This document shows positions 1 to 64,000 of a DNA stretch of 64,000 nt, in pieces. The notes beneath the pieces are model-generated. The model had not been told where the DNA came from, did no database searches, and worked only from the letters and a program-made list of their open reading frames with translations. A program made the position numbers and the translations under genes. The DNA lies in NCBI GenBank assembly GCA_035084275.1, contig CM068764.1, positions 7,936,001 through 8,000,000 of the forward strand. The letters are read 5' to 3'. Numbering within the stretch: position 1 is the first letter of the stretch; each line of letters opens with the position of its first letter. The stretch comes from Hydrolagus colliei. Taxonomy: Eukaryota.

Positions 1-90
1 CATCCCTTGCCATTGATTCCCGCTGTAATGACTCCCGCAAATGATATCCCTTTACCGAGAGGTTAATTCACCCTGAATCCCAGTGAAGTT

Positions 91-3000
91 TTACAACATG
101 CTGGTGATAAAGTTGTACAACTGTGTGAGCACCACAAAGTGCACCGGGAGGCAGGAACGTCGGTCCTGGGTAGCAGGGTCACAGGTCAGCCAAGAGAGAG
201 CGTTGTACTGTTCTAAAACAAACCTGCGGTTCAAAGAATAAACATTTAGATCAGTGATTATTTTTTTTCACACAGTAAAAAATGGCGAACTGCTTAGGAT
301 GTAAGGATTTGCAAAGACCGTCTGCCACCCTCCTGGCAGTCACTAGACATGTTGTGTCATAAACTACATCCAGAGGTATTGCCCATAAACACAGTCAATT
401 TACTTTACAGTACATTTCATGAAGCACTTTGAAACGTCTAGAAGACGTGAAAAGCACTACATCAAGATGCAAGGATTATTATTATTTTCTAGCAGAATTC
501 TATCTAATTTGCCCTTGAAACGCATGACATTTTCTGCTTCCACTGTCTCCCCTCGGGAGCCTGTTCCATAAGTTTACGACTCGCTTGTTGACATACAATT
601 CCTGCAACAATTTACACAGCCAAGTCTCTCTTGTCCTTGATCCAGATCCAGTTCTATCTTAAGTTTCCCGTTTTCTCAAAGGAATGATAAACAATTTGTA
701 GTTTTTGATCATTTCAAACCACTCCTTTAATTAAGATATACCATAAAGCAGCCTGAATTAAAAGTCGGAATGGATTTCGATGTTGGCATAATCACAGTGT
801 GTGTGCGCATGTGTGTGGGAGAAGGAGGGGGTGGGGGGGGGGGGGGAGAACAAAAGAACAAGCACAGCACACTCACGCCAAAACTCAGCAGCTGTTAAAC
901 ATTGCCATGTGTTCTCTCCGCAGGGGGGCACGAGATCAAACAACATGACACTCGAACAATATATGGCACCTAATGTTTTATGGGGGAAGGGGAGGGGTGG
1001 CTGGAGGGAGGAACACAAAAGGAGTGCAGTAATGTCCCTGATAACTGGAAAAGCAACGCAGCAATGGATATGAACCAAGTTTGTGTGTCATTCCGGTGAA
1101 ATGGTACAAGCCAGTCCCAACTGAAATAGGAATACAATGCAAACTTAAGTGTTTATTCTAAGCTTGTAAAAATTTCAATGAATGTTTTTTCATACCTGAG
1201 CACATCAGAGGTCTGATTCGAATCGAGTGGGTGGGAGTGCTTACTGTGAAGCAGCTCATCTGAATGCACTGAAGGCACGTGGAGATGCAAAGAGGCCTGG
1301 AATAATAAAACAAATCATTTCAATGACACTTTCCATAACGTACAGGACAGGCATCTCTCAAAGTCACTGTGGAGCCCTGTAGCTCGGTGATTAGAGCACT
1401 CTCCTTACAAGCGTGAGACCTGTGTTTTGAATCCAGTCAGGTCAGGGCGAAACCTTGGGCAAGTTTCCTTACTCTACACATAGGCCTAATAATAATTCCG
1501 TTCTCCCAAAAAAGCAATAATAAATTGGTCATTTTCAATCCATGGCTGTTTGTGGGACACTGCTGTGTGCAATCGGCTGCCGCGCTTCTCCCACAGATAT
1601 ACAGTCAACAAAAGGTGGTGGAAGCAGATACAACAATAGCTTGCAAAAGGGAATTGGATAGGTACTTGAAAAGGAAAAATTTGTAGGGCTACATAGGGGT
1701 GAGGGCGGTAGATTGAGACCAGTCGGTAGCACTTTCAAAGAGCCGGCACAGGCATGGTGGGCTGAATGGCCTCCTCTTGTGCTTCAAGTTTCTATGATTA
1801 TGATTCTATAAAAGCGCTATAGGAGAAGAAGTATAATACTACCATCTAATGGCATGAAAAGGTAATGCATGGGTGTATGTAGACTGAACAAGGAAACCAG
1901 CCGTTTAGCCATGCTAGTGCTTCTACCTCACATGACACTACCCATTCCTTACTCCATCCCATACCTTCTATTCAATTCTCCCTCATGTAAATGATCTAAC
2001 TTCCTCTTAAGTGCGTCCACATTATATACTTCAACCACCATTTTGGGCAACTGGTTCCACATTTTTGCTACTTCTGCATGATGTAATTCCTCCTAAATTC
2101 TCTTTTAGATCCTACAGTCACTATCTTATACTGCGCCACCTGATTACTGACTCCTGACAAGTAGGAACAGTCTCGAACCCTATAATCCTAATAAACCTTC
2201 ACTGTACTCTTTCCATTGCTGCTATGTCTTTCTTAGTGTGGAGACCAGTTGGTTACAATCATTCATATATACAGCTTTAACATTACGTCCACAAAACAGA
2301 CGAATTATTTTACAATTCTGTGAATCGCTTTGAGACGTCTCGAAGACATTAATGTATCTTCACAATGTAAATGCCAACAATGTTTCAGTTATTACTCAAT
2401 TAGAGTTGAAAACTCAATACTAAATCAATAAAAAAAAAAGTCTCATTGTGAAATGTGCCAGTTTCTATCCAAAAGTGTTTTATTTGCAAGTCATGTTATT
2501 GAATGCGTTTAACCAATAAAAAAAAATAACTGAAATACTGGCAAAGCAACTTACATTAAACAAAAATGAAACAACCTAATCTCAACCAACAGATCTCAAC
2601 AAAAGGTGGTCCCTTAGTCAGTCACTGCCAACTTTTACAACTTTGAGTCCTGTAGCTCAGTGGTTAGAGTACTCGCCTTACAAGCGGGAGACCTGGGTTC
2701 AATTCCAGGAAGGGCGAAGCCTTGGGCAAGTTTCTTTACTCCACACGCCTAATATTAATCCCTTAAAAATATATATTTTTGGTCACTTCAATCTACGGCT
2801 GTGCGCAATTGGCTGCCGCATTTCGCACACAAATACATAGACGATTCACTTTACAGTATATCCAGTGAAGAGCTTTGAGACACCTAGAAGATGTGAAAAG
2901 CACTGTAACAAATGAAAGGAATATTATTGCCACCTGAATAAGATATGGCTGTATTTACCTTGAGAAAGAGTGGACATTGGTTCTGTGCTTGAGGGCAGGC

Positions 3001-6000
3001 TGACCAAAACCACTCGGGAAGTGGCCCAGCCTTCGCTGTCGAGACAAAGTAGCCCAGTGCCAACGGCTGCTGCAAAATGGTTACCTCATCGTGAGACTCC
3101 TGTCGATCGGTGCCCTGTCCCTGAGAAAAGTAAAAAGAAGTGATTGTTGGTTAGCATAAAAAAATCATTATCATATAATCATTTCAAACACACTCCACGT
3201 TTTTACGTTGGCCTTCACACAGGGTGACATGCACGCATTTCTGTGATTTCCTGAGTGCTTTCAGTCGAAGACTCTAGAGCAAAGAAGACATTTTAGTCCA
3301 TGCTTCCCTTCCAATGCTGCATAAAACTAACATAGCAACCGGTTTTTACCTTGCCAGTGTCACTACCATGTGGGTATTGAGACCCTGGTGAATGTACTGG
3401 TGACGTGGATGGAGATGCCGGCAAGTTAATGATGAGTTCAGGGTCTACCTCTGGGTCCAGCAAGTCAAAGATCTCAATCTCATCTGTAAAACAGAGGGCA
3501 AACGTCAAATAATAATAAAAAGTAAACACTTCAGTCTTTAAAGGGTAGTTTGGAAAAAAATATATATAGGTAGACCTCGCTCAACGCTTGCTTTGGTCAA
3601 TCTTCTTTCGTTATTACGTCGCTCGTGCGTAGGGGAACATATATTTTACATTGTGACGTTCGCTATTACGTCGTTCGCGTATGGCATACATAGACGCTGA
3701 GCGTCCAACACCTTGTACGGTTCGCTTAACGTCATTTAGCTAAAAGTCACACTTTTCGTGAACACAACTGCGACGTTAAGCGAGGACTAAGTGCATTTTC
3801 TTAATTCAACAAACCTAAAAAAAACTGGCAAAATTATCCCTAAACTCGGTAAATCTACTCACAGAATATGCTGATTCCACAGCCCTCAACCCAAAATGTG
3901 TCTAGAAAAGAAACAAAACACTAACCGACATTGTTGGTGTTGAATGGCAAATCAAATGGTTGGGTGGCAGATGCCACCTGCACAGTGGCAGAGGTAGGGA
4001 ACACCAGAATGTGAGTGCATGACGTATCTTGAGGTGTACTCAGCTGCGACGTCTGCATGTTAAGAGAGGTCCCGCGGCCAAACACAGATCCAACTGAGAC
4101 AGAGTCTGCAAACACAAAGAAAGAATAATATGCACCTGATTAATAAACCCGTGGGTCAGCCTGGTTCAATTAGTTTATTATTGTTAATGGTAACACTCTC
4201 ATCTCGAGTCAGAATGTTGTGGGTTCAAGCCTCACCTTGGGACTTGAAACTTATACAACAACAAACCATATATTTGTACAGCACCTCCCACGTCAGGAGG
4301 GAGTCCCAAGTATAAGATAACACTCCAATGCAGTCCTGGGGTGTGAGCTACATTGTTGGAGACACGGTCTTTTGAATCCAACATTAAACCGAGATCCCGT
4401 CTGCCCGATAGGTTTAAGACATGGACGATACCCAGTGCATTACTCAAAAAAGACAAGGGAATTTCCCAATCTACCTTCCCCCCAACTGCCCCCAAGGAAA
4501 AGTGAAAGGTGCTATACCTGAAGGCAATTATTATTATCATCATCATGAAGGAGCCCTATAGCTCAGTGGTTAGATCACTCGCCTTACAAGTGAGAGACCT
4601 GGGTTCCATTCCAGGCAGAGCGAAACCTTGAGCAAGTTTCCTGACTCCACACTCCTAATAATAATCCCTCAAGAAAAAATTGGTCATTTCGATCCATGGC
4701 TGTTTGTGGGACACCGCTGTGCGCAATTGGCTGCCGCGTTTCGCCCGTATATAGTCAATTCACTTTACAGTGCACTGTGAAGCGCTTTGAAACGTGAAAA
4801 ATGCTATATCAAATGCAAGGATTATTATTATCATCATCATCGTCGTCAAATGTTTAGTCCCCAAGTCTCAATCGCAGGATGCTTAGACTGTTATAGATTT
4901 CCCAACTATTCATACCTGGCATGATCACAAACGAGCCCTGTGGTTCCATGGCAACTAAACACGCACTGAGGATACTGGGAGAATCAGCCGCGGAGATACC
5001 ACACATCCTGCACGTGTCCTTCAGCCGGCGGCTCAGGGACAGGAGAGTGCGTCGACAAAGCAAACAACTCCAGTCTGTAAGAAACAATTTGAGTTGACAA
5101 CCACGGGAGCAGGGGGTCAGGAAATGTGCGTCAGATATGATCGTGCTCTTATACACAATCACGGTTACCCTGTCAAGAAGGATTAAAGTGCCATTTTGAC
5201 AGTGTTTTTATAGCAGCTTGCAATATCAGACCGTCTCGCGTCGCGTGATTTAAGAGTAAGCGAGGAAGTGGGAAGAAAATAAGACCTCATACTTGAGGCT
5301 AGTTTCAATTTAAAAAAAACGCACCAAGCTCCGCGACCACATTATATAAGTAACGCGTAGCTCCAGGGAGCGAAATCTCTCTCTGGAATTCCCAATAACT
5401 TACTTTGAGAAAGTGGCAAACAAATAAAGCAGCACTGAGCACTCACTGCAACTGTTGTAGGATGCTGCACAATTCACTCGTGTTACGTCTCTTCCAATTG
5501 TCTCTCCCCCTACCTTTTAACTCTCCGTGTCCAAGCCTCCCCAGGCGTCCGACAACGACACGCCAGGGCAATGAAGTCATCTGCATGATACCCAGGCACC
5601 AGTCCCACAGTTTCTGCAGCCCCATTCTCCTGGCTGAACCTTTCCGTCTCCGAGCTCTGTCAACGTCACAAACAGAATGGCTATTAATCACCATTAACAA
5701 CAAAGATAGATTTTTTACAACTTTTATCTTCTTTACTACCAATTACGAATATGTATTGTATTCCACCCACAAAATGTGCAGTCGATTCATTTTACAGTAT
5801 ATTCTGTGAGGCATGTCGGAACAAGTGATAAAGGCACGATATCAAATGCAATGATTATTATTCTGACAATAATAATAATAATCCTTACATTTATATAGCG
5901 CTTTCCACGTCTTATCGACGACTCAAAGCGCTTCACAGAATACAACAACATCCCACAGTTGGGACCAGAGCAGGGGTGGGAGGGAGAAGACAAGAGGAAA

Positions 6001-9000
6001 GGGGGGAAAAGAGATAGGGACCAGAGCGGTGGGGAGGGGTCGTGGTTGGGGGAAGGAAAGTAGGAAAATTGACTATATATTTGTGGGAGAAACTACCAGT
6101 TTGAATTGCTGTCAGTTTGAAAAGAGGTTGGTGTAGAATGAGTTAATTACTCTGAATGGTGTTTTCCTCAATATTACATACCTGTTTGGAACATCAATAT
6201 TAATGACACAAGTTTCCAGCAACTCCCCATAGAGATCAGTGCATGTTGCAAGGAGCCACTTCTGATCGTGTGATAAGCAATAGCCAACAAAAAGGACATT
6301 GTACTTCTGACTAGCCTCTCCGAAGGTCTCTCCCAGCTCAGTTTGTTTATCCTTCACCGGGGCCAAGATAAATGGTGGGGTGTAAATACGCACACACTCT
6401 GGCCTCTGTAGCAAAATGGAAGACGTTTACAATGGATTCATCTTTGTATAAAACTCAGTGAGTTAAAAACAGTGTAATATTAAACTACGTAGATCCTCAA
6501 TCCAAGATCTTTTAAAAAAAACTCTGTACTTTGCGGAATTAGCACAACTCGACAGGCAAAAACAGGATCCGGATACGATCCCAAAACATAAACGGGGAAG
6601 AGGGGGGAGTGGGGGGGGGGGGGGGGAGAGAGAGAGAAAAAAAAATGATGGGAAAGAGAGACGGTGAAAAATGACATCAGCCAGATATCTAGTTCCTGAT
6701 TTCTAGCCAGGGAACTCTTGCTGGACAGTATAATGTGCGGTTGTCTGATGAAGACTGGATTGTCAGGCTGGGCTTGCATTTCCATCAGCACTGCGGGGTG
6801 AAAAATAATTACTTAAGCAAGGCTGATGGCTGCTGACACCTGCCCTTTCGGAAGAAGAGGAAGTGATTTTAAATTATTCACACCACAGGGGATCAACCGC
6901 ATAGTTGTTCTCAACAGTAATTACCTTAAGAGTGTGTCTCTTATTGTATATGAATCCAGCAGGCAATTTGCACACGCTATGTCCCACAAGCCTTGGGGGT
7001 ATTGATGGAAGTCAAAGCAGCTTAAAAATGCAGTTTGTCAATGCAGAACGAGACGGGTGGCCGAATATTATTACATCTATAAAGTCCCTGCCTCCGTTCT
7101 GCTTCTGGTATTTCAGATTATCTTTTCATTTCATGCGACAGCCTGGCTCAGTTGGTGGCATCCTCACCTCTAAGTCAGACTTCTGTGATTCAAGCCCCAT
7201 GTCAGGGAATTTTGAGTTGAGTCGAGCTAGCTGATGCTCCAGTGAAATGCTGGACTGCAGCACCACATAGTCAAACACCATGTTTCAGGTGAGATATTTT
7301 AACGAGGTGCCATTTGTGCCTGTTTACGCAGACATTAAAATCCGGGCACTTTTTGCAAAGAGAAGGGAGTGTCCCCAGTGTTCCAGCCAACAAACCCATA
7401 AAAAAAAATGAGTTACTTAGATGGCTGGGATTCTGGGACATTGCTACACTTAAACTAGCTGCTGTGTTCCCCCTGATTGAGCCAATTTCTTTAAAAAAAA
7501 CATTTTTTTAATATAAAAACTTTCTAGCCTTGGAGTACACAGCTGAATGAATTGTAGCATCCCTGTAGTTACTCTGACTGAATTCATTCCAGGTCTCAAA
7601 CATGGAATCTTTCACTTTGATAGATCAGTAAGACACTACAGAACCCATTTACCCAATGTAAAACCAGAGTCCTCAGATTTTAAATTAAATACTGTAAACG
7701 TTAAATTGAAAGAGCAAACACCAACTGTGTGGTAGGAAAGACATAAAGTTAGGGGGAGAGGGGGACGGCACGAGAAGTGAGACACTTTTAAACAAAGCAT
7801 ACTTACATCTGGACTCTTTAAGGTGCTATCCAGGGCCAGTCCTGGTCCAAATCCTGTTAGTGCCTTCACATAAGTGGAAGCTGGTAAGGGTCTACGACAT
7901 TGAGTGAACACAGAGAATGCCAGGGATTTAAGGTGCTGGGAATATAGGTGACGATCATCATTTTTCACGGGTTGCAACAGGTACTGACATGGAATAATCT
8001 GGGAAGAGAGAAAAACTGATAAATATCAAAATATCTTGAAACCAAAACTAGGCTGAATGAGAGTGTTAACAAATCCTTCCATTTTCATGTTCCTGTTAAA
8101 TATACAGTTATTTGTATATACCAAATAACTATATTGTATATACTTTTATACCAAGTTGGGCATTGATTCAGCCTGGCTCAATCAGTGCCCAGCTTGGGAA
8201 TCAGAAGGCTGAGGATTGAAGCCAAATGTTGGGACTCTTATGAGTTCATAGTCAAGGCTGACAATGCTGTGCTTGGGGGAATATTTGCATATTTCTACAT
8301 AGTGATCAGTGTTACTTTAAAATCCATTTAAAGTTTTAAATTCAAATTTGACCTGAAATATTTACATAATATTTCACATATAAGTTGGATATCTCATTAT
8401 GACACAGGGGTTAGACGTACGGTTTTCAGTGACTTAGAAAAACATTACAACAGTCTAGAAAAGGAGATGGGTACTTAGGAAATAAAGGTACAGATATTCA
8501 GCAATATGGAGAAATTAGACTAAAAACAATCTAGGCTCTGAGGACCTTTCGGACAAACTGGCGGAAGTTTGAAATCACTCACCTTTACAGATATTGCATT
8601 CCTGATGTTCTGTGGTAGCAAATGGATCATTTCCAGGTAGCAACGTAACAGACCCAATGTCCAAACACTTGAAGGTGCAGAACCTTCATCCTCCACATTG
8701 TATGTAAAAGGATCCACAAAATACACGACAATCGATGGTGGGTAGGTAATGGCATGGGATTCCCCCTCTGTAGGCACTCCAATTTTATCCCTTTCCATGG
8801 CACTGCAACAGCAATGAATCCGTCAAGACCTTCATTTTACACTGCATTTACTCAGATCACTTTCAGCAGAAGGATTAGTCAAGTTTCCTTACTCCACACA
8901 CGCACTTAATAATAATCCCTCCACCCCAAAAATGTATAAAAGTGGTCATTTCAATCGACCAATGTTTGTGGGACACTGCTGCAACTGGCTGCTGCGTATC

Positions 9001-12000
9001 ACCCACAAATATAGTCAATTCGCTTTACAGTATATTCTGTGAAGCGCTTTGAGATGTCTAGAAGACGTGAAAAGTGCTATATCAAAAAATGCAAGGATTA
9101 TTATTATATTGTTAAAGATTCTCAGGAGAGATTATTTATCTTGTCTCCTGAACTCGTCAATGTTAGAAGGCCAGGACTTGAAATTAAAAATAATTTAAAA
9201 AAAACCTCAGGTTTTTCTGTCAGAGTGAGATGAAAAAAAATTGATACAGCCACGGTCACTCCAAATACAGGCAATCAGAACAAGGGACGGCACCTTGCAA
9301 ATGATGTCGCCTTAAATTAAAGCTTCTTAAAAGAGGCTCCTTTAACTTTTCCCCACCCCCATTTTCCTGCCCAAAAAGCTGAGTTTTACCCAGTGGCTAC
9401 ATGAAGGATGTCAAATAAGGAATTAGAAAATTACATTTGATGCAAGTCACCCCAACACACTGCTCTTACCTCTCCGGAGGTTCTTGTTGCTGTAGCCCCA
9501 TGGTACCTGCTGTTGTATCAATCGACGCCCCTACTATCTGCTGACCCAATTGTCCACTCTGTGCGGCCGGACCCTGCATAGACTGCGCCCCAGAAGAACT
9601 GCTCAAGTGTCCGAAGGGAGGAAAGGAGGGAGACGGTTTCACTGAAGGCATCCCACTTCCCAAGGTCGCGGAGGCACAGGTGACGTTTGACGATGGAGGA
9701 GTAGTGACTGTGGAGGTGATGGAGGAGTTAACAACAGTTGCCACAGTAGTGGTTGGGACAGGAGCAGGAGTGGAGGATGCAGCAGATGAAAGCCCAGCGG
9801 GAATCTGTACTGAGCTCTGGCAAGTAGCAGACTGACTTGATGAGGAAACAGGGTTAGGCTGTGACAGCAACGAATTGTCTAGAATCTGAGCAGCAAGATA
9901 CGGACCTGAAAAAAAAGGAAAATTTAATTTGAGAAGCGTTTTAGAAAATTCTAGTTCTAAAGTGAATGATAATAATAATCCTTGAATTTGATATAGCACT
10001 TTTCAGATCTTATCAATGTCTCAAAGCACTTCACAGAATAGACTGCAAAGTGAATTGACTGTAAATTTGTGGGCAAAATGTGGCAGCCAATTGCACACAG
10101 CAGCGTCCCCACAAACAGTCGTGGATTGAAATGACAGTCAGAGCTCATAACCAAATGTGCAAATGAGGGGAAAGATGCAATTGTCTGCTACGGGTGACAT
10201 TAGAGGAGTTAGCCTGAGATACGGGTCTCGGGAAATCCATTATACTGGATGCTGAGAGCACCACAACAATTTAGCGTCTCAGAATGCCATGTAACGTCTC
10301 AGAGCGCTTAATAATAATAATACTCCTTGCATTTGATATAGCGCTTTTCACATCTTCTAGACGTCTCAAAGTGCTTCACAGATTATTCTATAAAGTGAAT
10401 TGACTGTATATTTGTGGGCTTAATGTTTCACATGTCTGACTGCATTGAAAGAAAGTGTAGAATTCAAGACATGAAGCACTCCATCACAGCATATCCGTAG
10501 ATAGTCTAAACAAAAAAATGTGCCTACCAAGATTGTGTCTGCATACTTGAGCGTAAAGTTTGAGTTTGGAAAATGCTTCGTTATTGCTGTTCGCACAGTG
10601 CTGCAGGAACCAATCGTTTACTGGCTGTTCCACAAGTTTCGCTGCTGCTTTGGTCCCCACTGTCATGATGCCGTCAGGAAGCAGTTTTGAGATCGGTCTG
10701 TGCTGGCCCAGTCTACAAGACTACGTGAGAAATAATAGCATTTGATAAAGCGCCTCATCGCGTCGTTGAGACATCTCAAAGTGCTTCAACAACAACAGCT
10801 TGCATTTACATAGCGCCCTTCACGGCGGATGGCATCTAGGGAGCGCTCGACAGAATACAGTGTAAAGTGCGAGTATATTTTGTGCGCAAAACCTAGCAGC
10901 CAATTGTGTACAGCGGTGTCCCACAAACGATTGTGGATTGAGTGACCAAATTGTTTTAATTTACTGTTTTTAAAACGATTAACACTGTTAATAATTGACC
11001 TTTCCCCCCCCCCCCCCCCAGCCAACAACGTGAAAGGAAAATAATTTTATTTCGCAAAACGGTTTGCTTTTTAAAACTGTGCGGTGACATCTCAAGCACG
11101 ACTTACCTCGTAGACTGCACCGAGATCTCGAAAGAAACTCTGCGCCCCATTTAAGAGGGCCTCATTTTCTGGACATACCACTACGTAGCCAACATCCCTC
11201 TGCGATCCATATGGTTCCAGGAGCAGCTTCTCCCAGTAGGGCAACGCAAATGGAGATAGCACGAGGAAATCACATTCGTAACCCAACATGAAAGTCGGGA
11301 TAGGCAGTGGCTCTGGTGATTCGTCTGTACCTGGTAAGGAAAAGAAAACACAACGGCGTAAATCCTGCTTTGAGGCTGCCTCTTAAAATGAGGACACACA
11401 ACCAAATACAATGATTATTACTAACTAACTTAAATTTCACCCCACTCCCCCAACCCACCCCTCCCACCCCTGGTCAAAAAAAACAGTGAAATTGTATAAC
11501 CAGAGACACGGTATGAAGGGTATAAGACCGGTTTACCATAAGATCCTCGTCCAGCCATTTTATGGAATTGTTGCCATGTGAGGGGCCCTTGTACATGTTG
11601 GATGCTCTCCCATGACCTGACGGCCCGTTTTTTCTGAATGGCGTCCTGCAGCACAGGCTGGAGTGAGAGGAGCAAACGCAGAAGGTCTTGCGAACACAGC
11701 ATGCTGACGTCCACAGCTGGAAAAAATAATTTACCAAGTAACCTTTAGACAATATCAACAGAAATAAGTTTCGAGGCTTCGAAAATGTGAAAAATAAAAA
11801 GCAATTTCCAATAATCAAAAATCGAAATGTGAAATACGTGATCGTGCAAAGCAAGTGATGCAATTTCAAATTCAGGTGTTAAAAATTAAAGAAATTAAAC
11901 AGCATATACTGTCTCACTCGCTCCACCATCCCTTTCCCGAACTCTCCCTCCCACCCTCCCTGCCTCCGGTTACTGTGAAATTCTCTGGGATGTTATTCCG

Positions 12001-15000
12001 CAAAAATGCTATATAAGTGCAAGCTGTTGTACAAACAGCTGTTTCAGGACCTCTGTTCAATTTAGATCTAAAGTGCAGTCACTATACCGTGAAGGATATA
12101 AGATGCTTTGAGACATCTCAACAATATAAAGGTGCTATATCAAATGCTTGAATTATTATCATCATCGGCTTCTTGGTGCGTTGAATGGTGCAAGTCAATT
12201 ATTGAGTTATCCAGCAATCCCAGGTAGAAATTGTGCACTGAGATGAAGATTTGGGGCTTGGTTAAGATGTCCCGTATCACTCACAGCCGACCAAAAACAT
12301 ACCCCATTAATGTCAGCATACCCCTTCATGCATTACAACAACTAAATTACATCTGTAGAGCGTCTTTGACGTCAGGAGGACGTCCCAAGGCGCTGCATCA
12401 GATGAGGAAACAAACAGCAAAGTACTAACCAATTTAAGAACAAAATAAGAAGTGGATTGGAAGAATAGCAAGCAAATCTCAATCCTAGATTTTTAGGTTA
12501 GTAAATGGTTACTAACCATTTCGTTTAGACCAGAGGTGCAAACAAGAGCTTTTCACAAGTGCTTCATCCAGCTTGCCTCCCGACATATTGTCCATGAACT
12601 GGCATCCCTGCTCCAAAGCAGTGTAGCATTCCCTATAGTAGTCTCGATCTTCCATACGCACCGGCGGGCTAATAGTTCGGAGTTTTGCTACCAGCAATGG
12701 ATCAACTGATCTCATAGGCGAGAACGGGTTTGTACACTGGTCCTGAAGTAGCAACATTAACTCGTCAGGCACTTTCTCAGGCTCCTTCAGGTTTCCTTCA
12801 CTCTGCTCGAGCGCAACGTTCCTGAGATCTTCGAGACGCTTCTCGGCTTCTCTGCTGCAGTCCGTATTGCGACCTACTATGTCCAATTCGTCTTCCAGGA
12901 AGAGCCCGGAGTTGTTCCCAAACTTCCTGTTCATCACAGCGCTAAATCCGCACATGCACCTGAACTGCACCTCATTGGTGGGGTCTGGGACGTACAGACC
13001 AATATCGGCTCCTTTGATGTTCATATTGCAGACGCAGATGCAACAGCTGTCAAAGTTGCAGTCCTTGAACAGGTTCATGATGGAATCGGATAGAATCAGG
13101 TTCACGTAAAGACTGTGTGCCTCGGGTATGGACTGCACCGTGGCGGGTTCCACCGAATTCAGCGGCCGGCAAGTCGAAGGCGTGGAGGCGGGTGAATACA
13201 AATCAGAATTATCGTACTTCACAGAGCCCTGGACACTGGCCGGGCCGCGAGGTGTACGTGGAGTCCGCGGCGTCCTTGGGGTCGGCGCAGAAATTCGCGG
13301 TGTGGCTGGTGACGGGAGGACACCAGCACCACTGTTGCTGGGAGGGGCACTGTTCGTCAGTCCAAAAGGGGTATGAGTCTGTGGTGTGCACGTCTGAATG
13401 TAATCCTGGTCCATTCCACTGCCAACACTCGGAATGTTTCTAGAAAACAAAGCACACACAATGTCACTACGTAAATGCTTAAAACCATAGCTATTAAATC
13501 AGTCTCTTAATCCATGATCGTTCATGGGACACTGCTGTGGGCAATTGGTTGCCGCGTTTCGCCCAAGTAACACGCACTAAAGTATTCACTTAACAGTTTA
13601 TTCTGTGAAGCGCTTTACGAGACCTGTAGAACAAGTTATATCAAATGCAAGGATTATTATTATTGAAACACAAGTCATAGTACAAACTCACATGTCTCTG
13701 ATGTATGGCATGGAAGGTACAGGAGGAAGCAGGTCCAGTTTGCCAACTGTCCATGAAGGGCGATATACACACTCCTCCGGCAGTTTAATAGGAGCCAGAC
13801 ACTGACTTGGTAAGATTTTCAGTGGTGCAAATAATGTACAACCTACATACGCATGACACTTCTCGGGGTTGTAAACATAAGAAAAATCCTGCAAACAGAT
13901 AAACCAAAACGCCTCATTAGTTATTACGGTATTAATGCTCCAGTTGTTTCAAGGCACATCTCAAACAATACCCCCGGACTATGCTTTGGAAACCTTTCTC
14001 TGCCACTGCTGTTGGATCCCACCCCCAGCTCAGGTGCCCATCAATCACTGTGAATGAGCTTTGGACATCTTCCCAATGTGAAAGGAGTGAGCGATAGCTA
14101 CATTCACTCTCTCTCACACACACAATGAATTCACTTTAGTGAATCCTGTGAAACAGTTTGAGACGTCTCGAAGCGGCGATAAGGCCCTAAATATCAAATG
14201 AAAGCAATATTTTATATATAATGTGTGTATATGTATATATATATTTATATATAAAAAATAGGTTGTTTTCATGCTAACTATTTAAAAATTGTTATACACA
14301 CACACACCTTGATTTCTGAAGGTTTAGGGCTACCCATCCCCTCTTCCACCTCAATCTTGAAAGAATTCAGATAATGACTGTCGAGAGTCATTCCCGAGGT
14401 GTTATCGAGACTTCCAAATTCTTTGTTTATGTTCATTGGAGAGTAGCCTGGACCATGCTGTTCCAAGGATGGAGGTGTCGGGAACATCTGTTGTAGGTCA
14501 GCAGAACCTGTGAGAACAAAATCAATTAGAATGAACTGGGAATAAAGTTGGATAGCAGTGAACAGGAAAATACGAACAGTCATTAAGATAACAGTACATT
14601 CTCAAACTAAGGTTAACTTTTGGCTTCAAGCATTATAAATCTTGTTGCTGCTTTCAAGCTATATGTTTCCCAACTGTGGCCCTCAAAGCACTTTATCTCC
14701 TCTATTAAGTCCAGGCTGACATATATGGAACCTGAAGGCTGAAAGATAAGTTGCTTAGCCCAGATCAACAATGTTTGACTATTAGATTAACGAGTAGCTA
14801 TTAAGACGATCCTAAAAGCTGACAATAAAAAAAAAGCAACATAAACATTAAAAGATGTTCTCGGTTAAAATCAGTGTTGGGATGATGTGAATAAAGACTT
14901 ATTACACCGCTGAACAATGCTTTATAATATTGTAGTATTCATGAAGGTACTTGTACATAAATTGCGGCAAATATGCTATGTAATTGCAGACATAAATGCA

Positions 15001-18000
15001 AGACTGACAATGATCGATGTAGGTTTGAAGTGACTTACTTATACAAGGAAACGTGTCAAAAGGCCCAGTCCTTGATTCCTTATTGCCCGTTTTCTCATCT
15101 GGCCCAACATGTGCATGTCGAGAACCAGTCTGCTGACCAAAAAAAAATCTAAAATTAAAACACTGAAAAGTCCCCTAAAACCTCTGTCTCTTTTCAAATA
15201 AATTTTAAGTGGTAAAGAAGTTATATCACCTACAAACAGTGAAGTTAGCAATGGAATCATTTTCAGTCAAAAATAATTCTTGCTTTTGTAAAATCGTAAG
15301 AGATTTTTTTGGGCTGCTAAATATTTCACGCAAGTCTACATGGTGCCAACTTTAGAGATAATATTTTGCTGACTACAGGGGGCTAATTTCTTGTGTAATT
15401 TCTTCCACTTACAAGCATATTTTGGAACCAACTAAGGTCACCTTAAAAAAACAGCACTCCCTTAAACTGAACAAAGCCAAAAGATCCATTCTCCACCATG
15501 ACCCAGCTTGTCTTGTTCACGACCTTAGTTGGACTATGGAAGAATGGAGAATAAGGTAATTCTCAATCAATTCCCTCGGCTTCAGGCCAGCATTGGCAGG
15601 AAGGAGAAAAAAAAATCAAGCAAAGTAAAACCAACCTGAAAATGAATGAAGATCCCCTTCTTTGCACATTTCATACTAAACTCACCCCAAGTTCATCTTC
15701 ATCGTCGAAAAGATTGTCAAGGTCTTTGTATGAGACGACAAGATCAAACTCGTTCATGAGACTGGTGGACGCTGTTCGACTCTGCGATTTGTGTCTATCT
15801 GTAATATCAAATACAGTAAAAGCCCGTTTATCCGGCACCCTCAGGACCTGGCCAATGCCGGTTAAACCTCGTACCGGATATTCGGGCTGCCAGCTGCCGA
15901 AACCCCAAACACAAAATGTTAAAACTTTTTTTTATATAAACTTACCATATTAATTATAGACTAAATAATAACAGAATATTGCATGGATACTTACCAACAA
16001 AGCAATAAATATCGATTACAGTCTATAAACACAGCAGTCAATCACAAAGCAAAGTTCTACAATGGCGGACGGAAGAGTCTTTTTTTCCTCTTAAAGAAGT
16101 ACTCTCGTTTTTTCCTTTCTTTTTTTCCCTACTTCCCTCTCTCTTTCACACACACACTCAGTCAGTCTGGCATCTCAATGTCTTCAAACCCAACCCCCCC
16201 TCTCACTCCTCTAATATTCCATCTAAATTAATCAACTCACCCCCTCTCTGCCCTTCTCTCTCCCACTTCCCTCTCCCCCTCCTCTCTTTCTCCTATAGTC
16301 AATATATTGACTGTATATTTGGGGCGAAGTGCGGCAGTCAATTGCACACAGCAGTGTCCAACAGTCGTGGATTGAAATGATCAATTCTATTATTGTGGTT
16401 ATTTTTTACTTTGAGGGATTATTATTAGACATGTGGAGTAAGGAAACCTGCCCAAGGTTTCGCTCTGACCTGCCTGGATTCAAAACTCAGGTCTCACGCT
16501 TGTAAGGCGAGCACTCTAACCACTGAGCTACAGGACTCCACATAACCCTCATAATGTAGTGAAAGAGATAAATAAGTGTAATAATATAATGCCCATGGAG
16601 ATAGATAGCTGCATAAGCTACAGAAAAAGTTACCCATACCTTGTTTAGTTCCAGAGCTGAATATTGACATTGCATCCTCTCCATTCACTGGTAATGTAGA
16701 GTGCGACATACCAGGACCATCATCATCTCCCTGCAATACACAAAAGATGCAACTTAACACATAATCTATGTCCAGCAAACAGCCAACTGGACAGCAAGAG
16801 CTTAGAGGCTTTCTGGTAAATTCAGGTTGTTAAAGTGAAAAAAAATTAGACACATCAACAAACATTTGGGACATATTTGTGGCTACAACGTAAAACCTAT
16901 AACCTTCAGAGCACAAGACCGTGGCATGTTTATGGTGGTAGGGGGGTATAAATGTGAGCTCATCAAATTCATTTCAAGAGAATGCACTTTACACAGTGGC
17001 AGCCCGAGCTGGAGGGGAAAGCAATGGTGAAGCTACATTCTTAGTTGGCATTAAGGGAAAATAACTTTAAAAAAAATAAATAAACTGCATCCTTGAGGCT
17101 TTTGTAACGTGGCAAAGGAACAAGTGTGCGATTAACAGCAGACCACGATACAGTGCAAAACAAAACAGGATCACAATTGAACTAGGACATGTTTGAGTGC
17201 TTACCGTTTTTTTTTTAGCAAATCTAAACAGATAGATTAAACCTGCGCAGTAATCATTGGACTGGAAAAGATACAGGATTTGCTACTGAAACCCACCTTC
17301 TGCAAGTGTTTCTTTCCCGCGTCTCTCTCGTTGCCCTGCTTGTCCTTCTTATCGGGAAAACTGAAATCCTCATCACCGTCATCAAATGCATATGGATCAA
17401 TTTCCGACTTGGAATCAGATTCCAGATAAAATCCCCTGGAATACTGATTTCTTCTCTGGATGTACCCGTTTACCAAATCCTTCGAAATCTTTAATGGCTT
17501 ATTTGACTGCATAATCAACCTTTAATAACAATTAAAAACAAATTTCACAACTTATTTGGCACAAAAAGAACTAAAATTTGTCCTTTTCCTTTTTGTACTT
17601 AATGTTAAATTGATGGCTATGAATTCCAAAATACAACTGTGTCAGAACAAGGCAATTACCTTGGAACATGATGATTAAACACTTTTTCTATGTAAAGAGC
17701 CAGGAATGAAAACTTGCCCAATAAGACTGTGTCACTATGCCACATTTACCCTTGTTGAACCTGTTATTTTCCCAGCCACATTTCACATTGTTATGCCGTG
17801 GAGAACAGCTTTTCGTCCTTGTATTTGAATGAAATTAATTAGAATTTTCACTGCGTATCACCCCAAGCATAAGGGAACATTACAGTGTGCACTATTTCAA
17901 CAGTCAACATAAACTCCTCCAAAGCACTTTGAGAATCTACCATTGTGTATACAAAACGCAAGAAGGGTTATTAATAGTTTAAATCAATCCATTGAGTTTG

Positions 18001-21000
18001 TTTCTATGTAGTTTCCAGCGATGAGTCAACCAATAATACCGCCATGTTACGTATAAATGGATGTTGCGTTTCTTAGTACGGCTGTTATAAATTACTGAAG
18101 CATCCCCTTAAGTGTTCTATTGAATTGTTCTACCAGCCCACCTGTCTGTGGCTTTGAGACAGAGGTCCGAATGGAGGTTTATTTTAAGCTCCTTAAGAGC
18201 GGCCTGTAGGAGATCAGACATGAAATTTATTCCCTGGGCTGTCAGGATTTCTCCAAGGGATCCCTATGCTAGAGAAGAGTTTGATTAATTCTGTAACCAC
18301 CGCTTTGGCCAGAGCTATAGCACTGGTCACTGCCTGGCAGTATTAGATTAGCTGTGCTGCAATTTATCCCTGGAACCCACATCTCAACAATAATCCAGGT
18401 CCTTCTTGAATACAGCCTTAGTGATCTGAAGCAGAATAATCCCGTTGTAACACAGTTTTTGAGATCATGTAATTAGGCCATGTGTTATAATGGGCCAGTG
18501 ACAAACATGACCACTGAGTTTGCAGATCAACACCGATTTGCCTCTCCTGTGGATGGTCTGGCTTCCTTCACGTAGGCCAGCTGAGATGATCTGACAAGCA
18601 TTTTTTAGATTTAGCAACCAGTTAACATAGCACACAAGGTACAAACAAGGGTTGCCAAGTGGTAACCAAAATCCCAAACTCATTATTGACTGCCCTGAAT
18701 AATAAGCTTCCTTTGTACTCATAAACTAGAAGAATATCAAATAAACATGGCTACACTAAAAAAAACTTGATTCAACACAATTAGACCATTAGTTTATAAA
18801 CAAACTTTTTTAAAAAAATTGTAGTTTTTTTTTAAAAAGCAATAGATAAAATTGAATCGGTTAAAAACATTACAGGCAATTATTCAAATAATCAATTTGT
18901 AAATACTTACTTTGAGACAGACGAAAGTGCATTGTCTTGCTTGTTTGTTGCAGTATAATCCTCCCTATGTTTATCGAATGGCAACTGTGGCGGTACAAAA
19001 TCAGACTCCTTCTCTTTGGGCAGATTGTAACACTTCCAGGTGACCTCAGGATCATCGTGCTCGAACTGCACAACACTGCCACCGTAAGCTGTAGGCTCCA
19101 TTACCTCCGGGAATGGCAATGGAAAAGCCTGGGCTGGGTGAGGTTCAATTCTTTCCTCTGCAGCTTTCGCAGGAAGTAAGGGATCCGGGACAGGAATCTG
19201 GCAGAATGGCTGACTTTGAGGCGTTAATGGATTTTTGAATGCGTCTCCCACGTCTTCTCCCCTTTCACACGGATGAGGGCTCAGCGGCGGTGGCGCTGGC
19301 GAGTTCACGATCTCTGGGATATGTAGCTGTGGGTTTTTTGTTGAGCTAACATCGTTAGGCCTCGTGTGTGGATACCTGTTGTCCTGAGGCCTGATCCCTA
19401 GTCTGTGATTAGCAGAGTCTTGCTCCATTGAAGCGTCATCACACACTGAAGTACGGTGATGAAAAGGAGTGAGCGGCCTTTTCTGCTGTTTCTCTCCCTT
19501 TTCCTGTTTATCATTGATTTTGTGCTTGAGTGCAGTTGGTTGTTGAGGGCCAGGAGGCTGATTCTGGGGAACTCCAGTTCCCCTTTTGTTTTTATGCCTG
19601 CAAGTATATTTACATAATGAAGTCCTTTCATTTTGCAACATCTTGATTTTTATTTTTAGCCAATCCATACAAATGAAGGGAGCAGGGAAGAGGGATTAGA
19701 AAAGTTTCTTTTACATATTAGAGCAGAGAAGGTTGAGGGAAAATCTGATAAGAAGCTCCCAGAGCAATTCAGAAAACATGAAGGTTGAACATTGTTAAGG
19801 ACAAAAACATTTTTTTACTCAAGATTTGAAAAATACTGTACCTTGAACAGCTGCAGTTCACCCTATTTGTAGCTTCAACAAAATCCCAACACATCACTTT
19901 GCAGGTTACATCTTCTTCACCGCCATTGAGACTGGAATACTTTCGCCTACAAACGAATCACATTTACAATAGGTTCAGTAAATACTTTAAACCTTCCGAA
20001 TTGTTTTCTCCTGTATCAACTGCACAAAGTGTCAACCTTGAAAGTAGCTAAATGCTTAAATCTTAATTTAATTACACCTAGCATCAATTCCAGAGATCCC
20101 TCAATTCCTTTGACGTAGTTATCTTCGCTTTGCTCAATAGTTTGTCTGGAGATTTCAAATTATGGGACCATTGCCAACTTCAAGACTGTTTTGAAAACAG
20201 GAAATGGTGCTTTATAATAATCCTTTTTACATCATGAGGAGGTCTCAAAGCATTGTACAGCAAAGCCCAGTATCTATTTTGTAGGCAAATTCATCAGCCA
20301 ATTTGCACACAGCAATGTTTCACAAACAGTGATTCTTTTTGAATAGGATGGCACAATGGGATCTTTAAATGACTGTACCTCAGTGGTTAGAGCACTTGCC
20401 GGCAAGTGAGACACCTGGGTTCGATTCCAGGCAGTGTGAATCTTTGGGCAAGTTTTCTTACTCCACCATAATCCCTCGCCGAAAACAAACAATAATAAAT
20501 TGGTCACTTCAATCCACAACTGTTTGTGGGACAGTATACGAGTGTAATTGTGTTGTTGTTTGGAATCACTTGGTTAACAATGGTGACAGATAAAAGATAA
20601 AAGCTACGGATGTTATTAAATACAAGAGTCAGATCACAACCCTCCGAATTTCTGCCCCACCTTCAAATGTTTGCTTCCAAGTTGTACTCACCTTTTCTGC
20701 GTTCGATTCAGATTGCACTCTTGCCATACCCTCTCCACTACCCGGCTGGCTAATTTTCTAGGTATTTTTCCACCGTGCACAGAACTCTCCATATTGAATC
20801 CCTCTGGCATTGAAGTGAGTTTTGCCCATTTATGGTTGAATTGTACTTCAGCTGAGGGCGGGGAGAGAAAAAAAGACATAGCAGTAAAGTAAGCAATAGA
20901 TAAAAGATGCACTCAGATTTTGACATACACGGGCTTTAACCAGAATATACTGATCCCAGCAGGGAGATTATTTCAGAATTTGTTTTTAGAGAAACAAAAT

Positions 21001-24000
21001 TTAAACCTAGAATTTGGTACTTTCACATTATACTGGAGGGTGGATTTAATGCAAACTTCAGGTCAAAACAACTTGCATTTAACTAGTGCCATTCAAGTAA
21101 GTATATTGCTTATTTTACTGCTTCACAGGGGTCATCATGGACTTTGAGCAAATAAGAAGGCGGTGGGGGGATAAGATGACCAAACGTGCAGTCGGCGAGT
21201 TAGGTTTTAAAGTGGACTTTAAAGATAAGAGGCAAGGCGGAGGGAATAGAGCAGGGAGTTCCAGAGCTTGCGGACGTAATGACTGAAGGCTCGGTCACCA
21301 ATTGTGGCCCAGATGTGGTCAGGTATACGGTCTGACTGAGGCTGAGTAAGAGAGTGGGCAGAGGTGTAGAGTACAGGCTGATCAGAGAGAGGTGTGAAGG
21401 GATTTATATACAATAAAGGACAAGTTCCTTAAAGACAATTCATTTGAAGGTAGGAAACCAGTGGAGCCTTGTAAGGATTGGGATGATGGATGTGTGGATT
21501 TTGGTGCAGGTGAGTTATAAGGAAAAGTGTAGAAAGTTCACATTGACTATAATAATAATTATCCTTGCATTTAATATAGCACTTTTAAGTTAAGTGTCTT
21601 GTGATAATCAAGACAGACTGGTGGGAACGAATGGTAATGCAATATTACCTGCTTCAGTCTCTTCTGGCGATGTGGGTGGAGTCAGAGTCACAGAGGAAAT
21701 GGCAGGATCCCTCACTGGGGCAGGCACTGGATGGGCACTTGAGTAGGCAGCAGTGAAATGGGAGGTCCCAGCAGAGCTGCTCAAGATGACTGTGGCAATA
21801 TCAGGCTGAGGCACCAGCACAAAACAGGCTGGGTACACCATTCTCACACCGGCTGTGAATCAATTTAGTAAAAATGAATAGCCTGAGCAAGCAGCTTTTT
21901 GAAATGTCAGCTCCCCCAGAATCAAACACATTCACTTAGTCCTCGCTTAACACTGCAGTTGTGTTCGCGAAAAGTGCGACATTAAGAAAAACGACATTAA
22001 GCGAACCCGTGCAAGACTACCAGACGTTCAGCCTACACTATCTAGTCAGTTTCCACCCGAACGAACGACGTAATAGAGAAACGTCGCAACGTTAGTTAAA
22101 TTAATATATATTCCCCTTAGTATCAGTAACTTAATAATGGAACAACGTTGACCAAAGCAACGTTAAGTGAGATCTACTGGTAAGTGTTAATCCACACTGT
22201 AAATTTGTTTGAGCCACACCAATGTCTTAACACATGCTGAGACCCATCATCATGCTTAAGAGAATCCAAAGCAAGTTTAGAATTCTCCGCATCCCACCTA
22301 CACGTGGGAATTCCAGGGATAGATTATTGGCGAGGAATGTCCACTTGCTCCCTGGAGAGACCCTTTAATTCCTACTTACCAAGGATGACTTCTACAGCTG
22401 CTATGGAGTCATCATCCCAGTCCATCTCCTCTACTTTGTCACCCGTTTCCTTCAACTTGGACTGTATTGGGTAGAACTGCTTCCATTCTTCGATCAGTTT
22501 GAGAGTCGGAGGGTCAGAAAGCTTGAATGACTGACCAGTCAATGTCCCATTTAATCCAAAAGGACTTAGAATAACTGGGGGAACAAATCAGAAAATGAAA
22601 CGATATTGGTAACTGAGAGATACCTTTTATTTTCAAACTCCAGGTCAAAATTCAGCAGAGACAGAGAGAGGATAAAAGTCTCCCTTAAGAATCATTTGTG
22701 AAATAAAAATGAACAACACCAATAAAAACCTGAGCAATAAACACCGTGGAAAAACTCTGGAGATAAATAGCAGTAAACCACTGGACCAAGTGATCACAGT
22801 TGTACATCTCTTAGCATCTGGTCAAAGAGCCATTTGAGGAATGGAAGCTGCAATGTGGTAAATGGTGCATTTTCAATACATGTGCAGACGTTAATAATAG
22901 TAGGTAATAATCCAATAATTGGCCACATATACAACAGATGCTTGCAATAACAGTTTTGTTCGGAATAAACCGATATTAATCCTACCTTGGAAGGGGTTTG
23001 ATGATCCTTGGGCAGCTGTGACATGTTCTTCACTCAGGCGATACACTGGCTGGTGCTGATTAATCTCAACGCTGGTACAGACATTGCTGTCCCCGTGTAG
23101 AAAGAAAGTGAAGGAACAGGACAAGTGCTCACTGGAGAGAGGGGAGAAAATAATCAGTGAAATTATTATCTTAGTCCACCCGCCCAACGCATGGTCACCT
23201 GCGAGGTACCACTTGGCCACTATTGTTGGGCCTGCTCCCACTGATATGCTCCCTCTAGGTAAGTGATAACATCTACAAACATAGGGTCAACTTCCATACA
23301 TATGAGAATTACATCCACTGTTCTTCCTCCAGCAATGGCACTCCCCAACCCCACCAATATTCTGTCAACTGGCTTGTCAGACGCCAAACACACAAGATGT
23401 GGAACCCTCTCTCCTGCCACCAGGGAAATAAAGCTGGCCGGCAAAGCTATGTGTTACACATCGTCAGTCATTGATCTTTGCAAACGAGGGTGTTTAAGTG
23501 TTCTGGGATGCTAGCCTGTGTGAGGGGCGCTATATAAATGCAAGTTGCTGTCACTGTGGTTGTTAAGTACCTGAGTACCAATATGGCAAATCATTAGATG
23601 TCAGTTACCTACAGATAGATGCTCAATAAAACTCAAAATTCAGGAAACAATCTAGAACGGGGTGGTCATTGCTGGATTTCGGTACATAAAGATCGTTACA
23701 AATCTAAATGCTTTTACAAATCTACAAGCTGTACCCAAGTATAATCCAGGTCCACTTTGAAATTAACCTTGTTGCCATAAGACTCACCTTTTGTTTGCTG
23801 GTTTCGCATCCTTTTCGTACGGTTTCACAAACCATTTTCCAATGCGAACAAAGTTTCTGTTCAACAAGCACCTTGATGGGGAAAAAAAGACGTAAAATCG
23901 CTGATAAAAAAGTAGAAACATTATTTGAGCAAACCTCCCTGGACCCTCTTTCAAATTTGCAACCTTGGCACCTGGTTCAATCTCCAGCTTTCCTTTCTCC

Positions 24001-27000
24001 CTCACATCCTGTCCGTCACCAAGACTGGCTTCCTTCACCTCCGCCTTATCGCTGGCCTGCACTCCATCTCACACCTGCTCCAAATAAAACACACATCCCG
24101 CCGAGTCTTTCGCTAGGCATTCCTTCTTGGTCTCCCTTGCTCCGCCATTCACAAGCTGCAACTTCCCCCAAAACCCCATCCTCACCCACCCACACCCTCA
24201 AACTCCACAAGTCTCATTTCCCAGTATATCAATTTCAAGATTCTCACTCACAAATACATCCACTTATTACTAATCCGCTCCTCCACCCACCCATCCACTC
24301 AGTTGACTTGTTGCTGTAATAGTTAGGAGGTTCCATCTTGATAACAGATGGTCGGTAACAGATGGGACAAGTCAGTTCTGTGGGAGCAGATGTTTTTGAG
24401 TACTGAGACGCACCTCTCCAGCAAGTTGTGGATCGCCTTGAAAAGTAGAGTCCGGCACTCGTAGGACAGTCCTTGCTCCCAGAATCCATCCTCTTCAACT
24501 GAAGAACAAAAGGAAAAGTACACGGTTGAACGCTTCACATTATAAACCTACTTGCTGGGCCAAATGTCATACAACTCTACGCAACTCTTCTTCAACAACA
24601 ACAACAACAACAACAATTTACATTTATATAGCGCCTTTCACGTCGGGAGGACGTCCCAAGGCGCTAGAAGAAGAGAGAAATTGGAAAACATAAAGAGTTC
24701 TCACCTTTGAGTTCATGGTGAATAAGGTCAGCAAAACTAGGCTCTTCCCCCCACCAGAAAATCCAAAGCTCCCGGTGGCCTGGGATCGGGTCCCGTCTCC
24801 AAACACAGAGTACATTGGCCTTCAGGCAGCGGCTAAAGCTGCAGAGAATAGCATCGTCCTCAGCCACCGGGATGACGAGTGGTGTTCCTATAGGGCCTTG
24901 CCATGAATATCGACGCCATTTAATTCCAGTCAGATCAGCCTTAGGGAAAACAAAAAAGAGTTTCAGTTATTCAGAAATAAACTCATTTTTAGTTTCTAAT
25001 ACTGCCAAGTCATTTCCCCTCCCAACCCCCCCCTCCCCCCACCCCCCCTCAATTTAAAGTCAACAAAACAAAGGCCATCCTATTCTGCTCCCAGCAACAA
25101 AACCTCCATCTCAGGAATGCGTCACATTAAACTTCGAAGCTTTTTTTTTTGCTCAAGCTCACAAAGTCAGCATCAAATAGGTATTTGGTTCAACACTCAC
25201 CAGGTGGACGTTAAAGATACCATGGCACTACTCGAACAAGACAAGGGAATTCCTCAAATAAAAATAGTTCTCTGTCTTCATTGCTATTGGTGGGCATGTC
25301 CATGCACAAATTGGTTGCTACTCTTTTTAGACAATAAGCCACTACACTTCTTTTGAAGCTCTTTGAAACGTTTCAGCAACGGGAATCAGTGGAAGTATCT
25401 TAAAATGGATACTGATCGATAAAACCCAGAGGGTGGTGCTACAGGGAATGGTCATCAGGCTGGGAGAATGTCAGCATCACGTTCATGTCGATAAAATTAT
25501 AATTGCCCCCGACACGTCAACAAAAGCATGTCGGACTGTGCAAGAAATATGCTCTCCCTTAAACCTTTCAACAAGTTCCTGTCCCAAGTCCACTTTCTTT
25601 CATTCCTATTTTACTTCAAAATGCTGCTGAGACCTTACGCCTACCGTTCCACATTTTTTTAAAAAAACCATCACGCTTTTGGTCACTTTTTAATAATAAC
25701 AGAAATAAATACGACTAAAACTGAAGTGCACATCTACAAGTATATTGGACACTTTGCACAATTCACTGGAAAAAATGCACAACTTGGCACTGCAGACGTA
25801 GTCACAACATTCCAGCTTTTCACAGCAAGTACAGTGCAACTTTATTCAACAAAATAAGTATATTTCATCTATTATTGCTTTGATACAAGAATGCAAAATG
25901 CTAATAAGCACTCTGGATCCATCAATTGTAAATGAATGCATTTACTATAAATACTTATTGGCAAAGCAAACGGTTAAAAGTTAATGCTAACTTTTCCAGC
26001 TGCTATGGAAAGTACGTGTTCAGCCAAAATCTACATAGAACTCAACATCTGTGAACAACTATATAGTACACTGGGATTAGAATGAACTACAGGTTCCTGG
26101 CTTGACTACATTATGAATGCCAGTATACTCTGGGCAGAGTCCAACATCACACAACTGTAGAAAAGTTGCGCACACTCGCCTCACTGCAGGCCCTCAGATA
26201 AAGTTTGAAAACAGGAAGTCACTGCAAAAAATGTCATTTTGTTTTAGAAAGCCACACATTAAAAACATAAAAGTATCTGTCACAATTCCTGGTTAATTGA
26301 CAACTGTTTATTTCCTAAGAACTCAGCTACTGACCATGTTTCCTCGGTTACTGTGAGAATGAGTTTAAACTGTAAGCAATTTGGAATTTTTCCACAACTC
26401 GGGAGTTTAAAAACTAATTATCCAGTACAGCACTATCGCAAACTGTCAAATAAAATACCACCTTTCCTCCTCTCCCCTTCCAACATTTATTGAAGTTACT
26501 TGAAAAGTATCTATTGAAAAGCCCTTGCACATCAATCACCAAAGACACAAATGCTTTGTTGTTCAAATTTGTGAATTTAAACTTCGAGAATGCTACTACA
26601 TGGTTTGATTTATATAACATTCTTCAAACGGGATAGCATCTGAGCAGTTAACAGTGACAGAGCTTCACACCAAGCCAGAGAGAGATAGAGAGGGGCAGTG
26701 ACTATAGCCATAGTTGAAGAGGAAGGTTTTGGAACCAGTACCTTGGGACATCCTCCTGACGTGAAAGGCGCGATACAAGTATAATTTTGTTGTTGTTCTC
26801 TTCAGTTGTGATGGGGAGATAGTGAAGGGTTTGAGGCAAGGGAGGGGTCACGGTGGACATTTTGAGGCAGAATATGCGTCTTGGGGTGTAAGGGCTAAAA
26901 CTACGACCGTCGATAGTGGAGGTGAATAGTGGAGCGGGCAAGAGAGAACGGAGAACTCTGAGCCAATCAAAAGATTTGACTACTATGAAAAGACACCATA

Positions 27001-28811
27001 AAAGCGATATTGGCAACTACAGTAGATTAATTACCAATTGCAGAATGAGAAGAGTTTCAAGTAGGAATATAGTATTGTTACATTTTAGAGAACACAGCAA
27101 AACGCACACGCAACGCAGCACTTGTAAGTGAAATCACTCATCGGTCCGATACAGCTCGAGAACAATCTTGGGTCTCAAGGTAAGGAAGCAGACTTCATTC
27201 ACCACTACTATTGCTGTGCATAGCTTGAACTCAAAGGCGGTACTTGCTACAATACTCGTCAGGACCCAACTTGTTGCAACAACATAAGATTCCTGACGCG
27301 AGCCTTTTTGAAAGCTGATCCGACATTCCCATGGCACTAAAATATTTTTCGGGAATTTTGTGGCAACAAAGTTCCCCCCAAGGCCCGAATATTATTAGTT
27401 TGTTGAAACGATTTGTACATTAGGTTGATAAACTCAGCCAGACTGCTAGGCAGAGTACTGCACAGGATAACGATATTTAATCTCAGAAAGTTAGGGTGCG
27501 GTGAGAAAAGCTAGATAACAATTCTACATGAAGTCTGCGGTCTACACTCTCACAATTCCTCTCTAGTTCCTTCTGAGCATTTACTGAAATCTGTAAGGTG
27601 GTGAAGCTCAAGACTACTTTCTCATCTCTCTTTTTTTTTAAAAAGTACCCATTAGCTAATGATTTGTTTTAAACAAAAGTAGAAAGATCCAGGTTCCAAC
27701 TCATCCGAAGGGAGGAAAAAAAAATGTTTCTGTCAACAGGATGAAACCATAGTATACCTAGAAATTCATCAGTTCCCAGGAGAAAAATTCCCAAACTTGC
27801 GGAAGAAATTAAACGGATTTCTTCCACGCCGAACTTGAAACCATTATTTTTAAAAAATATTAAAATGAACATTGGGTAACGTGCAACTTAAAAAATAGCA
27901 GGAAAAAAAATGGTGCATTAAAAAGTTAAGTTACATGGACTTTCCCCTACAACTTTCCACTTCCTCCATTTAAAAACCTTTCAATCCCCCCACCCCCACC
28001 GTCCCCCATCCCCCCAAAACACACAAGAAAAACACAAATCCTAAAACCCTCAGATTACAGGAAACCGAGGCACTTTATTCTCTACCCCCCAAAAAAAGAC
28101 AGCTGGAGCTCTCATTTTGAAACCCTGTTTCTTTTTTTTCTCCCCCTTCTTTGGGACGTCTCCCTGACGTGAAAGGCGACATACAAAGTATGATTTTGTT
28201 GTTGCGTTTTTTTATATTAAAAAAACTTTTTAAAATAATTTCTCCGGGTTGAGGGAAGGAGAGAGGCTTTAACCACTCTCTCTATCTCTCTCTCTATATA
28301 TATATATATATATACCGTATATAAAAACAGTGCAAATTTCGCTGGCCGCACATTGACTAGGGTTATATATTTCGAAATATAAAATCTGCCTCTTTTTCAT
28401 TGAAATGCTAAACTATATGGTTAAATGGAGGGATTCACTCCTCCTTCAAGGGAAGCTTGATATATATATATACACACACACACACACAGTATATATTTTT
28501 TTACACACACAGTCACAAACGGTTTCGTTTCTGGCTGGCTGACTGACTGACTGACTCACTCGGGAAGTCATTAGCTGAACTCCCCCCCCCCACCCCCCCC
28601 CAACACACAAAAAAACAACAGAACACCCTCAAACTTATCTCAGGTTGTTTCCCGATCAACTCTCCCACACCCCACCAAAAAAAAGAAAACTTTTTTTTAA
28701 TATAACTTCAAATCCCATCGTCCCCACCAGAAAAAAAAATGGGTGGGGAACAGAGGGGAGGAATTCAATCGCAAGAGTTTGGGTTCCTATATGGCCGGCC
28801 TATGGATCAAG

Positions 28812-28854
<43 letters not shown>

Positions 28855-29282
28855 CTACACATATATATTTTTTGGATTGTTATTTTCTCCCCCCCCCTTC
28901 CAAAATAAAACACTCCACTCCCTTTTCATTTAAACGTCCCGAGCCCGAAGAGCCATCGATTGGAGAGACGCTTCTAGTCACCAAACTTATGGCTTCCACC
29001 ACAGGCTTGTCTTTTGAGGGAGAGGGAGAGAGAGTGAGTCAGGGAGGGAGGGAGGGAGGGGGAGAGGGTGAGGAGATAGGTGTGGGAGAGAGAGAGAGAG
29101 AGAGAGAAAAGAGGCGTGAGTCTTGACGCCGGCTCCTCACTCTCACCGTCGTCTCACGGCCGCCGCCTGAGGGAAAGGCCGTGGATTGAAGATGGCTGCG
29201 GGCCCGCTCTCTCTCTCTCTCTCTCTACGTCTGTCTCTCTCCTCTCTCTCTCTGTCGCCTCACTCCCCTTCTCCTCCCCTCA

Positions 29283-29317
<35 letters not shown>

Positions 29318-29431
29318 TCTGTCTCTCACCCTCCCTTCCTCCCCCCCACCCTCACTCACCAGAGAGAAGAGGTTGGAGTGGCAATCCTCCAAACTCGCAC
29401 CGTTCGCCACCCAGCAGCCGGACGAACTCAT
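91..29431 (-). CDS. MED13: Mediator subunit 13 (CDK8 kinase module), complete 31-exon CDS, about 2164 aa
   Basis: Exons in transcript order (plus coordinates): 29360-29431, 24705-24939, 24414-24498, 23788-23871, 22986-23131, 22380-22574, 21649-21852, 20692-20851, 19842-19946, 18911-19597, 17297-17519, 16640-16730, 15686-15798, 15039-15132, 14308-14507, 13692-13888, 12517-13439, 11537-11716, 11107-11330, 10528-10720, 9470-9905, 8583-8802, 7807-7998, 6182-6405, 5514-5656, 4916-5074, 3926-4105, 3350-3483, 2959-3120, 1196-1296, 91-223. All introns are GT-AG with consistent phases; the total is 6495 nt ending in TAA at 91-93. Recognisable peptides include [73 protein letters not shown] (FBW7 degron region), [20 protein letters not shown] and [19 protein letters not shown]. 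Linkage to INTS2 and BRIP1 favours MED13 over MED13L. In-frame ATGs also occur at 29434 and 29437. Confidence 0.95.
1371..1605 (+). mobile_element. tRNA-derived Deu-core SINE, 5' and central part
   Basis: Head GGAGCCCTGTAGCTCGGTGATTAGAGCAC with A/B-box-like motifs, then core CATGGCTGTTTGTGGGACACTGCTGTGTGCAATCGGCTGCCGCG; same family as the copies at 2645 and 4550. Confidence 0.85.
1615..1810 (+). mobile_element. CR1 LINE 3' end fragment
   Basis: GAGCCGGCACAGGCATGGTGGGCTGAATGGCCTCCTCTTGTG followed by a TTCTATGATT-type tail, typical of CR1 3' ends. Confidence 0.7.
1840..2290 (-). mobile_element. Degenerate antisense CR1-like LINE fragment
   Basis: Motifs ATCTAACTTCCTCTTAA, TTCAACCAC...TTCCACATT and GGAGACCAG...ATACAGCTTTAACATTAC resemble the reverse complement of the CR1 ORF2 3' region. 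Confidence 0.5.
2645..2927 (+). mobile_element. Near full-length tRNA-head / Deu-core / L2-tail SINE
   Basis: Head GAGTCCTGTAGCTCAGTGGTTAGAG...GGGTTCAATTCCAGG, core GTGCGCAATTGGCTGCCGCATTTCGC, tail CACTTTACAGTATA...GTGAAAAGCACTGTA...ATTATT. Confidence 0.88.
3567..3795. mobile_element. Non-autonomous Tc1/mariner (Tigger/pogo-like) MITE, family A
   Basis: Imperfect terminal inverted repeats (GTAGACCTCGCTCAACG ... CGTTAAGCGAGGAC); related copies at 21931-22180, 41265-41510 and 48977-49211. Confidence 0.7.
4150..4490 (+). mobile_element. Old Deu-SINE (SacSINE1/AmnSINE-like)
   Basis: GAGTCAGAATGTTGTGGGTTCAAGCC head and GGTCTTTTGAATCCAACATTAAACCGAGATCCCGTCTGCCC core. Related decayed copies near 7140-7460, 8170-8290, 25170-25330, 37030-37150 and 58560-58810. 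Confidence 0.6.
4550..4840 (+). mobile_element. Full-length tRNA-head / Deu-core / L2-tail SINE
   Basis: GGAGCCCTATAGCTCAGTGGTTAG...GGGTTCCATTCCAGG, Deu core, and tail GTGAAAAATGCTATATCAAATGCAAGGATTATTATT. Confidence 0.9.
8880..9110 (+). mobile_element. 5'-truncated Deu-core SINE
   Basis: AAGTTTCCTTACTCCACAC...TGTTTGTGGGACACTGCTG...TATCAAAAAATGCAAGGATTATTATT. Confidence 0.85.
9968..10140 (-). mobile_element. Antisense Deu-core SINE fragment
   Basis: Reverse complement of the SINE tail and core: AATAATAATCCTTGAATTTGATATAGCAC...CAGCCAATTGCACACAGCAGCGTCCCCACAAACAG. Further antisense fragments lie at about 10315-10420 and 10790-10950. Confidence 0.85.
13495..13665 (+). mobile_element. Deu-core SINE 3' fragment
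   Basis: GGGACACTGCTGTGGGCAATTGGTTGCCGCGTTTCGCCC...ATCAAATGCAAGGATTATTATTATT. Confidence 0.8.
15812..15920 (+). mobile_element. Tigger/pogo-like MITE family B, half copy
   Basis: TACAGTAAAAGCCCGTTTATCCGGCACCC...GGACCTGGCCAATGCCGGTTAAA matches the left arm of the complete element at 58315-58517. Confidence 0.7.
16290..16540 (-). mobile_element. Antisense tRNA-head Deu-core SINE
   Basis: Reverse complement of the head (CTAACCACTGAGCTACAGGACTCC at about 16516-16539) and the core. Confidence 0.88.
20389..20545 (+). mobile_element. tRNA-head SINE, 5' part
   Basis: CTCAGTGGTTAGAGCACTTGCC...CCTGGGTTCGATTCCAGG...GGTCACTTCAATCCACAACTGTTTGTGGGACA. Confidence 0.8.
21065..21510 (-). mobile_element. 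Old L2 LINE 3' fragment
   Basis: The minus-strand peptide [17 protein letters not shown] matches the L2 ORF2 C-terminal motif (GxRAFS...LWNSLP); an AACTTGCATTT tail is present. Confidence 0.65.
21931..22180. mobile_element. Tigger/pogo-like MITE family A
   Basis: CACTTAGTCCTCGCTTAAC ... CGTTAAGTGAGATCTACTG; similar to 3567-3795 in the opposite orientation. Confidence 0.7.
24590..24665 (-). mobile_element. Extremely 5'-truncated young L2 tail with (CAA)n
   Basis: (CAA)n TTTACATTTATATAGCGCCTTTCACGTCGGGAGGACGTCCCAAGGCGCT, near identical to the tail of the L2 at 61189-62068 and to the reverse complement of 51290-51355. Confidence 0.8.
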
Positions 29432-29775
29432 CATCATCACGATCCCTGCATCGTCCAACAGACAGAGAGACACACACACACACAGAGAGAGAGAGACAGA
29501 GACACACACACACACACACCGAGACAGAGAGAGAGACAGACACACAGAGAAGACTTAAAAAAAAACACTCGACACCGAAGACAAGAGAGAGAGAGAGTGA
29601 GTGCGAGTGAAAGAGAGTGAGGGAGTGAGTGAGAGAGAGAGAGAGAGAGAGAGACGACAACAACGAAGACGACGAAGACGTCGTCGTCGACGAAGACAAC
29701 AACAACAACGACGACAACAACGCCTCCCGAGCCCGCCCGCCCGGGAGATAGACAGAGACAGAGAGAGAGAGAGGG
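29020..29775. repeat. Compound microsatellites (GA)n, (CT)n, (CA)n, (GAC/AAC)n around MED13 exon 1
   Basis: Directly visible dinucleotide and trinucleotide runs in the presumed 5' UTR and the start of intron 1. Confidence 0.9.
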
Positions 29776-29779
29776 CGGT

Positions 29780-30040
29780 GGTGATGGATTCTCTTCCACC
29801 CCCGCACCCTCTCCTTCGCTACTGGGCTGGGTTGCCGGTCTCCTCTCGTCTCCTCCTCTCCCCCCCCGCCCCCCTCCCCCCGAGGCCGCTCAGCTCGGCG
29901 GTCACTCGGGCTGCCTTTCGCTCCACACACTTAATGGCGGAGAGCCCCCGGTCACGTGAGCCCTTCGCCCGGCTCTTGCAGTGACCCGCGGCCGCCGCTA
30001 GGGGGAGCGCTGGTGGGATAGTGGGCGGGGGGGTTGGAGG
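29780..30040 (-). promoter_or_regulatory. CpG-rich putative MED13 promoter
   Basis: CpG-dense segment upstream of exon 1 with GC boxes, a YY1-like AATGGCGG (29933-29940) and an E-box GTCACGTGA (29951-29959). The TSS is not determined. Confidence 0.6.
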
Positions 30041-30164
30041 GTGAGTGGAGTGGGAACAAGACAGCTCTGGTCCAGTCAACCTCACCCACCTGTATGTATA
30101 CTGTATATATATATATATATTTTTGTATATGTATGGGTTTATATATATATTATATACCCTTAGA

Positions 30165-30920
30165 AATAATAATCTTTGCATTTGACGCAGCGTGGAGGGC
30201 CGCGTCGCAACATAAATCAAAGTTGTTGTTGTTGTTGTAGCTCCCTTTAGCCACTAGTCCTCTAGACACTTCACGGAAAATAACAGTGATCGTTGCAAGA
30301 ATAATGAATCCTTGCATTTAATCTACGCCTTCCAGACGTCTCGAAGCGCTTCACAGAACGTACCGTGAAGTGAATTGGCTGCGTATGGATGGGCGAAAGG
30401 CGGCGTCCCCCACACAAACGGCCTTGGATTGAAATGACCCATTTTATTATTGGTTTTTTTTGTTGGGGTGGGGGGGGGGGGGGTGGAGGAGGGATTATTC
30501 ATGGAGTAAGAAGGAAGCTTGCGTAAGGTTTCGCCCTAACCTGCCTGGATTCGAACGCAGGTCTCACCCACGCTCGTAAAGTGAGTGCATCTAACCACCG
30601 AGCTACAGGACTCCACGCTGTGAAGTGAATTGGCTGTGTGTTTTGCGGGGGGGGGTGGGGGGTGAAACGCAGCCGCTTGCCTTGCGCACGGCAGCGTTCG
30701 CGAAGCCGTGAATTGGGTGACCAAATTATTATTGTTAAACCAATAGCAACTGTTATCACGTCTTTCGAGACGTCAGCGCATCACAGAAATATACTGTATT
30801 GTGAATTGATTGACTGGATATTTTGCAGGTGAAACACGGCAACCAATTGCACACAGCAGTGACCCGCAAACAGTGGTACATTTGAGTAACCAAATTATTA
30901 CTGTTATTTGAAGGGATTGA
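30165..30920 (-). mobile_element. Cluster of antisense Deu-core SINE copies
   Basis: One copy with a tRNA head (CTAACCACCGAGCTACAGGACTCC near 30591-30614) plus additional tail and core fragments at about 30165-30230, 30620-30730 and 30760-30920. Confidence 0.75.
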
Positions 30921-31004
30921 GCCCGAGACCGTCCCTTTCAGTGTGTGGGGCTCAACACCAGGGACATACTACTTTACATGCGTGTGTTTAGTCCGTGCTG
31001 TATT

Positions 31005-31060
31005 CCTTCACAAGGTCACATAAGTTAAGCATTAACCTGATATGTTGGTGGAGGTCAGTG
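31005..31060 (+). promoter_or_regulatory. Putative liver-type promoter element (HNF1-like palindrome plus NR5A/ERR half-site)
   Basis: GTTAAGCATTAAC at 31024-31036 is one mismatch from the HNF1 consensus GTTAATNATTAAC. CAAGGTCA lies at 31011-31018 and AGGTCA at about 31052. All are about 350 bp upstream of the predicted start codon. Confidence 0.45.
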
Positions 31061-31392
31061 CTCTGTTGACATATGGCTTAATTTCAATCAAATGAAAAGT
31101 AGAAAAAGAAACTTCACTTCAGCTTCAGAGAGTAGCAGTGAAACACTGAGAACAAGGCAGGCAGAGAGGAAGATGCAGATTCAAACAAACAGAGAGACAG
31201 AGGTAGAGAACTGAGAGAGATATGTAGACATAAAAAGGGATAGAGAGACTCGAGAGACAGACACACACAACCTGAAGTTTAAATATTACTTTGGAAGATT
31301 GTCAACCAGGACACAAGGGGAAAAAATCCCTCTCTCTACAAAGGGGGAGGTGGGGAGGAGGGACAGGCACACAGATGGGAGGTGTGAGTTTA

Positions 31393-31949
31393 ATGTCCAA
31401 TTTGAGAGGCCGTACCTGCTACAAGGTTTTGACAGTTCAAGGTAAATTCTATTAATTTGAGCTAATATTTTAATTGATTCACGTCTTATTTTCCTCCCAT
31501 ATCCGTGCTGGTGCTCACTTCACCACTTGCGCTCTCTACTCTAATCCTACTCTCTCGTTCTTTCCCCATTCAGTCTGTGAGGGGGTGCTCAATCCTCCAC
31601 CAGAGCTCTCCGCTCTAACGCGTCTGGACGAGTGTTACAGACAGACCTACAGAACATTGTTTTAATTGTCATTTTCTCCCCTTTCTAGAATGTTTCTTTC
31701 TGGTGATAGTTTCGATTTCGCTCCTTCCCTCAACCAAACAATTCCTGCAGTCGGGCCAGAACATTACGTGGAACGAGACCCTCGGTAAGAAAGAAAAGTT
31801 AAGAGAGGATTTGTACGTGTGGGGAGACAGGGAGTCGGGCCAGGACTGAGGTGATTGGTGTGTATTGGCATGAACGTGAATGACGGAACTGTGGATTCTG
31901 GCAAGGATAGTGTTAGGGAAATCATCAAACAGATCAGTACTGTATCTAA

Positions 31950-31981
<32 letters not shown>

Positions 31982-34900
31982 AACTCCCTCCTTGTCTCTA
32001 TATCTGACTCTCTAGAAGTAGTTCTATATCTCTGTCTTTATCTCCGTCGCTTTCTACCTGTCTAGCTGTTTCTATCCGTCGCTCTCTGTTAGCGGAGATT
32101 GTCTCTCTCACGTCTGTCTCTCTCTGTTTTTAATCACTCTCTCATATCCTCGTCCTCCTCTTTTGTTCTGCTGAACAATCCACAAAATTAAATTGGTCAC
32201 TGTTTGAGAGACACTGCGGTGTGCAAACTAGCTGCTCGCGATTCGCCCACAAAATAAGATCCAGTAACTGCGCTTGGCAGTATTAGCTGTGGCTTTGAGA
32301 TATCTCGACAACTTGATAAGGTGCTATATCAAATGCAAGGATTATTTATGGAGTATTTCTTTTCCATCCCTCTCTCTATCACACACTCTGTCTCTTTCTC
32401 TATGATATTCTGTCACTTTCTCTCTCTGTCTCTCTCTCTCTCTCACGCCGCCTACCTATGTCTTTCTCATCTGCACCGCTCTCCTTCGCTCACCCTGTCT
32501 CTGCCTTTACGGCAATCTGTCACATTCCATCTCTCCGTCTTTCTCTTCTGTCCCGCACTCCCTCGCTCTCACTGTGTGTCTTCTCTCTTTCTCTACGGCA
32601 TTCTGTCACTTTTTATCCCTCTCTCTCACGCTGTCTACCTATGTCTTTGTCATCTGTCCCTCTCTCTCATTCACTCTGTCTCTTTCTCTGCGGCGTACTG
32701 TCACTTTCTCTCTCACTCTCATGTCCTTCTCCTCTGTCGCACTCTCTCCCTCCCTCTTTCTCTGTCTCTTGCTCTTTGTCAGACTGTCATTTTCTAATGC
32801 TGTCTCTCTCTCAGGCTGCTTACCGCTAAGTCTTTCTCCTCTATCACTTTATCGCTCGCCCTGCCTCTGTCATTATGGTGTTCTCTCATTTTCTATCTCC
32901 CTCACTTTCTCTCTGTGGCTGTTTCTTTATCTCTGACTCTCTCTTCCTCTCACTCTGTGACTGTCTCTCCCTCACTCTCTGTGACTGTTTCTTTCTCTCT
33001 CTCTGTAACTGTCTCTCTCACTCTCTCCGTCACTCTCGCTCGCTCTCTAACACTTGCTCTCTCCCGCGACTGTTTTTCACTCCGTAACTATCATACTCTC
33101 TCTCTGTAACTATCACTCTCTTCCTCTCTGTGTAACTGTTACTCCCTCTCTCCCTCTCACTGTAATACTCTCCCTCTCTCACACCCACTATAACATCTAC
33201 CTCTCTCCCTCACTCTAACACTCCTTCTCTCCCTCACTCACTGTAACCCTCTCCCTCTCTCTCCCTCACTCTAACACTCTCCCTCACTCAAATATCTCCT
33301 TCTCTCCCTCACTCACTGTAACCCTCTCCCTCCCTCACTCTCCCTCTTTCCCTCACTCTAACACTCTCCCTCACTCTCACACTTTCCCTCACTCTCACAC
33401 TCTCCTTCTCTCCCTCACTCACTGTAACCCTCTCCCTCGCTCTCCCTCACTCTAACACTCTCCCTCACACTTTCCCTCACTCTCACACTCTCCTTCTCTC
33501 CCTCACTCACTGTAACCCTCTCCCTCTCTCTCCCTCACTCTAACACTCTCCCTCACACTTTCCCTCACTCTAACACTCTCCCTCACACTTTCCCTCACTC
33601 TCACTCTCCTTCTCTCCCTCACTCACTGTAACCCTCTCCCTCGCTCTCCCTCACTCTAATATCTCCTTCTCTCCCTCACTCACTGTAACCCTCTCCCCCA
33701 CAACTCTCCATCTCTCCCTCACTCACTCTCCCCTCCCTCTGCCTCTCTCCCCCTCTCTCTAACCCTCTCCCTCTCTCTAACTCTCTTCCCTCCTTCCCTC
33801 CCTCACTCTCCCCTCCCTCTGCCTCTCTCTAACCCTCTCCCTCCCTCTCTCTAACTCTCTCCCTCCCTCTCTCTAACTCTCTTCCCTCCCTCCCTCACTC
33901 TCCCCTCCCTCTCTCCCTCCCTCTCTCTAACTCTCTTCCCTCCCTCCCTCTCTCTAACTCTCTTCCCTCCCTCCCTCCCTCTGCCTCTCTCCCTCTCTCT
34001 CTAACCCTCTCCCCCTCTCTAACTCTCTCCCCTCCCTCCCTCTAACTCTCTCCCTCTCTCCCTCCCTCCCTCTGCCTCTCTCCCTCTCTCTCTAACCCTC
34101 TCCCTCTCTCTAACCCTCTCCCCCTCTCTTAACTCTCTCCCTCCCTCACTCCCTCTCCCCTCCCTCTGCCTCTCTCCCTCTCTCTCTAACCCTCTCCCTC
34201 TCTCTAACTCTCTCCCTCCCTCCCTCCCTCCCTCTCCCCTCCCTCTGCCTCTCTCCCTCTCCCTCTAACCCTCTCCCTCTCTCTTAACTCTCTCCCTCCC
34301 TCTCCCCTCCCTCTGCCTCTCTCCCTCTCTCTCTAACCCTCTCCCTCCCTCACTCCCTCTCCCCTCCCTCTGCCTCTCTCCCTCTCTCTCTAACCCTCTC
34401 CCTCTCTCTTAACTCTCTTCCCTCCCTCCCTCTCCCCTCCCTCTGCCTCTCTCCCTCTCTCTCTAACCCTCTCCCTCTCTCTTAACTCTCTCCCTCACTC
34501 CCTCTCCCCTCCCTCTGCCTCTCTCCCTCTCTCTCTAACCCTCTCCCTCTCTCTTAACTCTCTCCCTCACTCCCTCTCCCCTCCCTCTGCCTCTCTCCCT
34601 CTCTCTCTAACCCTCTCCCTCTCTCTTAACTCTCTCCCTCACTCCCTCTCCCCTCCCTCTGCCTCTCTCCCTCTCTCTCTAACCCTCTCCCTCTCTCTAA
34701 CTCTCTCCCTCCCTCCCTCCCTCCCTCTCCCCTCCCTCTGCCTCTCTCCCTCTCCCTCTAACCCTCTCCCTCTCTCTTAACTCTCTCCCTCCCTCTCCCC
34801 TCCCTCTGCCTCTCTCCCTCTCTCTCTAACCCTCTCCCTCCCTCACTCCCTCTCCCCTCCCTCTGCCTCTCTCCCTCTCTCTCTAACCCTCTCCCTCTCT

Positions 34901-36370
34901 CTTAACTCTCTTCCCTCCCTCCCTCTCCCCTCCCTCTGCCTCTCTCCCTCTCTCTCTAACCCTCTCCCTCTCTCTTAACTCTCTCCCTCACTCCCTCTCC
35001 CCTCCCTCTGCCTCTCTCCCTCTCTCTCTAACCCTCTCCCTCTCTCTTAACTCTCTCCCTCACTCCCTCTCCCCTCCCTCTGCCTCTCTCCCTCTCTCTC
35101 TAACCCTCTCCCTCTCTCTTAACTCTCTCCCTCACTCCCTCTCCCCTCCCTCTGCCTCTCTCCCTCTCTCTCTAACCCTCTCCCTCTCTCTTAACTCTCT
35201 CCCTCACTCCCTCTCCCCTCCCTCTGCCTCTCTCCCTCTCCCTCTAACCCTCTCCCTCTCTCTTAACTCTCTCCCTCCCTCACTCCCTCTCCCCTCCCTC
35301 TGCCTCTCTCCCTCTCTCTCTAACCCTCTCCCTCTCTCTAACCCTCTCCCTCTCTCTAACCCTCTCCCTCTCTCTAACTCTCTCCCCTCCCTCCCTCCCC
35401 TCTCTGTGTGTCAGGTTGTGGGCGCCCTGTCACCCCGCTGAGCCCCGTGCAGCGGATCCTGTTAGGCCGGCCGGCCTCGGGCTCCAGCTTCCCCTGGCAT
35501 GTCCTGGTGCTGACACCTCACCGAGCTGCCGGGAGCCTCATCAGCCGCCGCTGGATCCTGACGGCCGCCCACACCCTGTACCCTAAGGGCCTGGTCCGGC
35601 GAGGCGCCGAGCGCTTGGCCGAGGGCTTGACGGTGTACGCCGGCAGCGGCAGCCTCGGGGAGCTGCTGGCCTCGGCCCCGCTCGGGGTGGCGGCCGTCAC
35701 CGTGCACCCGGGCTTCGGGCCCGAACCTCACAACTTCGACAACGACATCGCGTTGCTCCGGCTCCGGCGGGAGGTGAGGCTGAGCGGGAGCTTGTCGCCC
35801 GTCTGTCTCCCTCAACCCCGGGGCCTCTCGTCGGCATCGCCGCCGTCTGGGCCTGCGCCTGGACGCCGGGCCGGGACTGGGCCCGAGCCGGAGCCTGGAC
35901 CTCGGGTCGGGACTGGGCCCGAGCCGGAGCCTGGGCCTCGGGTCGTGACTGAGCCCGAGTCCGAGCCTGAGCTGAGGCCCGGCACCGTAGGCCTAGTCCC
36001 CGGCTTCGGCATGACCGAGGAGTACGTGATGCCGGACGCCCTGCGCTACGCGGTGCTGCCGACGGTCTCCGCCGCCGACTGCCTCCTCTCCCTGGGCCCC
36101 GAGCTGATCGCGGGCCGCCGGCCGGTGCTGACCGGGAACATGCTGTGCGCCGGTCCTCCCGGGGGCGGGGGCGCCGACTCCTGCCTGGGCGACACCGGCG
36201 GCGGTTGGGTCACTTACGACCCCCGGGCCGGGCGCTGGCGGCTGGGGGGGATCGTGTCGTGGGGCCTGGGCTGCGGGAGGCCCGGGCACTACGGCGTGTA
36301 CACCAGGGTGTCCCGTTACCTGCCCTGGATCCAGCGGGTCACCCGGGCCAGTGAGGAGGAGAGCTCCTAA
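31393..36370 (+). CDS. C1r/C1s/MASP/haptoglobin-family serine protease homologue (S195T); predicted three-exon secreted protein
   Basis: Predicted exons: 31393-31441 (MSNLRGRTCYKVLTVQ, donor CAAG|gtaaat, alternative in-frame ATG at 31375); 31689-31784 (acceptor ttttctcccctttctag, ECFFLVIVSISLLPSTKQFLQSGQNITWNETL, donor CTCG|gtaaga); 35415-36370 (acceptor tgtgtcag, GCGRPVTPLSPVQR|ILLG...TAA). All junctions are phase 1. The protease exon is very well supported, exon 2 moderately, exon 1 least. Confidence 0.7.
32360..35405 (+). repeat. Pyrimidine-rich (CT)-based low-complexity tract grading into a 72-bp minisatellite
   Basis: Almost pure C/T on the plus strand from about 33100. The unit CTCTCCCTCACTCCCTCTCCCCTCCCTCTGCCTCTCTCCCTCTCTCTCTAACCCTCTCCCTCTCTCTTAACT recurs at 34981, 35053 and 35125 (72-bp period). 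Confidence 0.95.
35415..36370 (+). CDS. Intronless trypsin-fold domain exon of the C1r/MASP/haptoglobin-like gene
   Basis: Motifs CGRPVTP..QR|ILLG, SFPW, WILTAAHTLYPK (His 35570-35572, as in C1r), NFDNDIALLRL (Asp 35744-35746), PVCLP, GFG, NMLCAG, DSCLGDTGGG (Thr ACC at 36194-36196), GIVSWGLGC and YGVYTRV..YLPWI. The C42-C58 histidine-loop cysteines are absent. Uninterrupted ORF to TAA at 36368-36370. Confidence 0.92.
35873..35980 (+). repeat. Coding 36-bp tandem repeat (3 copies) in the protease domain
   Basis: GGGACTGGGCCCGAGCCGGAGCCTGG(A/G)CCTCGGGTC twice plus a degenerate third copy, encoding GTGPEPEPGPRV GTGPEPEPGPRV VTEPESEPELRP. Confidence 0.9.
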
Positions 36371-36429
36371 CCCCCCCACCCCCCCACCTCTGACACTCAA
36401 CTCACATCATCATGATTTACTATAAACCT

Positions 36430-36765
36430 TCTAAGTTTCCTTACTCACTTATTAATTTACTTACCTACCCCCCCCACCCCCCAACACACACACCCTCCTC
36501 CTCCTCCTCATTATTATTAATAATAATCCCTCAAAACAAAAACTCACGCAATATTAATACTGATAATAAATTGGTGCCTTCAACCCGCGACTGTTTGCAG
36601 TCTGCGCGCCATCGGCTGGCTGGCTGGCTGGCTCGCTGTCTGCCTGCCGCGTTTCGCTCACAGTCGATTCCCTTCCACACGGTATTATATTCCCGCCAAG
36701 GGCGCCTCCAGACGTCTCGAAGGCGCGATAAGGCGCTGAGTTCAGATGCAAGGCGTATGTATTAC
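36430..36765 (+). mobile_element. Degenerate Deu-core SINE just after the protease stop; contains AATAAA at 36565-36570
   Basis: AAGTTTCCTTACTC, CGACTGTTTGC..., GCCGCGTTTCGC and CAGACGTCTCGAAGGCGCGATAAGGCGCT...GATGCAAGG. Confidence 0.6.
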
Positions 36766-38304
36766 TGCCATTGCTATTTGGGGGTTATCGTGACGGCTTG
36801 GGAGGCGCCGCGCAGAGCAGAACGATTTCTTGAAATGGAATCGCGGATCAACCCGAAACACTTGATCCATATTTCTTTCACCCGCCTGTGAATGAGACTG
36901 AATAACCCAGGATACTGCGCACACACACACACACACACACTGTAAAAAGATGAGCCCCCGAGAATCATCCTCATCTCTTTTCGTAGCCTCTGGGTCAGAA
37001 GGCTGACCGTTTCGGACTGACATTGGAAACTCACTGCTGGTCAAAGCTGAGCCTCCAATGCAGCACTGGGGGGTGGGGGGTGCGTTGTAGGTGCCGTCCT
37101 TCAGGTGAGATGTTTAACTGACGTCGCAGGCGATGAAAGATCACAGGGTATTTTTAGAAAACAGATTCTCTCTAACGGTGTCTTGGCCGGCAAGCTGTCC
37201 AGGTGAAACAGCTGTGACCTCGACGAGAGCTGTCTCCGTGCTGCGGGACGGGCTCGCACAGGGAGTGGCCGAAAGGGCAGGCTTGAATGCGTTATTTGAA
37301 GTGATCCAGGGATTTAGCAGCGACTTTATTTTTCCCCCTGAGGGGATTGTTGCCATGGAACTTTAACATTCACAAAGACAGCCGGGCAGGACTTTAGTTT
37401 GACGTCTGATCCAAAGGACGGCACCCTGTGTTAATGGCATTGGATTGTGTGAATCTAAAGCCGGGACACGAACTACAGGTTTGAAAAATTGTAAAGCTAC
37501 TTTTCAAGCATTTGAGTTTCATCTGCTCATATCGTCAATAATCAGAAATTGGATACTATCAGTTTAGAATTTTTAAAAATGGGAGCCATACAGTCATGTA
37601 GTCGCTTCAGAAGTGAAATCCGAGCAGGCCGTCTGTACATATTTGGCTTTTTGATTGTCTGCATTACCAAGTATGGATCAAATATAACTGACCTGTTTTG
37701 AGGAGATTGAGCAGCATCCAGAATATAAAATAATTTTATTTGGGAGTTTAAAAGCATGATATTCACAAAGGAGAAGTATGGCTGGTAACTGGAACCACGT
37801 CACGAGAACCCTCTTATTAGTAGGTTATTGCGAAACATACCCAGTCACCATTGAGACTCACGGCACTATTAGTGGTGACTCAAATTATGAATATCTCATT
37901 TCGGATCCAATCGCTACAAAATCTACAAATTCTTGTTTACCAGTGAAATGAACTGATCCAGCACATGCTCTAATATATAAAAGGATATATGAACATCAGG
38001 GGGAAAAGTACAAAGATAAAAGTGATCCCTTGTCTGCAGGGTTCAGCTCTTGACAAGGCTGCAATCCAAAAAACCTCAGCTGCAAATGCTGTCCATGTGT
38101 GCTGGCAGAACAGGGAGCCAATGATTCCATTCTTCAGCTAAACGTTCACCCCCCCCACCCCCCAAATTGTACTGAAGTTCGGAGGTCTTCTGCTTTTGCT
38201 GATAAAACATTGAAGCTTCAATTGCCCCTTCACTTCTCGACAGCCCATGCTGCACCACACTTTTGATCTTCACAAGCGCAGATCGCGTTTTAGCGGTCCT
38301 CGTA

Positions 38305-41300
38305 CTATACTCCGATAGAAGCTGTATTGATTATTTCCAGAAAGGTTGCTTCAACACACTGGCAGAGCTGAACCTCTGGGTCAACGCTCTCTGGTCCAGG
38401 AGGCTCCCCTTTCTTAACCGGGTCTGAAGCTGCTTCTCGACAGAGATGAATGCCCCCCTCTGTTCTCTCCTTTAGGTATTTGAGACCTGCAGAAAATAAG
38501 TCACATCCAAATGAGAGAACGAATGTACATTTTGAACAAACAATACCTTATTCTTGAAAATGAAAGCTTTTTTTTAAAAAAAAAACATGCTAGATGTTTT
38601 TGGCCACCTTCATTCTGGTTGATAATTTGAACACTTGTTAACAACAACAATAACAACTTAGATTTATATAGCGCCCTCACTCCATGCCAGACAATGTCTC
38701 AGAGCGCTTCATAATAACGGATCGCAGGGCCAAGCCAGGGAGAGGGGGGGGGAAAGTAACCAAAAGACTGGGGTAACTGGGGAGCAAAGTAGGCGCCGAT
38801 GGGAGCCAAGCATTAAGGCTTCAGACTTAATGTTATCTGGAGAAAGTTATCAGAACTCATCCAGGACTTGATGAAACAAGACAACCAGAACCCAAGGTGG
38901 GAACTGCCAGTGGACAGAGAGGCTAATGATGTCTGTTGACTTCACCAGACCTCTCGCCAACGTGATAAAAGTACTATATTCACTATAGCGATCAGTAGAA
39001 CTAAATGAAACTAAATGAGCGATATTTCTAGCCAACAATTGGTTGCAGTGGAGAGATATAGAATCAGAATCTTGCAGCACAAAAGGCAGTCATTCAACCC
39101 AACATTTATGGATCTGCTCAGTAGTCAAATCTATAAATCAGCAATTGAGCAGGTGATACATACGTGTAATGATGGGGTCAATATCCGGAGCCTGAGTGGC
39201 AACATGTGAGGCACAAACTTGTCCAATTTGGATCAGTAATGAGGTTACATCATCATACAGCGGAGGAAATGCTCGACAGAAGGATATTAAACAGGGCAAC
39301 GTTGGCATGAAGAATGCAAATCGCTTGGCTTGGGTCAGAACTGTCGATGGAAAACACAATACAATACAAAATAAACTCTTTGCTTTACACTCTTTTCAAT
39401 ATGAAAGTTGAATGTGTGCCAGTTTTGTGCTCCTTTCTTATCGCTGAATACACCTCCCTTTAAAAGCATATGCAACTAGGGATAGACTAAGTGTTGTTCC
39501 TATGCATTTTCCCCCAATGATCAGAGGAGATTTGAGTGAAACCTGTGAGCAGGTCGCCCACCTTCTTACATAAGAAATGCTAGATTAAAAAAAGCCAACG
39601 TTCATCTTGTTCGCCTTCCACATTCCTGGCAGTCGCATGCACATATGTCCTGAACTACTGCTGTACTATATCCCATAACATTATTTCCCCTTAACTGAAG
39701 TTAACAATAAGAGAGACCTTACAAAGGGCAAAAGCACACACAAATGCCCTAAGCACATCCTCACGTACCTTTATACAATGCATGAAAAATTTAATCAGAC
39801 AATTTAATCGGTAAAAGACATGCCCGGGCCTCACCTGTCAGGATTGTTTGCATGACATTTATAGATAGACGAGCAACACTGAGAGATTTGGGTAAGGCAT
39901 ACTGGATGCACAAGTGGGATAACAGCTGGATTGCGAAGATCTGAAGAGAGACAAAAATCATTCTGTTACAATTATAATACATCAAAAGACCGAGGCCTCC
40001 AGATGCCTTAGTGAATTTCAAAAAGAGCATCATTTTTAGGAGAGATGAGGGGTGCTTCAAACCCACAACTCCTCAAAGAAAAACATTACGTGAACCGTGA
40101 CGGGTGATGGACAGAGCACCTGATGATCATGATTCCACTGATGCAAGTTTCACAAAACTCATACATTGCACAAGTCATATTAAATGTTTGCCCCCAACGG
40201 ATAAAAGATTTATGTGATGCTCACTGTAATGCAAAGGATTTGAGGGAAACCTGAAGCTGGAGACATGGAGATATTAGACTCGCTCTGAATTCGAGGAATG
40301 CTGCAGCTGTTATGGTCGAACACAATTTAAAACTTGAACGTAGATATTTATTGGTAGCACAGACTGCATTCAAAAAATTATTATTTTTTAAACGCATTAT
40401 TTTTGTTTTCTGCTCCATTTACGCACAAGGGATGAGGAAAAAAAAGTACTGAAAATACTTTAGTTCAGCAACTTTCATGCAGCTTCAGTTTGCCTGAGGC
40501 TTGAGGGCAACAGCCGGGACCACTCTCTCTAACAGGAAATGGTGCATAATCTTGAGAGATCAATAGAGATTACGGGCAGGGGGCAACATTTCAAAATCAG
40601 AGCTCAAATGGTTGGAACCGAGGTCAGGAAGCATTTCTTCACCCAGGGATACGGAACGCTCTGTACCAGATACCACAGGGGCCAAATCAACAAGAGATAC
40701 TTTGAAAGAGAAATAAACTGAGAGACTTGGGTTGTAGAGGGCAATAGGGGTAGATGTAAAGCTCGGGGCACCCCACAAATATAGTCAATTCACGTTACAG
40801 TTTATTCTGTGAAACGCTTTGAGACATCTAGAAGATGTGAAAAGTGCTAGATCAAATGCAAGGATTATTATTATGGGCATTGAGAATAAAAGATTTGACA
40901 AGATATAATAAATACAACAACAAAATATTTCTAGAGCGCCTTTCACATCAGGAGGATGTCCCAAGTCGCTGAAAATAAGCTTGATGGGCTAAATGGCATG
41001 CTTGGGCTCTTGGTTTTGATGTTCTTTAATGGATTTTATAAACCTGAAAGGATAATATTTACCTGTTTCTCTAGCTGAGGCTGTGCTAAGAGCTCTGGGA
41101 TGAAATCTAGGCAGATGTGCATAGAGGGTATTCCAGCCACTGTCAAGGGCAGCAATTGACTCGGGTAACCCTGTTCAAGCAAAACCCACAAAATTAAAAT
41201 TCTCATTTCACCAAGCCATGGAGCTAAGACCATCATTTTCACCATGTATTATTATGACTACTGTACAGTACACTTAGTCGTCGCTTAACTTCGCAGTTAC

Positions 41301-44300
41301 GTTTGCGAAAAGGGAGACTTTAAGCAAATCGCACAAGAATATCGCTCATTCAGCATCTATGTATGCCTACGCTATCCAAAGTAATTTGTTTCCACCCGCG
41401 CGTAAGATGTAACAGCGAAAGTCACGACGTTAAATGAATTATGTTCCCTTTGTATCAGCAACGTAATAATGAAACGTTGACTAAAGCAATGTTAAGCGAG
41501 CTATACTTGTCTCAGCTTGTCCTATCTCAGCTTTCACTCACCATTTATACAGCAGCACAAGTCATCAGTTTTATTTATCTCAAGTTTTAAAAAAAAGTAT
41601 TCCCAACTATTTATATCACACCTTTCAATAGAATTTAATACTACAAGTGCTAATACTAAAATAACACCCCATTGAATAGAATTGAATAGAAAATACTACC
41701 TGAAAGTGAACCAGTTTGGCAATGTTAGGGTCTGCAATAAACATCTGATGCAAAAGACAGCAGATAAGACACTGAACCTCCCGGAGATTGCTCAATAAAT
41801 TCTCCTGACGGTTCTCAGATGAGCTGGATGACTTTCGGACTCCGGCTGCGCCGTTAGCATTCGTCTCAGCGGGTAAGCAAATCTCCAGCAGAATCTGAAC
41901 AGCCGCACTGTCCTGTCAAGAAAACGTACTTGTCATTGGGTGTCAAAAACAACTTGGATTTATATAGCGCCCTCACTCCACGCCAGGCGGCGTCTCAGAG
42001 CGCTTCGTAATAACGGATCCTGGGGTCGAGCCATGGAGGGAAACAACAATAACTTGCACTTATCAGAAGCGCATATTAACCAATAAGATAGGTGATCATC
42101 CCAGTAAATCTCACATTCAAATTGCTTCTATTGTTGGTATTTTTTTTAAATGTAGTGATCACATTACAATCTCTTTCCACTGCATTTTTGTCATCTTTCT
42201 CCCACTCTGGCAATGTGGTGCTGCTGCCTCATCTGCCTAATCTAATGATAATGTTGATGATGCAGTTGATATTAATTAACAACACCAAGTACCAAGAACT
42301 CCCTGGGAGACTCGCAGACAGCAGAATAGCTCAGCGTGAATTACACATAAGAGCTTGGCTAACATCCTCCAACCTTCGGATCGGCTGACGAAAGCTGACG
42401 CTCACCCACTCACCAATCACTCAATAGACCAAGGCAAAATAATGGCATCAGAGAGCATTGTGGAGTCCGTCTAGCTTGGTGGTTAGAGTACTCGCATTAC
42501 AAGCATGAGACCCGTGCTTTGAATCCAGGGTCAGGGCATATTATTATCAAGACCAGAACAGAATTGTGCGGATGATTTGGTGTTTACCTGTGCTGAGAAC
42601 AAGGCGTTTTTCAATTCCTCTCTCGTGACCTCTGGGGCTTCAGGCTGTCCCATTAACCCAATGCTATTGCTCTGGTATGGCTTGCTGTCCTGCTCCATGT
42701 TTTCCTTCAGATGAGCATTCAGGTAGGCCTTTGAAGCGAGAAGGTAGCCATTGAGCATGTGCAGAGTGATGTCCATTAAAGAGGGGCACCTGGAGTCCAC
42801 AAAATGGGCACAATTACAAGAACAATTCAATGGTCCCATCGAAACCGCTTGAAATAACTAACATGTTCAGTCAACCACGGCAGCGTTCTTAACAATTGGT
42901 TGGAGCCCGGGGCTCACCTGTACACTCGACGGTCGCATCGCAATACAATCAGCGGGTCGATCATCAGGTCATTCTGTGTGTACTTCTGCTGTCTGAGTAG
43001 CTTGGCTTTCGGCTGCAATGCATTCACGGTCATCACCCACAGCCTTCGGAAACATGAATGGGGTTTTAAAAACCAGCGTTGATTGGTAATCCACGGAAAC
43101 GGCTCCGGCGAACTTTGCTACAATAAACTCCCCCAAATGCCCCAGGAAGGAACCGGAGAAATTTACGGTAACAGAAGAAGGCCATTTGCCTGTGCTGGGT
43201 CTCTGAAATATAATCTTTTCTACCACATTTTCATGCCATTTTACCATGCCTCTGTAATCAACTTTTTTTTTACAAAAGGTGTGTCTAGTTCCCTCTTGAA
43301 GGCCAATATGGAATCTGCCTCCCTTCAGGACATTCCATATCATAACTGCACGTTAAAAAAAATCTCCTGATCTCCCTATTTGTTCATTTGTTCCAGCCGA
43401 CGTGAGAGGCGCTATTGTTCTATGTTAAACTCGATGCCTCTCTGGTTACTGATTCACCAACCAGCGGACATAAGTCCTTGCAATTGAGCATCAAAATCCC
43501 TCGTCATTATTTTAAAGACCTCGTTTGGAGGTCTCACCCCTTAACCTTCTTTGTACAGTACCAGCAGGAAACAAAAAATTCTGTTCCCATCTCTGTTCAA
43601 AGGCCAAACCCATCTCTGGCAACATCCTAATGAGGATGTTTACCAATATCATTAATAATAGTTCACCCACCTCCTCGGCATCACGGTATTGAGAATCATC
43701 CAGAGCTTGTTGACCGTCTGTAAGATCCGTTGGGGAACACCCGACTCCAGCAGTCGGTACAAGTCTGACATCAATTCCTCAGCGTAAGGGATCAGCTGGC
43801 TCGCTGTCAATAGCGTCAGATCCTCCAAGACCTGCATCAGTTGTGTGTGATTGGCAGGGACCATTTGGAAGGCTGGTAATAAGATGGCAATTATAATTAA
43901 GCGGGCCAACCTGTCTCTGTTGTTAGCACACTCGGCTCCAAGTCAGTCAGAGGATATGGGATTAAGCCCCAAGTCAGGAATGTGAAGTCACTCCAGTATA
44001 CGAGTAATTTTGCGTTTGCTTTTAAGAGCCTACCTTCTTGCAGTTGTGTTGGCGAGTGTCGTTTGGCCTGACTAGTCAACAGCATCCTGCTCAGCAAAGC
44101 ATCCGTGCCAGTCACCTCCTCCTCACACATCCAATCATCCACCATGCACAGATGAGGGTAGTTTGTAGCCAGCAGACGCAACAGTGCAGAGTGCAAACCT
44201 ACAGAGGAGGAGAGTAGCATTCGAGTTCAAGTTCCACTTTTCAGTGATAACAATCCTTGTATTTAATATAGCACTTTTACGTCGTGAGGATACCTCAAAA

Positions 44301-47300
44301 ACCACCATGTAGACTTTGACTATTTTATTCGGGGAAGATTGTTGAGGAGAAGCCAGAGAGAAAACTCCCCTCCACTTCTCAAATAGTTTCATGGGGTCTT
44401 TAAGAAAGTGTGCATTAGGCTTTGCATCTGTCCTCGTTTAAGAGTAACAGGGCAGATATTTGATAGAACACATAACGTTCATGACACAGTGCCCAACATG
44501 TGACTTGAGAAGCCACAACATTCTGACTCAAAGTACTGTTCTACTGAAGGAGCCTGGATGACACCAAGTCTTGTATTAAAACTGTATGGCTGGATGCTTT
44601 GTTCATGTTGGGAAAAGGGGGCTGCAATCTGTGGATCCTACTGCACACTAAAGTTCTTACGTAAGTGTTCGTCCCATACCTCCTAGCTCCTGTTGGCGCT
44701 CTTGTGCCTGACGAATCAAGTATTTGATTGGAATTTGGTCCATTAGTGCTGAAGAATAGGACTTGAGTTTCTTTTTCGCTGTTGCTATTTAAAAAAAAGT
44801 AAGATTAAAAGTACGAGTTAGTGCAAGTCTGAGCAAGGACAATACAGAAATCCACCAGTCTTGGCTCAAACAATTTGGATTGGTTAATATTTAAGATACA
44901 GTTGATATAGATGATACATTATGAGATACATTCATATGGTTCTCTGGCTCAATGGGAAGAGTCCGAACCGCTCTTACCACTGCTCAATTTGACATATAAG
45001 TAAAAACATTGTAACTTTAAGATCCTTAAGACTACAGAGAAGACTGTATCCTTGTTCCTGTACGGAAGAGATGTAAAGGTTTTCCTGAGGCGAAAGAGGA
45101 GATTCCAATCCTTCGGTAAACATAAAATCATCTTTTTATCAATACTTTGCCTAGAGATCTGTGCCAGACTTCAAGAAGTCTGCATCTCACACCACCTGAC
45201 ACTGAGAACTGAAAACCTGTACTTATGTGGAGAAATCTGTAACCAAAAATAAATTAAAATTTCCATCAAGGAAAAAAAACACTTACCTAATGGTTTCGTA
45301 TTAGTTAACAGGATTTCCTCATATGAGAGTGTATAATATAGGACCAGGAGTTGGGCTGTGATACTATGCCGTTGTCGGAATCGGTTGTTTTCTCCCTGTG
45401 TACAAAAATTGAAAGATGAAATGTTTGCAAACTGGTAAAAGTAAAGCAGCCAGTTATGTTTCTAAATTCAGCTACATGAGGCTAGTGTGTGTGAATTTTT
45501 GTGTGGTGGGCGGGTGGGGGGGGGGGGGGGGGAGGTTTGGTCTGGGGCTAGTGATTTACTGTATTTTATGGATGGTGGAGCTGGGGAGACAAGCGAGGAG
45601 GGCATTTAAATAGTTGAGGCGCGAGGTGCCGAATGCGTGCGTCTGCGGTAAAATATGGTTGGAAGTGGGCAATGTGGCGGAGTTGGAAGAAGGCAGTCCT
45701 GCTCAGGGATTGGATGTGGGGTAGGAAGCCTAACTGTGGTTTCTGCTACCTTTGCAAACCCTACACATCCTTTTCCTTTCTTCGCTCAGCAAGCACTGGC
45801 CTGCTTCATGTCCCCCAAATGAATCAACAGGTTTTCAGCCTTTGTGCCCCGCTCTGTTACTCCACCCCACCGACTCACTCTCTCCCTCACCTTGTTCAAG
45901 AGATATACCTTTGACTGCATTTTCAGTCAACTTTCCCCTTCCCCACCCCTCTCAGCTCCCCCCAGCAGCTCAGGTGCTAAGCCACAATGTCCTCCCAATG
46001 TGAAAGGCACTATATAAATGCAGATTGGGGTCTATGGGGATTTACTTTAAGGCAGTTCCCCCCTTGATGCTCATCTCACCCAAGTAAGGCCATTAAATAC
46101 GCTGATGATCTCCTGCTCAGTGATGGGCTGGTTGGTGGCTTCTGGGTTAGCCTTGGATGCTGGAGTCAGGATGGAATTGATGTAAACGTCAATCAGAGGA
46201 ATTAGCTGAGGGTGCAGGGGTGTCACTGTTTCACACATCTGCTTGTAAATCCAGTCCTATAGAGAAACCCACAAGTCATCTTAAAAGCACGGTTTATTCT
46301 CAACAACTTTCAAAAGAAATATTAATTACTGTTCGTCGAAATTTAAAGTACAGAAGGAGGCCATTTGGACCATCAAGTCTACACCTGTCTAAGAGTTAAG
46401 GTATTCATTCAATCACAAGCTGTGTCTTATCCCCATACTTCTTAGTTTTTTTCTTTCATATACGTGTCTTAATCAAAGGCTCTCACTCACCTTGATGGAG
46501 ACCTTGTGTTTCGTGAAAGCACGACTCCTCAGCAGTTGGTATATGCAGTGTATTGGGAGGAAACCGGTGATGGTAGCACTTAGGTTACTCGTTACAGGCA
46601 CTCGAACAGCATGAGCTGTTACCACCTAAAATAGAGGGGGGGGGGGAAAAATACAAAAGTTTCAAAATCAATATGGATTTATAATATGCTCATCAAGTTG
46701 ATAATTGTGGAACATTAAAAGTACATTTGACAAGATGTTATACTAACAGATTGAGGCAGAGTGAACGAGCTAGGCTGGCATTTGCAGGTTCCTAAACTGA
46801 GACAGAAGATAGCCACCGGTTTCTATTAAATCAAGTGGTAGGCTGGCTCAGTTTGTAACACTGTTATGCCGAGGGTAGATTGCAAGATTAAACCCAGGTT
46901 GGGCATTAGACTGATGCCAGAGGGAAGAGGAGAGATAGTAGACTGGGCATATCCCTTATGCTCTGAGATCTAGACTTGCTCACATCTGAATACTAATAAT
47001 ACTAATAATCCTTACATTTGATATAGTGCTTTTCAAGTCTTCTAGACTTCTCATAGTGCTTCACAGAATATACTGTAAATTGACAAAATTTGTGGGCGAA
47101 ACGTGGCAGCCAATTGCGCACAACAACAACAACTTTGATTTATACAGCATCCTCTACGCCGGACAGCGTCTCAAGAACGCAAGCAGTGTCCCCACACAGT
47201 TGTGGATTCAAATTACCAGATTGTTATTATAGTGGTTTTTTTGGAGGGATTATTATTATTCGTGTGTCACTGACATCCTGCTCCAAGATTTCAGATAAAA

Positions 47301-50300
47301 TAAACCCAAAGTGCGTGAGTAAGTTTACTCACTTGCTCTGTAAAGATTTCCTGTGTGAAGATGGTTTTCATTCTGTTCAGTGAGCTTGATTTAATTGCAA
47401 TCTAAGGACAGAAATCATAAGCAGGTTATGCACACTACTCTTCGGGTGAGATTTTAGTTGTAGCCAACACAGCAGAACGGTGGATTCAAACATACCTTCA
47501 TCCCCAGAGTGGAGCAGACCAAATCGATGATGGCACTGAGCTGGTTGCTGTGAAAATACATTGCGACCAAAAGCAGCATCTCACCAAAAGAAGCAGACAC
47601 ACCTGTAGTGCTGGGATACACACAAGAGAAAATGGGAGAATTAATTCTCCTATTAAGTAATTCCAAGCCAATCATGATACTTTCAACCTAAAGGTCAGTT
47701 CCTCAAGGGTACTCCTAAGGATACAATTCATATTGTAATCACATTCAGGATTAAACTGACTAACGATTTATACACATTGGTGCAGTGACCAATATTTAAC
47801 CTCACCTCTCAAAATACGCTTCCTCTCTGATCATCCAACTCAACCACATCACAGTCATTTGTTCCTGTTCGGGGGTGCTGCAAACAAAGGTTAACGTCAG
47901 CATAAATCTCTGAACGTAAAAGTGAAAACATGCAGTTAACTTCTTTAGTAGCTTGTAAATAAAATATTTCAATACACTGCTAGAGCAAAGCATGAGAAAA
48001 TATGACTATTATTATTGAACGCTTACCTGACCAGGCTTGGAAAGGCCAACAGCATGCAGAAAGAGAGGGAGACAAAGCGGACCCCAGCTGGAGTTGTTGG
48101 CGGACGGCTCGTCATCAACTGTAAGAGCTGCTCCGCCTCCTCGTCAGTTGGCCTAGACAAGTCCACAAACGAGACAGTATTACATCAAGACCGCAGACCA
48201 GCGGATCAAAACATCAATGACGTGCGAGACGAGAAAAAAAATAGGTCGGTAAAGCAAACAATGCAGTGACTTTAAAGGATGAGCCACTCAAAAATAACCT
48301 ATAAATAAAATTTGGTCATTTCAATCCACGACTGTTTGTGGGGGGACTCAGCTGTGTGATTCCAGCCCTCCGTTGGCACTCTTAGAAGTCCTTATGCAGG
48401 TTGATATCCAGTGCTACATATTCATGTGCCAATCAAAGCCCTGACAAAGATTGCATGGAGTGATATAGCTCAGGATCAGGCTGTTTGACCTAACTAGTCT
48501 ATGACAGAGTTTATACTCCACATAAACCACACACCTCCTAATTGTATTGATAGCCAAACTAAAGCTACCCCAGCAGCTGGGCTCCAGTAAGATTTCTGTG
48601 CCTCAATCCCCCCAATTTATATTGTATTTCCTAGACCTCATCAGCACCAACGGATTATAAACCAGGCATGCCTACTTGAGACCAGCAATTCCCATGAGTG
48701 CACAGTAGAGTCGCAGGAGTGCGCTGGCCTTCACCACGTTCTCTTCCTTCAGTGCGGAGTACACGGATATGTTAGGCTCCATGTCCGTGTCCGCCGTGTC
48801 CTCGCCAAGACGGCCGCTGCTGACCGTGGGAAGAATCGCCATCAGCTCCAGCAACAACTGACGCCTCATCTGCCACAGCACCGAGCTGCTCATCTCTCGC
48901 TTCCGCTGTTCAGCAAAACACAGATTCCATGACTTCAAACACTGTTTTGGGGGATTGGGATTCAGCGAGCTGACTTGTAAGTACACTCGCTCAACATCGC
49001 AGTTGTGTTCACGAAAAGTGCGAATTTAACCAAAACAGCGAATACCGTCCTATGTACGCCGTGTGATATACAAAGTAGTTCATTTCCACCCGCGCGAACG
49101 ACATAATAGCGAACGTCCCGACTTTAAATGAATATATGTTCCCCTATGTATCAGCAACGTAATAATGAAACAATGTTGACCAAAGCTACATTAAGCAAGG
49201 TCTACCTGTATTGGTAATCTCTAAAATATCTTAAAACCTGTAGAATGTTGTGCTTTAACACTTTAAATGTTTTAAAATCTCGCCCCAGGCCTTATTATCA
49301 GTGCAGATTTATTTTGCTGCCACTTCCTGCTGCAGTCTGACATGTTATTGTTACTGTTAAATGTCTTTCCTCTGCTACCAAAATGTTTTTAGCATCACTA
49401 CAAAACACTTCTTTCTGCCCTCTAGTGGCACAGTGAGTTTGTTTGTATAGCTGAGTCTCGCATTCAATTACTGTACCTAATCTGTGCTGAGTTAGCTGAT
49501 CCGAGTTGGGAGTGCTATAATTGACTGCAGGTTCCTGGGAAGTGTTTGTGTGTGTGTGAGGAGGGAAAGAAACAAGCTAGGTTTCCTGCTTCAGATCAAC
49601 AACTGCCACTGGAGATTGAATGTGCTTGATTATCGGATGAGGGCAGGATTTCATTGTGAACTGTGCAGAATTTAAATAACTTGGCACGCTGAACAGTGAA
49701 AACTCTCAAGGCTAATGTTTTGCCTCTCGGGAATCCCCCTCGTGAGGCGAGTGCCCGAAGCAATATCCTACAGGACTCCCCCATGATTGCTTTCACTAAA
49801 CCAGTTTCCCCTCCAACTACAATTTAAAAAAAACTCAGGATAATTGTGTCGGAAAACCCGATTGATTTGTCGTCAGCTCCTTACCTGTTGGCCATTGCGG
49901 ATGAACATTCCAAACCAGGTCCTCACTTTTGCATTGGTCCCAAGCAATAAGCCGCTGACAAACGAGACAAGATCAGTCATTTGATCCTCAGACCCGTCAT
50001 TCTTACACTGATCTAATGTCAAAGCCACTCCAAGGCCTGGCAGGTGACACTCCTCTACCTGTCACCAATGCAGAATCATTATTGAAACAGGATCAATATT
50101 TTGAGAATTCAGAGCAAGGAAAAATGTAAGGATGATAATTTTAAAACTTTAAATAGGGACGAGAAAGTAAAATCCAGAACTGTACTTTCGGATGCTCCTA
50201 TACGTTGGATCACATCAACTGTGTGCAAGCATAAGTAGCATTGTGTGTATGAAAGCAGCTCTTACCACCATGGCTCGGATATTTGGGGCCTGGGTGGGAT

Positions 50301-53300
50301 TCATTTTGCACAATTGGCGAAGTGCCTCTGTTCTGCGTCGACCTCCAATACTTTCCTCATCCTGTCGTTCACCATTCTTAATTAAACCCCTGCAAACTGA
50401 ACAGCAAGGCCTCCGTGTTATACATGAACCCAGATTTTCTTCCCCCAAAATGCACTCTCCTCTAAAAAAAACTGTCTGCTCTTCAATAACTCACCCAATA
50501 CTAAATGACAATGGATTAGGGAGGAAATCTCTAGCTTGTCCTCTCCCCGATACTCTTAAAACATAGATGTATGCACACAACATACATATATGGATTACAT
50601 TCACATTAGACATGATCATTTTTCTCTTCTTAGCAAGGGCCAATTTTAAATCTCTTTGACCTGTGACAGTGGTCTAGGTGGATAGTGGTCAACTCTCAAA
50701 ACTATCCCATTTTCTAACCACTCCATGATCCAGAGAGTTAGACCTCAAACCGAATGCACCAATCAAAACAAACAGGTAATTCCATCCGTATTAAAATAGT
50801 TGTAACCTCCCAAATTTTTCCCCTGCGTTTGTGTTTATTTGTTGCTGATACACACAGCTCATTCTCCTCATATTTTCCTCCATTAATTATTTCCCTCCTA
50901 AATATTAAAATAATACACTTAATACAGTACAGCAAAATGTCATCATTATTCTGGAATAATTACCAATGAACTTCAGGAATAAATTATCTCAAACTGCTTC
51001 CATTGCACCGATGGTGATGTATTTTTTGGAGGTGTTGAAGAGAGGTATTTACCTTCATTGAAACTGTCAGGTACATTGGCTACCAACAAGCATAAGAACC
51101 AGGATCCGTTTCGAACGTGCAACAAGGCCTCAGCTACGTCTGTGATCGGTAGTAGTGAAGGAAGCTCTGTGCGGACAAAATTGGAAAAATATCAATACGA
51201 TTCTAAACAACCTGGGTTGTGCAGTAGGTTCTGCTTTGGAACTTTAAAAGTTAAATACGTCAACAAAAAAAGAGGAGGAATGACTGAGGAATGGGACGTC
51301 CTCCCGACGTGAAAGGCGCTCTATAAATGTAAATTGTTGTTGTTGTTGTTGTTGATCATCTGGAGAACTGAGAGGCAGATTAGTCTCTTCTCCGGAAAAT
51401 GGCTAATTATCCAGAATTACCGGTGAAGTGGAGCTTTACCGCCCTCCCCCAACCCCCCTTTCATAATACTTGGCTGCTTAGTCACTTTATGATCACCATA
51501 TGTTGGCACGGAAAGTGGGAGAGTTTGCAAATAAGCACTCTTCCGTGGTCAGCATCAATGTTGTTCTGTGACTGATCAACAGATGGTGTACTTCTGCAAA
51601 GAACATCAATAATCTGGACAATTTCACCACTGGCCTCAACATAGAACTAGCTCATGGATATGTTTCACTGTGGCTAACAAATTATCAACACATTGATGAA
51701 ACCCTATATCATTCTTCCAATTTCCCTTTGTCCAAGGGCAAGATAGTCCAGTTGTAGGAAGCACCTAGAACTTAGTAAATAAATTAGTACGGAACCTCCT
51801 TGATTCATGACCGGAATTATATATGTGGATGCCGTCCACTCTATCTAAAACACAAAATGATATGGTCCAATCCAAAAAAAACTTTCACACAAGTATTTTT
51901 TGTGTTTGCAGCATTTGGAACAAATCAAGGAAGAATATTAATGCTGAAAATATCTCTATTTGGCAGAGAAAGGGAGAAAGTATGTCTATATGTTCATATT
52001 CATAAAACAACTTTTGTGACCAGGAGGAAAATTGGCTCAATAAAAAGTGATACAAACCCCGATAAAACAATTATATACATTTCACTACTTCACTGTGAAT
52101 TTTATTTACCTGCTTGTAGGATGCAGAGCACATCAGCAACTTCATCCAGGTAAACAGGGCTTTCAAACAGTTCTGAAGACTTCATGAAAAATTCGCCATT
52201 GGAATCAGACACCTTCAACATAAACATAAATAAGCTTAAATTTCAATTCACTAATTTGGCGATACACTACTTGTGCTAGGCAGGTACACAGTACTCGAAG
52301 GCAGTGAGCTTAGAGCAGCAGGCCAGACTTCTTATATGGATTCTTCTTATATGGCTCCTGTTAACCCAAAGCGTGAATGAGGAGGATGTCCTATCTGGAC
52401 AAACCACAGGACGTTTGCCAACGTTCAAAGTTTTAGCTGATTAAACTCCAGAACTACCCAAATGTACACTCCAAACAAACAGAAAGCGACATGTTTGAAA
52501 CTCTCAGTGATTGGTTTGGAGATTCTCAAGTAGGGCCGACGGGTTTCATACATCTGACTGACAAAAAATAATAAGGCTCAGCTATTCACTAGATAAAATT
52601 GAGTGGTTTTGTACAATGTATTTCTATGCTTTTACTAAATATTTCTTTATATAGGGAGGAATTAAATTTGGAAAGGATCACTTGAAACAAGCATTTCTTT
52701 CTCAACTGGTTCAGACCTTCCCTGTTACCTTGTTCATGATTGCTAGAAGTTCACTCAGTACCAGACGGAGGCGACGAGGGGAATCACTGTGCTCAAACTC
52801 TAAAGCCAGACCATGTTGCAGCTGTGACACCAAGATACTCTCTCCATTTCCTCCACCTAACTTGTGCCTGGCAAAAAGAAATTAGCATTTCAAGAATTAT
52901 TTCTGCCACATATCACTCAGAAACTACAAAGATAGAGAAACTGCAGAATTGCAGTTTTTCCGCTTAAACACCAGGGAGCCTTTTTGCAAACATTTCTGAC
53001 AACAATCCTTGTATTTGATATAGCATTTTCACGTATTCTAGACGTCGCAAAGCACTTCACAGAACATATGCAGTATATTCGCTATATACAGTAACAATAT
53101 TTTATTACAGATGATATATTTCTTCTTCCCCTTGTGTCACCTACTATAAAAAGTCTAATAACTCCTCTGCTAACATATCGATGCAAAGCCTCAACCCACT
53201 ATTCTGTGGATGTCAGATATCTATACTCAGGTTTCTCAGTGTTTACTTTAACTAGTGTTTCATTACATGCCTCAGCTGTTGTTCTTTTGTGGCGTCCTGT

Positions 53301-53563
53301 TCCAGTGCGTGAAAATCCACTGACAGCAAAGCCACGATGGAGTTCACTGCCTCAACCCCTGACAGGAGCCGAAGGATGAGTTTCTTGTCCTGTGCCCATG
53401 CCTGGCTTTGATCGGCTGGAGCGCACAGTGCCATTCTCACGAGGCAGGGCAATAACAGCCGCAGCTCGGGATCACTTAAAGCAGCCAGCTTTACCACATC
53501 CACCTTCTGCATCGCTTCGAATGCAAAGGAACTCACAAACTGCAGAAATGCACACTCTGCCAT
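38305..53563 (-). CDS. INTS2: Integrator complex subunit 2, complete 24-coding-exon CDS, about 1190 aa
   Basis: Coding exons in transcript order: 53271-53563, 52729-52867, 52110-52212, 51053-51166, 50266-50396, 49885-50058, 48676-48905, 48027-48152, 47806-47877, 47496-47610, 47333-47401, 46491-46625, 46080-46256, 45287-45395, 44680-44784, 44034-44198, 43671-43872, 42918-43043, 42588-42789, 41700-41912, 41063-41170, 39835-39940, 39164-39340, 38305-38486; total 3573 nt. The N-terminus MAECAFLQFVSSFAFEAMQKVDVVKLAALSDPELRLLLPCLVRMALCAPADQSQAWAQDKKLILRLLSGVEAVNSIVALLSVDFHALEQDA matches vertebrate INTS2; the C-terminus is DPEVQLCQCVEATFLEIINTASIGV*. Confidence 0.95.
38638..38830 (-). mobile_element. 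L2-type 3' tail, second subfamily
   Basis: (AAC)n TTAGATTTATATAGCGCCCTCACTCCATGCCAGAC...GTCTCAGAGCGCTTCATAATAACGGATC; a sibling copy lies at about 41948-42040. Confidence 0.6.
41265..41510. mobile_element. Tigger/pogo-like MITE family A
   Basis: TACAGTACACTTAGTCGTCGCTTAAC ... GTTAAGCGAGCTATACTTG. Confidence 0.7.
47000..47260 (-). mobile_element. Antisense Deu-core SINE with an inserted (AAC)n L2-type tail
   Basis: AATAATCCTTACATTTGATATAGTGC...GGCAGCCAATTGCGCAC, then an insert of about 60 bp, then GCAGTGTCCCCACACAG. Confidence 0.7.
48977..49211. mobile_element. Tigger/pogo-like MITE family A
   Basis: GTACACTCGCTCAACATCGCAGTTGTGTTCACGAAAAGTG ... TTAAGCAAGGTCTACCTGTA. Confidence 0.7.
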
Positions 53564-54758
53564 TTTGGTGAAAATACCTAAATGAAAAGCAAAACCCATG
53601 AGATCCCATTTCAAACAGCACTGAAATCTTTAAACCATGTAGAAGACTTTTAAAGGTTCTTAAAAGCATCAACCAGCAAACTATTATATAATGGTCCAAA
53701 ACCTCTCCCATTTCTGGGCGTTTTTATCTGACAAATTTGCATGCTATCTCTACTCAGCGGCTAGACTACTTCAAGTACTGTTCCGATCATCGACAGTTCA
53801 GGCTTTCAATGTGTATGCCCCACTCTCTAGCTCTCCATCCCAGAGAATTTTCTGTTCCTTTACTTCCTTCAAAGTGCCTTTGGTGATCTTTCCCCCACCA
53901 ATCCCTTCATCCCACCTCAGTCAGATCCACCCCAGATCAGGTGTAAATGCTGGATTGTCTAGTACAGTACGTTGGGCCATCCTCCCGACATGAACAATCA
54001 AGTTTGATGCACATGATCTTGCATTGGACATGTAATAGATATGTATACCTGATGTGCTGAAGGATATGGCTGGATGGCCATTCCGTCATTTCTTTTTTTT
54101 TTGCTTGTACAGTACTTTGAAAACCTAAAACTGAATTTTCAAAGCGCGTTGAAGAATATCCATCCGCAAGTCGTGGTGTCGTGGCGAGCAACTTTTTTAG
54201 TAAAAACCAAAATATTTTTATAATAATAATCCTTGCATTTGGATAAAGCGCCTTTTCACATCTTATCGCCATCTCACAGCGCTTCACAGGTTTTAACTGA
54301 TATTCTCACTTTTCCTGATCAAAAGGATCACATAATAGTGATTTAAAATCATTCAATTTGCCCTGCTGGCAAACCCATCGATCTACACATATATTATATA
54401 TATATATATATCTATTTAAACAAAAATCAAGCCCAATTTGACAGCAAAGCACACCACTGCAAATGTGGTGGAATAGGAATTCAGTGTGTCCTATTTGCTC
54501 TGCTCAACAACAAAATAAAACCTTCAGCAACATCCGATTTAAAAGTCCTGTGAACCAGCATTACTCTCTGTTCAAAGCTTTTAAACGATTTGTAAGATAT
54601 TAAACGAAGAGAGGTTGATGCTGTGACTGATATAAGGGAGGGGGGAAGCCCGGGTTGGAAGGGGGTTTGGTGTGGAGAGGAGACACCGGGAACTGTCTGT
54701 AAAAGTTAAGTGACTTCAGCCACCCCCTTGTTGACGCTGCAGACCAGACGCCCATTAC

Positions 54759-55560
54759 CTTGGCTGAGAAACCGGAAGAAAGTCTTTTGGAAATACGGTA
54801 CACACGCACACAAATAATGTTGAACGGGGCCTAGAGCTACACAGTCACTCCAGTCCTCGGCCTCGCGTACTGTCAAGTCAAGCCAACCCCGGGCTCTTCA
54901 GGGGGCGCCCGAGCCCTCGCATTGGGAGAACGAGCGGCGGGTTCAGAGGTCACAACCCGCCAGAGCCCGCCTCCCACGCTCCCTCAGTCACTTTCTCCCT
55001 CCCTCCTCCACCCTTCCCTCTGTCACTCCTGCCACTCCCTCACCCCTTTCCCTCAGTCACTCTCCCACTCCCTCCCTCCTTCCCTCCCTATCTTTCATTC
55101 ATTCACTCACTCACTCTTCTCCATCCTATCTATTCTCACTACCACCCTGTCTCTCTCTCTCTCTGTCAGTCTCTGTTTCTCCCTCAGTCTGTGTGGATGA
55201 TGTGTTGAAGTGGGAGCCGAGTGGCATGCTGGGCCGGGCCGTGCCATTCGCCACCCCCCCGCCCCCCCCACCACTCCGACCTAGTTCTAGTTGTCATGGT
55301 GACGGACGGCTTCGTGGCTCCCTCTGTGTCCGAGCTGCTGATTGGCTGGCGACAGTGCGTGCCGGAAACCACGTTGTCTTGAGCTTTCCTATTGGTCGTT
55401 CTCACTTGCCCAATCACGCGGGCCCCGAGCGCTGATTGGTTGTCTTCAGCGGTTGCGCATGCGCATCCTCGAGGGAAGGCGGCGTGGCGGGAAATGGAGG
55501 CCGGGCGGGTGGGACTTTGGCGCTGTTTAAATTAAGAAAGTGGCCGACGAGTGTGAGTAA
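54759..55560. promoter_or_regulatory. Bidirectional INTS2/BRIP1 promoter region with candidate non-coding first exons
   Basis: CpG-rich. Minus-strand donor CCAAG|gtaatg at 54759 and an ETS CCGGAAG at about 54772. CCAAT boxes at 54921, 55341, 55391, 55410 and 55435. NRF1 TGCGCATGCGCA at 55454-55465. E2F-like TGGCGGGAAA (55485-55494) and TTTGGCGC (55516-55523). CHR-like TTTAAA (55526-55531). Plus-strand donor-like gtgagt at about 55553. Confidence 0.7.
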
Positions 55561-55654
55561 TGATGGCGAGGGAGGCCATCCCACAGTCCCTCCGCCTCAA
55601 ACCCTCCCTTCCCTCCTTCGTGACCCGTCTCAAGAACCCCCTTGGTCACCCTCC

Positions 55655-56040
55655 AACTCCTACCCTCCCTCCTCCCCTCTTCCCTTACCCTCCCCTCCAA
55701 CCTCTGCCTCCTCGTCTCCACCCCTACCCTCCCTCCTCTCCTACCCTCCCCCCTCTCCTACCCTCCCCCCTCTCCTACCCTCCCCCCTCTCCTACCCTCC
55801 CTCCTCTCCTACCCTCCCCCCTCTCCTACCCTCCCCCCTCTCCTACCCTCCCTCCTCTCCTACCCTCCCTCCTCTCCTACCCTCCCCCCTCTCCACCCCT
55901 ACCCTCCCTCCTCTCCTACCCCTACCCTCCCTCCACTCCTACCCTCCCTCCTCTCCTACCCTCCCTCCCTCCTCTCCTACCCTCCCTCCCTCCTCTCCTA
56001 CCCTCCCTCCCTCCTCTCCACCCCTACCCTCCCTCCCTTC
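55655..56040 (+). repeat. About 17-bp C/T-rich minisatellite (CTCTCCTACCCTCCC..)n
   Basis: Directly visible tandem units CTCTCCTACCCTCCC(C/T)C in the presumed first intron of BRIP1. Confidence 0.9.
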
Positions 56041-56290
56041 CACACCCCAGCCTCCCCACCTCCTGTTTCCCAGCTCACCTCCTGCCCTGACATGAAAGCT
56101 GTTATATCAATGTAATTTGTTGTTGTTGTTGTTGTTGTTGTTGACTGTCTGGGGAGCCATTGGACATCTTGAAAGCACTAAGGCTGAGCCTTCCAGAGAG
56201 AGCTGGGCCCGAGCCTCTTGTTCCCTGTGTGTAGCTGCGGTGCCCAGTGTCTCACTCCACTGTAGGAGGATGTTACCTGCCTTCCTCCCC

Positions 56291-56321
<31 letters not shown>

Positions 56322-57242
56322 GCGCGCTACACTCCCTATTGTAGCGTTATCCGCAAACTTAGAAATTGTGTTCCTTATACTGTACCAGAGGATACAGTAT
56401 AAGGAGGATTGTCACCCGGTGGCGACTGCTGTTATTTTGCAACTGACAAGCGCGGGTGTGACAGTGATTTGGTGGATTTGCAGGTGTCAGGATTACCTGT
56501 GAGCATAAAATAATAAAAATGCTTCCTGCCCACAGCTTGGACCCAAACACTACCCATTGATTCCTTCTGTTGGAAATGAGAAGCTTGAGCAGCATCTGCT
56601 GACTCTGCTGGATATATGAGTCACTTTGATATTGTGGAGGCGCAAGTCAATACCATGCTTATTCAACATCAACTGCTAATCTAGGGACACATAAGAGGGA
56701 CTTTGGCAAACAGGATGTACTGTATCGGCCATGAAGCTGCCTTTACTTCCAGATTCTCAGCAACAGGTCAGTGTAGGCCAATTCCCTCCCTGCAGTGACC
56801 TATTTTTTCACCCAAATCAAACTCGCTGCTTGATTCTACACTTCATAAATGAGTCGGAGGAAGCTTCACTGCTGCATTGTTATAAAATGTTATAAAATAC
56901 CCTAGTTATTTATATGAATGAACAATTGGGTAAGGTGCCATACTTGTACTCTAGGATTAACCAGATTTAATGCAGATTAGCCAACCTAGTTCATTTGTAG
57001 GAATTGGAATAGTAGATTCATCCTATTGCACCATTATCGTTAAAATGTTTCCAAACGCTCCTCAGTTTTCTGTAAAGTGAGCTTGAGCTCACTCTCAGAC
57101 TTAGAGGTGAGGGTGATATTAAAGGTATAAAAATGTATTTGAATCAAAGGTTTTCATGATAAGATGTTGTAAACTATGCTGTGAATATTCTTTGCAGAAT
57201 GAAACTTTAAGCGTCTGTGCTTTGTGCATTTAACAAGTTAAA

Positions 57243-60200
57243 ATGGCATCACTAGAGTCTGAATATACTATTGGTGGGGTGAAAATTCTCTTTCCATGCA
57301 AGGCATACCCATCTCAACTCGCCATGATGAATTCAGTAAGTATGTTTGTTTCATACATTCAAATATTTGTCAAAGAATCAAAGAAGTGAAGTTGATTGAG
57401 GCAGCAACATCCAGAGTTTCGGGGCATCGTGGCTGAAGAGCAGGGCTGCTGAAGAGCAGTGCTGCTGAAGGCGGAGTGGAGGGCAGAGGTACATGTAGAA
57501 GGTCGGAACTGGCTAAGCAAAGTAGCTGGGTAGAGGAATGGGTTGCAGGCAAATAGATAGGAGATTCAGGAAGGTGCTAGAGCATGAAGTGATTTGTGGA
57601 TGAGTGAGAATCTTGAAATCAATCTGTTCTGCGACAGGAAACAGTGGAGAATGACATTGTGGCAGGCAATGTCTCCCTCTCAATCCTTCCATCTCTATTT
57701 GACTTAAAGTTCCACGTTAAAAACTACATCTTTGATTGCACCCATTGTCACCTCCCACTGTTGTCTCTTTGTGTCAGTCCGGGCTACTTTAAAGCACTCC
57801 CAAGACATTATTCCATCTGAAGGACGTTATATGAGTGCAAGTTGTTTGGGGAATTGAATTCAAACATATAGTTGCAATTCAGCAATAAGGTATAATTTCA
57901 GTCCAAAGTATAGTGGTTCTGTGTTTCTTTTGTCATGGTGTGTTTAGCTCAAATATAATGGAAGTTATGCATTCAGTTTATTTTCTTTTATGTTCAGATT
58001 ATTCGAGGTTTGAACTGCAAGCAGCACTGCCTGTTAGAGAGCCCAACAGGAAGTGGGAAGAGTCTTGCATTGCTCTGTTCGGCACTGGCTTGGCAGCAGT
58101 CTCAATATGGTAAACGTTATTGGTTTGACTCCTTCCATCTTGTTTTCTTGTGGAAAAGATATTGACTCCATCGCATCGCCAAGATTGAAACGTACTCTAG
58201 ATTATAGAGTATAGAGTAAATGTATTTTGATTTACTTTGCTTCGTAAGCATCTTCAAACAGGATAATCAGTTTTGTGTGAAGTGCAACTCAGTATAGCAC
58301 AATGACATGCCTAGTATAGTAAAAGTCAGTTTATCTGGCACCCTTGGGACCTGGCCAATGCTGGTTAAAGTGCAGGCCGGATATTCGTCCGAAAACACAA
58401 ATAAATATATATTTTTTCCGGATAAATTCCAGTTAATCGAATGTAGACTTTTTTTGAGATGCCAGTTATACAGAAGTTACGGTTGATCGGGTCACGGATA
58501 AACAGGCTTTTACTGTATTGGGTAATTTTTAAAATTGTTGCGTGATACATTTATTAATTTGAGTCACACATCTTACAGATTTTGAGCTGACAGTCTAGAC
58601 TGACACTGCAATAAATTGCTGAGGGTGAACAGGATTTTCAGAGGTATCGTCCTTTGGAAGTCGTTAAATTGAGGTCCCACCTGCCTATTCAGGTGGTTGT
58701 TCTCATAGCACTATTCAAATAGAGAAAATAGTTTCTCCCAGTGCCCTTACTGATTAATAAAATTGGGCATTCGCTTAACGACTGTTTGTGGGACATTATT
58801 GTGTCTAAAGTAGTTGCTATTTTCACCGAGAGATACTGTCAGTAAACTTGATAGCAAATTCTGTGAAATCCTTTGAAACGTTTCAAAGAAATAAGGATCT
58901 ATATCAAATGCACGTATTGTGAATAACTGTTTTGCATTGGAATAGTGACTTTCATGTTGGAAGGATGTCTCAAACAATTTCACAGAGCCCACTGGGGCTG
59001 GGTGAGGCCATGCAGAGCTTTAAGCATGAGGACAAGATCTCAGTCTCAATCCACAGGAGAACAGGGATCCAATGGCTTCCAGAGTGAGGATAGGGGTGAC
59101 AGGCTATGGAGCTTAGCTTGGGAGAGAACATGAACTGCAGAATTTCTAATGCAGGCTCTAATTTTGTGTGGGGCAGAACAGGGGATTCCAGCTTGAGTAG
59201 GCTATCCTGCATGTGATGAAGGTATTAATTAACTATCTTGTTTTTAATTAGGAAAAGCTGCAGCTGGAGATTCTTCAGGTGATTGTGAAAAAGAGGGAAG
59301 CACGTCTTCATGTAACTGCCACTGCCACGCAGCAAAACCGTCCTCCGCTCCAGCTATAACACCCAGCCAAACAGCAGCAACAAGTCCAGATGCTTCAGCA
59401 AATCCGATGTACTCACAAAATTCAAACCAAGGTAGCAACGTGTCATGTGTTGCACTCTGTTTATCCAGTATATATTTATAACAGTTAATTCTCACAGGTC
59501 GGTGAGTCAGTGATTGGAGTGCCATCACTTTAAGATAGTTTGCAAGCAAATGGAGAGGTAAAGATAAGTTAAAAACTAATGTACAAGAGAGAACAGAAAA
59601 TTGATTATTTAAATTATCTAAAGCGAGAGGGGAAAGAAAGTAAATTGAATGAAAGATTAATTTCGGAAGCTGTGCAGTAACTTCAGTTTCAAATGGCTTA
59701 AAACCCAAAGGTAATCTAGAACAGAGTTCTTCATCGCACTATTATTATTTTTTTTTACTAATTTTCAATCTATTTTCTACCATTTCATTCACAGAAGTTT
59801 TTCCTTTGTCAGATTCTGTTAATATTTCCAGGAATACCTTGGCTTCCAAACTACATGCCAAGATGACAGCATCTTTAGTTGAGGTCGATGATGATTTTCA
59901 AGTGGAAAAGAAGCGGATACGTGAGCCATTGAATGACCCACAGGTATAGATATATTTTGGGCTGTGATTTACGCATTGATTTCGAGTTTTGGTAAAAGTA
60001 GAATCTCATTATTAACACAGAAAGCTGCAGAGTGGAGAGGAATTCATTAGTATTAATTAAGGAAGTGTCTATTTATCACTATTTTGCTTTGGTTTGCTCC
60101 CAGTATTGATTCAGCTCCAATTATACATTCAAAGTCACCGAATCTTTACGGCGAGCCTCTTCATTTAATTTCAGGAAATTAATTTCTAAACATTTATTGT

Positions 60201-60489
60201 CCTGCATTTCACGAGGCTATGGAATTAAAATGTGTTGATTAATCTGCCTGTTAGTGAAGAATGAGCGAAGTGATCATGACGGGTAACAATCTAATTTACA
60301 TACAACTGGTTACATTCTTATTGTAATAAAAGGGTTTGATTTATTTTTCAGGAGAGAAAGCGGAGGTGTTTTGAGCCAGGAATACATTATATTGATGACG
60401 AAAGTGAAGGGGAGGATGCAGGATCACACAAGTGGAATGTAGATTTGAATCGCCAGGCACAGCATGTAATACGTTCGCCACAGATATTG
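57243..60489 (+). CDS. BRIP1: BRIP1/FANCJ Fe-S DEAH helicase, first five coding exons (gene continues beyond the window)
   Basis: Exons 57243-57335 ([32 protein letters not shown] motif), 57998-58109 ([34 protein letters not shown], Walker A), 59252-59431, 59795-59943 (TLASKL...[12 protein letters not shown]) and 60352-60489 (ERKRRCF...). All GT-AG and phase-consistent. Not in the supplied ORF list because the exons are short. Confidence 0.93.
58315..58517. mobile_element. Complete Tigger/pogo-like MITE family B
   Basis: TIRs TATAGTAAAAGTCAGTTTATCTGGCACCC and GGGTCACGGATAAACAGGCTTTTACTGTA with TA ends. Confidence 0.75.
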
Positions 60490-61188
60490 GTAAGTTCATC
60501 CAAGCACTTCTTTATTACTTTAAAAGTTACCTTTAATAACAGGGCATCGACTAATACCAATATCTTGTTAATATATTCTGCAACACGTTAGGAAACACTG
60601 ACAATCGGACTGATTTTGTGCAGATATCCGGAACAACTTTGTTTCCATTTATAACAGCATTTAGAATAATTGGTAAATCCTACTATTTATTCTCGAGTTT
60701 AACTCTTGTAGGACAGTTGTACATTGGTTAGAATGCTATATGCAATTCTGTTTCATGGACAGTAGGGTGTGATGTTGTCCTACGATAGACCGTGCACACA
60801 TGTAATCCACAAGGTCGTATCCAGACAAACGTTTGTCTTGTGGGATGTCACAGAAAAGTTTCTGAGTGACCATGGTGTGATTGTTACTATCCACTCCTGC
60901 TTGTGTGTTTCCGACTCCATAGTGGGAAAGGGGCTATGTAAGTGCACATTATCATTGTGGCAAGGATTATCGCTTGTTTACAGTGTACGGCAGAATCCAA
61001 AGTACCAGCATGGAGACCCATGTTTCTGAATCCCAAATTTTTAACCCGAATTTCCACCCACAAATTATACAATCACTACATTTTACACTTTACAGTATAT
61101 TCTGTGAAGTGCTGTGAGACGTCACAAACGTGTGATAAAGCTCTATATCAAATGCAAGGATTATAATAAGTATTATCATAATAATTTT

Positions 61189-62068
61189 CAACAACAACAA
61201 CAAATTAGACTTATAGAGCGCCTTTCACGTCGGGAGGACGTCCCAAGGCGCTGCACAGGAGGCGTGTGACCCGAACTGGGAGGGGAGTGTACGGGAGAGG
61301 GTAAAAAACGTTGGGGAGGTTGAAAATTAGGGGGGGAACAGAAGGCATGGTCGAAAAGGAAAGTCTTCAAACCAGCCTTGAAAGAGGAAAGGGAGGAAAC
61401 AAGTCGGAGGGATTGGGGGATAGAATTCCATAGGGTGGGAGCGGAGAAACTGATAGCCCAGCCTCTGATGGTGGGACGGTTCGGGCGGGGGGCTTGGAGC
61501 AAACCAAGTCCTGTTGAACGGAGGGTCCGGTTGGGCTTATAGGGGGAGAGTAAATCGGATAGATAAGCTGCGGGAAGGCCGTGTAAGGCCTTGAAAACAA
61601 GGACAAGGATCTTGAACTCGATCTCTGGGGGATGGGGAGACGGGCGAGGGTGGGGGTTATATGGTCACGGAGGTGGGTGCGGGATATTACACGGTCTGCA
61701 GAGTTTTGGATGACCTGCAGCCTGTGAATGGAGGAGCTGGGGAGGCCGACGAGGAAAGAGTTTCCATAGTCCAGCCGTGAGGTGATGTACGCGTGCACAA
61801 GTATTTCGGCAGCATGGTGGGTGAGATAGTTGCGGAGCCTTGCAATGTTGCTCAGGTGGAAGGCGGTGCCGGTCAAGGCACGGATGTGGGGGAGGAAGGA
61901 GAGTTTATGGTCGAACGTGATGCCGAGGTTCCTGACTGGCTTTGTGAGGTGGAGAATACAGCCTTGGATGTTGAGGCTGGCAGCGCCCGATGTGCGGAGG
62001 CGCTGGCTTGAACTAATCAGGAGGGCCTCGGTCTTGCTCACGTTCAATTGGAGGAAGTTGTCCCTCGT
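61189..62068 (-). mobile_element. 5'-truncated young L2 LINE (RT C-terminus and 3' tail)
   Basis: ORF 61367-62080 (NFLQLNVSKTEALLI..VRNLGITFD..LSF..HI..HAYITSRLDYGNS..LQVIQNSA) and ORF 61188-61502 (AISFSAPTLWNSIP..SLSSFKAGLKTFLF) are L2 ORF2 motifs separated by a frameshift; the element ends in (TTG)n. Confidence 0.9.
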
Positions 62069-64000
62069 CCCTCCCCACAAATATACAGTGTATTTACTTT
62101 ACTGTATATTCTGTGAAGCGCTTTTAAGTTCTAGAAGTTTAATATAAAAACATTTATACTCTGCGGATTACAATGTAGACATTGTTAGGTCACTTTGCAA
62201 AGTTGCAAGACTTAGCTGCATTTGTACTTCAGTTTATATATTGGTTATCTGCTTATGTATACTTAAAATATAAAACTTAACAATGTAGATCACAGACATC
62301 GACCCCTCCCCCGCCCCATTTATAGGAATAGAAAACAATTTCTGAGGCCTATAAAAGCTATTGATGCATTTAACAGTGTATTGAAAATTTTGGTGTTAGT
62401 GTGCCAGTCTTATCACACAATGCTATACGTATTGCACAAAGTTTCCTTACAACATTGCTAATAAATTAAGAAGGACTTTAGTTACAAATTTCTGGAGACT
62501 GGCAGTCTGTTACAATGGTAGTCATAGCTGTGTCTGAGGGTAATTTATAGTGATGGGATGAAGAAAGTTGCGGATTTGTATTACACTCCCTCACCTGACA
62601 CTGCATTTGATCCCTTTACTGTTGATTGACATTTTGAATGGGCCCTTTGAAACAAGCTCCATCTTAATTAAAATGTTCACTAACTTAGCTGCGATCAGTG
62701 AATGTCTGCGATAAATATTGAATCAAGTTCACCTGCTGGTTACAGAGGGTGCATAAACAGCTGCTTTGTGTCGTGTATCATGAGATCACCAGAGGAGAGC
62801 ACCACTCTGTAAGAAAAGGAAACGAAAGAATAGATGCTGAGTGATAGGATTGCAAACTCACCTCACTTTTGATATCTTAGTCAGATGTGTTAGTGTGAGA
62901 TTTCACACGGTGGGAATTCAGAACCCTGGTCATTCAGGTGCTTTTGTAACTGTATGAAGTGGAAAAAGTTTTTATTTTATGGCACTCTTTCTCCCTACTC
63001 TATTTCACTTTCAATTAGAGTTAGAGAAAGTCCTTGGAGAACATAGCTGTTATCTGTTCAAATCCAATAGAAATAACACTCAGCATAGAGGATGATTGTG
63101 GACTGACCATTATTTTCTGCGCTCCCAGTTTTTTTTCAAAAGGTTCAGGTTGCTATAAGCTTTCAAAATCTTTTTTTTCTAAAAGAAGTTGAAGAAATGG
63201 TAAGCATACTTGAGCTTAATGAGCATACGTTGCAGAAATGTAGATAGTGCTTTCCTTATATTACAAAAACTCTAAAGATATTAATTTCATCCTTCACCAA
63301 CGGCAAACTGTTTTCTGCCCACCTGGTCTTCAGATAAGATAAAACATCATGAGTGAGTGACAAGCAGCATTCAGTAAATGAGCAGTGTGGAGATCAGATC
63401 CTCGTGGATGAAGAAGGGAGAGAGTCAGCTTTTATAGTTTGGCTTTACCACTGCTAGAGTAATTGATAGAATTCAAATTAAGAATGTAACAAATCTGGCA
63501 ATTTCAGTCTTTGCACTTCATTGCCACACGGACCAAGAAAGTCTCAAAGCTAGTTTGAAAAAATACTGGCAGAGATGGTAAAAATTGTGAGTGGGGTGGG
63601 GGGAGGGGGTTACAGACTGCAATTTTTGCTATCCTGGGAAGAGGACAATAAATAAGTGAAGTAGACTGGAGTGAATCTGTCAGCAGTTTACACAGGCACA
63701 AACAATCAAGCTGCGACTGACCCAGGCCAACAGTTAAAATTGCATAAAGTTCGAGGTATGAAAGAACTTGAACATTGTCATTGGTGCAATAGAGCGTGAA
63801 GCATTTTATAACTTTTAACAGATTAACAGGGGACTACAGGTCATTTGGGGAAACAATGTTTATGATTGATATGTTGGATCAAACAGACCTCAGGCTGGAG
63901 ATTTCTCTGTCTGGACTGAATGGTTTCTATGTTTTTATCTTGCAACCATGAGGCAGACATAACCACAAATATTGGACTCAAAAATCTAATTATAAATAGA

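Follow-up and report, generated by a model that had tools for sequence, protein, structure and literature searches.

A gene in the Hydrolagus colliei genome is very probably a paralogue of complement C1r that is common to chimaeras and sharks, without CUB, EGF and CCP modules and with threonine substituted for catalytic Ser195. It was found in a window of 64,000 nucleotides (contig CM068764.1, positions 7,936,001 to 8,000,000), to which the coordinates given here refer. The gene has three exons, its relatives form one clade, and this clade has evolved more slowly than true C1r. The encoded protein may well be a secreted, cleavage-activated and near-inactive protease homologue, serving as a decoy or cofactor that binds substrate-like partners. 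A preliminary description of this DNA had assigned the gene to the intronless complement proteases, noted its minimal form and taken it for a distinct lineage, and these points stand. Its proposal of a C1r/haptoglobin mosaic is not supported, and it had overlooked both the change of Ser195 to Thr and the orthologues in public shark gene sets.

Exon structure and missing modules

The exons lie on the plus strand at 31393-31441 (49 nt), 31689-31784 (96 nt) and 35415-36370 (956 nt). Their coordinates, lengths and phases are as first described. The borders are GT/AG, the joins are in frame, and the joined reading frame closes with a stop codon at 36368-36370. A candidate polyadenylation signal, AATAAA at 36565-36570 on the same strand, is the sole A[AT]TAAA in 36371-38000.

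Predicted exon 1 is single-copy in the genome and ends in a phase-1 donor. With a simple home-made splice matrix, this donor (31441) had the top score in 29900-35500, and 31689 was the top-scoring acceptor in 29900-35400. Translation could begin at the ATG at 31393 or at an in-frame ATG at 31375, both without strong context. This exon and its start codon, which are predicted from splice scores only, are the weak point of the gene model. ATG 31690 was rejected as a start since its phase-2 end cannot join exon 3 in frame. One sequencing run behaves as DNA: its contig 30863-31950 is unspliced with zero differing letters, and the run may be the assembly's own source.

Exon 2 (phase 1-1) encodes, as first reported, a hydrophobic stretch and two N-glycosylation sequons. 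The stretch is the core of a predicted signal peptide, and the sequons lie in a short linker. It is the sole open internal exon with a phase-1 end in 29900-35400. Among 25 such candidate exons, counted over the two strands of the entire window, exon 2 alone reaches a 10-residue hydropathy of 2.5 or more.

Exon 3 encodes, without introns, an S1 protease domain of C1r type that includes the interchain Cys1, and runs through the stop codon. Among PDB sequences, human C1r matches it best (E 3e-47), and the Trypsin domain is recognized at E 6e-39. The single protease exon, the phase-1 acceptor and the missing Cys42-Cys58 bridge place it in the intronless C1r/C1s/MASP2/MASP3 group. The predicted structure of the domain has a pLDDT of 81, and the C1r light chain is among the top folds for this predicted model (TM 0.92). 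Model confidence is low in an insert, rich in Pro, Glu and Gly, of the loop that follows Cys122. This insert is encoded by an in-frame 36-nt tandem repeat of 3.1 copies on the plus strand (35857-35969) and was not found in the relatives.

Such a long repeat within a coding exon could indicate that the chimaera copy was relocated and is decaying or untranslated, its 5' exons being chance matches. Leu at position 18, the weak start context and the lack of any alignable similarity between exons 1-2 and the shark N-termini point the same way. However, the frame is open over 317 codons with all key residues present, exon 2 has the signal and sequon content expected, and the protein is 80% identical to its nearest relative, compared with 76% for the C1r pair. 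A decaying copy is thus very unlikely indeed.

No CUB, EGF or CCP exon was detected in the window, in agreement with the first account. With six full-length C1r/C1s/MASP2 queries in tblastn, the window match was the protease exon alone and the next best had an E of 0.12. Two of the six queries do detect CUB/EGF/CCP exons upstream of paralogues on C48 and C30, which provides a positive control. The same genome has a CUB/EGF/CCP-bearing C1r gene elsewhere, and no second protease exon was found in 49.9 kb around chimaera C1r.

Shark relatives and phylogeny

Relatives were found in 12 named shark species, so the gene is not confined to the chimaera genome. Ten complete shark models have the same outline as the chimaera gene, consisting of a signal peptide, a short glycosylated linker and a protease domain, and they too lack CUB-EGF-CUB-CCP-CCP modules. 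In all of them (10/10), the start is signal-like and a sequon lies 8 residues ahead of Cys1. The minimal architecture is real and conserved. The searches for relatives, which were non-exhaustive and support no claim of absence, brought up no ray or skate member. A search among proteins of 607-2000 aa, weak by the tool's own note, returned no family member. A metagenome scan gave no relative among 169 pattern matches, and the ESM Atlas returned generic insect trypsin clusters only.

The automatic names of the shark relatives are inconsistent (C1r-like, haptoglobin-like, MASP2-like). Orthologues are already present in public shark gene sets, and the family is unnamed and mislabelled in databases. 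No description of this family was found in the literature, where Redmond 2018 might already show the clade.

The tree was built from 64 of the 65 extracted protease domains, domain 2 of Clupea being omitted as degenerate. The partial family sequence P0151, which one relative search had missed, was also left out. The family forms one clade of 13 rows (support 100/99) that follows the species tree and falls inside the C1r group (95/92), rather than with C1s, MASP2 or MASP3. Full-length chondrichthyan C1r, from chimaera and shark, forms its own clade (99/97) apart from the family, so the gene represents a distinct lineage and not the canonical C1r orthologue. A sister relation of the family clade to chondrichthyan C1r was not rejected by the AU test (p 0.45). 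In 3/3 matched species pairs, which share branches, the family evolved more slowly than canonical C1r (1.05 vs 1.57, 1.29 vs 1.87 and 0.56 vs 0.97 changes/site).

The family is thus like C1r in its best PDB match, its tree group, its intronless phase-1 protease exon, the absence of Cys42-Cys58 and the presence of Asp189, and unlike it in lacking the CUB, EGF and CCP modules, in Thr195 and in forming a separate paralogous clade. C1RL and truncated C1r-like proteins are also C1r duplicates with fewer modules, and turtle, newt and teleost examples are in the tree. However, these truncated proteins lie on other branches and none has His-Asp-Thr; the turtle protein retains CUB and CCP modules and carries Ala195.

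The motifs that had suggested a mosaic with haptoglobin also occur in ordinary C1r-group rows of a 52-row comparison set that, like the tree, contains no haptoglobin. QRI[LI]GG is found in 8/52 rows, SFPW in 12/52, L[RK]Y[AV].LP in 10/52 and YGVY in 29/52. The family could also be the haptoglobin of chondrichthyans, or a lineage sister to haptoglobin in which catalytic decay is still at an early point. Teleost haptoglobin consists of a signal peptide, a short chain and an inactive protease domain, and it shares with the family both the reduced architecture and the lost catalytic Ser. Four shark members are automatically named haptoglobin-like or haptoglobin-related, and the tree does not settle the place of the clade within the C1r group. 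However, the family is far nearer to C1r than to human haptoglobin, which scores 55 bits against 91 bits for C1r in the N-terminal half and is absent among the best 60 matches of the C-terminal half. Haptoglobin evolves fast, so a lower score than C1r does not settle orthology. Haptoglobin also lacks His57 and the SWG motif, and both are kept in 13/13 family rows, along with Asp102 and Asp189. The sequence searches for relatives returned no haptoglobin, and a 40-residue search for haptoglobin sequences returned only four family members. More indirectly, UniProt has a nurse shark haptoglobin (H9LEQ0), yet the family clusters contain no nurse shark entry, though close relatives of this shark appear in them; this presumes that the entry lies in the collection searched. 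A haptoglobin identity is unlikely on this evidence.

Threonine at position 195

The plus-strand protease exon contains a predicted activation site, Arg15-Ile16 in chymotrypsin numbering (35453-35458), which is aligned with C1r and is Arg-Ile in 12/12 covering rows. His57 (35570-35572), Asp102 (35744-35746) and Asp189, the floor of a trypsin-type S1 pocket (36176-36178), are each present in 13/13 rows. Ala42 (35525-35527), its numbering taken from rows of protein C and factor VII that bear Cys42 and Cys58, and Thr58 (35573-35575) leave no Cys42-Cys58 bridge, which is a hindrance to Thr195 where it is present. Ala42, Gly193, Asp194, Thr195, Ser214, Trp215 and Gly216 are also invariant in 13/13 rows, and the oxyanion hole, S1 pocket and activation site are intact. 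Residue 58 varies in the family (Val 4, Ile 4, Thr 4, Ala 1; Val in Rhincodon and Chiloscyllium), and at the position of C1r Gln192 the family has Ala, Gly, Val or Leu. Since 100/266 columns are invariant across the clade, a single invariant site proves little.

Thr195 (ACC, 36194-36196) replaces the catalytic Ser in 14/14 family sequences. An AGY codon for the active-site Ser is a feature of the intronless C1r/C1s/MASP2/MASP3 protease group. The paralogues on C48 and C18 encode Ser195 as AGT, and ACC is one change from AGC.

A C1r duplication that retained the one protease exon together with an exon for the signal peptide would have preceded the holocephalan-shark split, and a single base change would have made the AGY codon for Ser an ACY codon for Thr. 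The protein would be a secreted glycoprotein that, lacking CUB-EGF, would fail to dock on C1q or MBL. A trypsin-like enzyme would cut at Arg15, which would let Ile16 pair with Asp194, and the short chain would stay tied by Cys1-Cys122. The formed Asp189 pocket could then bind Arg/Lys sites of a putative partner, such as a complement substrate, zymogen or serpin, and Thr195 would turn this partner over poorly. Near-inactivity is suggested by engineered enzymes. According to PMC8695361, the S195T change 'greatly compromises' both thrombin and trypsin, and removal of Cys42-Cys58 is a partial rescue: trypsin gains only 'marginally' on amide substrates, and of the thrombin deficit only 'some' is corrected. 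Near-inactivity is also suggested by how often His57 and Asp102 are kept after Ser is lost, as in 32 of 73 non-family domains without Ser and in 17 of 22 Gly195 domains. His57 is kept in 4/9 non-Ser C1r/C1s paralogues.

Counting against near-inactivity, Thr195 has been held without drift to Ala or Gly in 14/14 sequences over 2.3 changes/site of tree, the whole catalytic set is intact in 13/13 rows, and TSP50 is reported to be active. The protein could instead be a working low-turnover threonine protease that uses His57-Asp102-Thr195 to cleave one particular substrate in plasma after Arg/Lys. In this tentative reading, such an enzyme would have been made possible by the earlier loss of the Cys42-Cys58 bridge in the C1r group. 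Loss of this bridge is the change that protein engineers used so that trypsin accepts Thr195, and PMC3835919, citing Baird 2006, says that C42A + C58A/V + S195T turns trypsin into a threonine protease. With Ala42 throughout and Val or Ala at residue 58 in 4 and 1 rows, five of the 13 natural rows match exactly this set. Unlike the engineered trypsin and thrombin, the family version occurs in nature and is conserved across the tree of chondrichthyans.

A precedent is human testis TSP50/PRSS50, whose S1 domain has His-Asp-Thr and is reported active with Thr310 needed for activity (PMC3344824). It is described as outside the complement group, which suggests an independent origin. Twelve Thr195 domains (7 proteins) were found outside the family, and 11 of the 12 have lost His57, so His-Asp-Thr is a rare case. 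The combination of Thr195, His57/Asp102 and no bridge occurs in 0/485 non-family domains, a set biased to query matches. The idea of a first natural Thr195 was rejected, given TSP50 and the scattered Thr195 domains. However, most of the C1r/C1s/MASP group had already shed the bridge, and Ala42 is present in 16/52 non-family rows, which amounts to a permissive background and not to shown co-evolution. The rescue of engineered enzymes is also partial (PMC8695361).

Perhaps the family is a natural complement-family threonine protease, a free, module-less C1r copy with His-Asp-Thr in a bridge-free fold and under constraint above that of C1r since before the chimaera-shark split. The choice of Ser and not Thr by trypsin-fold enzymes is still argued from engineered mutants and simulations. 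Two enzymology papers, one a 2026 preprint, state that a natural Thr195 trypsin-like protease is not known; in the words of the preprint natural cases are yet to be identified, although TSP50 has been claimed as one (PMC3344824). Fourteen natural His-Asp-Thr sequences without Cys42-Cys58, varied at 58 and 192, make the Ser/Thr question testable on evolved proteins. For complement evolution, they add an unnamed chondrichthyan offshoot of C1r. Should haptoglobin belong to another part of the tree, the C1r scaffold would have been reduced twice to a signal peptide and a disabled protease domain, the second time in this family.

Neighbouring genes and genomic position

The gene lies between a MED13-family gene and an INTS2 family gene, as had been described, and both were detected on the minus strand. 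The INTS2 family gene is at 39198-53494. The MED13-family gene has its start codon at 29437, and its exons match MID_MedPIWI above the cut-off and Med13_C below it. A search for the Med13_N domain gave no match anywhere. This neighbour is presumably MED13 and not MED13L.

Read depth identifies 30150-30880 as a high-copy repeat. Predicted intron 1 contains a dispersed repeat (31484-31620) with 50 other genomic matches of 68-90% identity, which cover nothing else of 31340-31860. Intron 2 contains a CT-rich tandem array (33142-35397) without AG on the plus strand, and no exon start is possible in the CT tract of 33001-35400.

The shark members are on chromosomes of 91-406 Mb or on small scaffolds. 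In Heptranchias, a fused model places the family gene behind a C1r protease exon. Thus, the MED13-INTS2 position may be particular to the chimaera lineage.

Gene structure and setting

The preliminary description of this locus had proposed a three-exon gene on the + strand, at 31393-31441, 31689-31784, and 35415-36370. These exons are borne out by the window sequence, in which GT/AG ends are present and the frame is kept across the joins. Within 29900-35500, a simple in-house splice matrix gave 31689 as the top-scoring acceptor and 31441 as the top donor, and 31689-31784 was the sole open internal exon with a phase-1 end. At the same thresholds on both strands of the whole window, this was the only one of 25 candidate exons with a strong hydrophobic stretch, and two sequons lie within it. 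Exon 1 and the start codon are predicted. Intron 2 is mostly a CT array, and AG is absent from the + strand there. The sole sequencing run found behaves as DNA.

The gene was also said to have no CUB, EGF, or CCP exon. Six full-length C1r, C1s, and MASP2 queries match the protease exon alone in the window, and as a positive control two of the six recover CUB, EGF, and CCP exons upstream of other C1r-/C1s-type exons in the genome. The expected neighbors were found as well, INTS2 (39198-53494) and, to the left of the gene, MED13-family exons, both on the minus strand. In the latter, the first coding exon (29360-29437, minus strand) has a start that we take to be more MED13L-like, and a later exon is presumably MED13-like. 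Upstream of this first coding exon are (GTT/GTC)n and (CT)n tracts.

Exon 2 has a hydrophobic core (31692-31725) that is loosely similar to the signal-peptide start of the genome's C1r exon (FLV-x-x-S; positions 4487-4520 of the C1r locus L021). Homology is not claimed, the resemblance being too short and biased, and blastn gave no match. At 35857-35969, an in-frame 36-nt repeat encodes a Pro/Glu/Gly-rich loop found in none of the relatives. The nearest relative's model is without the equivalent region and adjoining conserved residues, possibly a modelling gap.

A C1r offshoot of cartilaginous fishes

By sequence, human C1r is the closest solved structure to the protease domain (E 3e-47). The predicted structure of the protein (pLDDT 81) has its best fold matches in MASP2 and C1r. 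Family members, carrying Thr195 (chymotrypsin numbering throughout), occur in the public gene sets of 12 sharks (Heterodontus, Pristiophorus, Mustelus, Cetorhinus, Carcharodon, two Chiloscyllium, Rhincodon, Stegostoma, two Scyliorhinus, and Heptranchias), plus one partial protein (79-80% identity). Their automatic names are inconsistent, being C1r-like, haptoglobin-like, or MASP2-like. Nine stand-alone shark models and the second half of a Heptranchias fusion have a hydrophobic leader and then a short linker rich in Ser, Thr, and Pro (59-66 residues for the two together), with a sequon 8 residues ahead of Cys1 in 10/10; this count leaves out Pristiophorus, which has a different N-terminus, and two partial entries. 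A long form was not seen among proteins of 607-2000 residues, which is weak evidence. The window gene is a real and conserved offshoot of C1r in cartilaginous fishes, minimal in architecture, that carries a His-Asp-Thr triad and apparently has no name of its own so far. No description of the family was found in the literature searched; a 2024 survey of complement domains reports other partial C1r-like forms in Chondrichthyes (PMC11312191).

The 13 family rows of the protease-domain tree form a single clade (support 100/99), an unusual residue make-up being flagged for three of them, the window row included. Branching inside the clade matches the species, with the window gene and its nearest relative as the sister group of all sharks. 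The clade falls within the C1r group (95/92) and is separate from the clade of full-length chondrichthyan C1r (99/97), which takes in Callorhinchus V9KI64 and the C1r gene on contig C48 of the window genome. The pairing of these two C1r genes suggests that the window probably comes from a holocephalan. The proposal of a distinct lineage is therefore upheld. Inside the C1r group more than one branch order is compatible with the data, and the AU test does not reject the family as sister of chondrichthyan C1r (p 0.45), so the duplication goes back at least to the split between chimaeras and sharks. Between matched species, three pairs in all, fewer changes per site have accumulated in the family than in canonical C1r (1.05 vs 1.57, 1.29 vs 1.87, and 0.56 vs 0.97), which favours a maintained function. 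A fused Heptranchias model (P0127, XP_067833377.1), on a 40-kb contig, contains a C1r protease exon and then a complete Thr195 gene, a hint of a tandem origin or position next to C1r.

The sequence had also been viewed as a mosaic with haptoglobin-like motifs. This was not supported, as each of those motifs is found in 8 to 29 of the 52 rows outside the family, which include no haptoglobin. Residues 1-133 score 55 bits against human haptoglobin vs 91 bits against C1r, and human haptoglobin is absent from the best 60 matches for the C-terminal part. Nurse shark has a recorded haptoglobin (H9LEQ0; PMC10707392), and the family clusters retrieved included no nurse shark entry. The 64 rows of the tree comprised no haptoglobin sequence, and orthology of the family to haptoglobin is disfavoured and appears improbable.

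Thr195 and the possible function

Residue 195 is Thr in 14/14 family sequences, a feature that the preliminary description overlooked. The window codon, ACC, is one change away from the AGY Ser type of the C48 and C18 paralogues. His57, Asp102, Asp189, Gly193, Asp194, Ser214, Trp215, Gly216, and Ala42 are kept in 13/13 rows and Arg15-Ile16 in 12/12, while position 58 is taken by Val, Ile, Thr, or Ala. The S195T change is reported to cripple thrombin and trypsin, in part because Thr195 clashes with the Cys42-Cys58 bridge, and removal of the bridge to help such enzymes only partially (PMC8695361). According to a secondary source, C42A, C58A/V, and S195T together turn trypsin into a threonine protease (PMC3835919); this exact engineered residue set is found naturally in five family rows. 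A 2026 preprint states that no natural trypsin-like protease with Thr195 has been identified. Human TSP50 has been reported as one (PMC3344824), and thus the family is not the first claim of its kind. Another natural His-Asp-Thr domain is the first domain of marmot ovochymase-1 (P0253), which retains Cys42 and Cys58.

It is possible, if doubtful, that the family protein is a working threonine protease. Its catalytic machinery is complete and Thr195 shows no drift across the family. Among 485 non-family S1 domains, a set biased toward the query used, 12 domains in 7 proteins have Thr195, His57 is gone in 11/12 of these, and none of the 485 combines His, Asp, and Thr with a missing bridge. However, His57 and Asp102 are retained in 32/73 non-Ser domains, including 17/22 with Gly195, and His57 in 4/9 non-Ser C1r/C1s paralogues. 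In addition, 38% of clade columns are invariant regardless, loss of Cys42-Cys58 preceded Thr195, and non-family rows often have Ala42 as well. A near-inactive protease homologue that serves as a binder or cofactor has about an even chance of being correct. Insect clip-domain homologues, which need to be cleaved and do not cut, are a precedent for such a pattern. Whether protease or binder, the protein would be secreted and then cleaved at Arg15, with the short chain tethered through Cys1-Cys122 and a trypsin-type pocket. It would probably not dock on C1q or MBL because CUB-EGF is missing.

Other C1r/C1s-type genes of the genome

Among the scored candidates of the window genome, which are lower bounds, none was an active protease exon of C1s or MASP2. 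A C1s-like gene is present in two copies with identical protein (L003 and L004; G000:C30:39358-40146 and 114932-115720, minus strand). Its domain is inactive, with Thr57 and Gly195, Cys42 and Cys58 being present, and it pairs with a Heterodontus domain (support 100/99). The C1r gene (L002/L021; G000:C48:1276986-1283229, + strand) looks altered, having Asn instead of Asp189, and exons for residues 179-309 of Callorhinchus V9KI64, which cover CUB2 and the beginning of CCP1, were not found in it. On the minus strand, C48:1245928-1246149 holds a second CUB1-like copy.

Follow-up and report, generated by a model that had tools for sequence, protein, structure and literature searches.

A C1r-related trypsin-fold protein of cartilaginous fishes with threonine at the position of the catalytic serine

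Proteases of the trypsin fold rely on serine, not threonine, at position 195, and why they do so is a standing question. Some of their relatives have left catalysis altogether: S1 pseudoproteases, including haptoglobin, azurocidin and the insect clip-domain homologues, descend from active S1 proteases, keep the fold and often the activation cleavage, and act by binding. Haptoglobin has lost both His57 and Ser195. C1r-LP, a mammalian Ser protease, retains CUB and CCP modules. Its reported activity includes the cleavage of prohaptoglobin after PVQR (PMC5856381, in the part accessible). The available text of a 2021 study (PMC8695361) blames the Cys42-Cys58 disulfide for hindering Thr195, and describes a partial rescue of S195T thrombin and a marginal one of S195T trypsin when this disulfide is removed. 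According to the accessible part of a 2026 preprint (bioRxiv 10.64898/2026.10.13.758922), the activity of S195T thrombin is lowered and not abolished, and in thrombin simulations the Thr195 methyl packs against Val213 and Ser214. Both sources state that a trypsin-fold protease with Thr195 has yet to be documented in nature (PMC8695361; bioRxiv 10.64898/2026.10.13.758922). A natural precedent has been claimed in human TSP50, described in one study as a threonine protease whose dead mutant is T310A (PMC3344824).

The DNA considered here, referred to as the window, is a stretch of 64,000 nucleotides from the chimaera Hydrolagus colliei, whose genome measures 1.0 Gb. It carries, on the + strand and between MED13 and INTS2, both recognized by Pfam matches on the - strand, a gene lying head to head with MED13 and encoding a trypsin-fold domain with Thr at position 195. 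Genome searches, in which the best candidates were scored, returned one copy of it, and the same genome holds a separate full-length Ser195 C1r-like gene (L002), sister to a Callorhinchus milii protein with support of 100/100 in a 30-row tree. All features described below lie on the + strand, residues follow the chymotrypsinogen numbering, placed through motifs and alignment to human C1r, and counts of clade rows refer to the orthologue clade presented further on.

A single exon (35415..36370) encodes a Cys1 linker, the activation segment and a complete trypsin-fold domain, 317 amino acids to the stop. Its frame runs from a splice acceptor AG at 35413-35414 to a TAA at 36368-36370 with no stop between, and 195 bases past the stop lies AATAAA (36565..36570), a candidate polyadenylation signal and the sole A[AT]TAAA match in 36371-38000. 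The activation site, Arg15/Ile16-Leu-Leu-Gly19 preceded by PVQ, occupies 35453..35467; Arg15, Ile16 and Gly19 are invariant in all 12 clade rows reaching the site (12/12), and Leu18 is found in the window protein only, among clade rows. Ala42 stands where trypsin and thrombin have Cys42 (35525..35527; Ala in 13/13 clade rows), and the catalytic base His57 (35570-35572; His in 13/13) has Thr58, not Cys58, as its neighbour (the pair at 35570..35575), at a position that is T, I, V or A in the clade and Cys in none of its members. Asp102 (35744..35746), Asp189 on the floor of the S1 pocket (36176..36178) and Ser214-Trp215-Gly216 (36257..36265, with the Ser214 codon at 36257-36259) each recur in 13/13 clade rows, Asp189 predicting cleavage or binding after Arg or Lys. 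At 36194..36196 the catalytic Ser is replaced by Thr (ACC), as it is in 13/13 orthologues. Gly198 (36203..36205) is fixed in the clade (12/12 rows and the window) and rare elsewhere, being present in 1/86 Ser195 family domains and 17/617 Ser195 domains overall, and is possibly a co-adapted site. The window protein has exactly six Cys. Between the two barrels sits an insertion rich in Pro, Glu and Gly with an in-frame 36-nt tandem repeat of 3.1 copies (35857..35969), which has no counterpart in other orthologues, the shark proteins XP_038630194.1 and XP_067883114.1 among them; over a 76-base stretch of the repeat, the contigs of two further organisms (B and C) count 40 letters, one unit fewer, with the frame kept.

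Read codon by codon, 36176-36205 is GAC TCC TGC CTG GGC GAC ACC GGC GGC GGT, which gives DSCLGDTGGG with ACC at 36194-36196. This agrees with a preliminary description of the locus made from the DNA letters, whose account of His57, Asp102, Asp189, SWG 214-216, the six cysteines, the open reading frame and the activation site R/ILLG also stood up. The description had further placed ACC one base from AGC, and since AGT or AGC encodes Ser195 at 9/11 other loci checked, the genome's C1r among them, the Thr codon is indeed a single base off the family codon. Its statement that all disulfides are intact is correct relative to C1r and does not extend to the Cys42-Cys58 bridge that trypsin and thrombin have beside Ser195, replaced here by Ala42 and Thr58; the absence of this bridge had escaped it.

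It had also left room for an assembly error, a private allele or orthologues that all carry Ser, and none of these is what the data contain, contigs of three other studies keeping ACC and 13/13 orthologues having Thr. The codon is unchanged in a contig that a separate study obtained from another sample of this organism (X5, depth about 20) and in contigs of two other organisms (X6; X7), of which the X7 contig has a depth of 2 and stops 6 bases beyond codon 195; runs X1-X4, perhaps the source of the window DNA, were excluded from this comparison. The independent contigs and the orthologues together dispose of an error or private allele at this position. An apparent frameshift in organism B was likewise set aside: GATC is inserted behind 35553 and a loose end lies at 36331, both at GATC sites, and both resemble proximity-ligation junctions, so that the chemistry of Hi-C leads us to read them probably as ligation products and not as alleles.

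Upstream of the protease exon, 31689..31784 (+) is a candidate exon that would encode a signal-peptide-like hydrophobic segment and a short linker with two N-glycosylation sequons. Its borders read AG...GTAAGA, its 31 codons are open, its phase 1 end fits the protease exon, and its peak hydropathy of 3.17 compares with 2.6-3.7 in shark signal peptides; none of the listed organism B differences falls inside it, with 3/12 substitutions of that contig unlisted. The start codon would sit on an exon further upstream, which was looked for and not found. Among the rows listed for two single-cell runs of organism B (27-30% of reads examined) there was no splice joint, and the single-cell data of this organism reach a depth of <3 in the unique upstream stretch, while in X8 the end of the protease exon is covered by 1 read. 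The orthologue accessions are absent from a chain catshark skin proteomics supplement.

The shark proteins have the same compact design. Complete models of 336-346 aa consist of a signal peptide, a short linker and the protease domain, with Trypsin as the only Pfam domain, and have 65-66 residues before Cys1, with a hydrophobic N-terminus and one to three N-glycosylation sequons in the linker. The Pristiophorus model (308 aa) has no signal, and the Heptranchias model (572 aa), in which a Ser195 protease domain is joined in front, probably represents two adjacent genes merged by annotation. The CUB-EGF-CUB-CCP-CCP heavy chain of C1r is absent, the window containing no CUB, EGF or CCP exons: in tblastn comparisons, seven CUB/CCP-bearing relatives match nothing but the protease exon in the window, and at the C1r locus of the genome they also match several exons further upstream. 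Among the best 120 of 368 longer proteins, none exceeds 47% identity, which the tool's own note treats as weak evidence.

For the protease domain itself, Pfam assigns the window protein to Trypsin (PF00089, E 7e-39), and its best solved relative is human C1r (E 4.6e-49). An AlphaFold model built on a 107-sequence alignment reaches a pLDDT of 85.4 and a pTM of 0.83, with low values in the repeat insertion (53-56 over the block) and the uncut activation loop, and has target-normalised TM scores of 0.92-0.93 to the C1r and MASP-2 catalytic chains. A protease domain on one exon, the absence of Cys42-Cys58 and a codon 195 of AGY type, the traits of the C1r/C1s/MASP group, are all found here. The protein is real and conserved, and it is folded as far as the predicted structure can tell.

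Thirteen orthologues were recovered, from 12 shark species and one further record (63% identical), and all read GDTGG. The first search had 7 close matches among 59 listed, and the total of 13 came through more searches and cluster look-ups; one of them is a fragment beginning after His57. The sharks span six orders, with Heptranchias, Pristiophorus, Carcharodon and Scyliorhinus among the genera, and no ray, skate or bony-fish orthologue was among the matches returned. The lineage would go back to the split of chimaeras and sharks, placed at 300-420 million years ago in the accessible part of PMC6238376. In databases the members go under C1r-like, haptoglobin-like or MASP2-like names. A metagenome scan gave distant proteases only, at 25-47% identity and with Ser in 72/73 motifs, and the ESM Atlas generic trypsin clusters only.

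The Thr195 proteins group as a single clade in two trees: a quick one of 47 rows joins all 13 with SH-aLRT 100, and a careful one of 30 rows, which retained 6 of them, does so with 100/99. The clade falls outside the C1s/MASP2/MASP3 branch (93/97), and its placement as sister of cartilaginous-fish C1r receives only 24/69. C1r is the best match in every search of solved-structure sequences. Judged from sequence, these proteins are probably offshoots of C1r, strongly supported as one clade.

How far the catalytic apparatus has been maintained can be gauged against other proteases. The window protein has His57, Asp102, the oxyanion-hole motif, Asp194, Arg15-Ile16 and Asp189, and lacks the nucleophile Ser195. 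In the clade, whose tree adds up to 3.4 changes per column, 101/272 columns are invariant, including Arg15, Ile16, Gly19, Ala42, His57, Asp102, Asp189, Gly193, Asp194 and Thr195, and further Gly198, Ser214, Trp215, Gly216 and Gly226; 4/13 Thr-majority columns are invariant. The further record is 47-51% identical to five sharks, and chimaera C1r is 42-43% identical to three elasmobranch C1r; by this sequence measure the Thr195 clade is as conserved as active C1r. We compared about 730 complete protease domains, which are search matches and not a random sample, with kin counted repeatedly and the window protein outside the count, its match being split by the insertion. All nine supporting residues are intact in 12/12 complete clade domains versus 0/15 Thr195 domains outside the clade, where His57 is kept in 2/15 and Cys42-Cys58 in 14/15. 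Family domains with Gly, Ala, Val or the like at 195 keep all nine residues in 9/17 cases and His57 in 10/17, and non-Ser/Thr-195 domains overall keep His57 and Asp102 in 37/70. An intact machinery is thus not diagnostic of activity, because those 9 of 17 relatives are certainly dead; nor does a fixed non-Ser residue prove it, because Gly195 is fixed in all three domains (3/3) of a dead C1s-like paralogue, from this genome and two rays, that has lost His57. Thr is a common state of dead domains, one base from AGC. The window's own branch looks relaxed, with Leu18, Pro139, Phe141 and the insertion as its oddities; 6/10 differences between the window and organism B are non-silent, none of them in a catalytic motif and too few for a rate.

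Two explanations would detach the locus from the question of catalysis. An artefact, a private allele or a decaying pseudogene would be suggested by the start codon and spliced read that were not found in this genome, and, along the branch of the window protein, by the repeat insertion and a number of odd residues, but ACC persists in contigs of three other studies, 13/13 orthologues have Thr and open frames, conservation equals that of active C1r, and the repeat-unit differences keep the frame; we regard this explanation as hardly credible for the window, and for the whole clade it is already refuted. A haptoglobin-lineage protein, being either the cartilaginous-fish state of haptoglobin or a parallel to it, would bind haemoglobin and be part-way to the loss of its triad. 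NCBI automatic names call four members haptoglobin-like or haptoglobin-related, yet a separate nurse-shark haptoglobin entry (H9LEQ0) exists; the searches of this genome, with the best candidates scored, gave no separate haptoglobin exon. The PVQR activation segment is the human prohaptoglobin site (PMC5856381, available part), whereas the invariant YPK after His57 is common to human C1r. One shark member scores 155.5 bits on a 266-aa haptoglobin chain versus 135.1 for a ray C1r, but the protease chain of a shark member alone gives 153 bits to C1r and 130 to haptoglobin beta, the clade profile gives 237 to C1r, 217 to MASP-2 and 184-190 to haptoglobin, and haptoglobin is outside the best 60 for the window protein. 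His57, moreover, is invariant in the clade, whereas its loss together with that of Ser195 is the haptoglobin trait. The idea in the preliminary description of an intermediate between protease and haptoglobin finds no support, C1r being the closest solved relative in every search. The Thr195 protein is nearer C1r than haptoglobin in these comparisons, and a haptoglobin link is disfavoured and in our view very improbable, as judged from these scores and residues and not from a tree with true haptoglobins. Two other loci considered as haptoglobin, L004 and L005, were rejected, their best solved relative being C1s (E 3e-53) with haptoglobin outside the best 60. An AU test (p 0.014) rejects a union of the clade with the dead C1s-like domains and has no bearing on haptoglobin.

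The choice then lies between the two options that the preliminary description had named, a pseudoenzyme and a rare threonine enzyme; it chose the right pair, but its ranking took no account of the absent Cys42-Cys58 bridge. A non-catalytic binder, which we hold to be a serious contender at somewhat below an even chance, would use Thr195 as an off-switch, and selection would preserve its fold together with its S1 pocket and activation cleavage, so that Arg-containing loops can be bound. With a similar, slightly sub-even likelihood its role might be that of a decoy, a cofactor or an inhibitor for proteases of complement or clotting, and whatever activity is left would be incidental. That the whole machinery is kept in 9 of 17 certainly dead family domains, and that the C1r/C1s family readily yields dead copies, are consistent with this, but the dead C1s-like paralogue lost His57 and the Thr195 clade did not. 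S195T cripples trypsin and thrombin (PMC8695361, available part), and His57 is gone from 13/15 Thr195 domains that lie outside the clade; the sole structural obstacle named for Thr is, however, absent here. None of 14 sequences has reverted to Ser though it is one base away, which fits selection against activity, but His57 and Thr195 have also stayed invariant over 3.4 changes per column though Thr to Ala is one base. Position 192 changes fast and is small or hydrophobic (L, V, A, G), and the domain is cationic, with a net charge of +5 to +12 versus -8 to +6 in C1r/C1s/MASP-family rows, as expected of a surface that binds polyanions. Since a protein that only binds could afford to lose His57 or Thr195, their joint persistence favours an enzyme, and with the named obstacle to Thr absent as well, the balance tips in that direction.

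The preferred reading, to which we give about an even chance, is that the Thr195 protein is a secreted, slow, Arg-specific protease with a Thr nucleophile, a cut-down relative of C1r. The absence of Cys42-Cys58 is what raises a threonine enzyme to about even or slightly better. Ala42 occurs in 27/87 Ser195 relatives and the loss of the bridge is ancestral to the family, and hence this loss permits Thr but does not signal compensation. Both Val213 and Ser214 are unchanged here. By analogy, the only partial rescue of the engineered enzymes counts against a natural Thr protease. In the scheme that we propose, the protease exon of C1r would have been duplicated before the chimaera-shark split, with a signal peptide and linker alone retained, and AGC would have changed to ACC in a family already without Cys42-Cys58, which would leave room for the Thr methyl. 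Cleavage at PVQR/I would then leave two chains held by Cys1-Cys122, and an Ile16-Asp194 salt bridge would shape the S1 pocket. His57 would activate the Thr195 hydroxyl, and at a small number of Arg-X sites the outcome would be slow turnover or an acyl-enzyme that persists for long. Lacking CUB and CCP modules, the protein would have no entry to the C1 complex, and its low intrinsic speed may act as a safety catch. Zymogens of its own family would be the first substrate candidates, because C1r-LP, another shortened C1r duplicate, cleaves prohaptoglobin at PVQR. A fully adapted threonine protease, with a site rebuilt around Thr195 (no Cys42-Cys58, Gly198), efficient cleavage of Arg-X and no gain from Ser, appears unlikely to us; if true, the enzyme would be 300-420 million years old, and cartilaginous fishes would have a branch of complement or plasma-protein processing of their own that does not depend on C1.

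Whichever reading holds, the protein is a real, ancient and undescribed variant of the C1r family; we found no published description of Thr195 C1r offshoots in a search whose coverage mostly leaves subscription papers outside, including a 2018 shark haptoglobin study. With it, the complement genes of cartilaginous fishes gain a member that has gone unrecognised, hidden under automatic names. Thr195 is fixed in 14/14 sequences, in the disulfide-free background that engineers built for Thr, and the clade makes the use of Ser instead of Thr directly testable. If active, it would provide a natural threonine protease together with its compensating residues; if inactive, binding alone would have sufficed to preserve an intact His-Asp-Thr triad over hundreds of millions of years.

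Among known systems, C1r is closest, leading the solved relatives in sequence comparisons and ranking with the best in fold, and sharing Asp189, the Cys1-Cys122 link, the single-exon protease domain, the AGY-derived codon 195, the absence of Cys42-Cys58 and the TAAHTLYPK motif; the protein described here differs in Thr195, the replacement of Gln192, Gly198 and the lack of CUB-EGF-CUB-CCP-CCP exons. Haptoglobin is set apart by the clade's invariant His57 and its hydroxyl at 195, and C1r-LP (C1RL) by the protein's Thr195 and its lack of CUB and CCP modules. C1r-LP is nonetheless alike in being a shortened C1r duplicate, and its target PVQR is the Thr195 protein's own activation site (PMC5856381, in the accessible part). 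TSP50/PRSS50 of mammalian testis, going by the available text, also combines the trypsin fold with a His-Asp-Thr triad (PMC3344824), but the clade appears to stem from C1r, and TSP50 was not among the named matches, its kinship being seen in the fold alone. The engineered C42A/C58A/S195T trypsin and thrombin share Ala42, a non-Cys residue at 58, Thr195, His57, Asp102 and Asp189; as far as the accessible part of PMC8695361 goes, those are laboratory-made mutants with partial rescue, whereas the chimaera and sharks present a natural clade in which the same combination, plus Gly198, has apparently been fixed since their lineages split.

The gene encoding the Thr195 protein, an offshoot of C1r, lies in the window between MED13 and INTS2, with C1r on another contig, unlike the arrangement suggested for Heptranchias, where the predicted protein P0064 carries a Ser195 C1r-like domain joined in front of the Thr195 protein, a fusion that suggests adjacency of the two genes in that shark's genome sequence. 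Between the start of MED13 (minus strand) and the Thr195 gene is a short GC-rich stretch (29450-30050). It has a strong splice donor at 30041, together with a short upstream open reading frame; going by these sequence features, the stretch is possibly a shared bidirectional promoter with a non-coding first exon. It is followed by a cluster of high-copy, SINE-like short repeats (30180-30900; contig depth up to 1.6 million) and, immediately 5′ of the protease exon, by an almost pure C/T-rich tandem repeat of about 2.2 kb (33200-35400). Within the exon itself, a coding tandem repeat with a 36-nt unit (35857-35969) varies in copy number among organisms, with B and C, two others whose contigs span this repeat, having one unit fewer, and the frame is always kept. 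In contigs from run X6 of organism B, frameshifts are imitated by duplicated GATC sequences and by loose ends that fall on GATC sites; these are probably proximity-ligation junctions. Elsewhere in the window, reading frames at 61188-62098 (minus strand) resemble, by eye, a degenerate LINE reverse-transcriptase fragment and have no Pfam match.

The C1 proteases both look unusual in this genome. The full-length C1r-like gene L002 (G000:C48:1282411-1283226, plus strand; motif ANTCQGDSGG) retains Ser195 but has Asn at position 189, where the Callorhinchus orthologue has Asp, and its S1 specificity may be altered, judging from this residue. Two C1s-like domains, L004 and L005 (G000:C30:39358-40146 and 114932-115720, both minus strand), are dead (Thr57, Gly195), and searches of this genome, in which the best candidates were scored, found no active C1s exon. 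These copies, 75 kb apart, have the same protein sequence; CUB and EGF exons lie upstream of the second (L005), and an orthologue is present in rays, where it adjoins an active C1s.

Thr195 domains also occur naturally outside the clade. The teleost C1r-like domain of P0272 (Chanos c1r) has lost His57; P0277 and P0296 retain His57, Asp102 and Cys42-Cys58, and all three are useful contrasts to the Thr195 protein of the window.
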